Source: an uncultured Planctomycetia bacterium (lineage in GTDB: Bacteria > Omnitrophota > Gorgyraeia > 2-02-FULL-51-18). From it: a stretch of DNA of 64,000 nt. The stretch covers positions 4,965 through 68,964 of the forward strand of contig CAZVNB010000033.1 in the NCBI GenBank assembly GCA_964628355.1, written 5' to 3'. The number at the start of each line of letters is the position of its first letter. Position 1 is the first letter of the stretch. The notes under the pieces are model-generated. The model made no database searches. It saw only the letters and a list, made by a program, of their open reading frames with translations, and was not told where the DNA came from. Position numbers and translations under genes: made by a program. Shown here in pieces: positions 1 to 64,000 of the stretch.

Positions 1-1175
1 ATTTTATCGTCGGTACGATTGTCTGTTTGCCGGATTAGTCCTCCGATGACAAGAGTCTCGCCTTCTTTGATGCGCACCGTCGTGTCCGCTTCGCGCGTGT
101 CAATCTCGGGTCCTGCGTCGAGCGCATGGGCAAGGGATGAAACTTCCGGATGCAGACTCATCGTGATGTAGCCATCGTCGTTTATCTGAGGACTGACCTT
201 TAAAGTCGTTCCGATATCGACAAATTTGGTCGTTTCCGTAGTGCCCGAAGTTGTTTGTGTTCTTTCCTTGTAAGGGAATCGCTTTCCAATGACAATTCTG
301 GCCTCTTGGCCGTTGATAACCGCAATGGAAGGAGAAGCTAAAAGATGCGCTTTCCCGCTACGCACTAAAGCATCTATCGTGGCGGTTATAGTCATGCCTT
401 TCACAACCAACTTAGTTAAATTAAGTTGGCCTGCAGGAAGCGTCGCAGATGATGTTGGCAACCTGATACCGCCATTTAATTCTTCGGCGATGAGCGAGTT
501 GCGGCCAAACAATCCTGAGCCGGGCGCATAATCCGCATTCCAGGTCACACCCAGAGATTTCAGGTCACTTGACGAAATATCCAGGATCTTCGCTTCAATC
601 AACACCTGTTTCGGCGCCAAATCGATTTGACTTATAAGGTTCTTGATCTTATCAATGTTCTCCCGATAATCCGTGATGATAATACTGTTGGCAGTTTCGT
701 TGATTTTCATGTCCCCTTTGTTCGATAAAATTTTTCGGGTCATGTTCTGGGCTTGGGTAGCCGTCAAATATTTGAGTTGAATCACCTCGGTAAAGATATC
801 CACCAAAGAAGCATCCCCGGTGCTGATATAAATCACGCCTTCTTTTTTTGAATAATTGAGCCCGTTTGCTTTTAAAATCGCTTTCAGGGCTTTTTCGACC
901 GTGATCTCTTGCAGATTGATCGTAACTTTTCCTTTGATGTCGGGTCCGGTAAGAAGATTAAGGCGATAGGTGAGAGCTAATGATCGCAGCACATTGGCCA
1001 AATCCGCGTCTTTGTATTCAACGGTGATCGTCTGCTGCAAACGCTCTTCCATTGTGGAAATTCCGCCGGCACTGGCGCCGGGAGTCAACTGATCGACTGC
1101 CCAACCAAGGTTCAGCCCAGACAACAAAAACCCGATCAAGACACCCAATGCCACAAGCCTGCCGCTGAGATTCAT
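1..1175 (-). CDS. pilQ: Type IV pilus secretin PilQ. N-terminal ~390 aa only; the C-terminus lies beyond the window edge
   Basis: Manual reverse-complement translation from the ATG at 1173-1175: MNLSGRLVALGVLIGFLLSGLNLGW (signal/TM), then a secretin-N region, then PKQVLIEAKILD, the canonical start of the secretin domain. The start overlaps the pilO/P stop (ATGA). No stop before coordinate 1. Confidence 0.8.
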   Translation of the reverse strand, partial: MNLSGRLVALGVLIGFLLSGLNLGWAVDQLTPGASAGGISTMEERLQQTITVEYKDADLANVLRSLALTYRLNLLTGPDIKGKVTINLQEITVEKALKAILKANGLNYSKKEGVIYISTGDASLVDIFTEVIQLKYLTATQAQNMTRKILSNKGDMKINETANSIIITDYRENIDKIKNLISQIDLAPKQVLIEAKILDISSSDLKSLGVTWNADYAPGSGLFGRNSLIAEELNGGIRLPTSSATLPAGQLNLTKLVVKGMTITATIDALVRSGKAHLLASPSIAVINGQEARIVIGKRFPYKERTQTTSGTTETTKFVDIGTTLKVSPQINDDGYITMSLHPEVSSLAHALDAGPEIDTREADTTVRIKEGETLVIGGLIRQTDNRTDDK

Positions 1176-2035
1176 TTTTTAAACTCCGCTTGAGAGCCTT
1201 TCAAACTAAGCACATGATCCACGGTGCCATCGGACAAAATGACGCTATCGCTCAATATTTTTTTTACCTTATAGCCGCCTACTGTCGAATTGACTTGAAA
1301 CACGTCCCCGTTGATAATGGCGCTGGAATTTTTTAGGTCAAAGGTGATCCCTTCGAGCGAAAATTGAGATTCCGGCAGCAACTCCACCGGCCTGGCATTC
1401 GAGGCAAGAATATCGCGCTGTCCCGGTAAATTGTCCGGTGTTTGTGCTCCTTTCAGCGCGCCTCCCTCCGGATTGTCAGACAACAAACAAGACACCAGCA
1501 GTCTCACCGACGAGCCGCCAATCTCGATTTTTTTTTCTTTGGGTTCCAAAATCTCCATTTCCTCCACCCGTAAAAATGGGGAAATCGACTCAATGGCCGC
1601 AATGTATTTGATCGCATTCAAGTACGTTGAAAAAAACTTCACTTCCAAAAATATTTTGGAATAGCCCTGCTCCTTGGCGATCCGTTGTTTCACGGAATCA
1701 AGCTTGATTTCTTTTGCCAATCGCGTGAATTCGCCCACCAACTGCGCCATGTTAAACCGCGAAGGAATTTGATTTTCAAGCAATTCAATCTGATTCGACA
1801 AAAGTTTGTCCTCTTCTTCCAGGGATTGAATTTTATCAGCCACCTGTTTATCCTGCGGTTCTTTGGACATTAAACCTTTCAGTTGCGCTTGTGATTTCAG
1901 GATCTGCGCCTTGTAGGACGTGACCTTTTTCGCCACCGGTTCCCGGACAATTCTCCAATACAAACCAAAGAAAAAAACCCCGGCGAGGACCGCAAGCGCC
2001 GCTTTTTCTCTGAACTTCAGCCTGCTCCAGTCCAC
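1172..2035 (-). CDS. Type IV pilus assembly protein, PilO-like N-terminus fused to a PilP-like C-terminus
   Basis: 287-aa ORF with an N-terminal TM segment and a coiled-coil (PilO-like). The C-terminal beta-rich part (GITFDLKNSSAIINGDVFQVNSTVGGYKVKKI) is PilP-like. It sits between the pilM/N and pilQ genes. Confidence 0.6.
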   Translation of the reverse strand: MDWSRLKFREKAALAVLAGVFFFGLYWRIVREPVAKKVTSYKAQILKSQAQLKGLMSKEPQDKQVADKIQSLEEEDKLLSNQIELLENQIPSRFNMAQLVGEFTRLAKEIKLDSVKQRIAKEQGYSKIFLEVKFFSTYLNAIKYIAAIESISPFLRVEEMEILEPKEKKIEIGGSSVRLLVSCLLSDNPEGGALKGAQTPDNLPGQRDILASNARPVELLPESQFSLEGITFDLKNSSAIINGDVFQVNSTVGGYKVKKILSDSVILSDGTVDHVLSLKGSQAEFKK

Positions 2036-2036
2036 T

Positions 2037-3836
2037 TCACTTCACATTCATCATGATTTCAAAACTATATACAGCCGAGTCCACGTCTCGCTGGGTATAA
2101 TTGAAAACCACGTCGCTGAAATCATTGGGTTTTTTTAAATTTTCTAGAAAACTTACGATAAGTTCGTTTTTTGAAGTGGCGCCCACCACCGTTAATTTTT
2201 TATCAGCGTATGAAAGCTTCGTCACCCAGATTTCCTCGGGCATCAGCGAAGCAAGTTTTGACAAAATCTTCGAAAAATCCCTGTCCTCGCGCCCGGATTG
2301 ATGAAAAAGAGACAGCTTTTCATCTAGAGAATTTTTTTTCTCAAGAAGTACTTTTTCTTTTGCGGCTAATTCCATCTGGCTGGACTGACGACGTGTAAGT
2401 TCCAAACGTGCGTTCTTTACTTGTTGGTTTAACGAATCCGCCTGCTTTTTGTAATAAAATACGTCCCATAGTTGTGGTACTACCAACGCCAAGGCCGCCA
2501 AACTGACGGCAACACCCACCCAATACACATTAATTTTTGGAAGATTTATCCGAGTGGCGGAAGTTTTTTTCTTTTCAACGGCAATTAGATTGACCACGCG
2601 TTCCTTGTCGATAAGTGGCGTCAAAGCCAAGCCGATCGCGGAAGCAAAAATCATAGCATCTTCGGCGATATTTTTTCGCTGGTTTTTAAGCACCTCCTGA
2701 ATGCGCAAGGTCGCAAACGGTTCCACCCTTTCCACAGGTACCGCCAGACGATCGCTCAGAAAATTTTCCAAGCGTTTTAAACTTGCGGAACCTCCGGAAA
2801 GAACGACACGGTCAAATTTCGGAATCTGGGATTGCGTCACTTGGTAAGAAAAATATTTGAAAGAATGCTCGATATCGACCACTAGATTCTCTAACATCGA
2901 AATAAGCGCGTAACAAACTCCGATGGCCGGGTTTTTGGTTTTTTGCTCTTCAGACGGCACGTTCGCTTGAAGTTCGGGCGTCCAAAATTCTAGACCGTAT
3001 TTCCTTTTTAAAGCCTCAGCTTCCTCTTCTTGTACCTGACAGGCTTGCGCGATTTGTTTGGTGAGCAATTTTCCGGTCACAGAAAGATTTCTCATAAAAT
3101 ATACGATACCGCCCTTTTCGACGATAAATACGCTTTCCTCCGCCCCAAGATCCAGCCACAAAACGACCTCATCGGAGTTGCGCGGCACTGTGCCGAATCT
3201 TCGCACATTGACAAGCCCCAACGGCGACACATGCACAGAAATAGGTTTTAAACCGACTTCGTTTAGCGCGACGCTTTTTTGCGTCAGGTTATCCATGGAT
3301 ACACAAACAACTGTCACGCGCTGTTGGCCGCCCATGGGCGCTTGGGCAGCCGGTCCCTCCCAACGAAAAAGCGCATACTTAACCTTGTCTTCATCTAAAT
3401 CAAACGGCCGTAGCTGCCGGATTTTCCAACGGACGGCTTCCCTCAAATCTTCTTCCGACATGGGAGGAAACGTGAAATTGTAAGTCTGGGTTTCCTTGGC
3501 CGGAAGACCCATGATGACGTTCGGGCCCACCGGATTACGGCTTAAAATTTTCTCTAACGCCTGTTTGGTCTGACCCGGCTCCTCGTCCATCAAAACAACC
3601 TCGAAAAACCCGTTGGCGTCCTGGGCTAGTTGCACGAGTTTGATGCGGGTGCTTCCAAAATCAATCGCCACGGGAAGTCGCCGCGAACGCGATTGGTTTT
3701 CTACTACTTTGGCGGGTTTTGTTTTGGCTTTTTTAGGATTTTTATAATGAGTAAAAAGTGGTGAAACACGTTCCTGTCGAGCCGCCGAGCGCTCGAAAAC
3801 TTTTTTAACGATATTATCTTGTTTTTTTTCGCTCAT
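2037..3836 (-). CDS. pilM: Type IV pilus assembly PilM (actin-like ATPase) fused to PilN
   Basis: 599 aa. N-terminal AIDFGSTRIKLVQL with an actin/FtsA-like fold typical of PilM. The C-terminal ~170 aa has a TM segment (VYWVGVAVSLAALALVV) plus a coiled-coil, typical of PilN. Confidence 0.75.
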   Translation of the reverse strand: MSEKKQDNIVKKVFERSAARQERVSPLFTHYKNPKKAKTKPAKVVENQSRSRRLPVAIDFGSTRIKLVQLAQDANGFFEVVLMDEEPGQTKQALEKILSRNPVGPNVIMGLPAKETQTYNFTFPPMSEEDLREAVRWKIRQLRPFDLDEDKVKYALFRWEGPAAQAPMGGQQRVTVVCVSMDNLTQKSVALNEVGLKPISVHVSPLGLVNVRRFGTVPRNSDEVVLWLDLGAEESVFIVEKGGIVYFMRNLSVTGKLLTKQIAQACQVQEEEAEALKRKYGLEFWTPELQANVPSEEQKTKNPAIGVCYALISMLENLVVDIEHSFKYFSYQVTQSQIPKFDRVVLSGGSASLKRLENFLSDRLAVPVERVEPFATLRIQEVLKNQRKNIAEDAMIFASAIGLALTPLIDKERVVNLIAVEKKKTSATRINLPKINVYWVGVAVSLAALALVVPQLWDVFYYKKQADSLNQQVKNARLELTRRQSSQMELAAKEKVLLEKKNSLDEKLSLFHQSGREDRDFSKILSKLASLMPEEIWVTKLSYADKKLTVVGATSKNELIVSFLENLKKPNDFSDVVFNYTQRDVDSAVYSFEIMMNVK

Positions 3837-4798
3837 TCCTTGATCTTACTTTCTTGGCCTAGAGCTTCCTCAATTCTCGACAAACTCGCGGACGGCTTTG
3901 TCAGCCGAATCACTTCGTCCACCAGCTGCCTATAGTCTTTGGCGCCGTTGCAATAGGGATTGAAATCAAAAATACACTGACCATGAGAAGAGGATTCCGC
4001 CAACGTGATATTCATCCGGATCACGGTTTGAAGCATTTTTTCTTTGAAATAGTCTTTAAGCTGATCCAACATCTCGCGGGTCAATTTCTTCCGCATGTCC
4101 ACGATGCATGGAAGAATGCCGAGAATTTCCAGTTCCGAATTAATGCGGTCTCGAACAACCTTGAGCGTCGAAAAAAGTTCCTTCATTCCTTCTAATGAAA
4201 AATAATGAGCTTGAATCGGCACCAGCACGCATTGAGCGGCCACCAGCCCGTTGATAGTCAAAAGATTCAATGAGGGCGAGCAATCCATTAAAATATAATC
4301 GTAAAAGCGAATATGGGCATTGAGCATTTTCCAAACACTGGTGCGAAGAAGCCTCTCACGGCCGAGAAGATCGGCAATCTCCAGCTGCGCTCCGGTCAAC
4401 AACGAGGAAGCAGGCGCAATATCTAAATTTTTGACGTAGGTCGGTACAATCGCTTGCTCGAGGTCCAGATTATTCACCATCACGTCATAAATTGAAGAAG
4501 AAAATTGATCCACATTGACGTTTAGACCCAAGGAAGCATTCGACTGCGGATCAAGATCGATGATGAGTACCTTGAAATTCTTGCGAGCCAAACCTGAGGC
4601 TAGATTAATGCAAGTGGTGGTTTTTCCAACCCCTCCTTTTTGATTCACGATGGCAACGATCGTCGTCTTATTCGCGGGCTTATCGTTGAGAATATCGGCT
4701 GATAGTTGGCGACCGTTCAAGCGATAGCTTTCCAGTGAATTTCGCGTGAAGAAAGCTTTTAAATCCTCAAACATGTTAGATCCCCCAAACACGGCCAT
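3833..4798 (-). CDS. ParA/MinD-family P-loop ATPase
   Basis: Deviant Walker A KGGVGKTT, DLDPQ motif and ParA-like length (321 aa). Its start overlaps the stop of the upstream MerR gene. Confidence 0.8.
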   Translation of the reverse strand: MAVFGGSNMFEDLKAFFTRNSLESYRLNGRQLSADILNDKPANKTTIVAIVNQKGGVGKTTTCINLASGLARKNFKVLIIDLDPQSNASLGLNVNVDQFSSSIYDVMVNNLDLEQAIVPTYVKNLDIAPASSLLTGAQLEIADLLGRERLLRTSVWKMLNAHIRFYDYILMDCSPSLNLLTINGLVAAQCVLVPIQAHYFSLEGMKELFSTLKVVRDRINSELEILGILPCIVDMRKKLTREMLDQLKDYFKEKMLQTVIRMNITLAESSSHGQCIFDFNPYCNGAKDYRQLVDEVIRLTKPSASLSRIEEALGQESKIKE

Positions 4799-5037
4799 CA
4801 GATTCTGTATCCTTTGCTTTGCAAACGTTCTTGAATAATTCGGAGCGAATAACCTTCTTTTCTCATCTTCCGAATCTGATCATGCAATTCACGGACCTCA
4901 TTTTTTTCGTACAATCGCCGATTGCCACGGCGGTCTTTGATTTTAAAAAGACCGAGATTGGTGTAATAGTTCACGGTGGCGGAAGACACACCCAATAACT
5001 TCACGAGTTCCTCCAAGGTGACCAGATTCTCACTCAT
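4798..5037 (-). CDS. MerR-family transcriptional regulator (small, HspR-like size)
   Basis: HTH: LVTLEELVKLLGVSSATVNYYTNLGL. The likely start is the internal ATG at 5037 (MSENLVT) with GAGGGA 7 nt upstream; the ORF track begins at 5070. Confidence 0.75.
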   Translation of the reverse strand: MSENLVTLEELVKLLGVSSATVNYYTNLGLFKIKDRRGNRRLYEKNEVRELHDQIRKMRKEGYSLRIIQERLQSKGYRI

Positions 5038-5273
5038 AAAACATCCCTCGGCCGATAGATTTATTCCCAAACAGTAAATATTTCATATAAAAGTATTTAC
5101 ATTATATAAAGTACTTGATAACATACGCTATTAATTAATACTTTTACTTTACATTAAAATTAGATACTATTGATAAAATAATATAACTAATGGCCTTTAA
5201 GATCAACAAATAAATAAAAGGGCAGTGATATGGCTAGAGTTGATACTGGGAAAAGGCCGGCTAACCTCTGGGT

Positions 5274-5831
5274 CTATTTTAGAGGAATAGCGACTTCTTT
5301 GGACGCGATTTTTTGTATTTTGAGCATTAAAACGCCATCCCTATAAGTAGCCTTTGCCCCGTTAGGCTCAACCGCAGAGGGCAATTCGATGGATTTGTGA
5401 ATAGTTTTAGCAGGAGTTTGGTTTTTCTTCTGGGCGGAAATGTTCAATTTTTTGTTGTCCTGAATGACTATTTTAATGGAATCCCGATTAACCCCCGGTA
5501 GATTCATAGCCACGGTCATATCGCTGGCGTTTTCCTTTATGACCACGCCCGGTTCTGAATCTAAAACTGTTTCCTCGACTATTGGCTCTTCCGTTTGCCA
5601 ACTCGGCACCCCTTCCTCCTTCATCACTTTCGTGATTTCTCCTGTAATTTGCTTATACTGACTATTCAGTTGCTTTAATTTCTGCAAAAAAAGTCTATAA
5701 TCCTCTTTAACCTCTTGAGTGTTGATATTGCCTTGGTTGTTCGGGTCCGTAGCACCGCTGAACTGTGGGGTCCCAAGAGAACACGTCAATAAGACCACAA
5801 ATACAAAAAATGTCTTTAATATCTTCGACAT
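5274..5831 (-). CDS. Secreted Hsp20/alpha-crystallin-family small heat-shock protein
   Basis: Signal peptide MSKILKTFFVFVVLLTCSLG. C-terminal alpha-crystallin-like domain (MTVAMNLPGVNRDSIKIVIQDNKKLNISAQ ... ATYRDGVLMLKIQK). Confidence 0.6.
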   Translation of the reverse strand: MSKILKTFFVFVVLLTCSLGTPQFSGATDPNNQGNINTQEVKEDYRLFLQKLKQLNSQYKQITGEITKVMKEEGVPSWQTEEPIVEETVLDSEPGVVIKENASDMTVAMNLPGVNRDSIKIVIQDNKKLNISAQKKNQTPAKTIHKSIELPSAVEPNGAKATYRDGVLMLKIQKIASKEVAIPLK

Positions 5832-5842
5832 GGCGGCTCCTG

Positions 5843-6424
5843 CTAGACCTTCAATTCCCGACTACCCGGCTTTATAAGAGGAATTTTTCTCTCTCGACAT
5901 AACGGGCATTCGGAAGGACGATAGGTCTTGATGTGAATCTTAAGAAGCGGGTGAAAATCCTGGGAAAAGATGGCAGCGCCATTGCTTCGGTCCACCAAAG
6001 ACGCAACCGCCTCGATCTTGGCTCCCAACCCTTCGGCCAAATCGATGACTTCATAAATGGACTTCCCGGTCGTCACTACATCTTCCACCACCAGCAATTT
6101 TTCGTTTTTTTTGAGGCTGAAGCCGCGGCGCAGCACAAACGAACCATCCACACGCTCCGCAAATAGTGATTTCGCCTTGAGAGCGCGACCCATTTCATAA
6201 GAAACAACCATGCCCCCCAGCGCCGGACCAATCACGGTATCGATTTGGTGACCTTTGAGTTTCTTGGTCAGCGCCTTGCATAGCTTCTGAGCAACCCAAG
6301 GCTTTTGAAGCACCAGCGCGCACTGCATGTAATTGGGACTGTGAAGGCCACTGGAAAGAAGAAAATGACCTGTCAGGTACGCATTTTCTTTCTTAAATAT
6401 TTTTAAGATGTCGTTTTCGTTCAT
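5843..6424 (-). CDS. pyrE: Orotate phosphoribosyltransferase
   Basis: 193 aa; GHFLLSSGLHSPNYMQCALVLQ and the PRPP-binding LLVVEDVVTTGKS motif. Confidence 0.85.
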   Translation of the reverse strand: MNENDILKIFKKENAYLTGHFLLSSGLHSPNYMQCALVLQKPWVAQKLCKALTKKLKGHQIDTVIGPALGGMVVSYEMGRALKAKSLFAERVDGSFVLRRGFSLKKNEKLLVVEDVVTTGKSIYEVIDLAEGLGAKIEAVASLVDRSNGAAIFSQDFHPLLKIHIKTYRPSECPLCRERKIPLIKPGSRELKV

Positions 6425-6463
6425 GACGGCACATGCATAAGGGGCTTTTTTATAATTATTTCC

Positions 6464-7399
6464 TTAAACTTGTTCAACTAATCCCAATCTCTCGGATGGG
6501 ACATGTAATCTTACTTGCTGAGAAATAATTCCAAAATTTCTTAAAGAAATGTTCACTGCTATCCTCTTAGCTTCCTTCCGAATACGATTTGAGGCTGTTG
6601 AGCAATATTCCTTATTGTTATCCACTAAAATTGAATTTCGGCCAAGCTGTAAAGCTGCAATGGCTGTTTGCCCGGACCCGCCAAATGGATCAAGAACTAA
6701 ACCACCCTTAGAAGTCAGCAACCTAATAAAGAAAGATGGCAGCCCTATAGGATAAACGGCTGGATGACCAAAATTTTTTCCCACCAGCGGTAAACTCAAA
6801 ATATTAGACGGTAATACCTTTTTTTTACCTACCCACTTCCTTAAATCTCTGCCAAAGCCACTATTGTTTTCAGAATTATGCCGTATCGCCGATTTGCCGT
6901 TCAAATTTGCCAAACGAACATCCGCCCATCTTCCCATAGGAACTTTAACAGCGCTTTGATTCATGTAAGGAGAATTACATTTTGCCAAATGGAAGCAATA
7001 TTCCCACCCGTCCCGAAGTCTTGTAGGCCAAAAACCCGGCATAGGGTTGGTTTTATGCCATATATAATCATCAATAGCATACCAACCTAACTCAGAAAGT
7101 CTCTGTATCGTTTTCCAAACATAACGATGCCTTACTCCGTTTACAACCTTATCTTTAATATTTATAACAAGGCTACCTTTTGGTTTCAAAATATCGTAAA
7201 AAGCTTGATGAAAACTAGAAAACCAATCCACAAAAACATCGGGAGGGATACTGTCGTAATGTTTTTTTCTAGCATCAGCATACGGAGGAGATGTTACTAT
7301 CAAATCGGCTATTTGACCCAGAGGAGGCAAAACGCTTCTACTATCACCATAAATTATCTGATAGTTTAAAACCTTACCTTTAGATTTTTTCTTATCCAC
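6464..7399 (-). CDS. DNA methyltransferase, beta-class amino-MTase (N6-adenine or N4-cytosine) of a type II R-M system
   Basis: Motif IV SPPY near the N-terminus and motif I DPFGGSGQT near the C-terminus (beta-class order). The local GC is markedly lower than in flanking core genes. Confidence 0.8.
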   Translation of the reverse strand: MDKKKSKGKVLNYQIIYGDSRSVLPPLGQIADLIVTSPPYADARKKHYDSIPPDVFVDWFSSFHQAFYDILKPKGSLVINIKDKVVNGVRHRYVWKTIQRLSELGWYAIDDYIWHKTNPMPGFWPTRLRDGWEYCFHLAKCNSPYMNQSAVKVPMGRWADVRLANLNGKSAIRHNSENNSGFGRDLRKWVGKKKVLPSNILSLPLVGKNFGHPAVYPIGLPSFFIRLLTSKGGLVLDPFGGSGQTAIAALQLGRNSILVDNNKEYCSTASNRIRKEAKRIAVNISLRNFGIISQQVRLHVPSERLGLVEQV

Positions 7400-7413
7400 T
7401 TTTCTTTCTCTGT

Positions 7414-8199
7414 TTATTTTTCTGTTATAAATTTAACAAATTTTGTTTGATCCAATTTCCCGTGGGTATCAACAAGCCCCATCTTAACGAATTCTTCTTT
7501 TAGTAAAAGGGCGCATTCTTTTTTATGTTCAATAGTATAAAATGGAAAAAAATTTCCTACTCTTGTTATTGCGAATTTATAAATATCAACCGGAGGCCTA
7601 CCGCAAATAAAAGGAAATATAAACCCAGGTTCCCATGATTCGCAATTATCAGAAAATGGATAACCTTCGTTATTGCATCGCACACTCCGACTATCTTCAT
7701 AGCTCCTAATAACACCGCCAGGTGGGGTTGCTTTTTCGGCTTTTGCCAAGCCCTCTAACCTCCGAATAACCCCTGGAACGTCTTGTCCGCCAACGGTATC
7801 TGACGATTTCTTGACAGAGGTGTAAATGCGAACGCCAGGTTTAAATCCAGGAGTTTTAATTTCAGCTACAACATCGCCTTCACGCGCCCCGTCCCAAACA
7901 GCTTCGATATTGCATTTCTTGCCTTTTAAAGATTTTCTCATCAATTCAACCGTTAAATACTGGTAGAAAACACCCATGTTCATTCTCTGTCTTTGCATTT
8001 CATAAGGAATTGCATCTAATTCAAAAATTTCTTCGACATTGCATTGCGAATAAAAATATACTCCTAAAATTGGGTCCGTTCTCTTTTTTAAATGTTTTAT
8101 GCATAACTTAACCAATTCGTGAGGATTTTTGGTAACTTTTCTGATACTTCCAACTCGATCTCTGCACGTTCTGTCAAAAGCGGCATCAATCGCTTTCAT
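7414..8199 (-). CDS. Candidate restriction endonuclease (PD-(D/E)xK) paired with the upstream methyltransferase
   Basis: Immediately 5' of and co-directional with the MTase; AT-rich like the MTase. WDGAREGDVVAEIK fits a PD...ExK nuclease core. The listed ORF extends to 8322, but its 5' extension is GC-rich flank, so the likely start is MKAIDAAF at 8199. Confidence 0.5.
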   Translation of the reverse strand: MKAIDAAFDRTCRDRVGSIRKVTKNPHELVKLCIKHLKKRTDPILGVYFYSQCNVEEIFELDAIPYEMQRQRMNMGVFYQYLTVELMRKSLKGKKCNIEAVWDGAREGDVVAEIKTPGFKPGVRIYTSVKKSSDTVGGQDVPGVIRRLEGLAKAEKATPPGGVIRSYEDSRSVRCNNEGYPFSDNCESWEPGFIFPFICGRPPVDIYKFAITRVGNFFPFYTIEHKKECALLLKEEFVKMGLVDTHGKLDQTKFVKFITEK

Positions 8200-8371
8200 T
8201 ATTATTTGGTCCGGTAAGGGGGGTTTATGAGGCGGGAATAGTGCATGAGCCGCTAGCAAACTGCCTGCCTGTCTTGGATAAGGTTGGCGATGCGATTGTA
8301 CCCCGCGAGGTGTCATCACCATGCAATATATAACTTTAAAATTAGATAATCAAACTTAATTTCTATTAAAT

Positions 8372-10381
8372 TTATAATTCCCAGGCTGTTTTGTACGCAT
8401 TGACGGATTCGGCGTATTGGATGAACTCTTTGTAAAATGGAAGCGAGGACAACGTAGCGCCGTCACCGATCACGATTAATTTTCGTCGGGCGCGCGTCAT
8501 GGCCACGTTCATCCGCCGCGTGTCGTTTAAAAAGCCAAGTTCCCCCGTGAGATTGGAGCGCACCAACGAAACAATCACCAGCTCTTTCTCCCGCCCTTGA
8601 AATCCATCCACGCTGTCAATCTCGAGCTCCGGCATGGGAAACAGATTTGAAAGCAAGCGAACTTGCGCGCTGTAAGGACTGATCACGGCAATTTCACTCT
8701 CGGGAACGCCGAAGTCGATCATTTTTTTTAGCTCGCCAATCACCAGTTCGGCCTCTTCAGGGTTGTAACGACTCTCGGATCCGGTTTCAAGTCTTTCCTC
8801 AAATCCTTTTCCGGCAGTATCGATAAAAAGAAGTGGCTCGGTGGTGTCCAAATTTTTTTGCACGCCGGACAGGGTAGAAAGCGTTTGAGATTTCACGGAC
8901 GGGTCGGCCACTAGCAGATTTTTATAAAACATTTTTGATGAAAAACCCATGATTTTCTCATTCATCCGGTATTGACGATTCAGCAGCGTTCGAAATTCCG
9001 GCGCGAGAACTTTGTAAAAACGTTCGAAAAGCGTAATCCCCAGCCCTTTTTGCTCGGCTTCTTTTGAACGCACCGTGGGCGGAAGCTGGAAATGATCCCC
9101 TGCCATTACCAATTTGTTCGCATGCGTAACCGGAATCCAACTGATCGGCTCGGTCGCCTGAGTCGCTTCATCGATTATCACCCAGTCAAATTGTTTTTCA
9201 CGCACGGCGTGGTCTTGTATGGCTGTCAAAGTTCCAATGAATACTTGAGCCTCTTTCATAACAACTTTAAATATCTCTTTGTGTAACGTTTGGATTTCCT
9301 GCTTTAGAAGCGAAATTTCACGTCCAAGCGCCTGCTCTTCTTTTCGCCCGGGACTTCGTCTTTCCTTGTATCGGGTTTTCTTTTTCTTGAGCCGTGAAAA
9401 CTCGGCTTCCGCCCGGTGAATGTCCTTGGTAAGTGGATGCAATGCTAATTTAAAATCAAGTGTATGTTCCCTCAAATGGCCGGCAATACGTGCAGGATGA
9501 CCAAGTCTTAAAACATTGATTCCTTTTTCCACGGCCCGTTCTAAAATATTGTCACAGGCCGTATTGCTGGGAGCCGCCACAAATACAGATTCTTTTTTCG
9601 CCAGTGCCTGGCGAATGATTTCTATCAAAACGGTGGTTTTGCCGGTTCCTGGCGGTCCATGCACCAGCGCAACGTCTTTGGCTGAAAGCGCGTTTAGCAC
9701 GGCTTGTTTCTGCGAAACATTCAGACCGTTGTCAAACCAGTGAATTTTTTCTGGGTCGACGTTTTCAAGAGCGGGTTTTTTAATTTCCAGAGAAATATCC
9801 CGAAGCCAGGCCAAGCGCGTATTTTGAGTTTGATACAGAGCTTCCATGGTTTCGTTGATGCGTTTGTACGTGCCACGGTTTACCGAACGATGCAGCTGGA
9901 AATTTCCATCGTCCAACCAATCAGGCAACTGGTCATAAAACGCCACTGTAATCGTCTGGGCTGATTTTTCGTAAACCGTGCCGGAAGGGTACTCTTCAAA
10001 ATTGGCGGATTCAGGAACTAAATTCACTCTATCCCCGACTTCCAGCGAAAAAATAGGAAGCGGCATGTCGTTTTTTCGGATGAATGTGGCCAACACATGG
10101 CCGGCAGGGCTATAATGACGCTCATGAAGTTCCAAATGCAATAGCGCCTTTCCGCGCAACTCACGTTCGGCGGGGCCCAGATTCGTGAATTCTTTGCGAA
10201 TCTCTTCAAATTCTTCGCGCTCCTCGATTTGAACCAGACTTTTTAAGAAAAGGAAGTATTCTTTATCCAGTGGAGGGAGTCCCAAAAGATCCAGATTCTT
10301 CGTTGATAATCTGAACGGCCTTGCGGTTGTTGGTAGTGGAGAAAACGCCGATAATTTTAAATCCGTCGCTGCTGGTGCCAT
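8372..10381 (-). CDS. Superfamily 1 (Upf1/IGHMBP2-like, AAA_11/AAA_12) DNA/RNA helicase
   Basis: Walker A LVHGPPGTGKTT, DEAT (VIIDEATQA) and C-terminal GFQGREKELVIVSLVRSN ... AMTRARRKLIVIGD motifs. An N-terminal ~230-aa beta-barrel-like region is typical of Upf1-like helicases. The true start is probably downstream of the listed M, reducing the overlap with the ACT gene. Confidence 0.8.
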   Translation of the reverse strand: MAPAATDLKLSAFSPLPTTARPFRLSTKNLDLLGLPPLDKEYFLFLKSLVQIEEREEFEEIRKEFTNLGPAERELRGKALLHLELHERHYSPAGHVLATFIRKNDMPLPIFSLEVGDRVNLVPESANFEEYPSGTVYEKSAQTITVAFYDQLPDWLDDGNFQLHRSVNRGTYKRINETMEALYQTQNTRLAWLRDISLEIKKPALENVDPEKIHWFDNGLNVSQKQAVLNALSAKDVALVHGPPGTGKTTVLIEIIRQALAKKESVFVAAPSNTACDNILERAVEKGINVLRLGHPARIAGHLREHTLDFKLALHPLTKDIHRAEAEFSRLKKKKTRYKERRSPGRKEEQALGREISLLKQEIQTLHKEIFKVVMKEAQVFIGTLTAIQDHAVREKQFDWVIIDEATQATEPISWIPVTHANKLVMAGDHFQLPPTVRSKEAEQKGLGITLFERFYKVLAPEFRTLLNRQYRMNEKIMGFSSKMFYKNLLVADPSVKSQTLSTLSGVQKNLDTTEPLLFIDTAGKGFEERLETGSESRYNPEEAELVIGELKKMIDFGVPESEIAVISPYSAQVRLLSNLFPMPELEIDSVDGFQGREKELVIVSLVRSNLTGELGFLNDTRRMNVAMTRARRKLIVIGDGATLSSLPFYKEFIQYAESVNAYKTAWEL

Positions 10382-10694
10382 AGACGTATCGCACTTCGAT
10401 ATTATTCGACCCGAGCAGCCGAGCGACGGGCGCTAATGTGCCCACTTTGTTTTCAAATTCGACCACGACCACGTCGCGCGCGACAGCTTTCGGCGCCAGG
10501 TGTTTCAAAGCCGTTTTCGCCTTTTTCGCATCGCGCGTGATAATTTGAAAGTACCCCCTATTTTTTACCGCGTACGCACAAAGATGGATGATATAAACAC
10601 CGGCCATCGCCAAGGTCGCCGTGATTTGACCCAGTAGACCCGTTTCATTTTTGATTTCGAAATAAAGTTCTTTTTCGAGAGTGGCTCTAGCCAT
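10263..10694 (-). CDS. ACT-domain pair protein
   Basis: Two tandem ~65-aa units with the ACT-like pattern (EIKNETGLLGQITATLAMAGVYI ... and EFENKVGTLAPVARLLGSNNIEV ...). Located between pyrF and the helicase. Confidence 0.5.
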   Translation of the reverse strand: MARATLEKELYFEIKNETGLLGQITATLAMAGVYIIHLCAYAVKNRGYFQIITRDAKKAKTALKHLAPKAVARDVVVVEFENKVGTLAPVARLLGSNNIEVRYVYGTSSDGFKIIGVFSTTNNRKAVQIINEESGSFGTPSTG

Positions 10695-11403
10695 GAGATA
10701 TCTCCTTCAATATTTTCTCAGCCGCAACCAGGGGCTGAGGATGTTGCGTGATCGGGCGACCCACCACGATATAATCAGCCCCAAAAGCTATTGCCTCTTT
10801 GGGCGTCACGATGCGTTTTTGGTCCCCATGAGGCGCCCAAACAGGACGAACGCCCGGTGTTACGATAAGAAAATTTTTTCCTGTCACGCCTCGGATCAAT
10901 TTAATCTCCTGACCGGAGGCCACCACGCCGTCCAAGCCACAGCGCTGCACCAACACCGCCAAATCCTGTGCTTCTCGTTTCACTTTTTTTTTGATGCCGA
11001 TCTCTTTTAAATCCATATCCGTTAAACTTGTCAGAACCGTTACACCGAGAACTTTGGGAGGCGGAATTTTCTTTTCACTGGCGATTTTATGCACCGCCTG
11101 CATGGAAGTGTACATCATTGTTTTTCCACCCAGCGCGTGCACGTTCATCATAAAAACACCCATTTTCGTCGCCGCCTCGCAGGCCGAACCCACCGTGTTC
11201 GGGATATCGTGAAATTTGAGGTCAAGAAATACGCGGCATTGATAGGAATGAATCATCTCGACAGCCGCAGGTCCTACGGATGTGAAAAGCTCCTTGCCAA
11301 CCTTGAAAATTTTGACCAGGGGGGAAATTTTTTTGACGATTTTCTCCGCTTCGGTCAAATCTGAAAAATCGAGCGCGACCATGAGCACGTCTTCTTTTTT
11401 CAT
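10687..11403 (-). CDS. pyrF: Orotidine 5'-phosphate decarboxylase
   Basis: 238 aa; LMVALDF, FKVG, DLKFHDIPNTV and GADYIVVGRPI motifs. Confidence 0.9.
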   Translation of the reverse strand: MKKEDVLMVALDFSDLTEAEKIVKKISPLVKIFKVGKELFTSVGPAAVEMIHSYQCRVFLDLKFHDIPNTVGSACEAATKMGVFMMNVHALGGKTMMYTSMQAVHKIASEKKIPPPKVLGVTVLTSLTDMDLKEIGIKKKVKREAQDLAVLVQRCGLDGVVASGQEIKLIRGVTGKNFLIVTPGVRPVWAPHGDQKRIVTPKEAIAFGADYIVVGRPITQHPQPLVAAEKILKEISHG

Positions 11404-11439
11404 GGGGTTGCCTCCTTCATTGCCGGCGATTGACCATTT

Positions 11440-12378
11440 TTAAACCTTGATCGATCCGATCAGCTCTTTGAGATTTTTTAATTTTTCCTTTTTCATGAAA
11501 TTCTCCAAACCTTCAAGCAGTTCAAGTGTAATCGAAGGATTCATGAAATTAGCCGTGCCGACCTGCACCGCCGAAGCGCCTGCGATCAAAAACTCGAGCA
11601 TATCTTCGGTCCGAACGATTCCGCCCATTCCTAGCACCGGAATTTTGATCTTTTTACAGACTTCCCACGTCATTCGCACCGCAATCGGCCTCACACACGG
11701 TCCAGATAAACCCCCGGTTTTGTTCGCTAAAACGGGTCTGCGGGTTTTCACGTCAATAGCCATGGCAATAAAAGTATTGATCAGAGAAACCGCGTCCGCG
11801 CCGGCGCGTTCTGCGGCTATCGCCATTTTGCTGATGTCCGATACATCGGGCCCCAATTTTGCAATCAACGTTTTATCTGTCACCTGCCGCGTCGCCGAGA
11901 CGACTTTTTCGATCATGCCCTCGTCATGCGCGAACATTTTAACAAGAGTCAATGCTTCGGACTTCACGCTATAAGGAACGTTCGGACAAGATAAATTTAA
12001 TTCAAATCCATCAATGCCTTCGGCTTGATTCAAAATTTCGACAACCGAAACAAATTCTTCGGTGCTATAACCCATCACGCTCACAATAATCGGAATGTTC
12101 AGCTTCCGCAGATAAGGAAGTTTCTCTTCGATAAATTTTTCAGCTCCGGGATTTTGTAAACCAATCGCGTTCAGCATGCCAGAGGGCGTCTCGACAATGC
12201 GAGGAGGAGGGTTCCCGAGTCGGGGTTTGAGAGTAATGGTTTTGGTGACAATTCCGCCCAATCGTTTTAAATCGAAGAAATTTTCAAATTCTTTCGCGTG
12301 GCCGAATGTGCCAGAAGCCGCCAGCACAGGGTTTAGAAGCTTAATTTTCCCTATTTGTACGGAGATATCTAATCCCAT
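11440..12378 (-). CDS. pyrD: Dihydroorotate dehydrogenase catalytic subunit (class 1B)
   Basis: NPLVLASGTFG-like N-terminus, GLQNPG, NLSCPNV and GGI motifs. The likely start is MGLDISVQ (12378), not the listed upstream M. Confidence 0.9.
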   Translation of the reverse strand: MGLDISVQIGKIKLLNPVLAASGTFGHAKEFENFFDLKRLGGIVTKTITLKPRLGNPPPRIVETPSGMLNAIGLQNPGAEKFIEEKLPYLRKLNIPIIVSVMGYSTEEFVSVVEILNQAEGIDGFELNLSCPNVPYSVKSEALTLVKMFAHDEGMIEKVVSATRQVTDKTLIAKLGPDVSDISKMAIAAERAGADAVSLINTFIAMAIDVKTRRPVLANKTGGLSGPCVRPIAVRMTWEVCKKIKIPVLGMGGIVRTEDMLEFLIAGASAVQVGTANFMNPSITLELLEGLENFMKKEKLKNLKELIGSIKV

Positions 12379-13253
12379 AATATCTCCGAAGATTTGAACA
12401 CGGGACCTTCCGTGCATGCAATCGCAAAACGAAAACCAGACTGGAGACTGGAGGCTGGGGACTGGAGGCTATTTTCTTTGGTCTGCAGTCTGCCGTCTGC
12501 GGTCTGTTGTCTTACTTTGATCGCACATCCCAGACACGCCCCGAACCCGCAAGCCATCGGCACTTCCACGGATACTTCGCAAGGCACTTTGTATTTCTCG
12601 GAAATGGCAGAGACTGCTTTTAACATCTGGGTAGGACCACAACTATAGATTTGAGACTGGAGACTGGAGACTGGAGACTGGAGACTACGGTTCAAGAGCT
12701 CAGTAATAAATCCACGGTGACCTTTAGAACCATCGTCCGTGGCAATAAACACATTCACGCCAAGTTTTTTAAATTCTTTTTCGCAAAGCAAAAGCGTTTT
12801 ATGACGCGCTCCGAGCATCACATTCGTTTCCGCAATGTTGGCGGCCTTGTTTTTTATCAGAGTTTCAGCCAAATGGTAGAGTGGAGGAATCCCCACACCG
12901 CCGCCCACCAAAAAAATGTTTGTCTTCCGTCTCCTGTCTGCAGTCTGCGGTCTTGAGTTGAACCCCTTTCCCAAGGGCCCGATCACGTCAAGCGCATCCC
13001 CTTTTTTCACTTTCGACAAAAGTTCGGTGCCCTTGCCAACCATGTGGTAAAGAATTGAAAAAACGTCCTTTTTTGCGGCCAAAAAACTAAAAGGGCGTCC
13101 CAGAAGCGGGTCGTAGGAATTATGCGCGCAAAGAATTTGAACAAACTGGCCCGGACGGGCGGCTGCGGCAATATCCCGCGAGCGCAGTTTGAGCATCCAG
13201 TGGCCGGGAGCTATTTTTTCATTACCAATTACTGAACAATTTTTTTTATACAT
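12369..13253 (-). CDS. pyrK: Dihydroorotate dehydrogenase electron-transfer subunit (FAD / 2Fe-2S), carrying three in-frame repeat-encoded insertions
   Basis: FAD-binding RPFS, nucleotide-binding [11 protein letters not shown] and a C-terminal Cys cluster [10 protein letters not shown] ... C.EGPVF. At 294 aa it is ~40 aa longer than typical PyrK, owing to low-complexity inserts ([46 protein letters not shown]). Confidence 0.85.
12437..12954. repeat. Heptamer tandem repeats (AGACTGG)n and their inverted counterparts (GTCTGCN)n embedded in-frame in pyrK
   Basis: 12437-12469 (AGACTGG x4.5) faces 12481-12506 (GTCTGCN x3.5) as an inverted pair. 12654-12683 (AGACTGG x4) and 12922-12954 (GTCTNNN x4.5) form a second, distant pair. 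Confidence 0.8.
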
Positions 13254-16200
13254 GCGCCGGCAATGACGGGGTTGTGATGTTTTCGTGATACATCTGAAGC
13301 GAGGTCACTTTCATGGACTTTTCTTTCATCGCACGAATGCCGAGCACGGAGGCAATCGACCCCTCGATTGTCGTCACACACGGAACACCACGCGAAACAG
13401 CCAACGAACGAATCACAATTTCATCTTGCCGCGGTTTTTCTCCGCTGGGGGTGTTGATCACCAAATCCAGTTTCGATTGTTGCAGTAAATCAGTCGCGTT
13501 TGGACTTCCCTCTTTGATTTTTTTTAGCTCTTCGGCGGGCACGCCATTTTTCTTTAAGATATCCGCCGTTCCTTTTGTTGCCACTATTTTAAACTTCATC
13601 TCGTAAAGCGCTTTTGCAATCGGAACGATCGCGTTTTTGTCGCGGTCTTTCACGCTGACAAACACGGTGCCTGCCAGAGGCAATGTGGAATTGGCTGCCA
13701 TTTGTGCCTTGGCAAACGCCAACCCAAAATCCACGTCGATCCCCATCACTTCGCCGGTGGATTTCATTTCGGGTCCGAGTAGGATGTCTACGCCGCGAAA
13801 ACGCACAAAAGGAAGCACCACTTCTTTTACCGAATAGTAGAAAGGAGTGATTTCCTTGGTAAAATTCATGTCTTTTAGTTTTTGGCCCACCATGATTTTT
13901 GAAGCAAGTTTGGCCAATGGCACCCCAATGGCCTTGGAAACAAAAGGAATCGTACGCGAAGCGCGCGGATTAACCTCGAGCACGTACACGACGCCTGCTT
14001 TGACGGCAAACTGTACGTTCATAAGTCCGATAACGCCGAGTTCTTTGGCGATCGCGCGGGTCTGGCGTTTGATTTCTTCAATCACTTCTTTGTCCAGGGA
14101 ATACGGCGGAAGCGAACAAGCGCTATCCCCCGAATGAATTCCGGCCTGCTCGATATGTTCCATGACGCCGCCCACAACAAAGGTTTCTCCGTCTGCAATC
14201 ATATCCACGTCCACTTCTTTGGCGCCTTCTAAAAATTGATCCACCAAAATCGGACGATCGTATGAAATATCCGTGGAGCGTTTCATGTAATTTTCAAGAG
14301 ATATCTCGTCATAAATAACTTCCATGGCACGGCCGCCTAGCACATAGGACGGACGCACAAGTACGGGGTAACCGATAGCCGAGGCCTCTTTTTTTGCCTG
14401 TTCAAAATTGACCGCAGTGCCATTGACCGGCTGTTTGAACCCAAGTTTATCGAGCAGTTCTTTGAATTTCTTTCTGTCTTCGGCGCGGTCGATGGCCTCA
14501 GGGCTTGTCCCGATAATCGGGACACCCGCTTTTTTAAGTGATAAAGCGAGGTTGAGCGGCGTCTGCCCGCCAAATTGCACAATGACTCCGTTTGGTTTTT
14601 CCTTATCCACGATGTTCATAACATCTTCGAAGGTGACGGGCTCGAAATAAAGCCGGTCGGATGTGTCATAATCGGTCGAAACCGTTTCGGGATTGCAATT
14701 AACCATGATCGTTTCATATCCGATTTCTTTCAGAGCAAACGCCGCGTGGCAGCAGCAATAGTCGAATTCAATGCCTTGGCCGATGCGGTTGGGCCCTCCG
14801 CCCAAAATCATGATTTTTTTTCTTGAAGTCGTTCGGACTTCATCCTCGGCTTCGTAGGTCGAATAATAATAGGGAGTGAACGCCTCAAACTCCGCCGCGC
14901 AAGTATCGACCAGTTTATAGGAAGGGATAATATCCCATCCCTTTCTTTGTTGCCTGATTTCCGTTTCCGTCTTATGGAATATTTCACCCAATTGAATATC
15001 TGAAAAACCCAGTTCTTTCGCACGCCGCATGGTTTCTTTAGAAATGACGTCGCCGGCTTTGACCATCACCGTGATTTCTTTTTCAAATTCAACGATTTCA
15101 AATAAATTTTCCAAAAACCATCGGTCAATCTTGGTGATCTCGCACAATTTCTCCACGCTCATGCCTTCCAGCAAAGCGCGCTTCAAGTAAGCAAAACGTT
15201 CAGCATTGGGTGTTTTCAGATTTTCGATCAGATCGCCTGTGGCTTGCTTGGATTCGAAACCGGCCACCTTGATCTCAAGACCTCTTAAACCCTTTTGAAA
15301 GGCTTCCTTGAAAGTGCGTCCGATAGACATCACCTCACCCACCGATTTCATCTGCGTTGTCAGCGTGGTGTCTGCGCCCGGAAATTTTTCAAACGCGAAA
15401 CGTGGTATTTTTACGACACAATAATCAATGGCGGGTTCGAAACTCGCGGGCGTTTTTTTCGTGATATCATTCGGGATTTCATCCAGCGTATAACCCACGG
15501 CGAGTTTTGCCGCAATTTTTGCGATCGGAAAACCCGTGGCTTTGGAAGCCAGCGCCGAAGACCGGGACACACGCGGATTCATTTCGATCACGACCATGCG
15601 TCCATCTTTTGGATCGATCGCAAATTGAATGTTCGACCCGCCAGTCTCCACGCCGATTTCGCGGATACAAGCGATCGCCGCATCACGCATTTTTTGGTAT
15701 TCGCGATCGGTGAGCGTCTGAGCCGGGGCCACCGTAATTGAGTCACCCGTGTGCACGCCCATTGGATCAAAATTTTCTATTGAGCAGATAATAACTACGT
15801 TATCCTTTTTGTCGCGCATCAACTCCAGTTCAAATTCTTTCCAACCGACGATTGATTCTTCGATCAAAATTTCATGCGTCATCGAAAGCTGAAGTCCCAA
15901 CGCCGTGATTCTTTGAAATTCTTCCATCGTTGTGGCGATGCCGCCACCCGTGCCGCCCAGAGTAAAGCTGGGACGTATCACAAGAGGTAGCTTGATCTCC
16001 TCCAATACTTTCATGGCTTCTTGCGTGGAGTGCGCAAGGCCCGAGCGTGGAAGATCGAGCCCTATTTTCTGCATCGCTTTTTTAAAAAGTTGGCGATTCT
16101 CCGCTTTTTGAATGGATTCAATATTGACGCCGATCATTTGCACGCTGTATTTTTTGAAAATCCCCGCCTCGGTCGCCTTGACGGCAAGGTTGAGGCCCGT

Positions 16201-16479
16201 TTGTCCGCCAAGCGTCGGAAGCACCGCGTCCGGACGTTCTTCCTGAATGATTTTTTCCAAAAAATCTACCGTGATCGGCTCGATATAAGTGCAGTCTGCC
16301 GTCTGAGGATCCGTCATGATCGTCGCTGGGTTGGAATTAATCAACACAACCTCATAGCCGTCTTCGCGAAGCGCCTTACAAGCTTGCGTGCCGGAATAAT
16401 CGAACTCGCAGGCCTGCCCAATCACGATGGGGCCTGAGCCAATGATGAGAATTTTTTTAATGTCCGTGCGTTTTGGCAT
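13246..16479 (-). CDS. carB: Carbamoyl-phosphate synthase large subunit
   Basis: 1077 aa with two ATP-grasp halves and an MGS-like C-terminal domain. Confidence 0.95.
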
Positions 16480-17578
16480 CCGCGCCTTTCTTAAAATCCG
16501 TCATCATCTCAATAAACTTATCGAAGTGGTGCACAGCATCATGCGGCCCGGGAGCAGCCTCCGGATGGTATTGCACCGAAAATATGGGTAGTTTTTTATG
16601 CTGCATCCCTTCACAGGTGTTGTCATTTAAATTAACGTGGGTCATCATAACATTTTTGTCGGTGATCGAATCCATGTCCACCGCAAAACCATGATTCTGG
16701 GCCGTGATGTGCACACAACCTGACTTAAGATCTTTCACCGGTTGATTGCCGCCATGATGGCCAAATTTGAGTTTGAAAGTTTTTCCGCCAAAAGCCTGGC
16801 CCAAGATTTGATGCCCCAAACAAATTCCGAAGATCGGTATTTCATCCAGCAGCCCTTTTACGGTGTTCACCATGTAAGGAAGCGCTTCCGGGTCGCCGGG
16901 CCCGTTGGATAGAAAAAGTCCATCCGGTTGATAAGATAGAATCTCATTTTTTGTGGTCGTAGCCGGAACAACCTTTACTTGGCAATTTCTCGAAGCCAAA
17001 TTTCTCAAGATATTGAGTTTGATCCCCGAGTCGATGGCTACGACATTAAACTTTCCCTCCCGGTTCCAATCATAAGGCCTTGCGCACATCACTTCCTTGA
17101 TTAAATCACGCCCTAGTAGCCCCGGGGATGAAACCGTTTTTCTCACTAAATTTTTTTCGTTCAGATCCTGGGTAGAAATCGCGCCTTTTTTCGCGCCTTG
17201 TTCGCGCAAATGTTTGGTCAATTTTCGCGTGTCAATGCCTTCGATGCCCACGACGCGATTTCTTTTTAAATAAGAGCCTAACTCTTCGCTCGCGCGCCAG
17301 TTGGAATAAATACGGCTCAGCTCTTTGACGATGAAACCTTCGACAAAAGGCCGCGTCGACTCGACATCCTCTTGGTTGACGCCATAATTGCCAATCAAGG
17401 GGTAAGTCATGCACACCATCTGCCCCTTATAGGAAGGGTCTGTAAGAATTTCCTGATAGCCGGTCATGCTGGTGTTGAATACGACTTCCCCGTAGGCTTC
17501 ACCCTCGGCCCCAAAAGAATACCCGCGAAATGTAAGTCCGTCCTCCAATGCCAGGACTGCTTCTTTTCGCCTCAACAA
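16457..17578 (-). CDS. carA: Carbamoyl-phosphate synthase small subunit (glutamine amidotransferase)
   Basis: CPSase small-chain N-terminal domain plus a class I GATase (GICLGHQ, H..E). The likely start is TTG at 17578, preceded by AGGAGG at a 6-nt spacing; the listed ORF start at 17704 would overlap pyrC extensively. Confidence 0.9.
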
Positions 17579-18855
17579 ATCTTTCCTCCTTGCAATACAT
17601 GGCGGCCTTCGCAAAATACGTCCGTGGCCATTCCTTTCATTTTCCAACCTAAGAATGGCGAATTGGTGGACTTGGATTCCAATTTTCCTTTTTCCACCAC
17701 CCACTCGGCATTCGGATCAAACACAGTCACGTCCGCCAAAGTTCCTTCGGATAAATGTCCGCGGTCGATTTTTAAAATCTCTGCGGGGGCAAGTGACATT
17801 TTTTTCACAAGATCGGAAAAACCAAGCACTTTTTCCTCGACAAGTCGAAGCGACAACGAAAGCGAGGTCTCCAGGCCAATAATGCCAAAAGGCGCTTTGT
17901 CAAATTCTGCATCTTTTTCATTGTCCGTATGTGGCGCATGATCAGTGGATATAATATCCAGCGTCCCGTCTTTCAAAGCTTCCTTGATGGCCTGCACATC
18001 GCTGTCGGTGCGCAGCGGCGGGTTCATTTTAGCGTACGTATTATAGTGTAAAACCGCCTCATCGGTGAGATGAAAATAATGGGGACAAGTCTCGGCCGTC
18101 ACGTGCGAACCTTGACGTTTTGCTTGACGAATAATTTCAATCGATTTTTTGCTCGAGATGTGGCAAAAATGTAGCCGTCCACCCGTAAGGTCCGCCAATT
18201 GAATGTCCCGGGCAACTTCAACGCTTTCGGCCTCCACCGGAATTCCAGGAAGACCGAGTTTTGTGGATACAAAACCTTCATTCATACAGCCACCGCAGAA
18301 AAGTCCTTCATCCTGACAATGAACCATCAGCACCAAATCAAATTTTTTTGAATACTCCAGGGCGCGTCTTAAAATATTGGAATCGGTGATTGGCCTGCCA
18401 TCATCGGAAAGCGCAACAGCCCCTCCTTTTTTAAGTTCACCAAATTCCGTAAGTTCTTTTCCCTCCTGTTTTATCGTCACAGCACCCACGGGCCAAAGAC
18501 GGATCAAATGCAGCCTTTGAGCTTCCTGACGCATAAATTCCATATCTGACCGCCTATCTGCCACAGGATTGGTGTTTGGCATCGGGCAAACGCCGGTGAA
18601 ACCGCCTTTAAGTGCCGCCCGCAGCCCCGTTTCGATTGTTTCTTTGTATTCATAACCAGGCTGCCTTAGGTGTACATGCACATCAATGAGACCGGGACAC
18701 ACCACTTTACCTTTAGCATCAATTTCCTTATCTGTTTTTTCTGAAATCGACTTCGCCACCTTCTTGACTTTTTCATTTTCAATTAAAAGATCGAGGATAT
18801 CATCCACTTTATTTTTAGGATCCACCACACGCCCATTCTTGATCAAAATTCTCAT
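17572..18855 (-). CDS. pyrC: Dihydroorotase
   Basis: 427 aa; metal-binding DVHVHLRQPG and the downstream DHAPH signature. Confidence 0.9.
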   Translation of the reverse strand: MRILIKNGRVVDPKNKVDDILDLLIENEKVKKVAKSISEKTDKEIDAKGKVVCPGLIDVHVHLRQPGYEYKETIETGLRAALKGGFTGVCPMPNTNPVADRRSDMEFMRQEAQRLHLIRLWPVGAVTIKQEGKELTEFGELKKGGAVALSDDGRPITDSNILRRALEYSKKFDLVLMVHCQDEGLFCGGCMNEGFVSTKLGLPGIPVEAESVEVARDIQLADLTGGRLHFCHISSKKSIEIIRQAKRQGSHVTAETCPHYFHLTDEAVLHYNTYAKMNPPLRTDSDVQAIKEALKDGTLDIISTDHAPHTDNEKDAEFDKAPFGIIGLETSLSLSLRLVEEKVLGFSDLVKKMSLAPAEILKIDRGHLSEGTLADVTVFDPNAEWVVEKGKLESKSTNSPFLGWKMKGMATDVFCEGRHVLQGGKIC

Positions 18856-18883
18856 TTTAAATTCCCTGTCATTGACAATGGCA

Positions 18884-19846
18884 TCATCTTTCCACCAAAG
18901 TCGTTAAAAATAAAACGGCCATCCGCACCGCAACGCCATTGGTCACCTGATCCAAAATCACCGATTGCGCCCCGTCCGCGACTTCGGCTGAAAGTTCAAC
19001 ACCGCGGTTGATGGGACCCGGATGCATGATGACCACGTCCTTCTTGGCCTTTTTCATCCGCTCGTTGGAAATACCGTATTCGGCCGCATACTCCCTCAAG
19101 GAAGGAAAAAAAGCACCTTGCTGCCGTTCCAGCTGGATTCTTAAAATATTGAGCACATCCTGTTTTTCAATGATGCTGTCCAAATCATAGGCCACCTCTA
19201 CCCCCAGTGCTTCGATTTTTTTGGGGATCAGCGTCGGAGGTCCGCATACCGTCACCTTAGCGCCAAGTTTTTTGAGACCCCAAATGTTGGAACGCGCCAC
19301 GCGGGAATGAAGAATGTCGCCGATCAGACAAATGTTCAGTCCTTTAATTTCCTTTTTCTTTTCACGAATGGTAAAAATATCAAGCAATCCCTGAGTGGGG
19401 TGTTCATGAATGCCGTCTCCGGCATTAATCACACCGGTTTTAAGAGTGCGCGCGAGATATTCAGCCGAACCCGAAGAGGAGTGCCGCATCACAATCGTAT
19501 CCACTTGCATGGCTTCGATGTTTCTTGCCGTATCGCGCAAGCTTTCTCCTTTTGAAGTGCTGGACCCTGCGGATTGAAAATTGAGTATGTCGGCCGACAA
19601 ACGCTTGGCGGCTAGTTCAAAACTCGTGCGTGTTCTAGTGGAGGACTCAAAAAAAAGATTCGCCACGGTTTTACCTCGCAAAGCCGGAACTTTTTTTATC
19701 TCACGAGTCGACACTTCTTTGAACGATTCTGCCGTCTGAAGAATAAGCTCGATTTCTTCTTTTGAGAGCTCCTCTACCGATAAAAGATCTTTTCTATTCC
19801 ACCGGAGCTGTCCTTCTTCCATCTTCTGCGTTCTATTTTCTATCAT
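18884..19846 (-). CDS. pyrB: Aspartate carbamoyltransferase catalytic subunit
   Basis: STRTR and HPTQ motifs; 320 aa. Confidence 0.9.
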
Positions 19847-20373
19847 TTGCCGATGACCACCACTTCTTCAGTGCTGTCGGTTTCTGACAGCCGCACGTGC
19901 ACGATTTCCTCATCACTGGTGGGAATGTTTTTCCCGATGAAATCCGCGCGGATAGGCAGCTCCCGATGGCCGCGGTCGATCAACACCGCAAGCTCTATTT
20001 TTTTTGGACGGCCAAAATCCACGAGCGCGTCCAGTGCCGATCGTACCGTCCGGCCCGTGTACAACACATCATCCACCAACACAATGGTTTGTCCGTCCAA
20101 ATTGAAATTAATTTCGGTTTTACGAATCACCGGTTGTTCGGCCACACGCGTCAAATCGTCGCGATAAAGATTGATGTCAAGAATACCGTTTGGCACTTTG
20201 CGGCCGGAAATGAATTCGATAGCTTTACCGATACGCTCGGCGAGAATCACACCGCGAGTCTGAATCCCTATCAGAGCAAGCCCCTCCACCCCTTTATTTT
20301 TTTCGAGAATCTCATGGGCCATGCGGGTGAGCGTGCGTTCGATGGATGCGCCGTCGAGAACAAGTTTCAGCAT
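19843..20373 (-). CDS. pyrR: PyrR, bifunctional pyr operon attenuation regulator / uracil phosphoribosyltransferase
   Basis: PRT-fold [12 protein letters not shown]. The true start is ATG 20373 (MLKLVLDG). The listed upstream MGFFLPEIRP is the translated poly-U tract of the attenuator terminator. Confidence 0.9.
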
Positions 20374-20389
20374 GGGGCGAATTTCGGGC

Positions 20390-20420
20390 AGAAAAAATCC
20401 CACGACAGCGTGGCGTGGGA
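20390..20420 (-). terminator. Intrinsic terminator of the pyr leader (attenuator)
   Basis: Minus-strand RNA UCCCACG-CCACGCUGU-CGUGGGA followed by UUUUUUCU, ~15 nt upstream of the pyrR ATG. Confidence 0.75.
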
Positions 20421-20458
20421 TTCAATATTTTGGATAATTTTCATGTATCTCCTTTTTG

Positions 20459-20473
20459 AGCCTCTCAGGACCC
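20459..20473 (-). promoter_or_regulatory. PyrR RNA-binding loop in the pyr leader
   Basis: Minus-strand RNA GGGUCCUGAGAGGCU matches the conserved PyrR binding-loop consensus (UCCNGNGAGG core). Confidence 0.75.
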
Positions 20474-20504
20474 ATTTAAAAGGTGGAAGTTTAAAGCTTT
20501 CGAG

Positions 20505-20533
20505 AGTATACCCGCAAATTTTGGTCGTGTCAA
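20505..20533 (-). promoter_or_regulatory. Sigma70-type promoter of the pyr operon
   Basis: Minus strand TTGACA, a 17-nt spacer, then TATACT. Confidence 0.6.
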
Positions 20534-20547
20534 CGGCCTTTTTTAAA

Positions 20548-21429
20548 CTATTTTTGGCTCGACACTACCGCGTAGGCCCTAAATTTGGAAGTTAGGTTCT
20601 CCAAATCCATATCATATATCTCTTTAAGAGCCTCCTTCAATGAAACGCCGGACGCCGTTTTTTGCAGAAACGAATAAAATTTCTTTTCATCGTTATTAAG
20701 AATCAGGTATCGAACAAAAAGTTCGCTTTCATGGTAAAAAATACCCTTCGCTTCCGGCGTTTCGGGATAATTTTTCATCGCAACCAATTGATCCAGCGGA
20801 ATGAAATCTTTCTCCGGAACCCTAGCAATAGTCCGAAAGTTGTATTCATTGCCATCTGCCTGCAACGCAATGGCCTTGTAAGACATGAACTCGGCAAAGC
20901 CTTCATTCAAATAAAGAGGCACTGTGCCTTTTAAAAATCGATAAACAACAATGTGTGTAATTTCATGAGCCAGCACTTTTTGAGGTGTTAGATAAAACGG
21001 CTCTCGATAAATAAAAAGTTCGGTACCGTTCGTATAGGCTTCGGCGCCTGGCAACCGCTCGCCGGGTTGTTTATTAAATTCCTGCCAAGATATTTTATTT
21101 TCAAAAATATAAATATGACATTTCGTGGACCAATGGTCTTCGGAAACACCAAACATATCCTTGATCCATCGGTAAGCGACTTCCGCGTGAACATAAACGG
21201 TTTCGGCTTCTTTTTCGTCACGAAAGTGATAAACAAAATGTTCCGTTTCTGCGTGCTTCCAGAGATCGCGATCTATTTGCAACGCCGCACGTCCATCTGC
21301 GCTCACACTTCGGTCGGAGAGATCGCGCCAGTCAACGATTTTAACTAAGGATTGGGAAAACGACGAGGGAACAACGAGGAATGAAATAAAAAAAGTTAAA
21401 AAAACAGTGCGCGAGACGCGCTCACACAC
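20548..21429 (-). CDS. Secreted putative zinc metallopeptidase (HExxH)
   Basis: N-terminal signal peptide; an HEITH motif with a downstream E (NEGFAEF). Confidence 0.45.
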   Translation of the reverse strand: MCERVSRTVFLTFFISFLVVPSSFSQSLVKIVDWRDLSDRSVSADGRAALQIDRDLWKHAETEHFVYHFRDEKEAETVYVHAEVAYRWIKDMFGVSEDHWSTKCHIYIFENKISWQEFNKQPGERLPGAEAYTNGTELFIYREPFYLTPQKVLAHEITHIVVYRFLKGTVPLYLNEGFAEFMSYKAIALQADGNEYNFRTIARVPEKDFIPLDQLVAMKNYPETPEAKGIFYHESELFVRYLILNNDEKKFYSFLQKTASGVSLKEALKEIYDMDLENLTSKFRAYAVVSSQK

Positions 21430-21435
21430 AGCGCG

Positions 21436-21927
21436 TCAAAACAACCTTCGCTTTTTTTGTTGTTTTTTTGGAAGCTCGATTCCTTCGGAACGGATCTGAT
21501 CCGACTGCGCGAGAAACAAGGACGCGTCTTCCGGTAGAAGAATCCAATCCGGCGTGCCTGTCACCACGTCCGTCTCTGACGAATGCTCGCGGGAATAATA
21601 AGAAATCAGCCGTTTGGCTTCCGTAAAACTGATTTTAACGCCATCCCATAGAATTTTTTTCACCGAACCACCGGCTTTGAATACACCTTCCACCCAATCA
21701 TAATAACCGCTGGCATAACTTCCGTTTTTTTGTTTCAAGACGTAAGCGGGAACTCCATAATAATTATAGTAGCCTTCGAGGCTTCTAAAATTTCTTCTGG
21801 GTTCACTCATAGCGCCGATGATCTCCGTTTGGTAAATCAATAATTGCAATATATCACTTCGTAAAACAAAGTCAATAGTACAAACATAATATTTTTTAAA
21901 AAAATTTTCCGTACAAGACGGATTCAT
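21436..21927 (-). CDS. Hypothetical protein
   Basis: ORF only. The more plausible start is the internal M (MSEPRR, ~21813). Confidence 0.35.
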   Translation of the reverse strand: MNPSCTENFFKKYYVCTIDFVLRSDILQLLIYQTEIIGAMSEPRRNFRSLEGYYNYYGVPAYVLKQKNGSYASGYYDWVEGVFKAGGSVKKILWDGVKISFTEAKRLISYYSREHSSETDVVTGTPDWILLPEDASLFLAQSDQIRSEGIELPKKQQKKRRLF

Positions 21928-22026
21928 CGTCTCGCGAAAAGTTTCATTTTTTAAATCATTCGGAGATAGAGAATTAAAAGAAGGAGGGAGAAAAAAAGAA
22001 GTAACATATTGATCCAGCGCAACAAC

Positions 22027-24798
22027 TCACCCCGTGCTTTTCATCCCAAACGCAATACCGTTTACGGTTAGAAGCAGGATTTCGTCAATTTTTCGGCGAT
22101 CTTCGTCACTCAGCGATGCAGTTTTGTTTTTTAACTCTTCTAAAAACCGGACTTGCAGGTAGTTCAACGGGTCGACGTACGGATTTCGCTGACGGATTGA
22201 GTCGCGTAAAACACGGTGCGTGTCCAAAAGCTCCTTCTGCGAACTGACTTCAAGCACCTTGGCTACGGCCCTTTCGTGTTCAGAAGCGATGAGCCCATGG
22301 ATTGATTTCCGAAGCGAAATATCTTGCGCAAGCTCGGCATATTGCGCGGCCATGGACAAATCTGTTTTGGCCAAAGACGTTTGCACGTTATTAATGAGAG
22401 AGCGAAAAAACGGCCACTCCTGGTACATTTCCTGTAGTTCGGCCGCACCATGCTCCCCTCGATCTTGCATGTACTGCTCCAGCGCGTAACCGATCCCATA
22501 CCAAGCCGAGATAATGTAGCGAGACTGGATCCAGCTAAACACCCAAGGGATCGCACGAAGTTCTTCAAACGTTTCTTTAGAACCACGCAGCGCCGGGCGT
22601 GAGCCAATCTTGGCCATTTTAAGAACGCGAATCGGCGTCACCTGGTTATAAAAATCAAGAAAATGCGGTGTATCGAATACCAGTTTCCTATAGTGCGCGT
22701 AGGAAAGATCTGAAAGAAGCTCCATGCGGTTTTCCCAGCCGGGTATCTTTTTATTTTTCTCGACTTCCTTTTTGCTGACGAGATTGGTCCATACAACCGC
22801 TGTGATCATTTGCTCGAGATTTCTCTCAGCGATCACGGGATTGGCATATTTTTGTGCCACCACTTCTCCTTGCTCAGTCACCTTAATACGTCCGGAAGAA
22901 GCCGCAAAAGGTTGGGCAAGAATTGCACGGTGAGATTCTCCACCCCCGCGATCGATGGTTCCGCCTTTTCCGTGAAAAAGGTCCAGTTTCACATGGTATC
23001 GCTCGGCTGTTTCATGCAATTTTTTCTGCGCCAAGTATAGTTTCCAATTCGCCGTGAGATACCCACCGTCCTTAGAACTGTCCGAATAACCGAGCATGAC
23101 TTCCTGCACGTTATTGCGTGATTTAAGATACGAACGATACACGGGAATTGAAAAAAGAGATTCCATCACCTCATGCGCACACTCTAGAGATCGGATCGAC
23201 TCAAAAAGCGGAATGAGGCCAATACAGCTTTTCTTAACCTCTTTTTTAGAAATGCGAATCAGTCCTTTTTGCTGTGCCAAATAAAAAAGTCCGAGAATGT
23301 CTTCGCTGCCCTCGGTCATGCTGACAATAAAATCTTCCACCACTTTTGAATCAACTCTTTCCTGAATAAAACGCATGGTCTCCAACTGCTGTAAAAATTC
23401 CCGCGAGACGGGAGACAAAAAAACATTGGGGCTGATTTTTGTATTCAACAATATTTTCTTGAGAATCGCGCCGGATTCGTAGGGAGCATCAGGGAAAATT
23501 TCTAAAAATACTTGTTTGATTTTTTTCGCATGGTCGCGGAAATCAAGACTCGCCAAATGGAAACCAAAAAAATGCACCTGATCGATCAGTTTGTCGAAAT
23601 CCGAGACAGACAAAGTCCCTTTGTGCGCCCGAAGACTTTCTCTGACAATCGTCAAATCCTTCAAAAACTCGGCCGGAGAGTAACCGGGCTTGCGATGGCG
23701 CATCAGATTATCAAGTTTTTGGTGCATAAACGAAAATTTCTTCCGGTAAATCTCGCTCGATTCAAACCGTTCAAGCTCAGCGGCAAGCGCTGGCATCGCT
23801 TTGGCGTCCTCCGCTACAGAATCCATAAGTTTTTTGCTGACTTTTACGACGTCCAGCGACTGACTGTGTTTGCGAATCAAGTCTTCAATGGCTGCCAAAT
23901 AAACTTTCAAAATGAGTTTTTTTTGTAAACCTGCCGTTTTTTTTGTGATTTCACACGTGACGAATGGATTGCCGTCGCGATCGGCTCCCACCCAGGAGCC
24001 GAAATAAACGAATGGATCGATCGCCAAATCATTTTTTCCGAAAAATCGGTTGAACTCATGACGCACATGTTGATGCAGCTCGGGCAGTAAACTCAAAATT
24101 GTCCGCTGAAAATAAAAAAGCGTCTGATCGACTTCGTCCATGACTTCCACACGTCGCTGACGGATTTCGGCAGTCTGCCACAAAATTTCCAATGTTTCCT
24201 TGATGCTATTCGTCGCTGCTTCACGTTCGAATAAGGTCAAATCGGCGCGATTCAAGTAATGGAGTTGCGCCGCGATTCGCAGCAAATGATCCAACACGGT
24301 GCGACGCTTGGCTTCGGTAGGATGCGCGGTCAAGACGAGTTCGATACGCATCTCGGACATAAATTTGGCCACATCTTCACCGGACAAACCCTGGCGTTTT
24401 AGATCAAAAAAAAGTTTTCGTAGCGACATTTCTTGCTGCATTGAGGGATCTTTTTCATATTCACGAATGCGGCGCACACGTTGCATTTCTTCGGCAATGT
24501 TGACCAGTTGAAAATAAATCGTGAAAGCCCGGGCAATCTTGTAAGCTTCATCCAAATCCAGCGAACCGATAAGTTTTTTTTGTTCTACGATCAAATCAGG
24601 ATTTGGATTCTGTCGGATGTTTTTAGCCAACACACGAATCTGCTCGATCTTAGAAAAAAGCTTCTCCCCCTCCTGTTCCCGAATCACGTCTCCTAGCAAT
24701 GTCGTCAAAAAACGAACGTCTTTTCGAAGCGGCGAAAAAACCGCATTTTTTTCGACTTCCTGACTTGTGGCGTTGTGGGTTTCTTTAACCATGGACAT
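22027..24798 (-). CDS. ppc: Phosphoenolpyruvate carboxylase
   Basis: 923 aa; VLTAHPTE motif and conserved C-terminal region. Confidence 0.95.
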   Translation of the reverse strand: MSMVKETHNATSQEVEKNAVFSPLRKDVRFLTTLLGDVIREQEGEKLFSKIEQIRVLAKNIRQNPNPDLIVEQKKLIGSLDLDEAYKIARAFTIYFQLVNIAEEMQRVRRIREYEKDPSMQQEMSLRKLFFDLKRQGLSGEDVAKFMSEMRIELVLTAHPTEAKRRTVLDHLLRIAAQLHYLNRADLTLFEREAATNSIKETLEILWQTAEIRQRRVEVMDEVDQTLFYFQRTILSLLPELHQHVRHEFNRFFGKNDLAIDPFVYFGSWVGADRDGNPFVTCEITKKTAGLQKKLILKVYLAAIEDLIRKHSQSLDVVKVSKKLMDSVAEDAKAMPALAAELERFESSEIYRKKFSFMHQKLDNLMRHRKPGYSPAEFLKDLTIVRESLRAHKGTLSVSDFDKLIDQVHFFGFHLASLDFRDHAKKIKQVFLEIFPDAPYESGAILKKILLNTKISPNVFLSPVSREFLQQLETMRFIQERVDSKVVEDFIVSMTEGSEDILGLFYLAQQKGLIRISKKEVKKSCIGLIPLFESIRSLECAHEVMESLFSIPVYRSYLKSRNNVQEVMLGYSDSSKDGGYLTANWKLYLAQKKLHETAERYHVKLDLFHGKGGTIDRGGGESHRAILAQPFAASSGRIKVTEQGEVVAQKYANPVIAERNLEQMITAVVWTNLVSKKEVEKNKKIPGWENRMELLSDLSYAHYRKLVFDTPHFLDFYNQVTPIRVLKMAKIGSRPALRGSKETFEELRAIPWVFSWIQSRYIISAWYGIGYALEQYMQDRGEHGAAELQEMYQEWPFFRSLINNVQTSLAKTDLSMAAQYAELAQDISLRKSIHGLIASEHERAVAKVLEVSSQKELLDTHRVLRDSIRQRNPYVDPLNYLQVRFLEELKNKTASLSDEDRRKIDEILLLTVNGIAFGMKSTG

Positions 24799-24811
24799 TG
24801 CGCCTAAAAGA

Positions 24812-25225
24812 TTAACCGCACTCTTTTAAAAGTTCGGGATGTTCATATTCGTTGCCGAGTACTTCCATTTTTAGATTATCAGGGTTGCCGGTAATGCCAT
24901 GCTTTTTCAAAAGCTCAATAAGCGGATGAAGCTTGCGCGAACCAAACATGTCCGGCACCGACCCCACCAAACCCACAAACCTCTGATCGCGATGCTGGAT
25001 CCGGACGACATCCCCTTCATAGATTTCTTTCCTATTTTGGTCCTCCAGTCCGGTGCTTTCAAGCAAAAAACAGTCGTTATAATGTACACGTTTCACCGGG
25101 CGATCGTTTCCGTCTTCATCTGATGGATCCTTTTCGCACAAAAGCACATGGAACAGTTTTTGATACCCACGATAATACATTTTATTTTCTTTGTGATGCC
25201 ACGCGCGAAACTTGAGTTCTTTCAT
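24812..25225 (-). CDS. YopX-like (phage-associated) domain protein
   Basis: N-terminal MKELKFRAW...YY matches the characteristic YopX-family start; 137 aa. Confidence 0.45.
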   Translation of the reverse strand: MKELKFRAWHHKENKMYYRGYQKLFHVLLCEKDPSDEDGNDRPVKRVHYNDCFLLESTGLEDQNRKEIYEGDVVRIQHRDQRFVGLVGSVPDMFGSRKLHPLIELLKKHGITGNPDNLKMEVLGNEYEHPELLKECG

Positions 25226-25341
25226 CAGATTGTGCAGTCTGCTGGTTTTTTATCAAACTATTAATCTCTGCAACGACAAGTCCTTAACAGGGATAATGAT
25301 TTTGCGCAGGGCATGCGCCGTCATCCCAATTAAGGGCTGGC

Positions 25342-26043
25342 CTATTTCGTCTGTGGATCGGAACACTGAACATACAACAAATTTAATAGTACCACAAACT
25401 CCCCCAAAACCTTCTTGTTCGAGAAATAACCGACAACCTCGCTCAAGGGTCCGCGACGAAGTTCTTCGAACTTTTTCGTCAACTCTCGCGCCACCACTAC
25501 CGGCACGTCGCCGAATACCTGGCGCATGGCCTCGAGCGTTTTTAAAAGACGGTGCGGAGATTCATAAAAAATAAGCGTGCGAGTTTCGTTTTTCAGGGAC
25601 TGGAGCCACTTTTTACGCGCACCCGGCTTCACAGGCGCGAATCCTTCGAATATAAAACGATTCATCGGCAACCCCGACAGAACAAGCGCCGTCAAAAAAG
25701 CGGCGGCTCCCGGCACCGTTTCCAAACGAATGTTCCGGCGAATTGCCTCCTGAATCAGGCGAAAACCAGGATCTGCGATGCCCGGAGTGCCGGCATCGGA
25801 AATCAACGCGGCTTTCGCACCTTCTTCGATTTTTTGAATTAGCTCTGGCGCGCGTTTTTTTTCAGAGAAATCGAAATAACTGACCAAAGGTTTTCGGATG
25901 CCATAGTGATCGAGTAAAATTTTCGAATGACGCGTGTCTTCACACGCAATCCAATCAACGCTTTTAAGCACTTCAACGGCACGATGGGAAAAATCGCCGA
26001 GATGGCCGATCGGGGTGGCGACTAAATAAAGAACCCCGTTCAT
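25342..26043 (-). CDS. rsmI: 16S rRNA (cytidine1402-2'-O)-methyltransferase
   Basis: Tetrapyrrole-methylase fold; LYLVATPIGHLGD and ACEDTR motifs. Confidence 0.85.
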   Translation of the reverse strand: MNGVLYLVATPIGHLGDFSHRAVEVLKSVDWIACEDTRHSKILLDHYGIRKPLVSYFDFSEKKRAPELIQKIEEGAKAALISDAGTPGIADPGFRLIQEAIRRNIRLETVPGAAAFLTALVLSGLPMNRFIFEGFAPVKPGARKKWLQSLKNETRTLIFYESPHRLLKTLEAMRQVFGDVPVVVARELTKKFEELRRGPLSEVVGYFSNKKVLGEFVVLLNLLYVQCSDPQTK

Positions 26044-26047
26044 GGGG

Positions 26048-28000
26048 TCACTCGACCGTTACGGACTTTGCCAGGTTTCGTGGCTGATCAATGTCCTCCC
26101 CAAACTCGCGAGCCACGCAATAAGCCAACAGCTGCAACGGGAGTATGGTCACCAGCGGTGAAAAAATTTCGGCTACGCGAGGCACCTCGATGACGTAAGC
26201 TGGATTTAATTTACGTATCTCTTCATTTCCTTCGGTGACAATGGGGATCAAATATCCTTTGCGCGCTCTGATTTCTTGTATATTTGAAATCATTTTTTCG
26301 TAGGTTTTTGAATCGGGCGCGAGGCAGATCACCCAAGGGTTTTCGTCGATCAGCGCAATCGGACCATGCTTCATTTCCCCCGCCGGATAACCTTCGGCGG
26401 GAATGTAGGAAATTTCTTTCAACTTCAATGCCCCTTCGATTGCGTTAGGATAATTAATGTTGCGCCCGAGATAAAGAAAAAAACCATTGGGCGCGCGTTT
26501 ACGTTTGTCTGGATCCGCCGAAAAATATTTCTCGAGTTGCTCATGATAACGCACGTTAAAATCATGCGCGTTTTTCTTCCAATTATCCTCGTCTTTTTTA
26601 TAATCGTCCAAAAACCGCTGCATTAGGGCCGGCACACGAAAAAATTCCTTGAGCAACGCCGTTTGCCGGGTTCCCGGCAATGTTTTTCGGAGCGCGCCAA
26701 GATAAAGCGCCAAAAGATACAAAATCGCAAGTTGCGCCGTGTACGCTTTCGTAGAAGCCACGGCAATTTCAGGCCCGGCATGCGTGTAAATAACGCCCTT
26801 AGCCTCGCGAGCGAGCGAACTGCCCAACACATTGCAAATAGTAAGAGTCAGAGCTTTTTTTCGGTTGGCTTCACGCACCCCGGCTAATGTGTCGGCAGTT
26901 TCGCCGCTTTGTGAAATCGCAATCACGAGTGTGCCGGGCCCAATTTTTGGATCCCGGTAACGAAATTCGGATGAGGTATCCACACTCACGGCCAGATCGC
27001 TGAATTCCTCAAAAATATATTTTCCCACAAGTCCCGCGTGATGCGCCGTGCCACAGGCAATTATGACAATGTTTTTTATTTTTTTGAGTGCTGGGGCCGT
27101 AATTTTAAGTTCATCAAAATGAATTTGGCAGCCACCTGCAGGGCCTTTTCGGACACGCGCCGACTTGCCGGTATGGGCGGAATTTACACGTTCTTTGAGA
27201 ATCGCGCTTAAAATGTCTGGCTGCTCAAAAATTTCCTTCAGCATGAAATGAGGAAAGCCGCCTTTTTTTGCCTGCGCCAAGTCCCAATCAATTTTAGTGG
27301 GAGCTCGTGAAATTGTTTTGCCGGAAAAATCGGTGATCACGCACTGATCGCGCGTCAGTATCACGATTTCGCCGTTCTCGATAAAAAGAATGTGATTGGT
27401 GTAGTCCAAAACAGCAGAAATGTCGCTGGCCAGAAAATTTTCATGATCGGCTTTCCCGACAACCAGCGGACTGTCGAGCTTGGCCGCCACAATCTTGCCG
27501 GGCTCGCGTGAACAAAGTGCGGCAATGGCATAAGTGCCTTTCAAATCACGCAATGCTCGTCGCACGGCATTTTCTAAATTTCCTTTATAATATTTCGAAA
27601 TCAAATGAACGATCACCTCTGTGTCAGTCTCTGAACGGAAATGGATGCCTTCCTGCTCAAGGCTTTTTCTCAAATCAAAATTATTTTCGATAATTCCGTT
27701 ATGAACCACGGCGATCTGATTTTGGTTGTCCAAATGCGGATGCGCATTCGCCTCGGAAGGAACCCCGTGGGTGGCCCATCGTGTGTGGCCAAGGGCTGTC
27801 TGCCCTTTTAAAGGATGACGCTTTAAAATCTCCTCGAGATTGCATATTTTGCCGCGGGTTTTCACCACCTGAAGCGTGTTCAAACCGTTTTGCATGGCAA
27901 TACCAGAAGAGTCATAACCCCGGTATTCCAGGTGCTTTAGTCCTTGAATTACAAGGTCTTGCGCTTCCTTGCTTCCTGTATATCCAAAAATTCCACACAT
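26048..28000 (-). CDS. glmS: Glutamine--fructose-6-phosphate aminotransferase
   Basis: Starts MCGIFGY (Ntn Cys) at ATG 28000, followed by two SIS domains. The listed ORF start at 28084 is an upstream extension. Confidence 0.95.
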   Translation of the reverse strand: MCGIFGYTGSKEAQDLVIQGLKHLEYRGYDSSGIAMQNGLNTLQVVKTRGKICNLEEILKRHPLKGQTALGHTRWATHGVPSEANAHPHLDNQNQIAVVHNGIIENNFDLRKSLEQEGIHFRSETDTEVIVHLISKYYKGNLENAVRRALRDLKGTYAIAALCSREPGKIVAAKLDSPLVVGKADHENFLASDISAVLDYTNHILFIENGEIVILTRDQCVITDFSGKTISRAPTKIDWDLAQAKKGGFPHFMLKEIFEQPDILSAILKERVNSAHTGKSARVRKGPAGGCQIHFDELKITAPALKKIKNIVIIACGTAHHAGLVGKYIFEEFSDLAVSVDTSSEFRYRDPKIGPGTLVIAISQSGETADTLAGVREANRKKALTLTICNVLGSSLAREAKGVIYTHAGPEIAVASTKAYTAQLAILYLLALYLGALRKTLPGTRQTALLKEFFRVPALMQRFLDDYKKDEDNWKKNAHDFNVRYHEQLEKYFSADPDKRKRAPNGFFLYLGRNINYPNAIEGALKLKEISYIPAEGYPAGEMKHGPIALIDENPWVICLAPDSKTYEKMISNIQEIRARKGYLIPIVTEGNEEIRKLNPAYVIEVPRVAEIFSPLVTILPLQLLAYCVAREFGEDIDQPRNLAKSVTVE

Positions 28001-28082
28001 CGTTTGACCCCCATATGACCGTTGATTGTACCCCAAAAACTGTGTTTCTTCCAGAAAAGGGGCTCTGTGGTATAATCGGCGC

Positions 28083-28859
28083 ATGAATTGGATTCATGCT
28101 GTTATTTTCGGGGCTGTGGAAGGCATCACGGAATTTCTTCCTATCTCATCCACCGGACATCTCATTTTGACCGCACGACTTTTGGGCCTGCCCCAAACAG
28201 AAGCGATGAAATCCTTCGAGATTGCAATCCAGCTCGGGGCAATTCTCGCCGTGGTTTGGCTTTACTGGCGCTCATTGTTAGTAGAATGGGAAATATTAAA
28301 ACGCGTGCTTGCGGCGTTTTTTCCAACAGCCGTCATTGGATTTTTACTCTATCGTTTGATAAAAAAATTTCTTTTTTCTGGTGAAGCTGCCGTGCTTTGG
28401 GCGTTGGCGGTGGGCGGTTTTATCCTCATCTTTTTTGATCTGTTCCATAGAGAAAAAAGTAGCGACACCCACAACATCGCGCACGTCTCTTTTCCCAAAG
28501 CAGTGGGAATCGGCATGATCCAGTCTGTGGCCGTCATTCCGGGTGTTTCACGTTCCGCCGCAACAATTGTGGGAGGCCTTCTTTTGGGAATCGATCGAAA
28601 AAAAGCGGTGGAGTTTTCATTTTTACTCGCGGTCCCGACTATCCTTGCTGCCACGGCGTTTGATCTTCTAAAAAATAAATCAGTGTTCGCGCAAAGTGAC
28701 TGGGGGATGCTTTTATTAGGCGGTTTTGTGTCATTTATCGTCGCTATTTTTAGCATCCAATTTTTTCTTGGCTTTATTCAACAACAAAAACGCGGGCTGC
28801 TATTTTTTGGCGTTTATCGCATTCTTCTTGCCATTGTTTTTTGGAGTTTCGTGAAATGA
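28083..28859 (+). CDS. uppP: Undecaprenyl-diphosphatase
   Basis: MNWIHAVIFGAVEGITEFLPISSTGHL signature of the BacA/UppP family; multi-TM. Confidence 0.9.
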   Translation: MNWIHAVIFGAVEGITEFLPISSTGHLILTARLLGLPQTEAMKSFEIAIQLGAILAVVWLYWRSLLVEWEILKRVLAAFFPTAVIGFLLYRLIKKFLFSGEAAVLWALAVGGFILIFFDLFHREKSSDTHNIAHVSFPKAVGIGMIQSVAVIPGVSRSAATIVGGLLLGIDRKKAVEFSFLLAVPTILAATAFDLLKNKSVFAQSDWGMLLLGGFVSFIVAIFSIQFFLGFIQQQKRGLLFFGVYRILLAIVFWSFVK

Positions 28860-29977
28860 CCCCACCACTGAAAACATCCAGGACTCCGCGCCGCTGGGTA
28901 CTGATGAACCCGGGACCCGTGAACGTCACGTCTCGCGTGCGCCAAGCGCTGCTTGGCCCTGATATTTGCCATCGAGAAAAAGAATTTTCGGACGTGCTTT
29001 CCAATATCCGGAGAAAAATATTGAAAATATTTGGAATCCCTAGCACACACACGGTGGCACTGATTAGCGGTTCCGGCACAGCAGCCCTGGAGTCGATGTT
29101 ATGTTCATTCGCGGAAAAAGGAAAAAAAATCCTCGTCCTGACAAACGGGGTGTACGGCGAACGTATTCGGCGCATCCTTGAAATCCATGACACCACGGTG
29201 AACGTGCTTTCAAGCGGTGCGGGAGATTTTCCCACCGACGATCAAATAGAATCTTTTTTAAAAAGAGACTCTGCAATCCATGGAATCGCCATGGTTCATC
29301 ATGAAACGTCCACTGGTATGCTGAATCCTCTACTCAGAGTATCCGAGCTGGCAAAAAAATACGACAAAACATTGCTCGTGGATGCCATAAGCTCCCTCGG
29401 GGGCGAATCCATCAACTTCAAGAACATCGGGTTCCTTGCCGGTAGCGCAGGAAAATGTCTGCACGGATATCCAGGACTTTCATTTATCATTCTCTCGAAA
29501 AAAGAAGCCAATAGGCTGGCGGAAAAAAAACCGAGATCTCTTTATCTTGACTTGCATCATATATTGGAACTGGAGGAAAAAAACGACACACCCTTTACGC
29601 CGGCCGTGCAACTTTTCTACGCATTTGATGAAGCGCTGGATGAACTTTCTGAAGAGGGCCTCCAAAATCGCCTTCATCGCTATGAGCAGAGAAGCCGCCT
29701 GCTCGAAGAGGGTTTTATGAAGCTAGGTCTTCGTTTCTTGGTGCAGAAAGAACGGCGCTCTCATGTCCTAACCGCTCTGTGGCTACCTGAACGGCTTTCT
29801 TATAAAAAACTGCATGAGGAACTCAAAAAAGCGGGATTTGTAATTTACGCCGGACAATCACGATTCTCCGAAAAAATTTTCCGCATTTCCAACCTTGGTG
29901 AGTTGTCAAAGCGCGATATTGACAGGTTTTTAGAGGAGCTGAAAAAAATCCTGCAGCGTCATTCACGCTCCGTATGA
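28841..29977 (+). CDS. Class V aminotransferase (AGXT / 2-aminoethylphosphonate-pyruvate transaminase-like)
   Basis: N-terminal LMNPGPVNVTSRVRQAL; PLP-fold length of 378 aa. Confidence 0.7.
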   Translation: MEFREMTPPLKTSRTPRRWVLMNPGPVNVTSRVRQALLGPDICHREKEFSDVLSNIRRKILKIFGIPSTHTVALISGSGTAALESMLCSFAEKGKKILVLTNGVYGERIRRILEIHDTTVNVLSSGAGDFPTDDQIESFLKRDSAIHGIAMVHHETSTGMLNPLLRVSELAKKYDKTLLVDAISSLGGESINFKNIGFLAGSAGKCLHGYPGLSFIILSKKEANRLAEKKPRSLYLDLHHILELEEKNDTPFTPAVQLFYAFDEALDELSEEGLQNRLHRYEQRSRLLEEGFMKLGLRFLVQKERRSHVLTALWLPERLSYKKLHEELKKAGFVIYAGQSRFSEKIFRISNLGELSKRDIDRFLEELKKILQRHSRSV

Positions 29978-30636
29978 GAGATCTGCGTTTAAATCGCTTT
30001 TTCTCGAGACCGCTCACCCTACTTCTTCTCAAAACGCCGCTCACACCCAATCAAATCACTTTGATCAGCCTTGCTTTCGGAGTTGTAGCCGGAGTTCTCT
30101 TCTCCAAAGGAACCTACGGATTCTCGGTCGCGGGCGCCCTCAGTTATCAATTAGCCGTCGTGCTCGACAATTGTGACGGTGAAGTCGCCCGTGCCAAAAA
30201 CAAGCGTAGCGTGATCGGAGGATGGCTCGATGTCGGCGCAGACGTTTTGACTGATATTTGCCTTTTTCTTGGAATCGGCCTGGGGATGATAAAGCAAGGT
30301 ACAAATGGTCCGGTGCGACTTTTTATGATTCTCTGTGTGATCGGATCCCTCGCGCATTTTTTTCTTGTCGTGCTCGAAAAACTAAAAGGTTTCGGCCCAG
30401 CCGTATTTGAGGCGCCCCACCCCGAACATGAAGAAAGAAAAAGCATCCTCTTGAATATTTTTGACGCATTTCGCGAGGGCGATACCTCATGGTTTGTTGT
30501 TTTTTTCGCTGGAGTCGGCCAAACATCCGTTCTTCTATGGGCAGGCGGCATTTACATGCAACTTCTTTGGATCAGTGCCACTTTTGTCAATTTCCGCTGG
30601 CTTTTTCAAAGCACATGTATCAGGAGTCAAAAGTGA
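29974..30636 (+). CDS. CDP-alcohol phosphatidyltransferase family protein
   Basis: D-x2-DGxxAR...G...D...D motif (DNCDGEVARAKNKRSVIGGWLDVGADVLTD); multi-TM. Confidence 0.8.
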   Translation: MRDLRLNRFFSRPLTLLLLKTPLTPNQITLISLAFGVVAGVLFSKGTYGFSVAGALSYQLAVVLDNCDGEVARAKNKRSVIGGWLDVGADVLTDICLFLGIGLGMIKQGTNGPVRLFMILCVIGSLAHFFLVVLEKLKGFGPAVFEAPHPEHEERKSILLNIFDAFREGDTSWFVVFFAGVGQTSVLLWAGGIYMQLLWISATFVNFRWLFQSTCIRSQK

Positions 30637-31631
30637 GGCTGTTAAAGTTTTTTCTTATTGCACTTGGATTTTACATCCTATTCATAACCGTGAAAGTGGT
30701 TGGTATGGAAAAAATCTGGCAAAATCTTTCGGGACTACGTTGGAAACTGTTGCCGCTTGTTATATTTTATCCGATTATCTTTGCATTCGACACTCTTGGT
30801 TGGAACTATGCCTTTCCGCAAAAACTTCCGAAACAGGTGCCGTTTTTTCATCTTTATTTCATCCGCATCATCGGAGAAACATTGAATGCCGTGATCCCAT
30901 TTTCTGCTTCGCTGGGAGGCGAACCTATCAAAGCAGAGCTTTTGAAACGAAAACACGGCATTCCTCTCGCGGAAGGTTACGCCTCAATTCTAATCGTTCA
31001 CACAACGTTCTGGATATCGCTCAATTTGTTCGTGATTGGCGGCATTCTCGCGACGCTCAAAACCCTCCCACTCACGCCGATCCTTTGGAACAGCGTTTTA
31101 GTGTTTTTGGTCACGCTGGGGCTCGTGGCAGTGCTTCTTATCATTGGATTGCATTTGGGAATCTTCAAACATGTTTATGCGATCGGCGACAAATGGAAAT
31201 GGTGGGGAACAATGTCGCAGGACAAAAGTCAACGGTTTCTCAAACTCGACCACCAAATAAAAAAATTTTACACCACCCACCCGAAACAATTTTTCCTTTC
31301 AATTTTTTTCAATTTCCTAGGCTGGTTTGCGGGAAGTTTCGAGGTGTATTACATCGCAAAAATTCTCGGAATGAATATCGGCTTCGCGGAAGCCTGGCTT
31401 TTGGAAGCGCTGATCCAAGTTCTTCGTATTATCACATTTTTCATTCCGTCCAGCGTCGGCGCGCAGGAAGGTGGAATCGTCCTTATTTTCTCACAGTTTG
31501 GCTTTGGAAATCCGGTCAGCTTGGCCTTTGCGCTAATCCGGCGCTTGCGTGAGATTTTGTGGATAGGGTTGGGTTTGTTTCTGTGGTCGCTGGTTGAGGA
31601 TCGACCTAAAATTCAAGCTGAACGGGTTTGA
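30612..31631 (+). CDS. Lysylphosphatidylglycerol-synthase-like transmembrane (flippase-like) domain protein
   Basis: ~8 TM segments with the layout of the UPF0104 / MprF N-terminal domain. Start taken as ATG 30612 (MYQESKVRLLKFF) or GTG 30633. Confidence 0.55.
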   Translation, partial: HMYQESKVRLLKFFLIALGFYILFITVKVVGMEKIWQNLSGLRWKLLPLVIFYPIIFAFDTLGWNYAFPQKLPKQVPFFHLYFIRIIGETLNAVIPFSASLGGEPIKAELLKRKHGIPLAEGYASILIVHTTFWISLNLFVIGGILATLKTLPLTPILWNSVLVFLVTLGLVAVLLIIGLHLGIFKHVYAIGDKWKWWGTMSQDKSQRFLKLDHQIKKFYTTHPKQFFLSIFFNFLGWFAGSFEVYYIAKILGMNIGFAEAWLLEALIQVLRIITFFIPSSVGAQEGGIVLIFSQFGFGNPVSLAFALIRRLREILWIGLGLFLWSLVEDRPKIQAERV

Positions 31632-32506
31632 AGGTCCGCGATTTGCCCGTCTTTGCTTAGATTATCCTGAATCAGTAACTCGGCGCGGCCGCTGAGTTCT
31701 TTATTTTTATTTTCCAATTCCTTAATTCGATATTCCATCTCGTCAATTTTTTCACGGCCCGCATTGCGCCAGCCGATGTTTTGCTGCTTGAGCTCTTCAA
31801 TTTTATCTTCATAATCTTGTTTTAAGCTCGCTGCTTTTTTAAAAAGTTCATCGCGCTCCGCTTGCACTGCAGCCAATTCCATCCGCGAATCCTGCCCGTT
31901 CTTCTCGGCCTGTTTCCTGGATTCAACACGCATTTTACCGTAATAGGCCGATAGACTTCCATAGCCGGCACCAATCAAAATCACGGCCAAAAGCACGGGC
32001 CACCAAAAACTGAGTGTTTTGGGCGTGCGTTCCGTGCGAAGCTGTTGACTCAAATACGAATAAACATTTTTGATTTGTCCGTTAGTCTGTTCGTGGGCAT
32101 CTTGGATAAACTTACGATCCGCCGCGGGAGGGGATGAACGCTGGCTGAGAATTCCTTTGATCTCGGCAAGTTCACGGTTTACTTTTGCGAGATTTTCGTG
32201 ACTTGCCTTGAGCGCAGCGATTTTCTTAAGGAATTCGTCTCCCTCTGCCAGAAAAGCGCACACTTTATCCCATTCGGCAAAAGCGCGGGGCCATTCTTTT
32301 TTGATGTAATAGTTTCTGGCACGTGACAAACATTCTTCAATGATCTGCTCACGATTTTTTAAAGAATCGATTGGATTATTTTCCTGCTGCTGGGACTTTT
32401 GGGTCTCCGTCTCAAGTTCCCGTTGAATCAAAGAAAGGGTTCTCTCAAGCTCCGCCGCAGGCTGGAATTGAGGGACGTTTGACAGAGTCTCTTGTGTGTC
32501 GCTCAT
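31613..32506 (-). CDS. Coiled-coil membrane protein, hypothetical
   Basis: ORF with long heptad-rich segments and one TM segment (WWPVLLAVILIGAGYG). Confidence 0.4.
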   Translation of the reverse strand: MSDTQETLSNVPQFQPAAELERTLSLIQRELETETQKSQQQENNPIDSLKNREQIIEECLSRARNYYIKKEWPRAFAEWDKVCAFLAEGDEFLKKIAALKASHENLAKVNRELAEIKGILSQRSSPPAADRKFIQDAHEQTNGQIKNVYSYLSQQLRTERTPKTLSFWWPVLLAVILIGAGYGSLSAYYGKMRVESRKQAEKNGQDSRMELAAVQAERDELFKKAASLKQDYEDKIEELKQQNIGWRNAGREKIDEMEYRIKELENKNKELSGRAELLIQDNLSKDGQIADLQTRSA

Positions 32507-32586
32507 AAGGGGACTGGAGGCCGCACGTTAGTGCTAGAGTAACTGAAACAGCCGCACGTTTCAAGAAAATTGAGTCTTTGAAGTTT

Positions 32587-33897
32587 TTAAAACTTTCGGC
32601 GGTCAACCAGGCGTGAAAGTTTGCGGCCCTTCCGTAGGCTGCCTTTTTGAAAAATTTTGACGTCCAGTTTGCAAAGATCCATCTGGTATAAATTCCAGGC
32701 GTCTGGAAGATGTGATTGAAGGCCGGTAAAGATATTTTCTTTGATTTCTTGATCGCTTTTTCCGTTCGTCGATTCGACATGCAATTCAACAAGGTCTTTA
32801 TTTCCTTCTTTATCGACTACAATTTGCCAATCCTCCCCGAGTCCCGGTACGCTGCCCAATACCGGTTCGAACATCCAGGGAGCCAGATTGCCAAATCCCG
32901 TGGCCGTCCATTCATTCACGCGGCCTTTTAGTTTTTCAATGCGACGTCCCGGCAAACCGGCTTTAGACCTTCCTTCGATAAAACGCGTGATATCCCCGGA
33001 TTTATAACGAACCAGCGGCATCACACGGCGATTGAGCGTCGTGTAAACCAGCTCTCCATAACCCTCTTGGTTCCGATTCACTATTTCGAATAAATTGTGA
33101 AATTCATTCAAATGATAACCATCTTTCGCGCGCGACTCCATGCCGATCGCGCCAAACGCCTCCGTCTGTCCATAACTCAAAATAAAATCCGCTTTCCATA
33201 CCCCTTCGATATATCGGCGCGTCTGGTCCATCATATTTTCACCGCCGCCTATCATGAGTTTGATCGGCCAAGCGCCTTTTTTTTCGGCGATTTCCGTGAC
33301 GGCCAGCAACCACGAAGGATCTCCCACGATCACGCTGACACGATAATCCAAAAGACGGTCATAGAATTCCAAGGGGGAAATGCGTCCTGCTTCCACATGA
33401 AAACAATCAAGCACCTTGCAAGAAGCCGTAAGCACCGGTCCCGACACCCAAAAAGAGTAATCAAAAGAGCTGACCACACGGTCTTCAGGCCTCACGCCAA
33501 TACCCCATAAACCCACAGCACCGGCCCATCCCGCGTCCTCGATTTCATTCCTTGAAAAATAAACCCTTTTTGGTTTCTTGGAAGTCGTGCCCGTAGTCTC
33601 GTAGGCAGTGTCCGGACGCATACAAATAAATTCTTCCGGATTTTCCCGAATATCCTCGGCTGTCGTGAAAAAATCACCAAGATCCTCTGGTGATTTTACT
33701 TGGGCTACATCGATAGACCGCTCTTTAAATTTCCTCTTGTAAAACTTCGAATGCCGCGCAACAAACTGAATGGTTTTCCTGAAATTACTCTCTTCCATTT
33801 TTTTAAAAAGATTCGGCGGAAGTTTTGTGTAAAGATAAAAACCTTTTTCAGCGGAATTCCCGAATGGAATTTTATTGATGAGCGAAGCGATCGACAT
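32587..33897 (-). CDS. PaaK / coenzyme F390 synthetase-like adenylate-forming enzyme (aryl/acyl-CoA or acyl-ACP ligase)
   Basis: AMP-binding motif TTGTTSKKPKRVYFS; PaaK-family size (436 aa). Confidence 0.65.
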   Translation of the reverse strand: MSIASLINKIPFGNSAEKGFYLYTKLPPNLFKKMEESNFRKTIQFVARHSKFYKRKFKERSIDVAQVKSPEDLGDFFTTAEDIRENPEEFICMRPDTAYETTGTTSKKPKRVYFSRNEIEDAGWAGAVGLWGIGVRPEDRVVSSFDYSFWVSGPVLTASCKVLDCFHVEAGRISPLEFYDRLLDYRVSVIVGDPSWLLAVTEIAEKKGAWPIKLMIGGGENMMDQTRRYIEGVWKADFILSYGQTEAFGAIGMESRAKDGYHLNEFHNLFEIVNRNQEGYGELVYTTLNRRVMPLVRYKSGDITRFIEGRSKAGLPGRRIEKLKGRVNEWTATGFGNLAPWMFEPVLGSVPGLGEDWQIVVDKEGNKDLVELHVESTNGKSDQEIKENIFTGLQSHLPDAWNLYQMDLCKLDVKIFQKGSLRKGRKLSRLVDRRKF

Positions 33898-33900
33898 GCC

Positions 33901-35295
33901 TTAACGTCCTATCCTTTCTCTTGCGCATCTTTTAATTAATTGTTCGAACAAATCAGCGGCCAAATCCATTTCTGCTTCCGTAATGTCAAAACACGGCGCG
34001 ATCGTAAACACATTTTTGTAATAACCACCCACATCAAGCACTAGGCCGATTTTTTTTCCTTGAAAGTCTTTTAAATTACCTTTCATGCCCTCGGCGAATA
34101 TTTTATCCGCCAAGTTCCGATCAGGCGCATAGCCGTCCGCTTGCACGATTTCCATGCGCAGGGCAAGACCGATCCCGTCCACGTCCCCGATCACCTTGGG
34201 GTATTTTTTCTTCAACTTCTTAAGACGTGCCAGCAAAGATTTCCCTTTTTGCGTGACTGATTTTTCATAATCTTTTTCTTCCAACATTTTCATGAGCTCC
34301 AGGCCCACGGCTGTGCCGAGCGTGTTGGATGAAAACGTCGAATGAGTCGAGCCGGGAGGAAAAATTTTCGGCTGAATTAACTCTTCTTTCGCCCAGATTC
34401 CCGAAAGCGGATTTAGGCCATTCGTCAGCGCTTTGCCAAACACCACGATATCGGGCACAACATTGAAATTGGCCATCGACCATAATTTTCCGGCACGGTG
34501 AAAACCCATTTGAATTTCATCGTCCACCAAAAGAATTTTATGTCGATCAAGAATCTTCTTCAACATCGGAAAGTATTCTTTCGGCGGAATGACATACCCG
34601 CCGGTTCCCTGAATTGATTCGACGTAAAAAGCTCCGTACTCGGACTGGCCGGTTTTGGTGTCCAGCACGCCGTTGTACTCCGTCTCAAATAATTTCTCAA
34701 ACTGCTTCACACAGTACATTTTGCAATCAGGATATTTTTTATCATACGGACAGCGATAGCAATAAGGATATGGCACGAATTGAGCGCGATCCGAAAAGTG
34801 GCCGTAGCGACGACGGTAACGATAGCTTGACGTAATCGCCGAAGCACCCAACGTGCGGCCGTGATAACCACCCATAAATGCAAATACGAGGTTTTTGTGT
34901 GTATGATTTCGAACAAGTTTCAATGAATCCTCAACGGCCTGCGCACCGCCAACGTTGAAATGGACACGGCCTTTCTCCCCAAAAAGACGCTCCATGGACT
35001 TTGCGATTTTTTCGGCAAGCTCCACTTTTTCTTCATGTAGGTACTGGCAGGCCAACTGCGGCAGCTTGTCTATTTGTTTTTTGAGTGCCTGGCCAAGCCG
35101 CGGATTGGCATAACCAAAACTGGCCGCCGAATACCACATCTGTAAATCCAAAAATCGCATTCCCTGCCGGTCATAAAGATAACTTCCTTCACAGCGGTCA
35201 AAAAACTTCGGCGGTTCCAAATAATGCACGGTATCGCCGTATGAACAGTATTTACTCTCTTTTTCTAAAAGTTTTTTTTCATGAGCATCCATCGA
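33901..35295 (-). CDS. Class III (omega) aminotransferase
   Basis: PLP fold-type I AT-III; LVDDEIQMGFHRAGKLWS (DEIQ motif) and FGKALTNG (Lys in the GKAL context). Likely start MDAHEKKLL. Confidence 0.75.
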   Translation of the reverse strand, partial: SMDAHEKKLLEKESKYCSYGDTVHYLEPPKFFDRCEGSYLYDRQGMRFLDLQMWYSAASFGYANPRLGQALKKQIDKLPQLACQYLHEEKVELAEKIAKSMERLFGEKGRVHFNVGGAQAVEDSLKLVRNHTHKNLVFAFMGGYHGRTLGASAITSSYRYRRRYGHFSDRAQFVPYPYCYRCPYDKKYPDCKMYCVKQFEKLFETEYNGVLDTKTGQSEYGAFYVESIQGTGGYVIPPKEYFPMLKKILDRHKILLVDDEIQMGFHRAGKLWSMANFNVVPDIVVFGKALTNGLNPLSGIWAKEELIQPKIFPPGSTHSTFSSNTLGTAVGLELMKMLEEKDYEKSVTQKGKSLLARLKKLKKKYPKVIGDVDGIGLALRMEIVQADGYAPDRNLADKIFAEGMKGNLKDFQGKKIGLVLDVGGYYKNVFTIAPCFDITEAEMDLAADLFEQLIKRCARERIGR

Positions 35296-35324
35296 AAGAC
35301 CTTTCTTGAAAAGAAAAATTCCAT

Positions 35325-36017
35325 TTAAGAACGAACAAAACGTGTTTTTTTTAGCAGAGGGTGATTTTCCGCTAACCATTCCTCCACTTTTTTGAAATCC
35401 TTATAAGCTATGTGATCAATCGCATTTTCGCGGCAATGGTCCAACAACTTTCCCTTCGCAAACGTTAGGTGGGCCTGCTCAGCGGCATAACGGTCGGAGA
35501 ATCCGTCTCCGACAAAAAAAATGTGGTCATCCACAGACGTGATTTTTTTTATGAGAAGCGCCTTGCAATTAGCGCAGCCATGCACACAAGGCGCTTCGGT
35601 GCCAAAAATCACCTCAAAACCCGATTTAGTTTTTTGAAGTTTGTTGGAATAGATTGGAAGTCCCTTTAATAAACCGGGTTTTTCCTGCAAGTTGTTTTTC
35701 AACACCTGCTCAATGAAAACATCAAAACCGTCACTGACAATAGTGACAAGCACTCCGAGCTCCTCAGCTTTTTTAAGAAACGACACAAAATACGGATCCA
35801 ATTTGACTTTCGAAACCGTAGACCATAGCTCCTGGGGTGTGGCTTGGACTAATTTGATTTGACGCGATAAGCACTCACGCGAACCGATCCGACCAGCCAG
35901 CCATTCTTTTTCAACATCCTTCCAGGCTTTGTCGGCGAAACGTTCGAGCACCAAGTCTACGACGTCGTCCGCCGCGATGGTGCCGTCAAAATCCAAAAAA
36001 AAGTGTATGGTTTTCAA
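35325..36017 (-). CDS. HAD-superfamily phosphatase (subfamily IB / MtnX-like)
   Basis: Motif I FLDFDGTI, a downstream SDGF, and GDGFSD. Confidence 0.7.
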   Translation of the reverse strand: MKTIHFFLDFDGTIAADDVVDLVLERFADKAWKDVEKEWLAGRIGSRECLSRQIKLVQATPQELWSTVSKVKLDPYFVSFLKKAEELGVLVTIVSDGFDVFIEQVLKNNLQEKPGLLKGLPIYSNKLQKTKSGFEVIFGTEAPCVHGCANCKALLIKKITSVDDHIFFVGDGFSDRYAAEQAHLTFAKGKLLDHCRENAIDHIAYKDFKKVEEWLAENHPLLKKTRFVRS

Positions 36018-37294
36018 ACCTGTCTCACAATCAGAGTAATATTCTGGCCACCAAACCCAAACGAATTGCTTAAAATTGTTTTCACTTTCTGCCGGCGTGC
36101 CACGTTCGGCACGTAATCCAAGTCGCAGGAGTCATCGGGTGTTTCATAATTAATCGTGGCAGGAATCACACCCTGGCGAATCGTCAAAACACTTGCGATA
36201 AGTTCAACCGCGCCTGCCGCCGCAATCATATGCCCCAACATGGACTTGATCGAACTCATTGGAATTTTTTTAGCATTGATGCCAAAAACTTTTTTCACCG
36301 AATGAGTTTCAATTTGGTCGTTTAATTGCGTGGAAGTGCCATGAGCATTGATATAATCAATGTCCTTTGAACTCAACCGGGCGTCGCAAAGCGCCGCACA
36401 CATGGCCTGTATCGCGCCGCGGCCTTCCGGGTGCGGATCCGTGAGACGATAGGCGTCGGCACTGCCACCGTAACCGGCGAGTTCTGCCAAAATAGTCGCT
36501 TTTCTTTTTTGGGCATGTTCGAGACTTTCCAAAATCAAAACCCCGGCGCCCTCTGATAAAACAAACCCATCCCGATTTTTATCAAAGGGTCTTGAGGCTT
36601 TTTGTGGCGCATCATTTCGAGTGGAAAGTGCGGTCAGTAAATTGAAACCCGCCAGCCCCAGAGGGTGAATCATGGAATGAGCGCCGCCCGTGATCATCAC
36701 GTCCGCATCTCCGCGACGGATAATCTCAGCCGCCTCGCCAATGGCTTGGCTGGAGGCCGCACAAGCAGTCAAGCAATTCGAAACAACCCCTTGCGCATTG
36801 AACGCTTGCGACAAATGATTGACGACTTGAAATGGTTCCTGTTCCAAAAGTTTCTGCGGATTGATGCGCAACAAACTGTTGGACAAATACCGCGACGGAC
36901 TAACCGACTCGTTTTCCTCGAGCGAATCCACCAAAATAGACGCATATTCTTCGAAATCAAATCCCCCATCGCCGGCCCCGAAATACACGCCTACGCGAGC
37001 CGGATCCAAGCGATGATTTTCAAGACCAGCCTGGTGGAGAGCTTCGCCAGCTGCTTCCAGGGCAAATAAACTATTGCGTCCGAGTTTTGTTTCTGTTTTT
37101 TGCCAACGGGAAAAATTAGCTTTTTTTACTTCGCCGGCAATTTTTGTAGGAAAACTTTCAGCATTAAAAAGGGTGATGCGCCCAATGCCGGATTTTCCTT
37201 CACAAAGTGCCTTCCAAGTATCGCGCACATTATTGCCCAAGGGCGTCAGCGCTCCCATTCCTGTAATGACCGCGCGGTTAGACATATTTTTCAT
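36014..37294 (-). CDS. Beta-ketoacyl-ACP synthase II-type ketosynthase, catalytically competent
   Basis: Active-site Cys in CLTACAASS, then HGTSTQLND and GHMIAAAG (Cys-His-His triad). Confidence 0.85.
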   Translation of the reverse strand: MKNMSNRAVITGMGALTPLGNNVRDTWKALCEGKSGIGRITLFNAESFPTKIAGEVKKANFSRWQKTETKLGRNSLFALEAAGEALHQAGLENHRLDPARVGVYFGAGDGGFDFEEYASILVDSLEENESVSPSRYLSNSLLRINPQKLLEQEPFQVVNHLSQAFNAQGVVSNCLTACAASSQAIGEAAEIIRRGDADVMITGGAHSMIHPLGLAGFNLLTALSTRNDAPQKASRPFDKNRDGFVLSEGAGVLILESLEHAQKRKATILAELAGYGGSADAYRLTDPHPEGRGAIQAMCAALCDARLSSKDIDYINAHGTSTQLNDQIETHSVKKVFGINAKKIPMSSIKSMLGHMIAAAGAVELIASVLTIRQGVIPATINYETPDDSCDLDYVPNVARRQKVKTILSNSFGFGGQNITLIVRQV

Positions 37295-37295
37295 T

Positions 37296-38543
37296 TTATT
37301 TTCCTGAATAAATTTTAGTAATAATGGAAACGGCCTGGCCGTTAAAACCAAAAGCATTTGTCATCGCATATGACATCTGTTTTTTAAGCGCATTTCCAGA
37401 AACTATTTGAAAGCCCCAGTCACGCTCTGATTTCGAAAAATTTGCAACCGCCGGAATCATTTGATGCTGCAGTGCAAGTGTCGACACAATCAAATCCAGC
37501 GATCCCGCCGAAAAGCCGGTAAAACCGGTAATGGGTTTGGATGCGCTGACAAATAAATTTTTACCGGTGCCATTAAAAACCTCGGAAATCGCCTGCGCCT
37601 CACGTCGATCCTCGTCTTTTAAACCGAGACCCGTTGCCTGTAAATAATGAACATCCGAAGCCTTAAGACCGGCCTCTTTTATCGCCGCTTCCATTGCTTT
37701 TTTTCTTCCACAGTTCGATGCAGAACCAAATCCCATCACTTCCGCGTAAATTTTCGCGCCTCTTTTTTTGGCATGCTCCAGCTCTTCCAAAAGCAAAAAA
37801 CCGGCACCCTCGCCCACCACAAACCCATTTGCTGCGGCATCAAATGGACGAAAATTTGCGCTACCCGTGTGATTGAGAGCTCCCAGCAGCTGATACTGCG
37901 ACATCCCGACGGGATTCACTTTGGATTCGGCTCCGCCGGCCAACATGAGATCCGCACCTCCTCGCTCGATAATGCGAAAAGCTTCTCCCACCGCCTGCAA
38001 TCCCGCCGAAGCTCCCGTCGTAATGGTGTTGTTCATCCCCTGCAAATCAAACAAAATAGAAATATGACAAGCAGACATGTTTGGCAAATATTTGAGCAGC
38101 CACAGAGGAAATAACGTTGAAAGTCCGCTGTCTCCGAACCGCGCCAGATTCATTTTTCCTGAATCATCCAGCGAATTTTGAACGCTGTAGGCCAACTCAT
38201 CCAACTCGTGATTTAAAACACCCGATCCTACGATCACGCCAAAACGTTCATGATTAAAAGACCAGGTCTCTACGTTGGAATCATCGATCGCAAGGCGCGC
38301 GCCGGCCACAGCCAATTGAATATCGCGCGCCATGACCTTGAGAGCTTTCTTCTGTGTCACGTATTTTTCAGGGGAAAAGTCGCGAATCACGGCCGCCAAA
38401 ACTTTGCGTTCGTACGATCCGCCAAATTCATCCAAAAAACTTATCCCGGAGCGACCTTCGATTGCCGCGGCCCAAAGAGCGTCAGTTCCTTCTCCAACAG
38501 CCGTGATCGCTCCCAATCCCGTAATAACCACGCTTTTTTTCAA
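37296..38543 (-). CDS. KAS-like protein lacking the catalytic triad (chain-length-factor-like partner)
   Basis: Thiolase fold, but ITTGASAG replaces TACSS (Cys to Ala), LQATGLG replaces HGT (His to Gln), and the second His is absent (ITGFTG). Confidence 0.8.
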   Translation of the reverse strand: MKKSVVITGLGAITAVGEGTDALWAAAIEGRSGISFLDEFGGSYERKVLAAVIRDFSPEKYVTQKKALKVMARDIQLAVAGARLAIDDSNVETWSFNHERFGVIVGSGVLNHELDELAYSVQNSLDDSGKMNLARFGDSGLSTLFPLWLLKYLPNMSACHISILFDLQGMNNTITTGASAGLQAVGEAFRIIERGGADLMLAGGAESKVNPVGMSQYQLLGALNHTGSANFRPFDAAANGFVVGEGAGFLLLEELEHAKKRGAKIYAEVMGFGSASNCGRKKAMEAAIKEAGLKASDVHYLQATGLGLKDEDRREAQAISEVFNGTGKNLFVSASKPITGFTGFSAGSLDLIVSTLALQHQMIPAVANFSKSERDWGFQIVSGNALKKQMSYAMTNAFGFNGQAVSIITKIYSGK

Positions 38544-39022
38544 ATGACGATTCCTTCACTTTTTTTTGCGATTTTATAAACGTCATAGTGGTTTAAAAAA
38601 TGATCGTTAAAAACCACTGTTTTGTCCGATGAACCCGTTAAGGGGTCCATCGTGACCAAAAGCATTCTCGCCGTCGCGATACATTCGCTCCCCTGCTTTA
38701 CCTCACCGGAAATCCAAGCGCCTTCTTCACGCTCATTTTCGATGCGCGCCACAATCGTCAATTGACAAGGCGGTAGCACTGTTTTTTCGAAGCGCGCCAT
38801 CTCTATTTTTGCCAAAATAACCTCTTTTTTGAAATCAGTTCCCAAACCAAATAAAACGCCGCCAGCCTGCGCGATCATTTCAATAAAGAGTGGTTCCGGC
38901 ACACGCGGATGTCCCGGTTCATGTTCAGCAAAAAAATCCTCATTCCCATCAAAAGCTTTGATGGCTCTTGAAAAATCACCTTTCTTGAGCACCTCGAAAC
39001 GATCGACTAAATCCCAGCGCAT
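38540..39022 (-). CDS. Hotdog-fold 3-hydroxyacyl-ACP dehydratase (FabA/FabZ-like)
   Basis: HEPGHPRVPEPLFIEMIAQAG resembles the FabZ His-containing motif; 160 aa. Confidence 0.6.
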   Translation of the reverse strand: MRWDLVDRFEVLKKGDFSRAIKAFDGNEDFFAEHEPGHPRVPEPLFIEMIAQAGGVLFGLGTDFKKEVILAKIEMARFEKTVLPPCQLTIVARIENEREEGAWISGEVKQGSECIATARMLLVTMDPLTGSSDKTVVFNDHFLNHYDVYKIAKKSEGIVI

Positions 39023-39399
39023 GGGGCCTGCTCACGGGGATAGCAATAGGCAATGACATAAAAACGGCTTTTGGCGAACAAAATTTCAAGCGGGTTTTTT
39101 CTGGAAATCTTTTTGTGAAATATTCCTTTTAGGCGAAGAGAAAATCGGTTTTTTCCGGGTAAAATTTCAATGCACTTAAATCCCGAAACGCCCATCCAAG
39201 AAACGCCAAGCGCTTTAAACACGGCCTCTTTCGCAGACAAAATCATCGCAAGTGCTTGATAAGGTTTGTTGGAGGTTTCTACGTACGTGACTTCGGCAGA
39301 ACATAAAAAACTACCGAGTTTTTCGCGATGTGCTTTATAAAACGTCTTGGCTTTCTTCCATTCAAACATATCCACCCCAAGGGGCCAGGCGGCATTCAT
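39007..39399 (-). CDS. Holo-ACP synthase / 4'-phosphopantetheinyl transferase (AcpS-like)
   Basis: ~125 aa; SAKEAVFKALG matches the AcpS motif. Confidence 0.55.
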   Translation of the reverse strand: MNAAWPLGVDMFEWKKAKTFYKAHREKLGSFLCSAEVTYVETSNKPYQALAMILSAKEAVFKALGVSWMGVSGFKCIEILPGKNRFSLRLKGIFHKKISRKNPLEILFAKSRFYVIAYCYPREQAPCAGI

Positions 39400-39406
39400 T
39401 GGAAAA

Positions 39407-39802
39407 CTACTTGTGGGCGATTTGGAGCTTTCCCGAGAGATAATCCACGATCATACCGACCGTGAAAAGATTGCCCAGGTTGGACACTTGCGGATGTTTC
39501 GTGAATTCGTCCCAATTGACATTGGACATTTTTGGTTTCAATTCTTCGATGCCAGCCGGCGTGACAAGACCATTTTTTACGAAACGCGCATCGGTGAGAA
39601 TTTTTTCCGGAAAAAGTTCTCCTTTAGGTATTTTGATTTTGAACGCTTTTTCCAAGCGAAATACGATATCAAGAAAGTCGATGGATTCCGCGCCCAGGTC
39701 CTTAATCAATGAAGAATTTAAAGCTATTTTTCCTTCATCGACTTTTAGCGCTTGTGAAATTATGCTCTTGACGTTTTTAACAATGTTATCTTTTTCATGC
39801 AT
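39407..39802 (-). CDS. Acyl carrier protein with a C-terminal extension
   Basis: DLGAESIDFLDIVFRLEKAF (phosphopantetheine Ser in a DSL-like context); 131 aa. Confidence 0.65.
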   Translation of the reverse strand: MHEKDNIVKNVKSIISQALKVDEGKIALNSSLIKDLGAESIDFLDIVFRLEKAFKIKIPKGELFPEKILTDARFVKNGLVTPAGIEELKPKMSNVNWDEFTKHPQVSNLGNLFTVGMIVDYLSGKLQIAHK

Positions 39803-39833
39803 ATCCGTTTCTTAAGACTCCTTCTTTAATTCT

Positions 39834-40292
39834 TTAATTCCGCGCCGCAACCAGTGAAAAACTGGCCGTGAGCACCCGGCCAATGGGATTTCCACTATCG
39901 CCCATCAAATCCATGCGACCTTCCAAAAATGCCCGAGGTCCTTCTTTCTTCATCAATCGCGCGAAAATCCGCAACAAATTACCTGGTTTTACAAATTGAC
40001 CGAACTTTACCTCATGCACCTGTTCCAACCTCAGGAGCTGCGTGTCCGAGTTTTCCCAACCACCCAGAAGAAGCATGGCTGCTTGTTTGAGCGATTCCAA
40101 GAGTAAAACCCCTGGCATCACCGGAAAATTTTCGAAATGATCTTGCAGGAATTCTTCATTTCCTTTCAACGTGAAAAAAGCCGTAATACTCTGGTTCTTT
40201 TCTACTTCCGAAATTTTATCAATAAAAGAGAATGCACCCAAATGTTTTTTTATCCCTGAAAAAAGAGCAATTTTAACTCCGTAATATAGCAT
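39834..40292 (-). CDS. FabZ-like 3-hydroxyacyl-ACP dehydratase
   Basis: HFENFPVMPGVLLLESLKQ is the classic FabZ active-site motif. Confidence 0.75.
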   Translation of the reverse strand: MLYYGVKIALFSGIKKHLGAFSFIDKISEVEKNQSITAFFTLKGNEEFLQDHFENFPVMPGVLLLESLKQAAMLLLGGWENSDTQLLRLEQVHEVKFGQFVKPGNLLRIFARLMKKEGPRAFLEGRMDLMGDSGNPIGRVLTASFSLVAARN

Positions 40293-40328
40293 GAAAGTGG
40301 AGAAAATACCAAGCAGTTAGTCCGAAGG

Positions 40329-41619
40329 GGTGACGTCAATCAAATTGGGTAAATTGCTTTAAGGGTTTGTTCTTCCAGTTGTTGTTTAAGTGCGTAAAGA
40401 TGGCGTAAATGATGCGTTCACTTGAGGCGATATTCGAGAAGCAGGAGAACACTCTCGTTCTACGCCTAACCTCTCGGAAGGCCCGTTCAATGGCGTTGGT
40501 TGTCCGGATTTTGATCTGGTGCGACTTCGGACAGTCCAGGAAGGCGAGCATCTCTTCCAGGTCCTTTTCAAGACAATGAACCGCTTGGGGCGCCCTCTTC
40601 TGCCAGTCCCTCTTCCAGGCCTTGAACTCGGCGACGGCCTTGAGTCGGTTTGGTGCTTGGTAGATTCCTCGCGCCTGGTCAATCAACTCTTCTTCGTAGG
40701 CCTTCTTGCAGTAATTGGAGACATTCCTGAGCTTGTGAGCCCAACAGCGTTGGATCTTGGAGTGAGGATAGACGAGTTCAGCGGCTGTTTTTAAACCGGC
40801 TGATCCGTCCATGGCGATGAGTTTTAGGTTCTCCCCTTTAAGGCCTCTCCGATAAAGAGAATTCAAAAGAGACTCCCATGAAGCTTGGGACTCCCCCTTG
40901 GCGGTCATGAACCCGATGAGTTTCCTTTCTCCAAAGACTGTGATGCCGTAAGCTACAAGGATCTTTCGGTTGTGATACCTGCCGTTGTAGAGGGTTTTCA
41001 AGGTAATGCCGTCCAGGATGAGATATTGGTATTCATCAAGAATGGGCGCTCTGTGGAATTGTGCGACTTTTTTATCCAGTCTCTTTGTGATATTGGAGAC
41101 CGTGCCGTGGGAGACTTTTGTGTCTAGGAGCTTAGAGATGGCCTCTCCCACACGGCGGGTTGAGACTCCGGCGAGGAAGATGCCTTCTATCGGGTCTAGC
41201 ACCAGATCCTGATGGCGGTGGTATCTTTTAAAGACTCTTGTTTTAAATTCAGCTCCACGGGCTCTTGGGACCTGAATGTCTTCGACTAGACCAAACTGGG
41301 TCACAAGACCACGGGAGTAATAGCCATGCCGGTAGACGGAGGCCTTGCGGTCGTAAGGAGCGCGTTTTAGTTCCTGGGTCATCTCTTCGGCCATGGTTGA
41401 TTCCATCAGTTCCTTCAAGAGTGTTTTTACCTTTTCTTTGGCATTTTCCTGCCAGAAGTTTTCTTTGACCTCTACCCACCAATCTTTTAGAATCTGGGAT
41501 TGTGGGAGTGTTCTTCCGTGTGCTTCCATGGGCGTATTCCTCCTTTGTGTGATAACTAGAAGGATACGCCCTTTTCTTTTCCTACCTACTTGAATTTACC
41601 CAATTTATTTTACGCTACC
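40329..41619 (-). mobile_element. IS256-family (Mutator-type) insertion sequence, ~1291 bp
   Basis: A single transposase ORF flanked by imperfect ~27-bp terminal inverted repeats sharing the core AAATTGGGTAAATT (40342-40355 and 41594-41607 as the reverse complement). No clean target-site duplication detected. Confidence 0.8.
40336..41529 (-). CDS. IS256-family transposase (Transposase_mut)
   Basis: 397 aa; DDE region with conserved LILDGITLK ... MDGSAGL ... CWAHKLRN ... AIERAFREVRRR blocks. Confidence 0.9.
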   Translation of the reverse strand: MEAHGRTLPQSQILKDWWVEVKENFWQENAKEKVKTLLKELMESTMAEEMTQELKRAPYDRKASVYRHGYYSRGLVTQFGLVEDIQVPRARGAEFKTRVFKRYHRHQDLVLDPIEGIFLAGVSTRRVGEAISKLLDTKVSHGTVSNITKRLDKKVAQFHRAPILDEYQYLILDGITLKTLYNGRYHNRKILVAYGITVFGERKLIGFMTAKGESQASWESLLNSLYRRGLKGENLKLIAMDGSAGLKTAAELVYPHSKIQRCWAHKLRNVSNYCKKAYEEELIDQARGIYQAPNRLKAVAEFKAWKRDWQKRAPQAVHCLEKDLEEMLAFLDCPKSHQIKIRTTNAIERAFREVRRRTRVFSCFSNIASSERIIYAIFTHLNNNWKNKPLKQFTQFD

Positions 41620-42140
41620 TTTTCTGTAGAATTATCGAAGAACATCCAGCTGTCAACTTTATCTTTATAGATAAGTTGAAAATTATCGAGCGATCTTTGG
41701 AATCTCCTTCTCACGTCTTTTTCCGGAACGTTATGGCCTCCTTTTGAGACTCTCTGCTTTATTCGAGCCAGAGAAAGATGGGCATCAGGCACCCATAGAA
41801 AAAATAAAAAAATCTGATACCCCTCAGCCCTAAGCTGCGAAAATAATCGAGCGTTGGTTTTACCTGAAAGAGTGGTTTCAAACCCAAAATCCTTTAAGTG
41901 CGTAGCATATTCACGTATTCTCTTCAGAACTGTCCGACACGCCTGCATCGCTTCTCCTTCTGGGGAAAAGGGAGACAGCCCTTGGGCAACAAAATCTGCA
42001 TTAATAAAATTCGGGCAATGCACATAACTATGCAAAAACTCTTTAGCAAAAGTAGTTTTGCCCGAGCCGTTCGGGCCAGCGATGATGTAGAGGTTTTTAG
42101 GGTTCAAGTATTGCGTCCAACCTGTTCGATACTTTCCCAT
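41610..42140 (-). CDS. Zeta-toxin / COG4185-like P-loop kinase; the 3' end lies inside the IS terminal repeat
   Basis: Walker A IIAGPNGSGKTT with INADFVAQ downstream. The last codons (..VA-stop) are encoded by IS right-end sequence (41610-41619). Confidence 0.6.
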   Translation of the reverse strand: MGKYRTGWTQYLNPKNLYIIAGPNGSGKTTFAKEFLHSYVHCPNFINADFVAQGLSPFSPEGEAMQACRTVLKRIREYATHLKDFGFETTLSGKTNARLFSQLRAEGYQIFLFFLWVPDAHLSLARIKQRVSKGGHNVPEKDVRRRFQRSLDNFQLIYKDKVDSWMFFDNSTEKVA

Positions 42141-42500
42141 ACAATAGCGTAGGCCGCGTTCCATAATCGACTGAAATTATCATATTCATCCTTATTCGAA
42201 GGTAGCCCTATTTGTGTAAATGATGATTTGAGGATCTCTCCCTTGTAACTGACTTCTATCGATATCATGGACGCATCCAGGCCCACATAATCAAGTTTCC
42301 CCGTCTTTTGAAGCTCAGTCAGTTTTGCATAAACATCCGAGACAATTCTCTGGCCTTCACCAAACGGTTTTATTGACACTTCCGTAACTTTCCCTGTACG
42401 AATGCGGCCCGGATAATAACTTACTTTAACATAATCCTCACCAGCCCAGACTGACCTGCAAACTAATAAAAAAATGACGACTAAAAAACATTTCTTCATG
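42104..42500 (-). CDS. Secreted hypothetical protein
   Basis: Start ATG 42500 with GGAGA RBS. Signal peptide MKKCFLVVIFLLVCRSVWA. The listed 5' extension is leader sequence. Confidence 0.5.
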
Positions 42501-42514
42501 TTTTTCTCCTGGAA

Positions 42515-42710
42515 TTTAAAAAATAAACACCCCGCCTCCAAACTGGAAGCGAGGCGTCTTCTTTATTTTGTTACGCTTAACTACCCAGATTTGGGGTGCG
42601 AATGAGCGTCCAAATTGGCTCCCCGGCTTTGGACGCCATTCGAACCACAGAATCCCGCCAGGAAGTGGTGCTTTTGATCAAACTCTATAGGGTCCGTCGA
42701 AAGGGTCTTT
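42515..42710 (-). repeat. Repeat family A, copy 1 (full length): a structured ~190-bp element with a long hairpin and a terminator adjacent to the downstream gene's RBS
   Basis: Near-identical to 44786-44920 and to 46545-46636 (truncated). Hairpin 42599-42642: ~16-19 bp stem, 13-nt loop. Minus-strand terminator 42527-42557 (10-bp GC-rich stem) followed by UGUUUAUUUUUU. Confidence 0.8.
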
Positions 42711-42748
42711 TAGTATCTTTGGGGTGAAAATCCAATAAAAAGCGAGCT

Positions 42749-43189
42749 TTACCTTGCAACAGGAGGAGCTGACGAAGTCTCTTGCCTTTTTCCTAGTTCT
42801 TTTCTTTGAGTCTTAGTATTATTTACAGCCACCCACACAAGACCGCCCAAATCTAAAGCGGCGACAATTCCGGCAGTAGCGGGATTACCGTTAATTGCAA
42901 TTTCCTTGGCAACATACAAACCAAAAATCGCGATCGAAGTCCCTGCTATCATTCCCAAATAGGACTTCACAAGGTTTGAATTAACAACCTTGTTTTCTAG
43001 GCCCATTCTGTGATCGGATTGCTTCTCAGCCATGCGAATTATTCGTTCGGCCGAGCCGGGAACAATATTATTATACTGCTGTAGAATCTGTGGAGCCGGA
43101 ATGGGGCCGCTGATTTCCGTATAGGTTGCTACGCGTGCTGGCGGAGGATTGCTGGGATTATTTCGGGCAGGGGGATTATTATCTGGCAT
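42749..43189 (-). CDS. DUF2335-like membrane protein
   Basis: Pro-rich N-terminus, conserved PAPQILQQYNNIVPGSAERII.MAEKQ block, and two C-terminal TM segments. Confidence 0.45.
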   Translation of the reverse strand: MPDNNPPARNNPSNPPPARVATYTEISGPIPAPQILQQYNNIVPGSAERIIRMAEKQSDHRMGLENKVVNSNLVKSYLGMIAGTSIAIFGLYVAKEIAINGNPATAGIVAALDLGGLVWVAVNNTKTQRKELGKRQETSSAPPVAR

Positions 43190-43442
43190 CCGACGCTAAC
43201 TCTTGAGACGCCAAAATCAAATGATCGCCAACCGATGCCCAGTCGCTGTAAAGAGCTTGATTATCAGCTTCCTGCGGGGTCAAATTTTCATTATAAACAT
43301 CCTGGTTGCCGAGGATATCCAAAACCCTAGACATCCCTTCGGTCAGCGAAGGATTGGCAAACAAACGGCCCGATCTAAAAAACAGTGTGCTATTCATAGT
43401 TATATTATGCCATATGAAAACGAAGGCTGACTAATTAAAAGA

Positions 43443-43471
43443 TCCCGGCTCCACGGGAAGCCGGGGCCAGC
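43443..43471 (-). terminator. Intrinsic-terminator-like hairpin 3' of the 43608-44054 gene
   Basis: Minus strand CCCGGCU-UCCCGUGG-AGCCGGG followed by AUCUUUUAAUU. A related but degenerate sequence lies at 45670-45698. Confidence 0.45.
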
Positions 43472-43607
43472 AAAACACGAGGTCTTGCTGGGATGATGTT
43501 GCAAGCATACCATCCACAACAAAGCTTAGTCAAGAAATTGAGTTTCAAAAAACTGCCTGTGAAAATGAACAAATCGCGTAGGCTGAGAAATTCGTGCCGA
43601 TATCCGC

Positions 43608-44054
43608 TTATTGCTTAATCTCGCTCTTCATCTTTTGTGGGAACTCAGCGATAATCTCTGGTTTCTTAAATAATCTGTAAATATAAAAGAAAATTAGTCC
43701 CATAATGATAAACATTGCCAACATTCCTACCCAAACCACCAAAAGCTTCATATCCACCTCGTGACCAGATTGTTTATTCGTCACTGCAGGGACAACAGTA
43801 GCCAACAAAAACCCAAAGAAACCCAGAATTGCCATGCATATGCTCAAGAAAGATAAGTAGACGAGAGCTACACGCGCAATATTTTTTCGCAATAGAATTC
43901 CCACACCTAATGGCACAAGAATTAGAGGTAAATAAACCCCTCTCAACAACCCAAGTAATCCCCACAAAACGAGTACCCAGCTAATAATATTGATTTTAGT
44001 TTTTGATTTCATAGGGGATCTTTGATACAAGAGAACTTTTATATTTACGTACAA
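43608..44054 (-). CDS. Small integral membrane protein, hypothetical
   Basis: Four predicted TM helices; 148 aa. Confidence 0.4.
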   Translation of the reverse strand: MYVNIKVLLYQRSPMKSKTKINIISWVLVLWGLLGLLRGVYLPLILVPLGVGILLRKNIARVALVYLSFLSICMAILGFFGFLLATVVPAVTNKQSGHEVDMKLLVVWVGMLAMFIIMGLIFFYIYRLFKKPEIIAEFPQKMKSEIKQ

Positions 44055-44700
44055 ATTCCAGAGCTATATTCGCGACGGTTAAACCAATTTGAAATAGATA
44101 TTCATGCACTACCGGTACAATCAGCTTCTGATCTTTTAAAGAGTACTCCATTGTGAGGCTTTCCACCGGAGATCCAAAAACTCCGTGAGTTGAATCTGCA
44201 TGTGCCGCCTCTTGCCCAGCATATCTTTCGATAAGAAATCTCGGTGTGAAACTTCTCATCTTGGGAGTACGGCCTTCGTCAGGAACTTCCCAATCAAGTA
44301 AAAACCCGTTTTCCAGCCACTCACTTAAATCAATGGATGAATATAGTGATTGGCCGTCTTTTTCAGCAAACACAATTGGTAAACGACCTCCGGCTAATTG
44401 GGTAAATAATGCTCTTTTCTTAACTTGTTGGACAATCTTTCCGGTTGTAGAATCCATTTCTGTAATTTGTATAAAGCCGTTTTGATTAAGTTTCATCACA
44501 GAAAATATATCTTTGGTTTCTGCCGCTAATTCAGACATCAGTCCATCACCACTTTGTGATCCAACCAGAACTCTGAGTCTTATTCCGATGTTCTTTACTT
44601 CGTCAAAATTGTGATCGACAGCAAACCTATCGCAACTGTCCAACAATAATTGCGCATGGCTTCTGAGATCTTCTAATCTTTGTTGAAAATCCTTTTTCAT
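43996..44700 (-). CDS. Hypothetical protein
   Basis: ORF. The likely start is ATG 44700 (MKKDFQQRLEDL); the upstream part of the listed ORF overlaps repeat copy 2. Confidence 0.4.
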   Translation of the reverse strand: MKKDFQQRLEDLRSHAQLLLDSCDRFAVDHNFDEVKNIGIRLRVLVGSQSGDGLMSELAAETKDIFSVMKLNQNGFIQITEMDSTTGKIVQQVKKRALFTQLAGGRLPIVFAEKDGQSLYSSIDLSEWLENGFLLDWEVPDEGRTPKMRSFTPRFLIERYAGQEAAHADSTHGVFGSPVESLTMEYSLKDQKLIVPVVHEYLFQIGLTVANIALEFVRKYKSSLVSKIPYEIKN

Positions 44701-44785
44701 TTGATTCCATTTCCTAAGTAAGATACCCGCCCCTAACCGGGAGCGAGGTGTTAAGCATACAAACACAACGTTCAATACTCACTCG

Positions 44786-44920
44786 AACTGGGGTTCGAAT
44801 GAGCGTCCAAATTGGCTCCCCGGCTTGGACGCCATTCGAACCACAGAATCCAGCCAGGAAGTGCTACTTTTAGTCAAACTCTATAGGGTCCGGCGAAAGG
44901 GACTTTTGGTGTCTTTCGAG
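44786..44920 (-). repeat. Repeat family A, copy 2 (core conserved; gene-proximal terminator segment divergent)
   Basis: 44786-44920 aligns with 42592-42708 at >90% identity, including hairpin 44796-44838. Confidence 0.8.
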
Positions 44921-44947
44921 AAACCTTTCACCTAAAAAGAACAGAAA

Positions 44948-45268
44948 TCAAACGAATTGCAAAACCTGCTCGCTTCGCTTTCTATGCACCGCTTTGACTT
45001 TGAAGACAATGCCCAAGACGTTAAGAAACCGGATCAACGTTTCAAGCGTAATGTTTGATCCGTTTTCTATCCTGGCAACCACTTGCTGTTTGATTCCCAG
45101 TTTACCTGCAAGCTGTTTTTGGGTCAGGCCTTTTTTTTCTCTATATTCTACAAGATGTTCTAAAAGCTCAAGCTTTGAGGCTTCAAGCTCTATGCGGGCC
45201 TCTCTTTTCTTATCTTGGCCGATGAGCTTTTTTCTAACTTCTTCGTAACTTTCTCCGATATGTTTCAT
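44948..45268 (-). CDS. higA: HigA-like XRE-family antitoxin
   Basis: HTH_XRE: LTQKQLAGKLGIKQQVVARIENG. Sits immediately downstream of the toxin with a 4-nt overlap. Confidence 0.75.
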   Translation of the reverse strand: MKHIGESYEEVRKKLIGQDKKREARIELEASKLELLEHLVEYREKKGLTQKQLAGKLGIKQQVVARIENGSNITLETLIRFLNVLGIVFKVKAVHRKRSEQVLQFV

Positions 45269-45609
45269 GATAGCGCCTCTCTTTCCAAATAATCTGCTTT
45301 TCTTTTTAAAGCGATTTCAAGCTCTCTTTGCGGTATGTCACTCGTTCTTTTCAAAAAAGCGTGCAGCAATAGAACCTGTGTTCGCCTGTGAAAGCAACAT
45401 AAGATCCTGTTCCGATCAGGCCTAAGTTCATACAAGCCAAGCCCACCTCCAAGGCTATCCGTTATGGGTCTTCTAAGACCAAAACCAAACTGTGCCAACC
45501 TGTCCAAATAGGCGATCGCTTTATCTTGCTGCCTTTTTGGCGCTGAACTTAGATACTCGTGGACAGGAGAATTACCCTTTTCATCCTTGTAGAAGATTAT
45601 TTCAAACAC
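45265..45609 (-). CDS. higB: HigB-like (Gp49 / RelE-ParE superfamily) toxin
   Basis: Gp49-family pattern: FL..L....QAKI..L...G, then GLYELR, then LLHAF.K. Toxin-first gene order is typical of higBA. GTG start with GGAGA RBS. Confidence 0.7.
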   Translation of the reverse strand: MFEIIFYKDEKGNSPVHEYLSSAPKRQQDKAIAYLDRLAQFGFGLRRPITDSLGGGLGLYELRPDRNRILCCFHRRTQVLLLHAFLKRTSDIPQRELEIALKRKADYLEREALS

Positions 45610-45630
45610 TTGTTCTCCGGTCTTATCTCA

Positions 45631-45658
45631 AGTATACAGCATATAAGCTGTATGTCAA
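45631..45658 (-). promoter_or_regulatory. higBA promoter with palindromic operator
   Basis: Minus strand TTGACA, a 16-nt spacer, then TATACT. The spacer contains the perfect palindrome ACAGC-TTATAT-GCTGT, overlapping -10. Confidence 0.6.
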
Positions 45659-45708
45659 GTGGGTAAAAACCCGACTCCACAGGAAGCAGAGGCCAGCACT
45701 TACTTGGG

Positions 45709-46506
45709 CTATTTATTTTCAGGTTCTATCTTTGCCGGTTGAAATACGGTGCCAGGAACGTAGCGATAACCTTGTGGAATTGTCGGAAACTTTTGTTGAT
45801 TGAAAGCCTTAAGCTCTCCCTCGGTGATAACGTGCTTATCAATATCAGGAACGTTAACCTTATTGCTTTCGCGCCATTCCCATTTAAGTTGATTAATGGC
45901 AGTTTCGGCTGCATAGAGAGCGCCCATAAGTTCTTCTTGTTTTTTGGTAATAATCTCCCCGGTGTCGGTATCAAAGATTAGCGTACGATCATCGATCATC
46001 TGAGCCTCAAAGAGAAGCTTATTTCCATAGGACCGAGAAAAACCCAGTATATTTTTAATAACCGTATAATGGCTCTCGCTTGATGACACATTATTAGCAG
46101 ACCCAGCAGTATCCAACGTTGAGTAAGACTTCAGAAGTTTACCGGTTTTGTAGAAGGCTAGCGCGAGTTCTCCCGCTGAGGCTTCATGTCCTCTAGACCA
46201 CGCTCCGGTTTGAACCACACAAACTGTATCAGGACTCGCAGCAAAACCATCAAGAAAAATATTCGGTGAGTACCAATCATATTGGTGCACAAGGAGATCA
46301 TCTTTGTCTGTAACCTGATAAATTTTAGTTTTACCTTTCAAACCATAACTTTCGGCAGGGATTGATTTGGCGTAGAAACCGCCCCATTCGTTCGATTTGA
46401 CATATGGTCGATTACCCGCTTCATCATCAGCAAAAGAAAGCTGGGTTAAAGAAATAGATATTCCAAATACGAAAATAATTGCGAATAATTTTTTCATGTC
46501 AATCAT
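45709..46506 (-). CDS. Secreted hypothetical protein
   Basis: Signal peptide MKKLFAIIFVFGISISLTQLSFA; 265 aa. Confidence 0.45.
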   Translation of the reverse strand: MIDMKKLFAIIFVFGISISLTQLSFADDEAGNRPYVKSNEWGGFYAKSIPAESYGLKGKTKIYQVTDKDDLLVHQYDWYSPNIFLDGFAASPDTVCVVQTGAWSRGHEASAGELALAFYKTGKLLKSYSTLDTAGSANNVSSSESHYTVIKNILGFSRSYGNKLLFEAQMIDDRTLIFDTDTGEIITKKQEELMGALYAAETAINQLKWEWRESNKVNVPDIDKHVITEGELKAFNQQKFPTIPQGYRYVPGTVFQPAKIEPENK

Positions 46507-46544
46507 TAAAATCGATTCCTTAACATTAGACTCCGGAACAATAC

Positions 46545-46636
46545 GCCCCGCCTCTAAACTGGGAGCGAGGCGTCTTCTTTATTTTGTTACGCTTAACTAC
46601 CCCGACTTGGGATGCGAATGAGCGTCCAAATTGGTA
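46545..46636 (-). repeat. Repeat family A, copy 3 (truncated within the long hairpin at the GIY-YIG junction)
   Basis: 46545-46636 matches 42528-42617 (terminator segment plus the left half of the hairpin). Homology stops at ...CGTCCAAATTGG and is followed by the palindrome GATCAAT-CACGTG-ATCGAC. Confidence 0.75.
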
Positions 46637-46640
46637 TCGA

Positions 46641-46916
46641 TCAATCACGTGATCGACTTAAGCTTCTTAAAGAATAAAAATCACCATGAATCAGTGCCAA
46701 CTTCTTGGCGCGACTCCAGCACTTAATCTGTGCTTCACGCTTTTTAGCGTCTACTTTGGATCGATGTTCTTCTTGATAAACCAAGCGAGCGGGTGGATTG
46801 TAGCCGGTATAATGCGACGTGCCTTCTCGATGTTCCCTCAGCCGCCGATTAAGATCGTTCGTTACACCTGTATAAAATGATCCGTCTGCGCATTCTAAAA
46901 TATAAACCGTCCACAT
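46641..46916 (-). CDS. GIY-YIG nuclease-family protein
   Basis: VYILECADGSFYTGVTNDLNRRLREH is the GIY-(x10)-YIG motif; 91 aa. Confidence 0.75.
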   Translation of the reverse strand: MWTVYILECADGSFYTGVTNDLNRRLREHREGTSHYTGYNPPARLVYQEEHRSKVDAKKREAQIKCWSRAKKLALIHGDFYSLRSLSRSRD

Positions 46917-47190
46917 TGATATTGTCCTTCGACGCGTTCGCTTCGCTCACTTGCTCAGGATGGATTCGGTGGTGAGCAAGGCGGATGGCCAAAAGGCCAT
47001 CCGCCGCGTCGAATCCACTCCACGAGCAGATATCCCAGGGAACCTTAATCTGCTCAAAAAGCACTGTTAAATTTCAAAAAGCACTCAAAAACACCACCCG
47101 ACTTACCCGGGCCAGTCAATTCTCCCACGCCGAAGAGATGGCCGCGCTTTGGAGCGATTCTCCAGAGTTGTTGCGGTGGGTGAAGGTGTC

Positions 47191-47709
47191 TTAAAAAACA
47201 CTATTATAAGGCAACACAAAGTGAGGTTCTTTAGCTTGCCTCCATAAAACCTCGACTGCCTGATTTAACACATTGCTCCAAAAAGTCATTTGACCACTGA
47301 TGTCTTCAATTTGACCGCTTTCGGACATTTTTATCCATACATTGATATTCCTGGTGGATTTAGGATCCAAGATGTAAGGGGCCGGTACAATGGTGAAGGT
47401 GCAAGTATTATCGTTGTTCATGACAAAGTTTTGTATCGTGTTATCCGTCGTTGAAAAAGTTTCGATTTTTAAAGCAACATCCTTCTGTTGGGGAAATGGA
47501 GTCATATAAATATGCTTCCATGCAATCTCGGACTTTCCATCAACATTTCTAATAAAAATATTTGCTATAATCTTAGTCCCTGGCATCTTCCCATTTTCGT
47601 ATACATCTAAATATTCCGTACCACCAACTCCTAAATCATCATGTAAGCCGGCATAAGCACAAGCTGTAAGAGTTAAAAATAATAAAACTACTAACACAAC
47701 GCGCTTCAT
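47191..47709 (-). CDS. Secreted hypothetical protein
   Basis: Signal peptide MKRVVLVVLLFLTLTACAYA; 172 aa. Confidence 0.45.
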   Translation of the reverse strand: MKRVVLVVLLFLTLTACAYAGLHDDLGVGGTEYLDVYENGKMPGTKIIANIFIRNVDGKSEIAWKHIYMTPFPQQKDVALKIETFSTTDNTIQNFVMNNDNTCTFTIVPAPYILDPKSTRNINVWIKMSESGQIEDISGQMTFWSNVLNQAVEVLWRQAKEPHFVLPYNSVF

Positions 47710-47735
47710 GAATAATCCTTTAATTTAATCTCGCT

Positions 47736-48524
47736 TTACTCAAAAGTAAAAGTACCGTCCGAAGTGATTCCCAATCGGTCTCGTCGTTCGGCGCGCAAGT
47801 CACGTACCGGATTGCCCCCCCAAGCCCCCTTGGCAGGAATTTTAGTGCCCTTAGGTAGATAGCTGCAAGGAGCAATGGAGGCCCCGTCTCCGATTTCGCA
47901 GTCGGGCATGATCACCGAGCCAAGACCAACTGAGGCGTTATTGCCTATTTTGGTGGGTGCCAAGCGCAAAAAACCACGTTCCGAGGCATGACAAATTAGC
48001 GCTACACCTCCACCGATCAGCACATTGTTGCCTATTTCAAGCATCGATAGATCCGCAAGACCAGCTGTATTTATATTCACTCCTTCCCCTACCTTGGCTC
48101 CCATGAGACGATAAAACAACGTTTGAAACGGCGAAAGACGTAAAACATCCAAAAAGGCGCTATTGGCGATTAAAATCATAGAGTTGTATCCCATCCACCG
48201 AAGGGCTTCTGGGGAATGAATGGCGTAAAGACCCGATGCAATCTTAAATCTGAAAATATTCTTTGTGAGAACGCAAAGAAAAATCAGTGTTGTGCCAAAA
48301 ATAAAATAACCCAATGAAATTGAAAAAGAAAATGCCAGCACTCTGAGCCAAAGTGCGTATGCCACTGTCAATTTCCACGTGCCGATAAGAAAAAAGACCA
48401 TGGGAAAAAGAGAAAAACCTAGCACAAAAATAGCTATAAAATGCAGAAAAATAATCCAAAGCTCAAAACGCGTGGCTTCCCACTTGGCTTTTTTACTTTT
48501 ATCATTCGGACTAGCTTCAGTCAT
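47736..48524 (-). CDS. Membrane-anchored hexapeptide-repeat (left-handed beta-helix) acyl/acetyltransferase
   Basis: N-terminal ~4 TM helices. C-terminal hexapeptide repeats (GAKVGEGVNINTAGLADLSMLEIGNNVLIGGGV...IGNNASVGLGSVI...IGDGASIA). Confidence 0.6.
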   Translation of the reverse strand: MTEASPNDKSKKAKWEATRFELWIIFLHFIAIFVLGFSLFPMVFFLIGTWKLTVAYALWLRVLAFSFSISLGYFIFGTTLIFLCVLTKNIFRFKIASGLYAIHSPEALRWMGYNSMILIANSAFLDVLRLSPFQTLFYRLMGAKVGEGVNINTAGLADLSMLEIGNNVLIGGGVALICHASERGFLRLAPTKIGNNASVGLGSVIMPDCEIGDGASIAPCSYLPKGTKIPAKGAWGGNPVRDLRAERRDRLGITSDGTFTFE

Positions 48525-48604
48525 GCCGCTAATTTAACATTCTTATCTACACTGTGCAAAGGTAAATACAGCAACACTGTGCATAATCGCCTTTACTAAG
48601 TAAA

Positions 48605-48839
48605 GGTTACCAGCACCCTTACTTGTGCCCTTACACATCTAGTTGGCAGGACACTTTTTTCTTTTAAGCAAGACAGAGTATGCAAGTGCAGTTTCTTGGT
48701 AACTAATTCCATCTCCTTGTGTCCCCTCCACTGATTAGGGTATGTGCGTACGTGCTTTTAATGTCTTGCTTAAAAGAAAAAAGTGTCCTGCCAACGTGAG
48801 TTTGAGTGGATAGCTTTACCGAGAATAAGGGTGCTGGCA
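48605..48839. repeat. Compound inverted-repeat element (inverton- or MITE-like)
   Basis: A perfect 32-bp inverted repeat (48643-48674 and 48763-48794) flanks an 88-bp core. An outer 16-bp inverted repeat (48605-48620 and 48824-48839) has one mismatch. The element lies in the divergent intergenic region between 47736-48524 (minus) and 48928-49677 (plus). Confidence 0.8.
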
Positions 48840-48927
48840 ACTGAGTATAGCTCAGTTAATGAGATATTCTTAATGCTGGTTCGTGAAATTCTTAATTAAA
48901 AGAACATGAGTATGCTAAACTCACCGC

Positions 48928-49677
48928 ATGAGTCAAACACAAAAGTTTATTTTGGTAACTGGAGGCACCCGGGGAATCGGAAAAGCGATCACCCTGTCGC
49001 AGGTAAAAAAGACTTGTACGATTTTTTTAAATTACCTACGTGACGATGCTTCCGCGATGAAGGTGAAAAAAACCGCCGAAAAAAAAGGTTCCCGTGTCGT
49101 TCTTCTGCCAGGCAATGTCGGTGATGCGGAAACGGTATCCTGCCTATTTCAGTCAATTCAAAAAGAAACAAACCGCCTAGATGCCCTGATTCACAGCGCG
49201 GCACTCGGGGTTTTTAAACCCGTCCATCAATTGCGCGTGAAAGATTGGGATATTTCACTCGACGTGAATGCGAAGGCATTTTTGCTCCTCACGCAGGCAA
49301 CGTTGCCATTGATGAAAAAATACGGTGGTAAAATCCTTGCAATCTCAAGCCTCGGATCACGGCGTTTCACACCCAATTACGGAGCCATCGGCATTTCGAA
49401 AGCAGCGCTAGAAAACCTGGTGCGTTATCTTGCTGTTGAACTGGCACCGCATAAAATTCATGTAAATGCGGTGTCAGGGGGACTGGTCGAGACCGATTCT
49501 CTCAAGATGTTCCCCAATTTTGAGTCAATGAAGAAAGCTTACCTTTCTCGAACGCCGGGAGCTCGTCTGGGAAAACCACAAGATATTGCGGATATCGTTT
49601 CCTTTCTTTTAAGTCCTCAGGCTAACTGGATTTACGGTCAGACGATTATCGCGGATGGCGGCTATTCTCTCTTTTAA
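48928..49677 (+). CDS. SDR-family oxidoreductase (FabG-like)
   Basis: TGGTRGIGKAI Rossmann motif, NAA and S...Y..K catalytic elements. Confidence 0.8.
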   Translation: MSQTQKFILVTGGTRGIGKAITLSQVKKTCTIFLNYLRDDASAMKVKKTAEKKGSRVVLLPGNVGDAETVSCLFQSIQKETNRLDALIHSAALGVFKPVHQLRVKDWDISLDVNAKAFLLLTQATLPLMKKYGGKILAISSLGSRRFTPNYGAIGISKAALENLVRYLAVELAPHKIHVNAVSGGLVETDSLKMFPNFESMKKAYLSRTPGARLGKPQDIADIVSFLLSPQANWIYGQTIIADGGYSLF

Positions 49678-50836
49678 TTCTCTGGCTTTTTTCTATTCAT
49701 TCCTGGTCATCGCGGTTTGGACACGACGTGTTTTTTGGATGTCAAAGTTCCGAAAAACCAACCCACCTCTCAAACCCATCGAGCAGTCCAATATCCGGGT
49801 GAACGAGAAAATTTCCGTTATTGTTCCTGCGCGCAATGAGGAAAAAAATATTGCACGTTGTCTTTTTCATCTTTTAAGGCAAAATTATAAGAATTTTGAA
49901 ATTATTGTGGTGGATGACCGTTCCGATGACCGCACGGGACACCTTTTACAAAACTTCAAAGGGCTGTCCGAACTACCGTTTAAAATAATCCGTATCGAAA
50001 AACTCCCTTCAGGCTGGACAGGGAAAAACCATGCCATGTTCGTGGGATCAAAAGCGGCAACAGGATCCTGGCTCCTTTTCACGGACGCGGACACAACGCA
50101 CCAACCGGCATCACTTGGCACAGCCATTAGTTGTGCGGTTGAAAATAAAATCGATTTCCTAACACTTGCACCGGAAACTGAATGTCGTACGTTTTGGGAA
50201 AAAACGGTGCAACCTCTCGCCGTTTCGAGCCTCGCGCTGTGGTTTAACACAGTAGAAGTGAACAATCCACTTTCAAAAATTGTGCTTGCCAATGGTCAGT
50301 ATATTTTGATCCGGAAAAATATCTATGAAGCGGTGGGAGGAAATGAGTCCGTAAAATCAGAAGTGGTGGAAGATGTGGAACTGGCCAAAAAAGTAAAAGC
50401 CGCGGGTTACGCGATTCGCTTTCTTAACGGCACCGAGCTTTATTCGACACGCATGTACAGCTCGCTAAAAGAAATTAAGACCGGCTGGACGCGTATCTAC
50501 ACTTATCTATTCAATAAAAAAGTTCCGCTGATCCTGCATAAAATATTTCTATTTTTATTTTTTTCTATCCTCCCTTTCATTGTTTTAGGTCTTGAAAAAT
50601 TCTGGTTTTTTTCCGGGTCGGCGCTTTATAATCCGACGGTTTGCGTAATATCTCTTTTTGCCTGCACATGGATAATTCTTATTCGTTTTTTTGGAAACAA
50701 GCTTCTAAAATGCAATCCTTGGTACGCCCTGCTTCACCCCGTCGGGTCGCTGGTGATGTTGTGGGTTCTTGCCTCTTGCCTGGGAAGAATAATTTTCAAC
50801 CAACCGTCGGTGTGGCGCGGGGATTCTTACCGTTAA
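49655..50836 (+). CDS. Family 2 glycosyltransferase with C-terminal TM region
   Basis: VIVPARNEE, IIVVDDRSDD and LFTDADT (DXD) motifs. An alternative start at ATG 49739 is possible. Confidence 0.7.
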   Translation: MAAILSFNSLAFFYSFLVIAVWTRRVFWMSKFRKTNPPLKPIEQSNIRVNEKISVIVPARNEEKNIARCLFHLLRQNYKNFEIIVVDDRSDDRTGHLLQNFKGLSELPFKIIRIEKLPSGWTGKNHAMFVGSKAATGSWLLFTDADTTHQPASLGTAISCAVENKIDFLTLAPETECRTFWEKTVQPLAVSSLALWFNTVEVNNPLSKIVLANGQYILIRKNIYEAVGGNESVKSEVVEDVELAKKVKAAGYAIRFLNGTELYSTRMYSSLKEIKTGWTRIYTYLFNKKVPLILHKIFLFLFFSILPFIVLGLEKFWFFSGSALYNPTVCVISLFACTWIILIRFFGNKLLKCNPWYALLHPVGSLVMLWVLASCLGRIIFNQPSVWRGDSYR

Positions 50837-51644
50837 AATTATTGGACGCCACAGTAACTTTCGTGGATGGCCAATAGAGTTGATAAATCTTTTGTTGGGC
50901 AAATTTTTTAAATTCCGCATCTTGGCTACCGACATTTAGCTTTAAATTTTCATACGCGTACACCCCCATCGGCTGGTTTTGCCAGTCAAAAAGCGCCATC
51001 TGATCTGGTAATGCCGTTTCTTGATCAAAGTGAACTATCGCGCGATGCGAAAAAAAACCATCGTCCGGCTTCGATCCGGAAAATATAACATCCACCGTTT
51101 CGCCACCACCCAACTTCTGAGACGCAATCACTTGAAGCTTATTTTCTCTGGCGCCTTTCAGCACGGCTTGAGTAAAATCATTGAGGAAAGAACCAATGCC
51201 AGCATCCTCGATATTATAAGATTCACTTCCCTCGCGCACCCAGGGACTTGTCGGATCGAGAAATATTACGGGCGCCAGTCCCAACAGCAGCCCTGGCTTG
51301 TGAATTGCAAGCTTCCCGTCATGTTTTCCCCGTTCATATAAAACCTGCAGTCCTTTTTTTGGCAGGTTTGTCCAACCCATGAATATTTTGAATGGCTTTT
51401 CAAATTTAAGAAAAATTGTTTCCTTAGGCCCTAAAACATCCCCAGATTTTTCCTGCTTTTGGAACATCGCTTTATAATCCTGAATGGTTCCGTAGGCCTT
51501 TAAGCTCTTCTCCAACACTGCCCCTAGACGCACACGATTAGAATCCGGATCCTTGCTGAGATCTTTGAGTTGAAATATTTCTGTCGCGTGAAGCACAGGC
51601 AAAAATAAAAAGAATAGTAGGAAAGTTAGAATGGTTTTCTTCAT
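50796..51644 (-). CDS. Secreted hypothetical protein
   Basis: Signal peptide MKKTILTFLLFFLFLPVLHA; 282 aa. Confidence 0.45.
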   Translation of the reverse strand: MKKTILTFLLFFLFLPVLHATEIFQLKDLSKDPDSNRVRLGAVLEKSLKAYGTIQDYKAMFQKQEKSGDVLGPKETIFLKFEKPFKIFMGWTNLPKKGLQVLYERGKHDGKLAIHKPGLLLGLAPVIFLDPTSPWVREGSESYNIEDAGIGSFLNDFTQAVLKGARENKLQVIASQKLGGGETVDVIFSGSKPDDGFFSHRAIVHFDQETALPDQMALFDWQNQPMGVYAYENLKLNVGSQDAEFKKFAQQKIYQLYWPSTKVTVASNNFNGKNPRATPTVG

Positions 51645-52567
51645 AGTTTCAAAGTTGTGTTTAAAAAATTAAGCACTTCTTTTTCGTATAAATCACGTTT
51701 TAATATTACCGCTTCGTTATGCCCGGCTTTAGGGACCACTAGATGGGCTCTCGGTGCACGTGACGCATCAAGACGCGCGAGAAATTTCTGGTGGCGGCTC
51801 GGAACATAGTCATCATTTTCACCATGAATCATGAGAAGGGGCACGTGTTTTTTCCGCAATAATTTTTCTACGTCGATAAATTTTTTTCCACTACGACGCT
51901 GGCAATGCCAAAAACCCAACTGCGTAAAAATATTGACCACCCAATCCGGGTAATGTTGGCCGAAAAGATTTGGCTTCACGAGAATCGGCGCCCACTTACG
52001 GATGTAATCACGAAAAATCTCTTTCATTGAAAAAAGACCATCAGCAACCACCGCGCTCACTGCGCTGGTTTTAAAAGACGCACCTAGAGCAATATTGGCT
52101 CCTTTGGAGACGCCAAATAACAGAATCGGGGAGACATCATACGCTTTTCTCACCCAGCGAATCACGGTAAGAAGCCGTTCAACATCCATTGCCTCCGGCC
52201 ATTGCATCAGAGCATTGGCCTCACCATCCTTGGTTTTCTCATCAAACTCGACGCTGAGCACGCAACACCCCGCCTCGGGAAGAAATGACACATATTTTTC
52301 CCACGATTCCTTCGTAGCGCCGGACTCATGGCAGAAAATAACAGTGCACCGTGGGTTTTTTTTCTCGACAATGAGCGCTTCAATCTCATTGTCGGAAGAA
52401 TCTAAAATGCTGATCTTCTCGCCACGCACCGGAATGTCGGACAAACCGGAAGGTTTGTACACCAATCCCATAAAAATATTGCTGATCATACGAGTGTATT
52501 TAAAAGCAGAGAACAAACCGTAGGCGATTAACGCTGCCGCCAGCGCGAACCAAATAAAATGAATCAT
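51641..52567 (-). CDS. Membrane-anchored alpha/beta hydrolase
   Basis: N-terminal TM segment; nucleophile elbow GVSKGAN (G-x-S-x-G) with downstream D/H candidates. Confidence 0.55.
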   Translation of the reverse strand: MIHFIWFALAAALIAYGLFSAFKYTRMISNIFMGLVYKPSGLSDIPVRGEKISILDSSDNEIEALIVEKKNPRCTVIFCHESGATKESWEKYVSFLPEAGCCVLSVEFDEKTKDGEANALMQWPEAMDVERLLTVIRWVRKAYDVSPILLFGVSKGANIALGASFKTSAVSAVVADGLFSMKEIFRDYIRKWAPILVKPNLFGQHYPDWVVNIFTQLGFWHCQRRSGKKFIDVEKLLRKKHVPLLMIHGENDDYVPSRHQKFLARLDASRAPRAHLVVPKAGHNEAVILKRDLYEKEVLNFLNTTLKL

Positions 52568-53307
52568 GACAATACCTTCTGACTTTTCCGGCCTTTGATT
52601 TTCTCCAGTATAACCGCGCCCACCACGCTGATTTCAAACAAAATGAAAAGCGGAATAGCCAATAAAAGTTGGCTTGCCACGTCCGGACCAGGGGTCAACA
52701 CCGCCGCCAAAATAAAAATTGACACAATCGCCCAACGCTGGAATTTATTTAATATTTTTGCATTCACCAGCCCCGAACCCACTAGGACAAGGATAAACAC
52801 GGGTAAATTGAATGCCACGCCGAAAGCAAACACCATGGAAGTTAAAAATGAAATATATTCGCTAGCGGATACTAGGGGTTTCATAAACTCACTCTGCATG
52901 CCGATCAGAAAATGAAGCGTGAGTGGTATGACTCCAAAAAATGAAAAAATCGCTCCCAGAATAAACAAAAAAGTTGAAATAACAATCAGGGGAAACAGAA
53001 CTTTTTTTTCATTGCTATATAGCGCAGGCAAAACAAAAAGCCACAGCTGCCCGAGAATCACTGGCGATGAAAACACTACCGCCGCCAGCAATGACACTTT
53101 GATTTTGACAATGAAAGCATCCGCGGGAGAAAAAAAGTAAACCGACGGCACTTCTCGCACCAAAGGCGTCACAAGCCAATTCAGTAAGTGGTCTGAATAA
53201 ACCATTGGCGGTAAGATACAGACAAAAAAAGCCGCGAGCGATATAATGAGTCGTTGCCTCAGCTCATCTAAATGCTCAAAAAACGTCCCGTAAAATTGTC
53301 GCGCCAT
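52564..53307 (-). CDS. tatC: Twin-arginine translocase subunit TatC
   Basis: FFEHLDELRQRLI start and six TM segments, typical of TatC. Confidence 0.9.
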   Translation of the reverse strand: MARQFYGTFFEHLDELRQRLIISLAAFFVCILPPMVYSDHLLNWLVTPLVREVPSVYFFSPADAFIVKIKVSLLAAVVFSSPVILGQLWLFVLPALYSNEKKVLFPLIVISTFLFILGAIFSFFGVIPLTLHFLIGMQSEFMKPLVSASEYISFLTSMVFAFGVAFNLPVFILVLVGSGLVNAKILNKFQRWAIVSIFILAAVLTPGPDVASQLLLAIPLFILFEISVVGAVILEKIKGRKSQKVLS

Positions 53308-53431
53308 TTATTTTAAAAAATTGCCAAATATGTAAGCCATGACATCATTGTAACATAACACTTTACTGTGACTTAGGGTGTGTTGCGTTGACTTCTGGTG
53401 GGCCATCTGCTACACTCCAATCTCAGTGCGC

Positions 53432-54355
53432 ATGAATAATATCAAAATCCGATCTGCACTACTTGGTGTTCTCATCAGCGTCCTTTCTTTGTACGCGTTG
53501 AGCCTGCTTTTCGATAAAAATTTACTACTCCGAAAAAACCGGAACCTGAACGAAGATTCCAGAAGACTTGCGCAAGTCTTCGACTTTATTCAACAAAAAA
53601 CCCGGAAGACTGCGCAAAACCTCCAAGAATTTGAAAAAGAAAAACAAACCCTCCTCGAAACATTGGACTTCCTCAAAAAAGAAAATGCGGCGCTTCAATC
53701 TTCGATAAAAAAAAATGAATCACGCCTTGAGTCGATCAAAGAGGAAAAATCCTATCTTGAAGAGATGTTGATCAATAAAACCAAGCAAATTGAAATCTTG
53801 AATAGCCAAAAACAAACAGCTGCCGCTTCGAATGCCGAAACAGCACCGCCCGAGGGCATGAATGCAACCCTTCAGCAAAAAGACGAGGAGTTGAAACGTC
53901 TCAACGATCAAAACCATATTTTACAGGAAAAGCTCGATCGTCTTTACAAAACTACCAACGACAAAATTAACGAGATCAATATCGCAAAGATCGCGCTCGC
54001 CGACACAGTATCGACCGCCCGCAAGAAAATTGAAGATGAATGGAACATGGTGAATCTCGGTTCCGTCGCAACCAGCGCCATATCCGAACGCAGTAAAACC
54101 CCGCTAGAGACTCCGCAACCCAAATCAGAAGGCCACGTACTTGCAATTAACAACGAGCACGGCTTTGTTGTGATTGATCTGGGGAAAGTGGACAACTTAT
54201 CTTCAGAGTCCACGTTGGAAGTGAAAAAGAACGGCCAGTCGATCGCAACTTTAAATATTCTTGAAATTCGTGATGTGATGGCCGCCTGCAATATCAAGGA
54301 AATCCAAACCGGTCAAAGAGTCGAAATCAACGATCCTGTTTCAATCCTACGCTGA
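53432..54355 (+). CDS. Membrane-anchored coiled-coil protein, hypothetical
   Basis: TM segment near the N-terminus and a long coiled-coil. Start taken at MNNIKIRS. Confidence 0.4.
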   Translation: MNNIKIRSALLGVLISVLSLYALSLLFDKNLLLRKNRNLNEDSRRLAQVFDFIQQKTRKTAQNLQEFEKEKQTLLETLDFLKKENAALQSSIKKNESRLESIKEEKSYLEEMLINKTKQIEILNSQKQTAAASNAETAPPEGMNATLQQKDEELKRLNDQNHILQEKLDRLYKTTNDKINEINIAKIALADTVSTARKKIEDEWNMVNLGSVATSAISERSKTPLETPQPKSEGHVLAINNEHGFVVIDLGKVDNLSSESTLEVKKNGQSIATLNILEIRDVMAACNIKEIQTGQRVEINDPVSILR

Positions 54356-56274
54356 TCAGACGTCTTTAAATTTTTTAAAATTTCATCGAAAATTTTAGGA
54401 ACACTCAAGCCCACCAAATCTAAAAGGAATTCTCGCTTTCCATGCTCGATAAAACGGTCAGGAATCCCGAAGATTTTAATTTTCGGAAACACTCCTGGTT
54501 GATTTTGAAAAAATTCCAGCACTGCCTCACCAAAACCACCAATCAAACTTCCCTCTTCGAGGGTGACAATCAGCTTTTTTCCTTCTGAAAGTTGGAAAAT
54601 CGTCTCTTGGTCCAAAGGTTTTGAAAAGCGCGCATTCACAACAGCCGTTTGAATGTTTTGAGTTTCTAATTGAGCAGCCACTTCCATAGCCGTATAAACA
54701 AGGCTTCCAAAAGAAAGAATCAGCACATCATTTCCTATACGCAAAATTTCAGATTTACCGTAAACGATCGGTATGGGAACGCGTTGCCCAAGCGTAGATT
54801 TTGTTTCTTCGGCAACGGCGCCGCGCGGATAACGCAGCGCAATCGGACCTCTGCGGTGGCTGTAGGCAAAATCTAACATGAGTTGCATCTCACGTCCATC
54901 ACGCGGCGCCATCAACGTAACACCAGGAATTTTCCGAAGATACGAGATATCAAAAACACCATGGTGCGTAGGCCCATCCTCACCTACCAGTCCCGCGCGG
55001 TCTATACAGAAAATAACAGGCAGATTCTGCAATGCCACATCATGAATGATCTGATCATGGGCACGCTGCAAAAAAGTGGAATAAATTGCCACCAAGGGGC
55101 GCATGCCGGATTTCACGAGTCCTGCCGCGAAAGAAACGCCATGCTCTTCGGCGATACCCACATCGAAAAAACGCTCCGGAAATCTATTTGAAAATTCGAT
55201 CAGGCCAGTCCCCTCGCACATGGCCGCTGTGACTGCAACAACATCCGGATATGTCGAGGCAAGCTGAATGGCAGATTCTCCAAACACCTTGGTGTATGTT
55301 TTTGACTTCGAAACGGCCTTGGGTTGACCGGTTCCGACGCAAAACGGCGTGGAAGCATGCCAACGCGCTGGGTCTTTTTCGGCGATTTTATAACCTTTGC
55401 CTTTTTTTGTGATCACATGCAAAAGAATGGGCCCTTCGATTTTTGAAATGTTTTGAAGAATTTTGACAAGTTCCGTTATATTGTGGCCGTCGAGCGGTCC
55501 AAAATAACGAAACCCCATTTCCTCAAACAAAAGCCCGGGAATAAAAAGATTTTTTAAACCTTCATCGATTTTCTTGGCTTTGGCGACCATTTGTTTTCCG
55601 ACACGGGGAATCTTCCGAATCAGCATTTCAACATCTTTGCGTAGGTGGTTATAAATTGGGTTGGAAATAATTTTATTAAGATATTTGCTGATCGCGCCCA
55701 CGGTGGGGGAAATACTCATTTCATTATCGTTTAATACGATGATCAGATTCTCATTTAAATGACCGGCATGATTCAGTGCTTCGAACGCCATGCCACTGAC
55801 TAGGGATGCATCCCCAATCACCGCAACAGTTTTGCGTGAACACGCATTCCATGGCTTTCCAGTTTTGGCTCCCGATAGAAGCCGGTTGCCGACAGCGATG
55901 CCAAGAGATGTTGAAATGGATGTGGCGGCATGCCCCGTGGTAAAAGGATCGTGCACGCTTTCATCTTTGTTAGAAAAACCGCTTAAACCCCCGCTCTGAC
56001 GAAAAGTTTTAAATGCCTCACGCCGGCCAGTCAGGATTTTGTGCGCATGCACTTGATGACCCACATCCCAGACAATCGTATCTTTTGGCGTATCAAAAAA
56101 ATAATGTAGGGCAACGGTTAGATCCACAGCACCTAGTGCTGCGCCAAGGTGGCCGCCGTTTTCTGACACAATGCTAAGAATATACTCGCGCACTTCCTCG
56201 GCAAGTTTTGGAAGCTCGGATTTGGACAGCGTTTTTAAATCCGACGGGTTGTTGATTTTTGAGAGAAGTTGCAT
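54313..56274 (-). CDS. dxs: 1-deoxy-D-xylulose-5-phosphate synthase
   Basis: 653 aa; TPP-binding GDG...N region and transketolase-like domains. Confidence 0.95.
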   Translation of the reverse strand: MQLLSKINNPSDLKTLSKSELPKLAEEVREYILSIVSENGGHLGAALGAVDLTVALHYFFDTPKDTIVWDVGHQVHAHKILTGRREAFKTFRQSGGLSGFSNKDESVHDPFTTGHAATSISTSLGIAVGNRLLSGAKTGKPWNACSRKTVAVIGDASLVSGMAFEALNHAGHLNENLIIVLNDNEMSISPTVGAISKYLNKIISNPIYNHLRKDVEMLIRKIPRVGKQMVAKAKKIDEGLKNLFIPGLLFEEMGFRYFGPLDGHNITELVKILQNISKIEGPILLHVITKKGKGYKIAEKDPARWHASTPFCVGTGQPKAVSKSKTYTKVFGESAIQLASTYPDVVAVTAAMCEGTGLIEFSNRFPERFFDVGIAEEHGVSFAAGLVKSGMRPLVAIYSTFLQRAHDQIIHDVALQNLPVIFCIDRAGLVGEDGPTHHGVFDISYLRKIPGVTLMAPRDGREMQLMLDFAYSHRRGPIALRYPRGAVAEETKSTLGQRVPIPIVYGKSEILRIGNDVLILSFGSLVYTAMEVAAQLETQNIQTAVVNARFSKPLDQETIFQLSEGKKLIVTLEEGSLIGGFGEAVLEFFQNQPGVFPKIKIFGIPDRFIEHGKREFLLDLVGLSVPKIFDEILKNLKTSDQRRIETGSLISTL

Positions 56275-56277
56275 GAG

Positions 56278-57114
56278 TTAATTTTTCCGGGTTGCTACAA
56301 AATCCGTGATGGTTTCGAGAAAACGACCCTTTTTTCCAAAGGGCAAAAGCTCACGTTTGGCTTTCGCAAGAAGCGAAATTGCTTCTTGCTTGGCCTTTTG
56401 GACGCCGATAGTCCTGGCATAGCCCTGTTCGTCCATTATATCATCCACAATTTGAAAAAGAAGTCCGACGTACTTCCCATAATGGTAAAGCGATCGCACC
56501 TGACGCATTGTGCCTCCGCCAAGGTAGGCTCCGACACGAGTGCAAACAGCAATAAGCGCGCCGGATTTATGTGCATTAATGTATGCCAGAGTCGGTAAAT
56601 CCATATTTTTTTCCTGAAACTGAATGTCCACGGCCTGACCTCCCACCATTCCTTGGTTTCCGATAGCATCGGAGATCCATTCAATCACCTGAAGGCGTTT
56701 TTTCTCGTAGGAAGAACTTTTACTTCCACCACTTTGGCTCAAAACTTTAAATGCCAGCGTGAGAAGCGCGTCCCCGGCCAACAACGCCGTGACCTCGCCA
56801 AATTTGGCATGACAACTCGGCTTTCCGCGCCGAACCATATCATTGTCCATGCAAGGTAAATCATCATGAACCAGAGAATAGCTATGAATAAGTTCAAGAG
56901 CGCAGGCAGCTTTGATCACATTCGTTTGTTTTCCGCCCACGGCCCGGCAGGCGCTCAACGTAAAAATGGGACGAATGCGCTTTCCGCCAGACAACACCGC
57001 ATAACGCATGGCTTGACTCAAAGCGCGCGGAGGCTCATTTTCCTTTGGTAAAAGAGAAAAAAGTGTCGTTTCGATCTTCCTAGCTTGCTTTTTAAGAAAA
57101 GTATGACTATTCAT
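56278..57114 (-). CDS. ispA: Farnesyl-diphosphate synthase / geranyltranstransferase
   Basis: First Asp-rich motif LVHDDLPCMDNDMVRRGKP and second motif QIVDDIMD. Confidence 0.85.
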   Translation of the reverse strand: MNSHTFLKKQARKIETTLFSLLPKENEPPRALSQAMRYAVLSGGKRIRPIFTLSACRAVGGKQTNVIKAACALELIHSYSLVHDDLPCMDNDMVRRGKPSCHAKFGEVTALLAGDALLTLAFKVLSQSGGSKSSSYEKKRLQVIEWISDAIGNQGMVGGQAVDIQFQEKNMDLPTLAYINAHKSGALIAVCTRVGAYLGGGTMRQVRSLYHYGKYVGLLFQIVDDIMDEQGYARTIGVQKAKQEAISLLAKAKRELLPFGKKGRFLETITDFVATRKN

Positions 57115-57132
57115 TAAGCCGTCAATAATTTC

Positions 57133-57405
57133 CTATCTCTTTTTTTTCGGTTTCGACACGGACTCTTCTTCTCCGGATTCGAACGAAGTTGCTTTGAATT
57201 TTCCGCCGCTTGTTTTCATCAATACTTCCACTTTTTTTTCAGCCTCGGTGAGACGCTTGGAACAAATATCCGCCATGCGCACTCCTTCCTCATATTGCTT
57301 AAGCGCTGCCTCGAGCGATAACTCTCCGTTCTCGAGATTCTCAACAATGGTTTCGAGGCGTTTTAGCGCCGACTCGAACTCTATTTCTTTTTTTTCATCC
57401 GCCAT
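57133..57405 (-). CDS. xseB: Exodeoxyribonuclease VII small subunit
   Basis: 90 aa; FE.AL.RLE.IV..LE.G.L.LE motif. Confidence 0.8.
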   Translation of the reverse strand: MADEKKEIEFESALKRLETIVENLENGELSLEAALKQYEEGVRMADICSKRLTEAEKKVEVLMKTSGGKFKATSFESGEEESVSKPKKKR

Positions 57406-58648
57406 TTTCCACCTCCGTCACGCGGCTCATAAAAAAGCCGTCTTGCACCTTTGTTTGCACCTGGTCTCCCACTTGAACTAACCGCACGGAACTCACAACC
57501 TTTCTCTCCGGATATTTGAGAGACACGCTGAAACCCCTTTTGAGCGTCGCCAACGGACCAAGCGCTTCAAGCTTTTCGATTAAAAAATGTGTTCGATCAC
57601 GTTTCAACACAAAAAAATGCTTAAAAATCATTACGAGATTTTTTTCCGTCTCGTCCAAGCGCTGGAAAAGAGCTTCAAACGCTGAAAGCGGGTCACGAAG
57701 CGCCTTGCTTTCGTTGAGTTTTTGCCACTGTTGGCGAGAATTTTTTAAAACAACGTCTATCGCCTGAAACAAGCTGCCCTTAAGCTCAGCGATTTTTTTC
57801 AACAAATCCTCGCGCAGAGGCAACACCAGTTCGGCTGCTGCCGACGGCGTTGGCGCTCTTAAGTCCGCCACAAAATCTGCGATAGTGAAATCTGTTTCAT
57901 GCCCCACCGCTGAAATCACGGGAATCCTGGACTGAAAAATAGCTCGAGCCACAACTTCTTCGTTGAACGCCCAAAGATCTTCCAAACTTCCTCCGCCGCG
58001 AGTCACAATCATGACGTCCGCAATATTATTTTGGTTCAAATCGTCAATCGCCCCGGCAATCGCGGATGCCCCTTGAGCTCCTTGCACCGGCACGGGGTAA
58101 ATCAAAAGATGCACATTCGCATACCGTCTGCCCAATACGTTCAAAATATCGTGCAACGCCGCTCCATCCATAGAAGTCACCAAAGCAATTTTTCTCGGAA
58201 GAAATGGAATTTGTTTTTTTCTTGCTTCCTCGAATAGTCCTTCCCGGCGCAATTTTTCTTTGAGCTCCTCGAAACGAAGCTGCAACAATCCCACACCCTT
58301 GGGCTCCACGCGCTCGACGTAAAGCTGATACTGACCTCTCAAAGCGTACACGCTAACACGTGCAAAACATAAAACCTGCATGCCGTCCTTCAATTCAAAT
58401 CCCAGGGAGGCATTTTCACGGCGAAACATCACGCAAGCGATCTGGGCGTTCTCATCCTTCAGAGAAAAATACATATGACCCGAACTGTGAAATTTGAAAT
58501 TACTGATCTCCCCTTCGACCCACAGTTCTTGAAAATTGCTCTCGAGCAACAACCGAATACTTCGCGTCAACTCCGAAATAGAAATTACTTTAGGTTGCCA
58601 CCTATTGTCTTGAATCAAAACAGCAGCCGCTGCTTTCACTGACGTCAT
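57395..58648 (-). CDS. xseA: Exodeoxyribonuclease VII large subunit
   Basis: 417 aa; OB-fold N-terminus, conserved central domain, overlaps xseB. Confidence 0.9.
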   Translation of the reverse strand: MTSVKAAAAVLIQDNRWQPKVISISELTRSIRLLLESNFQELWVEGEISNFKFHSSGHMYFSLKDENAQIACVMFRRENASLGFELKDGMQVLCFARVSVYALRGQYQLYVERVEPKGVGLLQLRFEELKEKLRREGLFEEARKKQIPFLPRKIALVTSMDGAALHDILNVLGRRYANVHLLIYPVPVQGAQGASAIAGAIDDLNQNNIADVMIVTRGGGSLEDLWAFNEEVVARAIFQSRIPVISAVGHETDFTIADFVADLRAPTPSAAAELVLPLREDLLKKIAELKGSLFQAIDVVLKNSRQQWQKLNESKALRDPLSAFEALFQRLDETEKNLVMIFKHFFVLKRDRTHFLIEKLEALGPLATLKRGFSVSLKYPERKVVSSVRLVQVGDQVQTKVQDGFFMSRVTEVENGG

Positions 58649-58654
58649 ATTTTC

Positions 58655-59446
58655 TCAGCCCACTTTTTTTTGAATACGTTCTATGGCACCGGCCTTGCCG
58701 CTCAGCGGATCGACCGTGATGATGGCACCGCAAAGCCGCACGTCATTCTTGGCCACGACTTTTTTTACATTCACTTGTGTCAAAAAACGCTGGATAATCA
58801 GTTCTTTTTCAGCGCCGATCACCGAGTCATAAGGACCAGTCATGCCAAGATCTGTGATGGCCGCCGTACCTTTGGCCGTCACACGCTCGTCAGCAGTTTG
58901 CACGTGCGTGTGTGTGCCTACCACGGCGGACACCCGACCATCCAAATACCAACTCATTGCCGATTTTTCGCTGGTTGCTTCGCAATGCATGTCCACGAGA
59001 ATAACTTGCGCACCGCTTTTTTTTACTTTTTCAATCTCTTCGTCCGCCGCCAGAAAAGGAGAGGTAAAGTGATAGCGCATGAACACTTGGCCGGCAATAT
59101 GAATCACGCCGATTTTGACACCTTTGCATTCCAGCACGCAGGACCCCACACCGGGCAGTATTTTTGGAAAATTTGCCGGGCGTAAAATCCGCACATCTTT
59201 TTTAAAAAGTTCTTCGATTTCTTTTCTTCGGTCAAACGAGTGGTCGCCGCAGGTCAAGACATCACAGCCGTTTTGAAAAAGTTCTTTCGCGATACTTTCG
59301 GTAATCCCTGAGCCGTCAGCGGCATTTTCGGCGTTACACACGACAAAATCTATCTCTCCAGTTTTTTTCATGTTGTTCACAAAAAGTTCGATAGCTTTTC
59401 GGCCCGGTTCGCCATACGTATCACCAATGGCAAGAATTTTAATCAT
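58655..59446 (-). CDS. ymdB: YmdB-like (TIGR00282) metallophosphoesterase
   Basis: MIKILAIGDTYGEPGR..., CNAENAADG and GDH motifs. Genomic linkage to rny as in Firmicutes. Confidence 0.85.
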   Translation of the reverse strand: MIKILAIGDTYGEPGRKAIELFVNNMKKTGEIDFVVCNAENAADGSGITESIAKELFQNGCDVLTCGDHSFDRRKEIEELFKKDVRILRPANFPKILPGVGSCVLECKGVKIGVIHIAGQVFMRYHFTSPFLAADEEIEKVKKSGAQVILVDMHCEATSEKSAMSWYLDGRVSAVVGTHTHVQTADERVTAKGTAAITDLGMTGPYDSVIGAEKELIIQRFLTQVNVKKVVAKNDVRLCGAIITVDPLSGKAGAIERIQKKVG

Positions 59447-61017
59447 TATTTCGCGAATTCTTCCACACGAGTCTCGCGGATGATCACCACCTTGATCTGT
59501 CCAGGAAAATCGAGAGCTTCTTCTATTTTCTTCGAAATTTCCCTCGCCAAAGCCGGCATACAGTCTTCCGGTACATGATTGGGTTTCACAATCACGCGCA
59601 CTTCACGGCCGCCTTGAATAACATAGGACTTGTCGACTCCCGGATGTTTATCTACGATCTCTTCGAGTTTTTTTACTCGTTTTAAATAATTTTCCAGCGA
59701 CTCACGGCGTGCACCCGGTCTTGCGGCGCTAACCGCGTCCGCTGCCTGCACCAGCATCGGCCATACAGACTGCATCTCGATGTCTTCATGATGCGCCTCG
59801 ACTCCATGAATCACATCGGGCCGTTCGCCGTATCGCCGACAAAGTTCTCCTCCAATCAAAGCGTGCGGACCTTCCGTGTCATGGCTTACTGCTTTTCCGA
59901 TATCATGTAAAAGTCCCGCGCGGCGCGCAAGTGCGGCATCCAGTCCCATTTCTCCTGCAATTACGTTCATCAGATACGCCACCTCCACCGAGTGGTCGAG
60001 CACATTTTGTCCGTAGCTCGTACGGTATTTAAGCCGCCCCAGGAGTTTCACGATTTCAGGATGCGTGTTGGTGAGATTGACATCTAACAGTGCCTTCTCA
60101 CCGGTTTCTTTGAGCACATTTTCCATGTTACGCTTGGTTTTCTGCACCACTTCTTCGATGCGTGCCGGCTGAATTCTGCCGTCCTGAATCAACTCTTCAA
60201 GCGCAAGCTTTGCCACTTCTCGCCTCACGCCGTCAAACGCCGAAAGCACCACCGATTCCGGCGTATCATCGATCACTAAATCAACACCCGTGAGCGTTTC
60301 AAAAGTTTTAATGTTACGCCCGTCTTTACCGATGATGCGTCCTTTCATTTCTTCATTGGGCAAATGCACCAGGGTCACAGTCGACTCCAATGAGTGTGGA
60401 GCGGCACAACGCATAATAGCCAAAGCTAAAATTTTTTTTGCTTTTTGTTCGGCCAATTCTTTCGCATCCTTCTCTATTTCAATGATCATCTTGCTGACAT
60501 CCGAGCGGATTTCGATTTCCATGCGTTTCATCAGTTGGGATTTAGCTTCGTCAGGGTCCAGTTTCGAGATTTTTTGCAACAACTCTCTTTCTTGAGCAAT
60601 TAATTTTTCGAACGATTTTTCTTTATCGAAAATGGTTTTTTCCCTAAGCGCGGCTTCTTGCAATTTAAAAAGCGCTTCACGTTCTATTTTCTGCGAGCTA
60701 TCAATTTTGTACTCGAGTTGTTCCTCTTTGTGCCGAAGCACTTTTTCTAAATTTTCCAGATCACGTTTTTGCTGAGCAATTTTATCTTCAAATTCACTTT
60801 GCGCGCGGGAAAGATAATTTTTTGACTCACGGTCATTACGTTTTAGCGTGTCTTCGGCTTCTCGCTTGGCTTTGACGAGAATTTCGCGCGCTTTGGACTC
60901 TGCGGTACGGATCAAACGTTCCGCGTAGCGCTTTCGCAGCACATACCCCAGAGCAAAAAACAAGCCCGCGATTCCGAACGATGCTAAAATTAGTAAAAAA
61001 ATTGTATTTCCGTCCAT
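59446..61017 (-). CDS. rny: Ribonuclease Y
   Basis: N-terminal TM, coiled-coil, KH domain (IIGKDGRNIKTFETLTGV) and HD domain (HSVEVAYL...LLHDIGK). Confidence 0.9.
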   Translation of the reverse strand: MDGNTIFLLILASFGIAGLFFALGYVLRKRYAERLIRTAESKAREILVKAKREAEDTLKRNDRESKNYLSRAQSEFEDKIAQQKRDLENLEKVLRHKEEQLEYKIDSSQKIEREALFKLQEAALREKTIFDKEKSFEKLIAQERELLQKISKLDPDEAKSQLMKRMEIEIRSDVSKMIIEIEKDAKELAEQKAKKILALAIMRCAAPHSLESTVTLVHLPNEEMKGRIIGKDGRNIKTFETLTGVDLVIDDTPESVVLSAFDGVRREVAKLALEELIQDGRIQPARIEEVVQKTKRNMENVLKETGEKALLDVNLTNTHPEIVKLLGRLKYRTSYGQNVLDHSVEVAYLMNVIAGEMGLDAALARRAGLLHDIGKAVSHDTEGPHALIGGELCRRYGERPDVIHGVEAHHEDIEMQSVWPMLVQAADAVSAARPGARRESLENYLKRVKKLEEIVDKHPGVDKSYVIQGGREVRVIVKPNHVPEDCMPALAREISKKIEEALDFPGQIKVVIIRETRVEEFAK

Positions 61018-61088
61018 AAATATCCTCTAAATGATCGCACAACTTACGTGACCGTAGAGAGCATCAAGTCGTCCGCGCGAATTTATAC

Positions 61089-61646
61089 TCAAGTTTCCGT
61101 CAAGACAATATCGACCCTCTGATCGTGATTTTCTTGAGGAATTTGTTGAAGCACTTGAAAAGAGAAAGCTAAGGCAATTTTTGGAATTCTTTCCGAAAGC
61201 TTCGAAAGAAAACGGTCATAAAAACCTGCGCCGCGGCCCAATCGCCGGCCTTTGACGTCAAACGCCAAACCCGGCACAATCACGCAATCCACTTCTTTCG
61301 GATCCGCAAGCCTTGTTTTCTCACGTCGAGGTTCCAAAACACCCAGAGTCCCCGCCTCTAAATCAGTAGCCAACTCACGAATTTCGTACAGTTTCAGCTC
61401 TTTATTTTCCATGTCGGCTAACGGCACCAACACTTTTTTTCCTATTTTCAAAGCCTCTTCGATCATGGGATGCGTATTGACCTCCGTAGGCAACCCCACG
61501 TAGAAGCACACGGACATTGCCTTGCAAAAAGCTTCCTGCTCAAACAGTTTTTTTTGAATTTGACGACTCTTTTGGTCTCGGTCGTGGCGGCTTTGAGTCA
61601 AAAGCAACGACTTTATCTCCTGCCTCAAGCTTTTTTTCTCATTCAC
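61089..61646 (-). CDS. 5-formyltetrahydrofolate cyclo-ligase
   Basis: 185 aa; characteristic GVLEP and VDCVIVPGLAFD.KGRRLGRGAGFYDR motifs. Confidence 0.8.
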   Translation of the reverse strand: MNEKKSLRQEIKSLLLTQSRHDRDQKSRQIQKKLFEQEAFCKAMSVCFYVGLPTEVNTHPMIEEALKIGKKVLVPLADMENKELKLYEIRELATDLEAGTLGVLEPRREKTRLADPKEVDCVIVPGLAFDVKGRRLGRGAGFYDRFLSKLSERIPKIALAFSFQVLQQIPQENHDQRVDIVLTET

Positions 61647-61656
61647 TCGGAGTGCC

Positions 61657-62115
61657 TTAGATATGAAACGTGGTCGCTGGAACGCGAATTTTAGATTTTT
61701 TCATTTGGCGCGCCTCATCGACCAACTCCTTGAGGGTGGTTTTGGAAAGACCATTTTGAATACAAGCTCCTAATTTTTGCCAAAAAAGAACGTTGCCAAT
61801 TGAAATTTCGTTCATGTCTGGCAAAAATGTACTCTGTCCGTCTTTTCCGACGAATGCTTTGTTTTCCATGCAATAAAAAAGATTTTCGAGCGTGATATCA
61901 GATGGTTTTTGCGCCAGCACATAACCACCCTGAGGACCCCGTACACTTTTAACCAACCCTTTTTTCTTGAGTGCATTTAAAATCTGCTCAAGATAAGAAA
62001 CAGAAATGCCTTCTTTTTTGGCGATTTGTGAAACCGACAACGAGCCTTCCCCATAACGCATTGCGAGCACCAAAATCGCCTTTAGCCCGTAGAGTGTCCT
62101 TGTGGAAAATTTCAA
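61657..62115 (-). CDS. Rrf2-family transcriptional regulator
   Basis: MKFSTRTLYGLKAILVLA start and wHTH; 152 aa. Confidence 0.8.
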   Translation of the reverse strand: MKFSTRTLYGLKAILVLAMRYGEGSLSVSQIAKKEGISVSYLEQILNALKKKGLVKSVRGPQGGYVLAQKPSDITLENLFYCMENKAFVGKDGQSTFLPDMNEISIGNVLFWQKLGACIQNGLSKTTLKELVDEARQMKKSKIRVPATTFHI

Positions 62116-62315
62116 CGGTCGCTCGCCCTCACCTTCACGATTTGAAGTTCACTTTTCAATTCTTCCAGCGACTGCATAATTTTTTCCTGGTTTTGCGTGA
62201 CTTGATTCAATTTTTTTAAAATTTCACCCGAAGTCTCATCCTCCGCACCGGAAATTACTGGCAAAGCGAAAATAGCCGCCCCAACGATCCACGCCATAAA
62301 AAAGTATTTTTTCAT
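62112..62315 (-). CDS. Small secreted protein, hypothetical
   Basis: 67 aa with a signal peptide. Overlaps the Rrf2 gene start. Confidence 0.3.
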   Translation of the reverse strand: MKKYFFMAWIVGAAIFALPVISGAEDETSGEILKKLNQVTQNQEKIMQSLEELKSELQIVKVRASDR

Positions 62316-62342
62316 AAATAATCCCTCCTGGAGTTTGACTTT

Positions 62343-62861
62343 CTATTTTGCGCTTTCTCCACTCACCGGTTCCACTTTCACGCCACGGGATTCGAGATAT
62401 TTTATTCCTTTTTCTAGGTTTTTTTCGTCGCCTTCTAATTCCAGCATCATCTCACCGACTGTTTCGGTCACACGGGCTTTGCGGATATTCGGCATGATGT
62501 TGAATTTTACCGCCATTGAAAAAACCACGGGCTCCTGAATTAGGTTCTGCGGAAAAACAAGCGTCACGCGTTTTTTTGAACTCTTGGCACCGCCGGCAAT
62601 CGCCGGAATAATTGAAATATCATCGCCCGCCTTCAACAAAGTCTCTTGACCTTGTAAAAAACGGATGTCTTCTTCATTGACATACACATTCACGAAACGA
62701 CGCAGTTTTCCTTCGGCATCGCACAAACGTTCCTGGATACCCGGATACTGTTTCTCGAGGCTTACGAACAATTCATTGATGTTTTTCGCTTCACAAGCAA
62801 CCTCGCTTTGATTGTTCGTCAGCTTTTGCAATGGCGTTGGAATTCTCACTTTGATTGACAT
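62343..62861 (-). CDS. MoaD/ThiS-family sulfur-carrier domain fused to a NIL-like ferredoxin-fold domain
   Basis: N-terminal ~90 aa ends in ...IIPAIAGG (Gly-Gly), like ubiquitin-like sulfur carriers. The C-terminal ~75 aa resembles the NIL domain. Confidence 0.5.
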
Positions 62862-62894
62862 ATTTTCTCTCCTCGTTAATGGGTAAGGTCGCCG

Positions 62895-64000
62895 TTATCT
62901 TGGCTGCCAAATATCTTGTTTAATTTTAGTTTCGCCCTTCAATGCTTTTTCGAATGAATCCACCGTGGGTTTAATGCGATAGGGTTTGCCGATGTGGTCG
63001 GTAACCGCTTCCTGCGTTTTAAGGCCGTTGCCCGTAATACAAATCACGCAGCTTTCGTTTTTCGGGATGACGCCGTTTTCAATCAATTTTTTCGCCGCGG
63101 CCACCGTAACACCTCCGGCTGTCTCCGTAAAAATACCCTCGGTGCGCGCAAGCAGTTTGATGCCCTCGATAATTTCATGATCACTCACCGCTTCACCGCT
63201 GCCTCCGCTTTCCTTGATGGCGTCCAGCGCATAAAGTCCATCGGCTGGATTTCCAATCGCAAGCGATTTTGCAATCGTGTTCGGTTTAACCGGCTTGACG
63301 ATGTCACTTTTTTCTCGCATGGCTGTAATGACGGGCGAACAACCCTGGGCCTGGGCCGCATACATTTTTGCGTTTACCGAATCGACAAGTCCGAGTTTTT
63401 TAAATTCATTGAATGCCTTCCAAATTTTCGTCAAAAGAGAACCACTGGCGACAGGGACTACCACGTGCTGTGGAACTCTCCATCCGAGCTGTTCCATGAT
63501 TTCATAGCCGTATGTTTTTGAACCCTCCGCGTAGTAGGGGCGAATGTTCACGTTCACAAACGCCCAACGATAGCGTGAGGCGATTTCCGCGCAAAGGCGA
63601 TTGACGTCATCATAATTTCCTTCAACAGCGATCAGATTAGGCGCATAAGTAAGAGAGCCCACTACTTTTCCGATTTCAAGGTCCGCGGGAATGAAAATAA
63701 AACGATTCAGACCCGCCCAAGCTGCTTGAGCGCTGACGGACCCTGCAAGATTTCCGGTAGAGGCGCAAGCCACCGTTTTAAATCCCAGTTCCTTCGCCCG
63801 CGTCAGAGCCACGGCAACCACACGGTCCTTAAAAGAAAGTGTAGGATGACAAACCGAATCATCCTTGATATAAAGCTCTTTCATTCCAAACTCGCGCGCC
63901 AGATTGTCCGCCTTAAAAAGCGGCGTAAACCCCGCGTGAAAACCCACGGTCGGTCGGTCCTCGATCGGCAACAGCTCCCGGTAGCGCCAAATACTAAATG
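62895..64000 (-). CDS. thrC: Threonine synthase; the 5' end lies beyond the window
   Basis: PLP-lysine motif SFKDR. The frame continues upstream of the listed start (...WRYRELLPIEDRP), so the true N-terminus is outside the window. Confidence 0.85.
   Translation of the reverse strand, partial: FSIWRYRELLPIEDRPTVGFHAGFTPLFKADNLAREFGMKELYIKDDSVCHPTLSFKDRVVAVALTRAKELGFKTVACASTGNLAGSVSAQAAWAGLNRFIFIPADLEIGKVVGSLTYAPNLIAVEGNYDDVNRLCAEIASRYRWAFVNVNIRPYYAEGSKTYGYEIMEQLGWRVPQHVVVPVASGSLLTKIWKAFNEFKKLGLVDSVNAKMYAAQAQGCSPVITAMREKSDIVKPVKPNTIAKSLAIGNPADGLYALDAIKESGGSGEAVSDHEIIEGIKLLARTEGIFTETAGGVTVAAAKKLIENGVIPKNESCVICITGNGLKTQEAVTDHIGKPYRIKPTVDSFEKALKGETKIKQDIWQPR

Follow-up and report, generated by a model that had tools for sequence, protein, structure and literature searches.

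Essential coding sequence is expected to be cleared of tandem repeats with a unit length not divisible by three, and the pyrK gene in the 64-kb stretch of DNA analysed here at its full length (the window) raises the question of how runs of a 7-nt unit nevertheless persist there, as they do at the same loops in more than half of the Omnitrophota genes sampled. A first-pass annotation of the window had read these runs as a genome-specific minisatellite that had colonised a housekeeping gene. The pyrK arrays are a real feature, and they are wider in scope than that annotation held.

pyrK and its four heptanucleotide arrays

The open reading frame that carries the arrays is PyrK, as it combines an FNR-like FAD/NAD fold with a four-Cys C-terminal 2Fe-2S motif and is adjoined by pyrD; the order of genes within the minus-strand operon is carB, pyrK, pyrD, pyrF (Table 1). 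Profile searches of the protein returned Pfam PF00175 and PF10418, with the Fe-S profile breaking off at residue 251 because of a 24-residue insert, and the PDB sequence matches were to L. lactis PyrK (5ksw_B, E = 5e-30; 1ep1_B, E = 1e-29). Foldseek, run with an AlphaFold2 model of PyrK, gave a TM of 0.79 normalised to the target, and the alignment of PyrK orthologues showed Cys235, Cys240, Cys243, and Cys280 to be invariant. All named PyrK homologues belong to Candidatus Omnitrophota, the nearest non-identical relative being 70% identical.

Table 1. Coordinates of pyrK, the neighbouring pyr genes, and the arrays of pyrK in the window
Feature	Position	Strand	Description	Basis
carB	13246-16479	minus		ORF list, Pfam (CPSase)
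pyrK	12369-13253	minus	294 aa; FAD / 2Fe-2S electron-transfer subunit of dihydroorotate dehydrogenase B	ORF list, Pfam, PDB matches
pyrD	11440-12417	minus	adjoins pyrK downstream	ORF list, Pfam (DHO_dh)
pyrF	10687-11403	minus		ORF list, Pfam (OMPdecase)
Array 1, loop 1, residues 101-111	12920-12954	minus	coding strand AAGACCG CAGACTG CAGACAG GAGACGG AAGACAA, purine-rich (NAGACNN)5	pattern match, direct reading
Array 2, loop 2, residues 190-200	12647-12688	minus	coding strand (CCAGTCT)5, perfect over 12654-12688	TRF, period scan
Third-to-fourth Cys ligand span	12414-12527	minus	Cys243 codon 12525-12527, Cys280 codon 12414-12416	translation, orthologue alignment
Array 3a, 5' arm of loop-3 hairpin, 11 residues	12480-12512	minus	coding strand AAGACAA CAGACCG CAGACGG CAGACTG CAGACC	TRF, pattern matches 12474-12512, fold
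Loop-3 hairpin loop, 9 nt	12471-12479	minus	coding strand AAGAAAATA, within residues K-EN	sequence, fold
Array 3b, 3' arm of loop-3 hairpin, 11 residues	12437-12470	minus	coding strand GCCTCCAGTCCCCAGCCTCCAGTCTCCAGTCTG	TRF, inverted repeat, fold

Four period-7 arrays lie at three loops of the gene, two of them reading (CAGACNG)n and two (CCAGTCT)n on the coding strand, and the open reading frame passes through all of them in frame and without stop codons; the earlier report of in-frame tandem 7-mers in pyrK was thus borne out by Tandem Repeats Finder (TRF), pattern counts, and the reading frame itself. TRF reported period-7 repeats at 12438-12467 (4.3 copies), 12481-12506 (3.7 copies), and 12653-12686 (4.9 copies, 100% match). 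The fourth array, array 1, is more degenerate, and (AGACNNN)3 matches the minus strand with 0 mismatches at 12922-12953. Across the 64 kb, AGACTGGAGACTGG with <=3 mismatches was matched 17 times compared with 2.5 expected by chance, and (AGACNNN)2AGAC with <=1 mismatch was matched 12 times compared with 0.06 expected, all 12 matches falling within pyrK. The arrays are therefore heptanucleotide simple-sequence repeats, with head-to-tail 7-nt units beyond chance by TRF, pattern counts, and period scan.

Array 1 is located between the GPLGKGF and GGGVGIPP motifs. Array 2, which is roughly complementary to array 1, spans the end of helix 183-192 into strand 199-205 of the structure model. The loop-3 insert is built from (CAGACNG)4-5, a 9-nt loop, and (CCAGYCY)4-5, and its second arm, array 3b, shares its reading frame and its encoded 11-residue module with array 2.

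The array-bearing loops and the Fe-S site

Since the unit is 7 nt long, its copies are read in each of the three frames in turn, giving a peptide with a period of 7 residues; among 120 relatives, protein identity at a 7-residue lag was about twice background in all three loops. The AlphaFold2 model of PyrK had a mean pLDDT of 83, with values of <50 at residues 252-270, 62 at residues 101-110, and 74 at residues 191-200, and all three sites are loops in it, as the first-pass annotation had proposed. That annotation had also counted three insertions. The three array sites were upheld by the alignment and TRF; the middle array is hardly a net insertion, however, with a loop of 20 residues compared with a family mode of 19. 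The array-bearing loops are already variable in length among PyrK relatives, from 10 to 52 residues.

The placement of the 24-aa insert between the third and fourth Cys ligands proved correct: it lies between Cys243 and Cys280, which are 37 residues apart in the PyrK of the window, and the alignment shows a normal short spacing in the insert-free orthologues P0096, P0110, and P0120. The corresponding spacing in L. lactis PyrK is 15 residues, by the ligand positions of 1EP1-1EP3. Translation, alignment, and model all place the in-frame insertions at surface loops of a housekeeping protein. Because they are in frame in every intact gene sampled, the arrays are most likely translated, and would form short disordered surface loops. 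Splicing or bypass of the inserts was rejected as the main reading because frame and absence of stops are kept in every intact gene. For annotation, the inserts have the effect of truncating Pfam matches, with the Fe-S domain flagged "weak" in many relatives, and of inflating apparent divergence in Omnitrophota.

Search of the rest of the window

Period scans of the 64 kb at several stringencies, relaxed thresholds included, placed every period-7 array within pyrK and detected no cryptic enrichment of period 7 in the remaining sequence; nor did any threshold yield a further member of the window's unit family beyond pyrK. A related unit had been claimed at 32509; this is an exact 13-mer match (32509-32521), but it is a single intergenic unit, and with approximately 0.3 matches expected by chance over all array 13-mers (an estimate) it was rejected as a member of the arrays. 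A 14-mer common to pyrK and carB (16291-16304, 'PQTADC') was also rejected, since an estimated 15 or so exact 14-mer matches are expected in 64 kb and the reading frame differs between the two copies.

Arrays at the same loops across Omnitrophota

The sample comprised 169 loci encoding PyrK relatives, and the array census was taken over 147 distinct pyrK genes, 80 of the Omnitrophota type and 67 from other phyla. Period-7 arrays were present at the same loops in 45 of the 80 Omnitrophota-type genes and in none of the 67 from other phyla. These 45 genes hold 97 arrays of period 7, whereas the frame-friendly periods 6, 9, and 12 gave no array in the same 147 genes. Arrays are 21-42 nt long, with a copy number of 3-6 and a mode of 5 units. 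Over the 1.28 Mb of DNA analysed, 175 period-7 arrays were counted compared with 6-39 for each other period from 4 to 12, and at the 98 Omnitrophota-type loci the array density was 1.44 per kb in pyrK versus 0.049 per kb in the remaining 451 kb, a 29-fold difference, with the arrays concentrated in the last 600 nt of pyrK. In Planctomycetota, heptamer arrays occur in the flanking DNA and none in pyrK.

Orthologues that are 56-70% identical carry arrays at the same three loops, and the units differ between them. Loci L085, L166, and L001 have arrays of the AGAC/GTCT type; L081 has CGACCAG with GTCGC, and L168 has CAGAAGA with TCTGTCY. L167 and L169 have GCTCGGA with CCTCCGA at loops 1 and 2 and, at loop 3, GACGATA with TATCGTC or CGGTAGT with CCGACTA, while in L088 every one of the three loops has a local hairpin of its own, built from a distinct unit. 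A second PyrK clade, also from Omnitrophota and approximately 40% identical to the window protein, carries arrays at these loops and at an additional one, again with other units. Few arrays lie outside pyrK in the relatives: they occur in PyrD after SCPNIK, at the CarB C-terminus, and in PyrC, and some are in intergenic hairpins. Those of PyrD, CarB, and PyrC sit in loops or tails of these pyr-operon proteins.

These data show that, across the phylum Omnitrophota, the unit has been replaced repeatedly at the three loops, which are probably slippage-prone sites; the arrays are a lineage-wide hot spot and not the oddity of one genome. The claim of a genome-specific minisatellite colonising pyrK is supported on neither count, as there are no arrays elsewhere in the 64 kb and relatives carry arrays at the same loops. 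What the relatives hold there is repetitive and mostly different sequence, rather than the same segments in conserved, non-repetitive form. A paper describing such arrays was not found in the searchable literature.

It is extremely improbable that the arrays are an artefact of assembly or sequencing. Repeats can be mis-assembled, and the exact window protein is on record from one contig only; however, arrays of at most 42 nt are shorter than a read, the reading frame is intact, homologous arrays are present in NCBI, ENA, JGI, and Logan contigs, and identical array-bearing genes occur in contigs from separate collections.

Turnover and decay of the arrays

In most pairwise comparisons, the inserts were less similar in nucleotide sequence than the remainder of the gene; the window and L085 are the exception, with an identity of 0.80 inside the inserts and 0.65 outside. 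L118 and L135 have flanks approximately 90% identical and unrelated repeats at loops 1 and 2, with an octamer in L135, and relatives that are 84-90% identical display wholesale array replacement, close pairs being either identical or fully replaced. In one clade, array position and length are kept while the unit changes. The closest relative, L083, has lost nearly all of the loop-3 hairpin, and in the AGAC family the hairpin weakens from L085 (-41.7 kcal/mol) through L166 (-29.1) to the window (-20.7), without compensating changes. These comparisons show that arrays and hairpins start out nearly perfect and degrade with time, and the hairpin of the window looks like an old, weakened copy.

Gain or loss of one 7-nt copy shifts the frame, so the arrays could act as contingency switches by which cells able to scavenge nucleotides turn their de novo synthesis of pyrimidines off and on. 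Repeats of a non-triplet unit inside an open reading frame, some of them perfect (five perfect units at 12654-12688), are what such phase variation would employ, and Omnitrophota include host-dependent nanobacteria that might salvage pyrimidines. We nevertheless consider phase variation highly improbable: the arrays, of at most 6 units, are short and situated toward the 3' end, in the second half of the gene, a switch needs no multiple arrays per gene, and in these consensus assemblies pyrK was frameshifted at 1 of 165 loci, L138, which is on a palindromic chimera contig. Moreover, identical arrays recur in same-strain contigs from separate collections and samples (L083, L084, and L087; L110 and L111; L089 and L090), which indicates that the arrays are genuine and that their consensus sequence is not hypervariable.

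Pairing between arrays

The arrays had been described as inverted pairs that could form hairpins. The inverted relation holds, as 12437-12448 is 92% complementary to 12481-12492 and 12437-12462 is 77% complementary to 12922-12947, and predicted folds do pair the arrays; the complementarity is imperfect, however, and folding in the window is weak. The predicted minimum-free-energy RNA fold pairs 12954-12922 with 12686-12653, joining array 1 to array 2 across approximately 240 nt, and the predicted local hairpin at 12512-12437 has an energy of -21.6 kcal/mol (z -2.64), compared with the -20.7 kcal/mol of the AGAC-family series. Over the window's predicted structures z is -2.5 to -2.9, with -2.85 for a 326-nt segment and 0.06 for the whole 551-nt segment.

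Relatedness between arrays of one gene exceeded that between arrays of different genes in both orientations. Among same-gene array pairs, inverted unit matches with <=1 mismatch numbered 7 of 82, compared with 39 of 4574 between genes, and direct matches at the same threshold 11 of 82, compared with 119 of 4574. By duplex energy, a complementary pair was present at p<0.05 in 9 of 37 multi-array genes where approximately 2 were expected, and four more, the window included, had a complementary pair at p = 0.055-0.064, for a total of about one third. Most array pairs are unrelated, and in most multi-array genes the arrays are unrelated or directly related; of all array-bearing genes, the majority show either no pairing or unrelated arrays.

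One interpretation of this pairing is a selected mRNA structure, in which a loop-1/loop-2 helix and a hairpin situated between the codons of the third and fourth Cys are kept for a purpose. The helix would close the approximately 240 nt that encode the NAD-binding domain, and the unit sequence would be free to vary if pairing were kept; the helices might, for example, pause ribosomes at boundaries between domains or at cofactor sites, affect mRNA stability, or tune the operon. A layout of sense, antisense, and sense-antisense arrays is shared, with different units, by the window, L085, L166, L081, L167/L169, and L168, and highly stable hairpins occur in relatives (-37 to -54 kcal/mol; z from -7.8 to -8.9); together with the excess of complementary pairs and the array 1-array 2 fold of the window, these results speak for selection on the RNA. 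We regard a selected mRNA structure as rather unlikely, though, given that arrays are unrelated or directly related in most multi-array genes, that the loop-3 hairpin is missing in the close orthologues P0009, P0084, P0096, P0110, and P0120 as well as in L083, that pairing decays from L085 through L166 to the window without compensation, and that the folds of the window are weak. The Rfam E-value scan of 10500-17500 also matched no family in pyrK, so PyrR-dependent and other known RNA elements were set aside, and a loose resemblance of the arrays to the PyrR-binding consensus was judged a coincidence.

Origin of the arrays

The reading we favour, with confidence a little better than even, is that mutational processes acting on the DNA itself create and renew the arrays, as heptanucleotide simple-sequence repeats, in permissive loops. 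Replication slippage would build runs of 3-6 copies of a 7-nt unit, and template switching may then transfer a run to a different loop within the gene; inverted copying, by fold-back or strand switching, would give complementary arms and quasi-palindromic hairpins. As pyrK is needed, only those arrays would survive that keep the frame, are free of stops, and lie in structurally permissive loops. We assign the arrays no function in pyrK. A DNA-level origin is indicated by the strict preference for 7 over frame-friendly units, by rapid replacement of the arrays and weakening of the hairpins, and by exchange between sites in both orientations. Heptameric repeats are described as over-represented in bacteria, with polymerase slippage or a polymerase footprint as the idea behind it (PMC4692102, PMC4679880), and the dominance of period 7 in the present sample fits that account.

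Certain observations sit less well with slippage. The 29-fold excess in pyrK over carB, pyrD, and pyrF is beyond what loop tolerance obviously predicts, and heptamer arrays flank pyrK in Planctomycetota yet none lies inside it. A constant array position and length with a changing unit needs homogenisation without single-unit slips, because a 7-nt slip breaks the frame. In addition, loop-1/loop-2 complementarity is found with four unrelated unit families (AGAC, CGAC, GCTCGGA/CCTCCGA, and CAGAAGA/TCTGTCY), which looks like covariation. The concentration in pyrK, the fixed position and length of the arrays, and the recurrent complementarity keep a selected structure or targeted rewriting alive as a minority reading. 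In its general form, that proposal is of a position-specific, sequence-independent feature of pyrK, in which paired 7-nt-periodic arrays are maintained or rewritten for a purpose, either as an mRNA helix and hairpin or as slipped or cruciform DNA; we hold it to be distinctly doubtful. If true, it could act by pausing at domain junctions or before the fourth Fe-S ligand, or by gating carB-pyrK-pyrD-pyrF expression, and it would be a regulatory or co-translational device made from self-renewing microsatellites, for which no precedent was found in the searchable literature.

Mobile elements offer another source for palindromic insertions. Small, non-autonomous elements, similar to the Rickettsia palindromic elements (RPEs), would on this account insert in frame into permissive loops, and the units would be genome-specific dispersed repeats. 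In-frame palindromic insertion is documented for RPEs (PMC10969869), and several observations in the relatives are in line with dispersal: AAGCGTW occurs in L002 both in pyrK and upstream of carB, AGTTCGG occurs in pyrC and pyrK of L001 and again in L093, and REP-like elements and the CCTGCCTGCCGGCAGG palindrome are present at the same loops or inside arrays. We consider mobile elements unlikely, however. The unit family of the window has no copy outside pyrK in the 64 kb, units at different loops of one gene are usually unrelated, and for unrelated elements to have entered precisely these three loops in many lineages, target specificity would be needed. The copy number is 3-6, and no conserved ends, full-length consensus, or target duplication was seen, although the array arms are periodic, so that a 7-bp target duplication, such as one of the nested small palindrome as a candidate seed of the arrays, is indistinguishable from the array itself. 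Long (CCAGTCT)n arrays are also rare among 5.8 billion proteins, a search that used a synthetic (SLQSPVS)6 peptide, returned 5 weak matches, all short ORFs, and is uninformative on short arrays. One of the few (SLQSPVS)n peptide matches was a cyanobacterial ORF.

If the favoured mutational origin is the whole of the matter, pyrK is an unusually clean natural system for the birth, inverted copying, and decay of microsatellites under frame constraint, and one that also shows how new disordered protein segments arise, even beside an Fe-S site, and what causes a hot spot within a gene. If the pairing is selected, the arrays would be a new kind of coding-region RNA element.

Comparison with known repeat systems

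Prokaryotic long simple-sequence repeats (LSSRs) are built of 5-11-nt units, and those with heptanucleotide units, in the 2007 survey as cited in PMC4692102 and PMC4679880, share with the pyrK arrays the head-to-tail 7-nt units, the favouring of 7, and a proposed origin by slippage. As that survey is cited there, LSSRs are mostly intergenic, and coding DNA is depleted in units of a length not divisible by three; the pyrK arrays, in contrast, are intragenic and in frame, have 3-6 units, belong to one housekeeping gene, occupy fixed loops phylum-wide, and often form complementary pairs. The cyanobacterial STRR heptamers (e.g., CCCCAGT) and the TAACTGA repeats of Beggiatoaceae are likewise tandem heptamers typical of a lineage, although these comprise hundreds of dispersed, mostly intergenic copies of few fixed units, whereas the units in pyrK vary by site and species and the window has none outside pyrK. 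One arm of the window arrays contains CCCCAG, which resembles the STRR unit CCCCAGT.

The RPEs (PMC10969869) are similar in that palindromic repetitive DNA lies in frame in essential genes and gives extra surface peptides compatible with the fold; the RPE peptides are translated, as those of the pyrK arrays presumably are. RPEs are dispersed families of 100-150 bp with a conserved consensus and are not tandem arrays, while the pyrK arrays have no consensus element, show no dispersal in the window, and have arms made of 7-nt units. Intragenic SSR contingency loci also place a repeat with a unit that is not a multiple of three inside an open reading frame, but pyrK differs from them in being a housekeeping gene with several short arrays, for which no off-phase alleles were seen in the consensus assemblies. 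The units of coding repeats in Borgs are reportedly divisible by three, compared with the unit of 7 in pyrK. The amino-acid tandem repeats of Borgs (PMC9879509) nonetheless resemble the pyrK arrays as rapidly evolving tandem repeats that give rise to disordered protein segments.

Heptamer arrays within and beyond pyrK

In all hairpin-type inserts examined (two complementary heptamer arrays each; the window and loci L081, L085, L088 and L166-L169), the purine-rich array formed the 5' arm and the pyrimidine-rich array the 3' arm, as judged by reading the sequences. The same by-eye reading of these sequences gave the same polarity in PyrK loops 1 and 2, with the purine-rich array first and the pyrimidine-rich array second. 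Among the loci encoding PyrK relatives, heptamer arrays were also found in pyrD, carB and pyrC, and inverted pairs of arrays were found upstream of carB, including one in L083, the closest relative (see table).

A short, Gly-rich sequence usually follows the catalytic-loop motif of PyrD. In the window PyrD, the motif is followed by SCPNVPYSVKSEALTLVKMFAHDEG, and periodicity is no longer detectable in this segment. Because the arrays of relatives occupy this same position in PyrD, SCPNVPYSVKSEALTLVKMFAHDEG may be a fully decayed old insert.

Heptamer arrays outside pyrK and palindromic features (L-numbers, loci encoding PyrK relatives, with positions in that locus; other coordinates, window)
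Feature	Site	Coordinates or loci	Detail
Heptamer arrays	pyrD, PyrD loop directly after SCPNIK motif	L095, L102, L108, L124	
Heptamer arrays	carB 3' end, CarB C-terminal tail just before pyrK start	L018, L106, L107, L124	
Heptamer array	pyrC, N-terminal loop of PyrC	L001:473-507	
Inverted array pair	Upstream of carB, between carA and carB	L083:653-756	Arms (AGAGCAA)n and (TTGCTCT)n
Inverted array pair	Upstream of carB	L002:2195-2620	Arms of AAGCGTW type
SCPNVPYSVKSEALTLVKMFAHDEG segment	Window pyrD, after catalytic-loop motif	pyrD 11440-12417	
Palindrome CCTGCCTGCCGGCAGG(CAGG)		L099:887-902; L112:4548-4563; L147:7666-7685	
Palindrome CCTGCCTGCCGGCAGG(CAGG)	Loop 2	L110/L111, L168	
Palindrome CCTGCCTGCCGGCAGG(CAGG)	Loop 3	L093	
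Inverted repeat	Gap between divergent ORFs	48642-48675 vs 48762-48795	34 nt, perfect; spacer 86 nt
Weaker complementarity	Outside inverted repeat	About 48606-48625 vs 48828-48842	
Flanking ORFs		47736-48524 (minus); 48928-49677 (plus)	Divergent

Other repetitive DNA at the PyrK loops

A small palindrome, CCTGCCTGCCGGCAGG(CAGG), translated as 'PACRQG' or 'CLPDRQA', was found nested within heptamer arrays in the pyrK genes of other Omnitrophota, as well as at further positions in these loci; none was found in the 64-kb window. This palindrome appears to be a tiny dispersed element in its own right. Furthermore, L002, L005 and L109 carry longer REP-like palindromes in frame at PyrK loops 1 and 2, with the translations 'SLRGAQRRSNL', 'ILRFAQDD' and 'LSAEGGPASGGK', and the PyrK loops therefore tolerate several kinds of repetitive DNA, not heptamers alone.

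Possible mosaic and probable chimeric loci

The pyrK genes of L094 and L095 are ~99% identical at both ends and ~65% identical across a central block of ~270 nt, which begins just past the loop-1 array and extends to the end of the loop-2 array. Either recombination has produced a mosaic here, or the assembly is chimeric. The 5.7-kb contig L138 contains two inverted pyrK copies, both frameshifted and mutual reverse complements, and as a whole is probably a chimeric palindromic contig rather than a real pseudogene pair.

An inverted repeat between divergent ORFs

Elsewhere in the window, a perfect inverted repeat lies in the ~400-nt gap between two divergent ORFs, and weaker complementarity outside it extends the pairing. 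In geometry, this repeat matches an invertible promoter switch or a small MITE.

Follow-up and report, generated by a model that had tools for sequence, protein, structure and literature searches.

A translationally coupled aminotransferase, CDP-alcohol phosphotransferase and PF03706 membrane protein as the candidate distal half of an aminoethylphosphonate lipid pathway

The Group 1 gene clusters (Yu et al., 2013), which are equivalent to the "Burkholderiales_CDP-OH" gene-cluster families (Li and Horsman, 2022), comprise seven genes that are predicted to form a phosphonolipid core, and no member in any organism has a characterised lipid product (PMC8942020). PntC enzymes produce CMP-2-aminoethylphosphonate (CMP-AEP), and the PntC–AEP transaminase (AEPT) fusion of Treponema denticola is represented by structure 6pd1 (Rice et al., 2019; PMC6697681). 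Stand-alone PF03706 proteins, which are comparable with the flippase domain of MprF, are repeatedly encoded by the last gene of operons for amine-bearing lipids, such as gpgSDF and hexSDF (PMC12713373; 10.1101/2022.03.11.483950), and ybhN is in an operon with clsB (10.1101/2022.03.11.483950). Flippase activity of stand-alone PF03706 proteins is so far undemonstrated, even for the named relatives (PMC12713373). The function of HpnL is regarded as unknown in the literature, in which it has no link to phosphonates (10.1101/2025.07.29.667474).

In the 64-kb stretch of DNA analysed here (the window), a class-V aminotransferase gene, a CDP-alcohol phosphotransferase (CDP-OH) gene and a PF03706 gene lie in a row on the plus strand, within the following set of features:

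28067..28076, plus strand: putative extended −10 promoter element, TGgTATAAT (direct sequence reading; weak evidence)
28083..28859, plus strand: uppP/bacA, undecaprenyl-diphosphate phosphatase, first gene of a coupled four-gene string (PF02673, 231.8 bits; TIGR00753, 231.2 bits, cutoff 217.5)
28856..29977, plus strand: predicted AEP transaminase (PhnW/AepZ-type class-V aminotransferase), 373 aa (PF00266, 74 bits, cutoff 21.5; TIGR03301, 342 bits; solved relatives)
29974..30636, plus strand: CDP-alcohol phosphotransferase family enzyme, 220 aa, proposed AEP-phosphonyl transferase (PF01066, 40.7 bits, cutoff 22)
30615..31631 (or from 30633), plus strand: stand-alone PF03706 (LPG_synthase_TM/PplT/HpnL-like) polytopic membrane protein, proposed lipid translocator (PF03706, 109.9 bits, cutoff 33.4)
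31613..32506, minus strand: 297-aa coiled-coil/single-TM gene of unknown function
31677..31698, plus strand: terminator-like hairpin followed by a T-run (consensus match only; 9-bp stem with 5 GC pairs, tail CTTTATTTTT)

The domains assigned to the three open reading frames by the original prediction are therefore present, each above its family cutoff. The predicted translational coupling is also borne out by real stop/start overlaps. At 29974–29977, a single ATGA both ends the aminotransferase gene and opens the CDP-OH gene. The third gene has two candidate starts, each lying before the end of the CDP-OH gene (stop at 30634–30636): ATG 30615, which gives a 338-aa protein and an overlap of 22 nt, and GTG 30633, which gives 332 aa and an overlap of 4 nt (GTGA) and has AGGAG upstream at 30623–30627. 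The most likely start of the aminotransferase, as read from the sequence, is ATG 28856 rather than TTG 28841, because a GGAG is positioned 9 nt before it and the alignments with homologues begin at residue 13. This ATG overlaps the stop codon of uppP in another ATGA, and the coupled string thus consists of four genes, not three; the extent of coupling had been understated, as uppP had been missed. The uppP start is placed at ATG 28083 because family alignments begin at residue 20 of the long open reading frame. The uppP gene is found upstream of the trio in related loci L008–L011, L014 and L016 and is missing in L001, L002, L012 and L092, and its functional tie to the head-group module is uncertain.

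The genes glmS (true start at 28000) and uppP are divergent and 82 bp apart, and the putative −10 element lies between them. This element ends 6 nt before ATG 28083, so the uppP transcript may be leaderless, and it has no −35 match, which explains why it is not listed by the consensus scan. The top-scoring site of that scan is the hairpin at 31677..31698, which is located 46 nt past the stop of the last gene, within the 3′ end of the convergent gene at 31613–32506. The 3′ end of this minus-strand gene overlaps the PF03706 gene by 19 bp. It stands between the trio and a convergent lipid cluster (32587–40292; ACP, ketosynthase, class-III aminotransferase, HAD and PaaK-like ligase), so that the module does not directly abut the cluster as had been claimed.

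The aminotransferase is, on sequence criteria, probably a 2-aminoethylphosphonate (AEP) transaminase. In a phmmer search of the PDB, its top matches are the AEP transaminases 9kk8 (2e-59), 6pd1 (PntC–AEPT; 5e-57) and 1m32 (2e-55). Residues Lys200 (SAGKC), Asp176 (VDAISS) and Arg343 (FRISNLG) align with SANKC, LDAMSS and FRIGNIG of 9kk8, and are invariant across 46 homologues. We take these residues, following the structure paper on Salmonella PhnW, to be the PLP-binding lysine, the aspartate at the pyridine nitrogen and the C-terminal arginine that binds the phosphonate, respectively. Two other identities were considered and rejected: that of an AGXT/serine–pyruvate aminotransferase (3kgw at just 5e-37 in the same search, compared with 2e-55 or better for AEP transaminases) and that of a cysteine desulfurase (NifS/SufS models match at E-values of 1e-5 or weaker). 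The enzyme groups with AEP transaminases and not with serine–glyoxylate aminotransferases or cysteine desulfurases, the assignments that the original prediction had regarded as incompatible with its reading. The TIGR03301 score (342.0 bits) is below the curated cutoff of 360.8, but orthologues encoded in PEP mutase (Ppm)/phosphonopyruvate decarboxylase (Ppd) clusters score 327 (L091) and 343 (L059, partial), so that a sub-cutoff score may be a trait of the clade rather than a sign of another function; the L092 aminotransferase, at 364 bits, exceeds the cutoff.

The CDP-OH enzyme has the full motif D65-x2-DG-x2-AR-x8-G-x3-D-x3-D at residues 65–90 (DNCDGEVARAKNKRSVIGGWLDVGAD), the family core motif being kept in 84 of 84 homologues, and at least four strongly hydrophobic segments. 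Its closest solved relatives are AF2299 (1e-12) and IPCT-DIPPS (6.5e-10), which use soluble CDP-alcohol donors supplied by an attached nucleotidyltransferase. The window enzyme shares its DxxDGxxARx8Gx3Dx3D catalytic motif and its small polytopic fold class with AF2299 and IPCT-DIPPS (4o6m, 4mnd) and with the PIP and archaetidylinositol-phosphate synthases. It lacks a fused nucleotidyltransferase domain, its neighbourhood contains no inositol-phosphate synthase, and its substrates presumably differ from those of all these relatives. Weak family matches include the PIP and archaetidylinositol-phosphate synthases; assignment to the PIP, archaetidylinositol-phosphate and DIPPS equivalogs (NF045883, NF040950, NF041135) was rejected, the scores of 53.2, 56.1 and 55.9 bits falling far short of the respective cutoffs (170, 180 and 580).

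Of 70 related loci with enough flanking sequence, 59 have a PF03706 gene no more than 6 kb from the CDP-OH gene; for an AEPT-like aminotransferase gene at this distance, the figure is 38 of 69. Co-occurrence of the trio exceeds chance, and the co-conservation on which the original prediction depended is seen in relatives that keep the three genes together, at 52–72% identity across at least 10 genomes. The CDP-OH phylogeny that had been proposed as a check was also informative: in neighbour-joining trees, the AEPT and CDP-OH genes of the window fall in one Omnitrophota clade, in which loci L013, L015, L059, L089 and L091, containing Ppm–NTP, Ppd, AEPT, CDP-OH and NTP genes, are intermixed with window-type loci. 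The Ppm proteins of these five clusters have the EDKxxxxxNS motif, and in L059, L089 and L091 the aminotransferase orthologues are linked to PEP mutase and phosphonopyruvate decarboxylase. The window aminotransferase is 55–64% identical to the AEPTs within Ppm/Ppd clusters of sister Omnitrophota, and the family scores and catalytic residues of the aminotransferase and CDP-OH enzyme are indistinguishable from those of their Ppm/Ppd-cluster orthologues. Ppm–NTP, Ppd, AEPT, NTP, CDP-OH and PF03706 genes also recur jointly in Chlamydiota, Nitrospirota, Myxococcota, Auribacterota and other MAGs.

We consider it reasonably probable that the trio provides the distal, membrane-associated half of an AEP phosphonolipid pathway, the proximal half of which is encoded elsewhere in the genome. 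The enzymes could instead make a non-phosphonate amine phospholipid from another amino alcohol (phosphate) and CDP-diacylglycerol, in the manner of the PIP, PGP and PS synthases, with no C–P chemistry. This alternative is consistent with the TIGR03301 score just below the cutoff, the weak CDP-OH matches to PIP and archaetidylinositol-phosphate synthases, the 64 kb without a Ppm, Ppd or cytidylyltransferase gene, and the CDP-OH–PF03706 pairs of other phyla that lack phosphonate genes. In about 28 more distant loci (Binatia, Methylomirabilota and Gammaproteobacteria), the CDP-OH gene, whether or not accompanied by PF03706, has no phosphonate genes in its vicinity, which indicates that the pair is not intrinsically phosphonate-specific. 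The alternative is nevertheless unlikely in view of the orthology and tree intermixing with bona fide Ppm/Ppd-cluster genes, the matching scores and catalytic residues, the occurrence of Ppm–PntC and Ppd elsewhere in the genome of a relative with the same layout, and the use of soluble CDP-alcohol donors, not CDP-diacylglycerol, by the solved enzymes that match the CDP-OH protein most strongly.

A tblastn and Pfam sweep of the whole 64-kb window detected no PEP mutase, phosphonopyruvate decarboxylase, cytidylyltransferase or phosphonate hydroxylase, and the first three must therefore be assumed to be encoded elsewhere in the genome. The idea of a module for head-group synthesis and translocation, and its phosphonolipid route, thus hold up, but the three genes alone are insufficient to make the head group. 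A split pathway is plausible because GCA_050731015.1, in which one contig carries window-type locus L092 without Ppm, Ppd or NTP genes, has a Ppm–PF12804 fusion (TIGR03297, 375.7 bits; cutoff 312.5) and Ppd on another contig (L093). The two contigs are alike in composition (GC 58.0% and 56.6%; tetranucleotide r = 0.96), although this precedent is a single MAG, in which binning may have misassigned contigs. Ppm–PF12804 fusions are plentiful in Omnitrophota (at least 120 matches at 55% identity or more). We infer that Ppm, Ppd and PntC are present in the genome of the window.

Alternatively, the trio might be the remnant of a once-complete cluster that has lost Ppm, Ppd and PntC, and would now use scavenged AEP or combine a catabolic PhnW with a membrane pair acting on another lipid. 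In L089 the complete cluster adjoins PEP carboxylase, and the window has the same neighbourhood without the first genes; in the close relatives L017 and L019, which would be further along, CDP-OH and PF03706 are retained and the aminotransferase is also missing at the locus. However, all three window genes are intact and translationally coupled, and the identity kept across the genomes compared above points to purifying selection on the trio. Moreover, neither an AEP transporter nor a phosphonatase (PhnX/PhnA) is encoded in the window, and scavenged AEP could not be activated without a cytidylyltransferase, which together make a remnant very improbable.

In the favoured phosphonolipid pathway, PEP mutase fused to a PF12804 cytidylyltransferase (PntC), together with phosphonopyruvate decarboxylase, would produce phosphonoacetaldehyde from genes outside the window. 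The aminotransferase would convert this to AEP, and the PntC domain would use CTP to form CMP-AEP. The CDP-OH enzyme would then use CMP-AEP as its "CDP-alcohol" donor and, at the cytoplasmic face, attach the aminoethylphosphonyl group to the hydroxyl of an acceptor lipid in the membrane, for which diacylglycerol is the default guess, and the PF03706 protein would move the amine-bearing lipid to the outer leaflet. The donor, the lipid acceptor and the flipping are all proposed steps; by analogy, a donor of the CMP-AEP type would fit the solved CDP-OH relatives that use soluble CDP-alcohols.

The PF03706 protein is 64–72% identical to the product of the same-position gene in window-type loci, and clusters with PF03706 genes from both Ppm/Ppd- and hopanoid-linked loci. 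It contains a TIGR00374 flippase-like domain (77.3 bits; cutoff 43.2). Its earlier description as "MprF-like" is appropriate for the membrane domain, but the C-terminal aminoacyl-PG synthase domain of MprF is absent (NF033480, 22.6 bits against a cutoff of 600), and a profile search of the 338-aa protein detected no other domain. The best NCBIfam match is TIGR03476 (HpnL), at 156.6 bits and below the cutoff of 195.65; its homologue from the hopanoid loci of other Omnitrophota, at 169 bits, is also below it. In those squalene–hopene-cyclase loci, the PF03706 homologue, CDP-OH and AEP genes are located between hpnH and hpnA, and the 64-kb window has no match to SHC, HpnH or HpnA.

The hopanoid-linked arrangement suggests that the acceptor can be a non-glycerol lipid, and the AEP pathway might act on the product of the 32587–40292 cluster or, for example, on polyprenol, yielding a new class of phosphono-lipid. 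Translational coupling of uppP upstream of the trio in the window would fit this, but about half of the window-type loci lack uppP. In all 11 window-type loci with enough flank (L001, L002, L009, L011, L012, L014, L016, L017, L019, L021 and L092), the ACP/ketosynthase cluster lies convergent to the trio or to the CDP-OH–PF03706 pair. The conserved synteny also takes in glmS, rsmI, YopX, pyr genes and lpxA, and is explicable by inherited gene order in one lineage. Likewise, the adjacency implied by the proposed ~11.5-kb membrane-lipid locus is conserved, but only within one Omnitrophota lineage and alongside glmS, rsmI and pyr genes. In addition, the trio and the cluster are on opposite strands with an unrelated gene between them, and the orthologous clusters of L089 and L091 are far from any ACP/ketosynthase-type cluster. 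Such an acceptor is accordingly considered improbable.

The membrane protein of the candidate phosphonolipid module shares its PF03706 domain with the flippase domain of MprF and the stand-alone PF03706/UPF0104 proteins (E. coli YbhN/PplT, P. aeruginosa GpgF and C. difficile HexF). As in gpgSDF (PMC12713373), the PF03706 gene closes an operon that would serve an amine-bearing lipid head group; its partner is a CDP-alcohol phosphotransferase, whereas those of its relatives are a glycosyltransferase, a PLD-type synthase or an aminoacyl transferase. With the Pnt (phosphonyl-tailoring) pathway, the locus has in common a homologous AEPT and the same logic, in which AEP is nucleotide-activated before transfer to the cell surface. 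In Pnt examples, PntC occurs with LicD-like phosphotransferases or glycosyltransferases that are thought to decorate glycans (PMC6697681), whereas the transferase of the window is an integral-membrane CDP-alcohol phosphotransferase and the window has no PntC gene.

The closest likeness is to Group 1/Burkholderiales_CDP-OH, the core of which has AEPT, the CDP-alcohol phosphotransferase and the PF03706 membrane protein in common with the window. The window has three of the seven core genes, with uppP coupled upstream; the Group 1 Ppm–PntC, Ppd, second PntC and α-KG/PhyH-type oxygenase (dioxygenase) were not found within the 64 kb. In Burkholderia cenocepacia (L094), CDP-OH, PF03706, NTP transferase, Ppm–NTP fusion, Ppd and AEPT genes lie in a row, the identity to the window genes being 25–39%. 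The sister Omnitrophota loci L089 and L091 have the full Group 1 set, including a PhnY*-like hydroxylase, and the string "Omnitroph" does not occur in the published RefSeq survey (PMC8942020). The proposed non-canonical amino-phospholipid head-group module is supported in its phosphonolipid route, but its kind is already published (PMC8942020); judged by gene content and homology, the trio appears to be a rearranged case of the Group 1 gene set already predicted, and not new in kind.

Four closely packed plus-strand genes occupy 28.0–31.7 kb of the window, the rest of which is nearly all minus-strand:

28083–28859, plus strand: uppP/bacA (PF02673, 231.8 bits; TIGR00753 exceeds its cutoff)
28856–29977, plus strand: class-V aminotransferase (PF00266, 74 bits)
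29974–30636, plus strand: CDP-alcohol phosphotransferase, hereafter CDP-OH (PF01066, 40.7 bits)
30615–31631, plus strand: stand-alone PF03706 membrane protein (109.9 bits)

Direct reading of the sequence gives ATGA at both the uppP/aminotransferase and the aminotransferase/CDP-OH junctions, and the CDP-OH and PF03706 genes either overlap by 22 nt (ATG at 30615) or meet at GTGA (GTG at 30633, preceded by AGGAG). These junctions bear out the original prediction of translational coupling among the last three genes, which reaches one gene further upstream, to uppP. The glmS gene is divergent from uppP and has its true start at the MCGIFG codon (28000), which the longest glmS ORF overshoots. The 82-bp glmS–uppP spacer carries a putative extended −10 element (TGgTATAAT, 28067–28076); because this element ends 6 nt 5′ of the uppP ATG, the uppP-led transcript may be leaderless. 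At the other end, a minus-strand gene (31613–32506) overlaps the PF03706 gene tail to tail by 19 bp. Its 297-aa product contains long stretches of coiled coil and a single hydrophobic segment (residues 165–183); Pfam and NCBIfam searches returned no family match for it, and homologues with 35–40% identity occupy the same position only in three loci from related genomes (L008, L009, L011). This gene lies between the three-gene module and the minus-strand ACP/ketosynthase (KS) cluster (32587–40292), so that the description of the two as directly abutting was inexact; the observation as a whole holds once a few coordinates are slightly corrected.

The aminotransferase scores 342 bits on TIGR03301 (PhnW–AepZ; cutoff 360.8) and far lower on the pyridoxamine–pyruvate, aspartate–glyoxylate, SerC and NifS/SufS models. 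Its best solved-structure matches are three 2-aminoethylphosphonate (AEP)–pyruvate transaminases (AEPT) and a Treponema PntC–AEPT fusion (2e-59 to 2e-55), with AGXT-type structures at 5e-37. K200, D176 and R343 correspond in the alignment to the PLP lysine, aspartate and C-terminal arginine of AEP transaminases and are invariant among 46 homologues; their roles are presumably those of the equivalent residues in the PhnW structure. In these profile and structure comparisons the enzyme does not group with the serine–glyoxylate or desulfurase families, in keeping with the amino-lipid reading. The CDP-OH enzyme has the full family motif (D65xxDGxxARx8Gx3Dx3D) and several hydrophobic segments, and scores 53–56 bits on the equivalogs for PIP synthase, archaetidylinositol-phosphate synthase and DIPPS (cutoffs 170–580). 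Among solved structures it is closest to AF2299 and IPCT–DIPPS, which use a soluble CDP-alcohol substrate supplied by an attached nucleotidyltransferase. The third protein is a bare PF03706/TIGR00374 'flippase-like' domain. The label "MprF-like flippase domain" holds for the PF03706 domain and fails for MprF itself (NF033480, 22.6 bits vs 600), the synthase domain being absent; the protein also scores under the HpnL cutoff (156.6 bits vs 195.65). Genes for the stand-alone PF03706 proteins YbhN/PplT, GpgF and HexF occur together with those for lipid head-group enzymes, and the proteins are predicted, not proven, flippases (PMC12713373; 10.1101/2022.03.11.483950).

CDP-OH homologues include about 100 sequences from Omnitrophota MAGs at 50–75% identity, followed by a second tier at 30–40%. 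Reference proteins were placed by tblastn on 90-odd fetched loci, and four layouts were distinguished. Layout A2, the window type (Omnitrophota), has divergent glmS, (uppP), AEPT, CDP-OH and PF03706 on the module side, and AMP-ligase, class-III aminotransferase, HAD, KS, KS, DH, AcpS, ACP, (KR), FabZ and LpxA on the convergent side. It is found in L001, L002, L009, L011, L012, L014, L016 and L092; among its variants, L021 has a split decarboxylase immediately 5′ of AEPT, and L017 and L019 are without the aminotransferase. Layout A1 (Omnitrophota; L013, L015, L059, L089, L091) consists of a fusion of PEP mutase (Ppm) with PF12804, phosphonopyruvate decarboxylase (Ppd), AEPT, CDP-OH and an NTP transferase. 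Its CDP-OH and AEPT are 51–60% and 55–63% identical to those of the window, its Ppm domains have the diagnostic EDKxxxxxNS motif, a PF03706 gene is on the opposite strand in L091 and L059, and L089 and L091 also encode a PhyH/PhnY*-like hydroxylase. Layout B (other Omnitrophota) reads DUF116, SHC, HpnH, (a 286-aa protein of no family), split decarboxylase, AEPT, NTP, CDP-OH, PF03706, HpnA, LytB, HpnG. Layout C (Chlamydiota, Nitrospirota, Myxococcota, Auribacterota and other MAGs) reads Ppm–NTP, Ppd, AEPT, NTP, CDP-OH, PF03706. In a fifth set, from Binatia, Methylomirabilota and Gammaproteobacteria, CDP-OH occurs either alone or with PF03706.

Among loci with enough flank, no more than 6 kb separates CDP-OH from a PF03706 gene in 59 of 70, from AEPT in 38 of 69 and from Ppd in 27 of 59. 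These neighbourhood counts and the recurring layouts support the predicted co-conservation of the three genes, and the CDP-OH/PF03706 pair is the invariant core of the family. Sequences from A1 and A2 are intermixed in one clade in neighbour-joining trees of AEPT and of CDP-OH. On TIGR03301, A1 AEPTs score 327 and 343, either side of the window's 342, and the A2 enzyme of L092 scores 364, exceeding the cutoff. Nothing in these sequences suggests that the window enzymes have changed function relative to orthologues adjoining PEP mutase. In Binatia, Methylomirabilota and related MAGs, CDP-OH is often accompanied by a convergent PF03706 gene with no phosphonate genes within 10 kb (CDP-OH loci without phosphonate genes: L037, L041, L044, L046–L048, L050–L053, L055, L058, L060–L062, L064, L066, L070, L079), so that head groups of other kinds may also depend on the pair. 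For the window, a CDP-DAG-dependent amino-lipid synthase with no use for phosphonate would fit such loci, but is improbable beside the AEP-transaminase affinities of the aminotransferase and the clade shared with Ppm-linked orthologues.

Ppm, Ppd and the nucleotidyltransferase were not found in the 64-kb window either by tblastn with related-locus references or when practically every ORF was run against Pfam and NCBIfam. The same approaches found no phosphonate hydroxylase, SHC, HpnH or HpnA. Head-group synthesis and translocation, as originally proposed for the module, is thus largely right but incomplete. Linkage of four Ppm accessions to window-type genomes, judged by proximity of NCBI protein accessions in three genomes, was positive in one (GCA_050731015.1), where MGH7198286 (CDP-OH) and MGH7198886 (Ppm–NTP) are 600 accessions apart; in the MBI4433118 and MBI3251879 genomes none of the four is close by, named proteins alone carrying accessions. 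When contigs in the CDP-OH and Ppm hit lists were paired by length, the only matches were L089 and L091, in which the genes already adjoin. In GCA_050731015.1, contig 241 (L092) has a window-type locus without supply genes, and contig 335 (L093) starts with a Ppm–PF12804 fusion bearing the EDK motif, followed by Ppd (TIGR03297, 375.7 bits vs a cutoff of 312.5) and then unrelated genes. The GC contents are 58.0% (L092) and 56.6% (L093), and the tetranucleotide correlation between the two is r = 0.96 (≤0.80 against other loci). At least one genome of window-type layout, represented by this MAG, thus appears to divide the pathway between a soluble supply locus and a membrane attachment locus. For the cytidylyltransferase step, the PF12804 domain fused to Ppm can serve. 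PF12804 PntC enzymes make CMP-AEP (Rice et al., PMC6697681), and some 60% of Ppm proteins carry a fused nucleotidyltransferase (PMC6697681).

In the mechanism that we consider reasonably likely, the supply genes are assumed to lie elsewhere in the genome and would provide phosphonoacetaldehyde, from which AEPT would form AEP and PntC CMP-AEP. Acting at the inner leaflet, the CDP-OH enzyme would then transfer the aminoethylphosphonyl group to the hydroxyl group of a lipid, and the PF03706 protein would translocate the lipid product. A remnant or scavenging module is very unlikely in our view.

Other Omnitrophota have SHC loci in which hpnH and hpnA are parted by an insert that encodes a Ppd-like split decarboxylase, AEPT, an NTP transferase, CDP-OH and a PF03706 protein similar to HpnL (L004, 3939–9254; also L005, L023–L029, L031–L035, L040, L042); L043 and L069 have a hopanoid-type insert with Ppm–NTP in the same locus. 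Since hopanoid-type loci are without Ppm and their decarboxylase beta subunit scores equally on sulfopyruvate and phosphonopyruvate models, a non-phosphonate keto-acid (sulfopyruvate, phosphohydroxypyruvate) was considered as the substrate of the split decarboxylase; it was set aside for the window's clade, in which the decarboxylase of Ppm-linked relatives passes the Ppd cutoff. The 286-aa protein directly 5′ of the decarboxylase (L004, 3939–4799; also L005, L023, L028, L031, L033, L042; 80–83% identity among loci) was rejected as a divergent Ppm: it has no Pfam/NCBIfam match and no tblastn similarity to Ppm, and is missing from the otherwise identical L024–L026. The position of the module between hpnH and hpnA points to a hopanoid modified with AEP and hints at what HpnL may do. 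The literature searched draws no link between AEP genes and hopanoids or HpnL, and the function of HpnL is stated as unknown, without a phosphonate connection (10.1101/2025.07.29.667474). The hopanoid-embedded module, which is outside the window, is a more unusual lead than the window's own.

The convergent arrangement with the ACP/KS cluster is present in 11/11 window-type loci with enough flank. In those same loci glmS, rsmI, a YopX-domain gene, pyr genes and lpxA are conserved, and A1 orthologues are located away from such a cluster. Such synteny is not enough on its own to make the proposed membrane-lipid locus of about 11.5 kb a single functional unit. It is doubtful that the acceptor is a non-glycerolipid, such as the product of this cluster or a polyprenol, a reading that the constant synteny would favour and the separate position of the A1 orthologues would not. 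There is also little likelihood, in our view, that the CDP-OH/PF03706 pair is a general 'phosphonyl-to-lipid' device for non-glycerolipid acceptors, which would bring new phosphonolipid classes and a first HpnL-type function. If true, AEP would be placed onto an amino-/hydroxy-lipid from the convergent ACP/KS/aminotransferase cluster in the window's lineage, and onto bacteriohopanepolyols in the hpnH–hpnA loci of sister Omnitrophota.

Within the cluster, a ketoreductase (adh_short/KR) lies between fabZ and ACP in L001, L002, L021 and L092, and is absent from the window (39802–39834, 31 bp between genes) and from L014, L016, L017 and L019. In the window, fabZ (39834–40292) and lpxA (47736–48524) are separated by 40336–47700, which comprises an IS256-family transposase and roughly 6 kb in which most ORFs resist annotation, with the following recognisable genes:

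40336–41529: IS256-family transposase
41610–42164: zeta-toxin/AAA-like gene
42749–43189: DUF2335 gene

As fabZ and lpxA are adjacent in L001, L002, L014, L017 and L092, this segment looks like an insertion. The YopX-domain gene (PF09643; TIGR01671; 24812–25225, minus strand) is conserved beside rsmI and glmS in the window, L001, L002 and L092; the domain is usually a phage protein family, and here the gene appears to be a fixed chromosomal gene of the lineage and not prophage cargo. On the minus strand at 54313–58648, dxs (54313–56274) and a polyprenyl synthase gene (56278–57114) adjoin that for the exonuclease VII large subunit, the usual xseA–ispA–dxs arrangement, so that predicted isoprenoid supply genes are present in the window, which has no squalene or hopanoid genes.

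Cell-surface decoration is the supposed role of about half of the phosphonate gene clusters in microbes. C–P lipids are resistant to phosphatases and phospholipases and spare phosphate, traits of possible relevance to episymbiotic or oligotrophic life styles; Omnitrophota are groundwater bacteria, for the most part uncultured and often ultra-small. The pathway is divisible into a soluble 'AEP supply' unit (Ppm–PntC and Ppd) and a membrane 'attachment' unit (AEPT, CDP-OH and PF03706), and where these are split, Ppm-centred genome mining would miss the attachment genes. The locus extends the predicted phosphonolipid family into Omnitrophota; the finding is incremental annotation, with no new mechanism in itself. 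The largest of the predicted phosphonolipid families has no characterised lipid product (PMC8942020). The 'Burkholderiales_CDP-OH' type is a seven-gene core corresponding to the 'Group 1 phosphonolipids' of Yu et al. 2013 (Li and Horsman, PMC8942020). In Burkholderia cenocepacia (L094), CDP-OH, a PF03706 homologue, NTP, Ppm–NTP, Ppd and AEPT are consecutive. The AEPT homologue of this strain, CMCC(B)23006 (L094 15016–16113; NZ_CP091013.1, a 3.2-Mb replicon filed as 'plasmid' with only 4 annotated features), has an in-frame stop, which marks either a pseudogene or a sequencing error. From this gene order and the description of the core, the window's trio is homologous to three members of the 'Burkholderiales_CDP-OH' core, and the module, as judged from its genes, belongs in rearranged form to a phosphonolipid gene family that had been predicted before, here represented in Omnitrophota.

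Follow-up and report, generated by a model that had tools for sequence, protein, structure and literature searches.

What does a compact run of lipid-type genes in an Omnitrophota MAG build: a pigment, ordinary fatty acids or something else? The original prediction for the 64,000-nucleotide stretch analysed here (the window) took nine co-directional, tightly packed genes for an uncharacterised lipid or polyene cluster of type II PKS/FAS-like kind, with an active ketosynthase (KS), a dead CLF-like partner, a dedicated acyl carrier protein (ACP) and phosphopantetheinyl transferase (PPTase), and two hotdog dehydratases. That outline proved sound. These nine genes form the middle of a larger lipid-building cluster that is conserved and uncharacterised. 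Our best reading is a dedicated FAS-like system joined to an amine-installing tailoring module, which together would make an envelope amino(glyco)lipid.

A nine-gene block of two modules

All nine ORFs were found on the minus strand, one of them with a shifted start, and Pfam and NCBIfam matches support the assignments:

39834-40292, minus strand: DH1, FabZ-like hotdog dehydratase (Pfam FabA, 2.3e-14)
39407-39802, minus strand: dedicated ACP, 131 aa (PP-binding, 1.3e-9)
39007-39399, minus strand: AcpS-type PPTase (Pfam ACPS, 2.4e-10)
38540-39022, minus strand: DH2, second FabZ-like dehydratase (FabA/FabZ-like)
37296-38543, minus strand: KSdead, catalytically dead FabF paralogue (ketoacyl-synt N and C; FabF alignment; family scan)
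36014-37294, minus strand: active FabF-like KS, presumed heterodimer partner (ketoacyl-synt N and C; TIGR03150)
35325-36017, minus strand: HAD-IB (MtnX/PHOSPHO-like) phosphatase (TIGR01489, 95 bits, cutoff 81.55)
33901-35292, minus strand: class III PLP aminotransferase, 463 aa (Aminotran_3, 7.5e-73)
32587-33897, minus strand: PaaK-type adenylate-forming ligase (PaaK-like)

Gaps between the genes of this block (32587-40292) range from -16 to +31 nt. Since the gene order is the same in 11 related Omnitrophota loci, the block lies far beyond chance, and no characterised cluster matched it at high identity. It splits into two separable modules: M1, with DH1, ACP, AcpS, DH2, KSdead and KS, and M2, with the phosphatase, the aminotransferase and the ligase, in this order. 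The M1 core recurs in Omnitrophota and throughout Planctomycetota: at least 588 stretches of their species genomes matched it. The cluster is flanked by housekeeping genes (glmS, rsmI, ppc, the pyr operon, dxs and ispA).

Both dehydratases carry their catalytic residues (His52 and Glu66 in DH1, His34 and Glu48 in DH2). The tunnel residue at His+21 is the canonical Gly in DH2 and Met in DH1; this Met is not conserved, the rest of the DH1 family having S, A or G. In the DH2 family the His is replaced in about one third of the members. The ACP, with its attachment Ser within LGAESID, had been called extended. Its extra length is real, but it is no C-terminal tail: about 45 residues are inserted internally, between IKIPKGELFP and helix IV. 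The insertion is present throughout the M1 loci compared and conserved in 22 Omnitrophota and Planctomycetota loci, with ACP lengths of 127-133 aa. In an AlphaFold model (pLDDT 84), solved ACPs match the four-helix core only (TM about 0.5 on model length, about 0.8 on that of the target). The AcpS gene overlaps the DH2 gene by 16 nt; it was recognised in nine of the 11 Omnitrophota-type loci, and also in the lineage of loci L013, L014 and L016.

The ketosynthase and its inactive partner

Alignment with FabF (4r8e, 3hnz) shows that all three catalytic residues of KSdead are replaced, as predicted: Cys163 by Ala, His303 by Thr and His340 by Phe, with Lys335 retained. The expected Cys-to-Ala change is thus present, but the predicted His-to-Gln changes are not. 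The FabF loop DAYHMTSP is missing through an 11-residue deletion, and the family has motifs of its own (LLKYLPNM and K[VL]MARDIQ). Among the 60 matches listed, FabF (E 3e-66) ranks above the actinorhodin KS, Iga11 and the anammox chains, and no CLF chain occurs. Judged by these matches KSdead is a FabF-derived PVC paralogue; the dead partner was correctly recognised, but a kinship to CLFs is not supported.

The KS retains Cys/His/His in alignment with B. subtilis FabF, as had been proposed. It is nearly an equivalog of FabF (490.7 bits against TIGR03150, cutoff 493.75) and passed the KAS II subfamily model. Its start codon is confirmed by the gene call in locus L001 and by an AGGAAA ribosome-binding site. 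In a neighbour-joining tree KSdead and KS form separate sister clades, which diverge in parallel (correlation of pairwise distances r = 0.90, reached by 0 of 2,000 permutations). KSdead evolves faster than KS, and its former catalytic positions vary by lineage (A/T/F, S/N/H, E/H/N, D/H/S), which fits a structural, non-catalytic subunit. The Glu/His/Asn pattern is also that of R. baltica NP_866153, listed as one of five fabB/F paralogues (Rattray 2009). Planctomycetes carry the KS/KSdead pair besides canonical FabF paralogues.

Of characterised systems, the amxFabF2/amxFabFmut heterodimer of anammox bacteria and the cispentacin Amc system come closest to this cluster. Anammox FabF2 and FabFmut pair as a KS/CLF-like heterodimer with malonyl-ACP decarboxylating activity (bioRxiv 10.64898/2026.05.19.726425), and their genes have the same order as here, with the dead copy upstream. 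'Ladderane' clusters called by antiSMASH have been reported in Omnitrophota, so automated calls would suggest ladderane biosynthesis for this locus too. The order of ACP, FabZ-like, dead FabF and FabF genes mirrors anammox Cluster I, and the best solved relatives of DH1 are the anammox amxFabZ structures 7qv0 and 8ayb (E 4e-12). However, no B12-radical SAM or phytoene-desaturase-like gene was found in the window, KS and KSdead are nearer to canonical FabF than to chains B and C of 9s5h, and ladderanes are known from anammox bacteria only. We regard the chance of a ladderane product as negligible.

Genes around the block and a mobile island

The cluster continues upstream of DH1, beyond an insertion, and a further operon converges on the ligase gene:

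40293-47735, minus strand: mobile island of 7.4 kb that splits the cluster
40324-41624: IS256-family element within the island, with 32-nt inverted repeats; a zeta-toxin-like kinase, a DUF2335 protein and hypotheticals make up other island content
47736-48524, minus strand: membrane-anchored hexapeptide-repeat (LbH) acyltransferase (Pfam Hexapep)
48928-49677, plus strand: FabL-like SDR, divergently transcribed (NF005975 FabL, 279 bits, cutoff 328)
49655-50836, plus strand: membrane GT2 glycosyltransferase (HpnB/CruG-like)
50796-51644, minus strand: secreted DUF1571 protein (PF07608, 5.6e-27; signal-peptide-like N-terminus)
51641-52567, minus strand: membrane-anchored alpha/beta-hydrolase
28026-31631, plus strand: conserved convergent operon with UppP, a class V aminotransferase (PhnW/AepZ-like), a CDP-alcohol phosphatidyltransferase and an HpnL/LPG_synthase_TM flippase-like protein

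Within the island a repeat of 100-190 nt, which carries a terminator-like hairpin, occurs three times. L004, L007, L008, L009 and L012 lack the island and have the acyltransferase gene immediately before DH1; the insertion has therefore displaced part of the cluster here. This accounts for the reported lack of a local ketoreductase or thioesterase, which is true within 32587-40292 but not beyond, as the FabL-like SDR and the alpha/beta-hydrolase lie 8-12 kb upstream. The IS256-bearing island between the first operon gene and DH1 may also alter expression.

The acyltransferase has two N-terminal hydrophobic segments and matches the Pls/PosA C-terminal domain best among NCBIfam models (96 bits); in relatives it is the first operon gene, adjoins DH1 and is 60-81% identical. 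By its family score the SDR is a probable enoyl-ACP reductase; it is syntenic in L004, L007, L008 and L009 (70-73% identity). The GT2 gene is syntenic in relatives and also occurs in the L013/L014/L016 lineage. The DUF1571 gene is syntenic in L007 and L009 and lies near the core in several Planctomycetota; a faint TP_0789/LolA-like match of its homologue in locus L084 makes a LolA-like lipid carrier possible. The hydrolase, a candidate thioesterase or O-acyltransferase, has counterparts of 57-59% identity in L007 and L009, and an alpha/beta-hydrolase gene follows KS in 13 of the 45 Planctomycetota-type loci. A FabG-like gene (279 bits against TIGR01830) stands between DH1 and ACP in L004, L005, L009 and L012. 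The convergent operon adjoins the ligase gene in L003, L005, L007, L008, L009, L011 and L012 and may belong to the same pathway.

The locus had been likened to aryl-polyene (APE), xanthomonadin and flexirubin clusters, in which the ligase would activate an aryl acid and KS/CLF with two dehydratases would build a conjugated polyene. Several parts invite this comparison: a KS with an inactive partner, two hotdog dehydratases, a dedicated ACP, a PaaK-type ligase, the GT2 and the possible LolA-like protein. But the ligase reaches 104.7 of the 520 bits required for FlxY and the relatives' FabG 231 of the 340 for FlxB, the KS is FabF-like rather than PKS-like, and the FabL-like enoyl reductase belongs to the conserved cluster. 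There is a single ACP, and neither an initiating KS nor a methyltransferase, an aryl-acid-forming enzyme or an MMPL exporter was identified among the window ORFs scanned. The aminotransferase and the phosphatase are foreign to the described gene sets, as had been noted. An aryl-polyene identity is not supported by the NCBIfam scores, the missing genes and the reductase, and a pigment of this type is very improbable.

The proposed tailoring trio and its possible product

The aminotransferase gene had been placed at 33901-35295; the gene stands, but its start moves to the ATG at 35292, in agreement with the gene call in L001 (35295 falls on TCG). It encodes the most conserved protein of the cluster (79-87% identity within Omnitrophota), with catalytic Lys and Asp present and archaeal class III enzymes as best solved relatives (E 8e-59). 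The HAD gene overlaps the KS gene by 4 nt. For the ligase the best family is the DVU_1553-type (156 bits, cutoff 300), followed by PaaK models (109-116 bits); the PaaK structure 4r1l matches with E 7e-34. The synteny that the original prediction left to be checked holds in Omnitrophota: phosphatase and aminotransferase follow KS in all 10 Omnitrophota-type loci that extend far enough, and the ligase is present in all 8 whose contig reaches its position.

Each module also occurs without the other. In the loci examined from Phycisphaerae, Pirellulales and Planctomycetaceae, M1 has no M2 and is followed by seryl-tRNA synthetase, so M1 does not need M2. M2 recurs in Acidobacteriota-type operons (aminotransferase 74%, phosphatase 38-43%, ligase 45-47% identical), again with the phosphatase beside the aminotransferase and the ligase homologue as the next gene. 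Other genes of these operons encode UgtP-like diglucosyl-DAG synthases, a NodB-type deacetylase, an ABC exporter and a radical SAM enzyme; no ACP and no KS were found in them. M1 and M2 may thus be only loosely coupled here, and the substrate of the trio may be a head-group or a backbone unit instead of a polyene chain. In locus L087 deacetylase and phosphatase are fused, and in L084 the M2 operon lies beside DUF1571 and a KS pair.

Could the block be the main FAS II set of a small-genome organism, with a SerB-like phosphatase and an ArgD-like aminotransferase merely co-transcribed? The near-FabF score of the KS, its KAS II match, the FabG- and FabL-like genes and the housekeeping flanks would agree with this. 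So would the reported gene content of complete Omnitrophota genomes, which mostly lack canonical serC and serB (serB in 5 of 176) and all have 'argD' (176 of 176); together with the high conservation of the aminotransferase, these counts leave room for a role of this enzyme or the phosphatase in primary metabolism. However, a dedicated PPTase, an ACP with a family-specific insertion and a dead KS are not features of a primary FAS, and planctomycetes have canonical FabF paralogues in addition to the pair. The order of phosphatase, aminotransferase and ligase is conserved across phyla inside lipid operons, and scores against ArgD (205, cutoff 410) and SerB (35, cutoff 144) are low. Genes for FabD, FabH and acetyl-CoA carboxylase were not found in the window. 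We consider a housekeeping role of the block unlikely.

We instead favour, with roughly an even chance of being right, an envelope-lipid cluster of about 24 kb whose two evolutionarily separable modules have the following roles. M1 would be a dedicated type II FAS-like elongation system, its ACP activated by the cluster's own AcpS-type PPTase. The KS would pair with the adjacent KSdead, which would do no chemistry of its own and shape the acyl tunnel and chain length; the pair may prime itself by malonyl-ACP decarboxylation, like amxFabF2/amxFabFmut. The two FabZ-like dehydratases would process the chain. If FabG (inside the operon in relatives) and the nearby FabL-like reductase complete the cycle, a defined, largely saturated or 3-hydroxy/enoyl fatty acyl chain is expected, not a polyene.

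M2 would be a portable, nitrogen-introducing trio. The aminotransferase may convert a keto- or aldehyde-phosphate into a small amino-(alcohol) phosphate, the ligase may adenylate a carboxylate (the M1 fatty acid) and join it to that amine as an amide, and the phosphatase would free a hydroxyl, giving a diacylglycerol- or ceramide-like acceptor. Surrounding membrane enzymes (LbH acyltransferase, alpha/beta-hydrolase, GT2, CDP-alcohol transferase, flippase-like protein and secreted DUF1571 carrier) would add acyl, sugar or phosphate groups to this acceptor and export it. An amino-functionalised lipid, as originally suggested, is a plausible product.

Alternatively, the ligase could attach a starter acid to the ACP, and the aminotransferase could, by analogy, aminate an ACP-bound ketone as AmcC does, a class III transaminase with precisely this activity (PMC10698177). 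Taken further, this is the logic of cispentacin: a keto-acid starter loaded as by AmcH, one or a few elongations by KS/KSdead, processing by a hotdog protein, amination and release by a hydrolase would yield a small amino acid or beta-amino acyl product made on the carrier protein. The same families are assembled here (ACP, KS with inactive partner, hotdog proteins, adenylate-forming enzyme, class III transaminase), an enoyl reductase and a hydrolase are nearby, and AmcB, AmcE and AmcF give weak NCBIfam matches. These matches are far under the cutoffs, however (AmcF 221 and 140 versus 325, AmcE 20-23 versus 140, AmcB 28 versus 80), and weaker than those to generic FabF, FabZ and ACP models. 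The neighbouring genes encode membrane-lipid-type enzymes, the trio stands beside glycolipid synthases without ACP or KS in Acidobacteriota, and in most Planctomycetota the M1 core lacks aminotransferase and ligase. A cispentacin-like product is possible, if on the improbable side.

In some Planctomycetota the M1 core is followed by an alpha/beta-hydrolase and a GH3 adenylating enzyme, paralogues of the ornithine-lipid enzymes OlsI/OlsH (PMC12493201). By this sequence relationship, the set appears to be a parallel amide-forming solution.

Gene content and the ketosynthase pair

The block at 32587–40292 consists of nine minus-strand ORFs, as originally predicted, and the labels given to them match Pfam and NCBIfam:

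39834–40292, minus strand: DH1, a FabA/FabZ-like hotdog dehydratase (Pfam, NCBIfam)
39407–39802, minus strand: PP-binding acyl carrier protein (ACP), 131 aa (Pfam, NCBIfam)
39007–39399, minus strand: AcpS-type PPTase (Pfam, NCBIfam)
38540–39022, minus strand: DH2, a FabA/FabZ-like hotdog dehydratase (Pfam, NCBIfam)
37296–38543, minus strand: KSdead, a ketoacyl-synthase protein (Pfam, NCBIfam)
36014–37294, minus strand: KS, a ketoacyl-synthase protein (Pfam, NCBIfam)
35325–36017, minus strand: HAD-IB phosphatase, MtnX-like (Pfam, NCBIfam)
ATG at 35292, minus strand: class III aminotransferase, 463 aa (Pfam, NCBIfam)
32587–33897, minus strand: PaaK-like adenylating ligase (Pfam, NCBIfam)

Neighbouring genes are spaced by −16 to +31 nt. 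The aminotransferase had been predicted to start at 35295, where the codon is TCG; the true start is the ATG at 35292, as in the 463-aa gene call on a public contig identical to the window. Both dehydratases retain the catalytic His and Glu. The tunnel residue of DH1 is a bulky Met, but its relatives carry S/A/G, which rules out a bulky tunnel residue of the type seen in the anammox dehydratase amxFabZ as a hallmark of the DH1 family.

The KSdead and KS genes adjoin with a gap of 1 nt. KS has an intact Cys-His-His triad, scores slightly under the cutoff of the FabF model TIGR03150 (490.7 versus 493.75) and passes the subfamily model NF005589 (483.5, above 387). KSdead scores 307.5 against TIGR03150 and the triad is absent: alignment to FabF structures revealed Cys163 to Ala, His303 to Thr and His340 to Phe, with Lys335 retained. 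The prediction of a dead partner resembling a chain length factor (CLF) was therefore right about the loss of the triad but not about the His-to-Gln replacement, the actual residues being Thr and Phe. In KSdead, 11 residues of the 'DAYHMTSP' loop known from FabF are missing as well.

An active KS beside an inactive homologue is likewise found in actinobacterial type II PKSs such as those for actinorhodin and ishigamide (Iga11/Iga12). Actinorhodin-type CLFs carry a decarboxylating Gln where the dead subunit of the window has Ala. Among solved structures, KSdead matched FabF (3e-66), the anammox chains 9s5h_B (2e-52) and 9s5h_C (1e-37), the actinorhodin KS (5.6e-44) and Iga11 (4.9e-38); no CLF chain was among the 60 matches listed. 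By sequence, the dead subunit is a putative FabF derivative, independent of actinorhodin-type CLFs.

More than 120 database proteins are homologues of KSdead (56–100% identical), the named ones stemming from Candidatus Omnitrophica/Omnitrophota MAGs. Across 27 family members, the Cys position is occupied by Ala, Pro or Val and the first His position by Ser, Ala, Cys or Thr; the second is Phe in all, and the Lys is invariant. Between lineages the former catalytic positions vary further, from Ala/Thr/Phe in the window to Ser/Asn/His in the related locus L013, Glu/His/Asn in Singulisphaera and Asp/His/Ser in Phycisphaerae; the Glu/His/Asn pattern has also been given for R. baltica NP_866153 (Rattray et al. 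2009). In a neighbour-joining tree, the partner KSs formed one clade and the dead KSs its sister clade, with mirrored internal branching. Pairwise distances of KS and KSdead were correlated (r = 0.90; 0 of 2,000 permutations as high), a sign that the two genes are inherited together rather than that their products interact. Evolution is faster in the dead copies, with a mean distance of 0.52 versus 0.40 for KS. The KSdead family has invariant residues in 'LLKYLPNMxACHIS', a motif that corresponds to the tunnel-lining helix-loop-helix segment mutated in the anammox protein amxFabFmut. The faster evolution of the dead copies, the drift at their former catalytic positions, the mirrored trees and this conserved motif fit a non-catalytic, structural role of KSdead. 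Gene adjacency, parallel divergence and the tunnel-lining motif lend indirect support to a putative KS/CLF-type heterodimer.

Stand-alone KS genes with an intact Cys-His-His triad, basal to the dead-KS clade, occur in three Gemmataceae loci (L020, L023 and L049), and in L047 (7401–8675) a 'dead' copy still has its Cys (Cys/Cys/Lys/His). They may represent steps on the way to an inactive enzyme.

The ACP had been described as extended. Its extra length is real (131 aa) and is due to an internal insertion of about 45 residues between 'IKIPKGELFP' and helix IV, not to a tail. All 22 ACPs examined from Omnitrophota and Planctomycetota share the insertion (127–133 aa), and more than 7,900 database proteins match at E ≤1e-10, the best 120 listed being 130–141 aa long and nearly all of them 130–137 aa. 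The AlphaFold model (pLDDT 84) places a small subdomain, made of short helices and a hairpin, between helices II/III and IV; solved ACPs superpose on the four-helix core only, and the insertion is without counterpart in them. The insertion and the cluster's own PPTase together suggest that this ACP is dedicated to the cluster and is not the housekeeping AcpP.

The cluster extends beyond the block. In the related loci L004, L007, L008, L009 and L012, a hexapeptide-repeat acyltransferase gene lies immediately before DH1, preceded by a divergent pair encoding a FabL-like SDR and a GT2; in L007 and L009, DUF1571, alpha/beta-hydrolase and TatC genes follow beyond this pair. The window counterparts are located at 47736–52567, parted from DH1 by a 7.4 kb insertion (40293–47735), an island that the relatives lack. 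Hydrophobic segments are present at the N-termini of the acyltransferase, GT2 and alpha/beta-hydrolase. The N-terminus of the DUF1571 protein resembles a signal peptide, which together with a faint Pfam match raises the idea that the protein is LolA-like; its single-sequence AlphaFold model had a pLDDT of 38, too low for interpretation. The best model for the window SDR, which is syntenic in the cluster of relatives, is the enoyl-ACP reductase FabL (279 versus 328 bits). Four relatives additionally have a FabG-like gene between DH1 and ACP (279 versus 297.75 for FabG; 231 against 340 for the flexirubin model FlxB), absent in the window. The original prediction that no ketoreductase or thioesterase is encoded locally holds inside 32587–40292 but not for the wider cluster, given the FabL-like SDR and the alpha/beta-hydrolase on the far side of the island. 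This gene content favours a FAS-like cycle with reductive steps over a polyene pathway.

Distribution of the core and comparison with known systems

Scanning one genome per species with the motifs LLKYLPNM and K[VL]MARDIQ yielded at least 599 stretches, at least 588 of which were confirmed as KSdead relatives. Among the matches listed, the best 11 loci are Omnitrophota-type (56–68% identity), and the others (34–43% identity) represent every major lineage of Planctomycetota, among them the complete genomes of Kolteria novifilia, Singulisphaera sp. Ch08 and strain ZRK34. These numbers suggest that the dead-FabF design is widespread in the PVC superphylum, with its own carrier-protein type and variable tailoring modules. 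Since planctomycetes with genetic tools carry the core, tractable relatives are available for study.

Loci were fetched with 10 kb flanks and searched by tblastn with the window proteins as queries. The core DH1-[FabG]-ACP-[PPTase]-DH2-KSdead-KS is kept across Omnitrophota and Planctomycetota, and what follows KS differs. In Isosphaeraceae, Kolteria and some other Planctomycetota-type loci, genes for an alpha/beta-hydrolase (13 of 45 loci) and an adenylating enzyme of the GH3 family (9 of 45) are found there, sometimes accompanied by DUF1571. In the Phycisphaerae, Pirellulales and Planctomycetaceae loci examined, seryl-tRNA synthetase directly follows KS and the core stands alone, so that GH3 and alpha/beta-hydrolase can be discarded as universal followers of the planctomycetal core. 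A distinct lineage (L013, 7753–19160; L014; L016; dead KS 42% identical) has a stand-alone thioester reductase, a GT2 and an MMPL exporter after KS, a methyltransferase before the core and also a saccharopine-dehydrogenase-like protein, which suggests a fatty aldehyde, alcohol or amine as product. These lineage-specific differences after KS point to the core as an old, portable unit with lineage-specific tailoring.

One of the nearest known designs is anammox Cluster I (amxACP, amxFabZ, amxFabFmut and amxFabF2; Kuenenia KustE3603-3606; structures 9s5h/9s5i and 7qv0), which, like the window, belongs to the PVC superphylum. In both, a dedicated ACP and a FabZ variant accompany a dead FabF whose gene lies immediately before that of an active one, and the context resembles FAS more than PKS; the window order is ACP, (PPTase), DH2, KSdead and KS, with the triad lost. 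For amxFabF2/amxFabFmut the heterodimer is proven, the pair decarboxylates malonyl-ACP, and the dead subunit, called the first chain length factor in a fatty-acid pathway, tunes chain preference (bioRxiv 10.64898/2026.05.19.726425). Within FAS-like systems, this pair alone provides an experimental precedent, and our findings indicate that a CLF-like subunit in fatty-acid synthesis may be common and not an anammox oddity. The best solved relatives of DH1 are amxFabZ structures, by a narrow margin (4e-12 versus 6e-11). In Rattray et al. (2009), two R. baltica FabF paralogues without the active-site Cys cluster with Kuste3606, and one of them has the same Glu/His/Asn pattern as the related locus L057.

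There are also differences. The anammox triad replacements are Val or Thr plus Asn/Glu/Cys, against Ala/Thr/Phe in the window, and anammox Cluster I lacks the second dehydratase, the PPTase and the HAD-aminotransferase-ligase trio. KS and KSdead are nearer to canonical FabF than to 9s5h_B and 9s5h_C; since their sequences lie no nearer to the anammox chains than to ordinary FabF, we take them as the same design and as only possibly orthologous. Neither the B12-dependent radical SAM nor the phytoene-desaturase-like genes, hallmarks of anammox Cluster I, were found in the 64-kb window. With these genes absent from the window, a ladderane assignment fails, although the core architecture is common to both. 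Automated tools already label Omnitrophota clusters 'ladderane', without functional meaning, and genome-mining surveys that use this label gain a module definition and motifs.

The original prediction had also compared the block with aryl-polyene, flexirubin and xanthomonadin loci. These share with the window a KS with CLF-like partner, two dehydratases, a dedicated ACP, a PaaK-type ligase, a GT2 and an outer-membrane-carrier-like protein. The comparison nevertheless failed: the ligase reached 104.7 bits against 520 for FlxY (NF053551), its best model being the DVU_1553-type ligase, also below cutoff; an enoyl reductase is present; and the ORFs scanned in the window include one ACP only and no third or initiating KS, methyltransferase, aryl-starter gene or MMPL exporter. 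MMPL genes are confined to the separate L013/L014 lineage.

In planctomycetes, ornithine lipid is made by OlsH, a GH3-family N-acyl-ornithine synthetase, and OlsI, an O-acyltransferase of the alpha/beta-hydrolase type (PMC12493201). Genes for alpha/beta-hydrolase and GH3, the enzyme types of this route, come after the DH-ACP-DH-KSdead-KS core in Isosphaeraceae and Kolteria, which suggests by analogy that the planctomycetal core may feed an ATP-dependent, amide-forming aminolipid route. The Omnitrophota cluster likewise combines an alpha/beta-hydrolase with an adenylating enzyme, with a PaaK-type ligase in place of GH3; no GH3 gene was found in the 64-kb window. The core-adjacent GH3 proteins are paralogues and not OlsH itself (Kolteria 144 and Singulisphaera 82 bits versus a cutoff of 620), and the published description of the OlsH/OlsG/OlsI operon mentions no FAS genes.

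As originally predicted, no characterised cluster matches the block, and it is not discussed among the Omnitrophota genome papers we found. It is a FAS/PKS-like lipid cluster with a KS/CLF-type pair, in which two conserved elements are uncharacterised: the insertion-bearing ACP and the trio.

The trio and a possible amide-linked lipid

HAD phosphatase and aminotransferase follow KS in all ten Omnitrophota-type loci that reach that far, and the ligase is present in all eight that extend to it (identity to the window 45–68%, 79–87% and 62–69%, respectively). No protein of the cluster is better conserved than the aminotransferase, which has homologues 72–75% identical in Acidobacteriota MAGs. Its catalytic Lys and Asp are retained, archaeal class III enzymes (E 8e-59) are its nearest relatives of solved structure, and it scores below every equivalog cutoff. 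For the ligase, the best-matching families are DVU_1553-type and PaaK, with scores under the cutoffs of both; our literature search found no papers on DVU_1553 or DUF1571.

In the fetched Acidobacteriota-type loci, the HAD-IB phosphatase precedes the aminotransferase wherever upstream sequence is present. A ligase homologue (45–47% identical in three loci compared directly) or, in the other loci, an AMP-binding-type gene of matching size follows it. The trio lies within an operon that appears uncharacterised:

Operon order: radical SAM, ABC ATPase, ABC permease, one or two UgtP-like diglucosyl-diacylglycerol synthases, NodB/PgdA-type deacetylase, HAD, aminotransferase, ligase
L085, 3294–12804 (also L082/L083, L086 and L087): radical SAM PTO1314/MoaA-like, ABC exporter, two UgtP-like synthases

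Deacetylase and HAD are fused into one protein in L087 (8450–9913). None of the fetched Acidobacteriota-type trio loci contains an ACP. The occurrence of the trio in glycolipid operons lacking an ACP points to a portable module of membrane-glycolipid operons that would not depend on the core. Conserved from Omnitrophota to Acidobacteriota inside such operons, the trio counts as another uncharacterised unit; its elucidation could uncover a novel membrane lipid that contains nitrogen, in two phyla that are abundant and poorly cultured, and could bear on the envelope biology of the ultra-small Omnitrophota.

In L084, DUF1571 and a KS pair precede the trio operon, which by gene order links a KS pair to the trio outside Omnitrophota. 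This locus (475–12104) also encodes radical SAM, an ABC transporter, a fused double MGDG-synthase-like transferase, deacetylase, HAD, aminotransferase and a truncated ligase, and has no ACP; the first member of its KS pair has kept the Cys and shows His303 to Pro and Lys to Arg.

Capsule glucuronamides of Campylobacter jejuni follow a logic of transaminase, ATP-dependent amidoligase and HAD phosphatase. Modelled on this logic and on the planctomycetal GH3/alpha/beta-hydrolase arrangement, our preferred order for the trio is transaminase, ligase, phosphatase. The core would build a defined acyl chain on its own ACP. The transaminase would make an amino-(alcohol) phosphate, the ligase would join this amine to a carboxylate, most simply the fatty acid from the core, as an amide, and the phosphatase would then expose a hydroxyl. 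Such a product would resemble diacylglycerol and would serve as acceptor for the glycosyl- and phospho-transferases found with the trio in all its contexts. The full proposal, to which we give a rather low probability, is that Planctomycetota and Omnitrophota share a second, hitherto unrecognised fatty-acid synthase, with an obligate FabF/dead-FabF heterodimer and an insertion-bearing ACP, which here feeds the cross-phylum trio; the trio would yield an amide-linked, non-glycerol-ester backbone (serinol- or aminoglycerol-type, ceramide-like) that is then glycosylated or phosphorylated and exported. If true, this would be a new bacterial membrane-lipid class and would also account for the 'ladderane-like' clusters of non-anammox bacteria.

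The main rival takes its logic from cispentacin/coronafacic acid (AmcB-AmcH), where the adenylating enzyme loads the ACP, with 2-oxoglutarate, and the class III transaminase aminates the ACP-bound ketone (PMC10698177). The set of enzyme families is strikingly similar: ACP, KS with inactive partner, hotdog protein, adenylate-forming enzyme and class III aminotransferase, with enoyl reductase and hydrolase recruited in both. However, the Amc models score far under their cutoffs with the window proteins (AmcB 28/80; AmcE 20.5 and 23.4/140; AmcF 221 and 140/325), and the Amc system makes a soluble cyclic beta-amino acid with no HAD phosphatase or membrane-lipid enzymes (PMC10698177). In contrast, the aminotransferase and ligase of the window travel with a phosphatase and are found in other phyla without an ACP.

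Flanking genes and the IS256 island

Around the cluster and in the island that divides it, we found the following features:

28026–31631, plus strand: operon for UppP, class V aminotransferase, CDP-alcohol phosphatidyltransferase and HpnL/LPG_synthase_TM flippase-like protein; convergent with the cluster and kept beside it in relatives
31613–32506, minus strand: ORF of 297 aa after the ligase, no Pfam/NCBIfam match; overlaps the end of the flippase-like gene by 19 nt
53378–54355, plus strand: membrane-anchored protein, 325 aa, no family match; 39% identical beside tatC in L007 and L009, outer edge of the cluster
10687–20403, minus strand: complete pyrimidine operon (pyrR-like, pyrB, pyrC, carA, carB, pyrK, pyrD, pyrF), downstream
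54313–57114: dxs and polyprenyl synthase
24812–25225, minus strand: small gene of the phage-associated family TIGR01671, between ppc and rsmI in housekeeping surroundings
40324–41624: IS256-family element with 32-nt inverted repeats; transposase at 40336–41529
41610–42164: zeta-toxin-like kinase, in the island
42749–43189: DUF2335 protein, in the island
42527–42720, 44735–44916 and 46543–46645: three copies of an intergenic island repeat, 100–190 nt, 74–97% identical

The class V aminotransferase scores slightly under the PhnW/AepZ cutoff (342 versus 360.8 bits), and the 64-kb window holds no PEP mutase or other phosphonate genes that would account for it. Most complete Omnitrophota genomes reportedly lack serC and serB, so that this aminotransferase and the HAD phosphatase might be non-canonical serine-pathway enzymes. 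A housekeeping role of the cluster itself keeps a low probability: its dedicated ACP and PPTase, the dead KS and the conservation of the trio across phyla all speak against it, and complete Omnitrophota genomes reportedly have argD in 176 of 176 cases and serB in 5 of 176. The CDP-alcohol phosphatidyltransferase is weakly PIP-synthase-like.

The 297-aa ORF was rejected as a cluster member, having no family and being absent from all relatives save the identical contig. The pyrimidine operon, dxs and polyprenyl synthase nearby place the cluster in a chromosomal, housekeeping setting. Scans of the 64-kb window for tRNAs and Rfam families gave no matches, and promoter predictions were no more frequent than expected from shuffled sequence. 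The island has a lower GC content (42–44%) and includes several further ORFs without family match. Its repeat copies lie about 2.2 and 1.8 kb apart, each with a strong terminator-like hairpin, and its organisation looks cassette-like.
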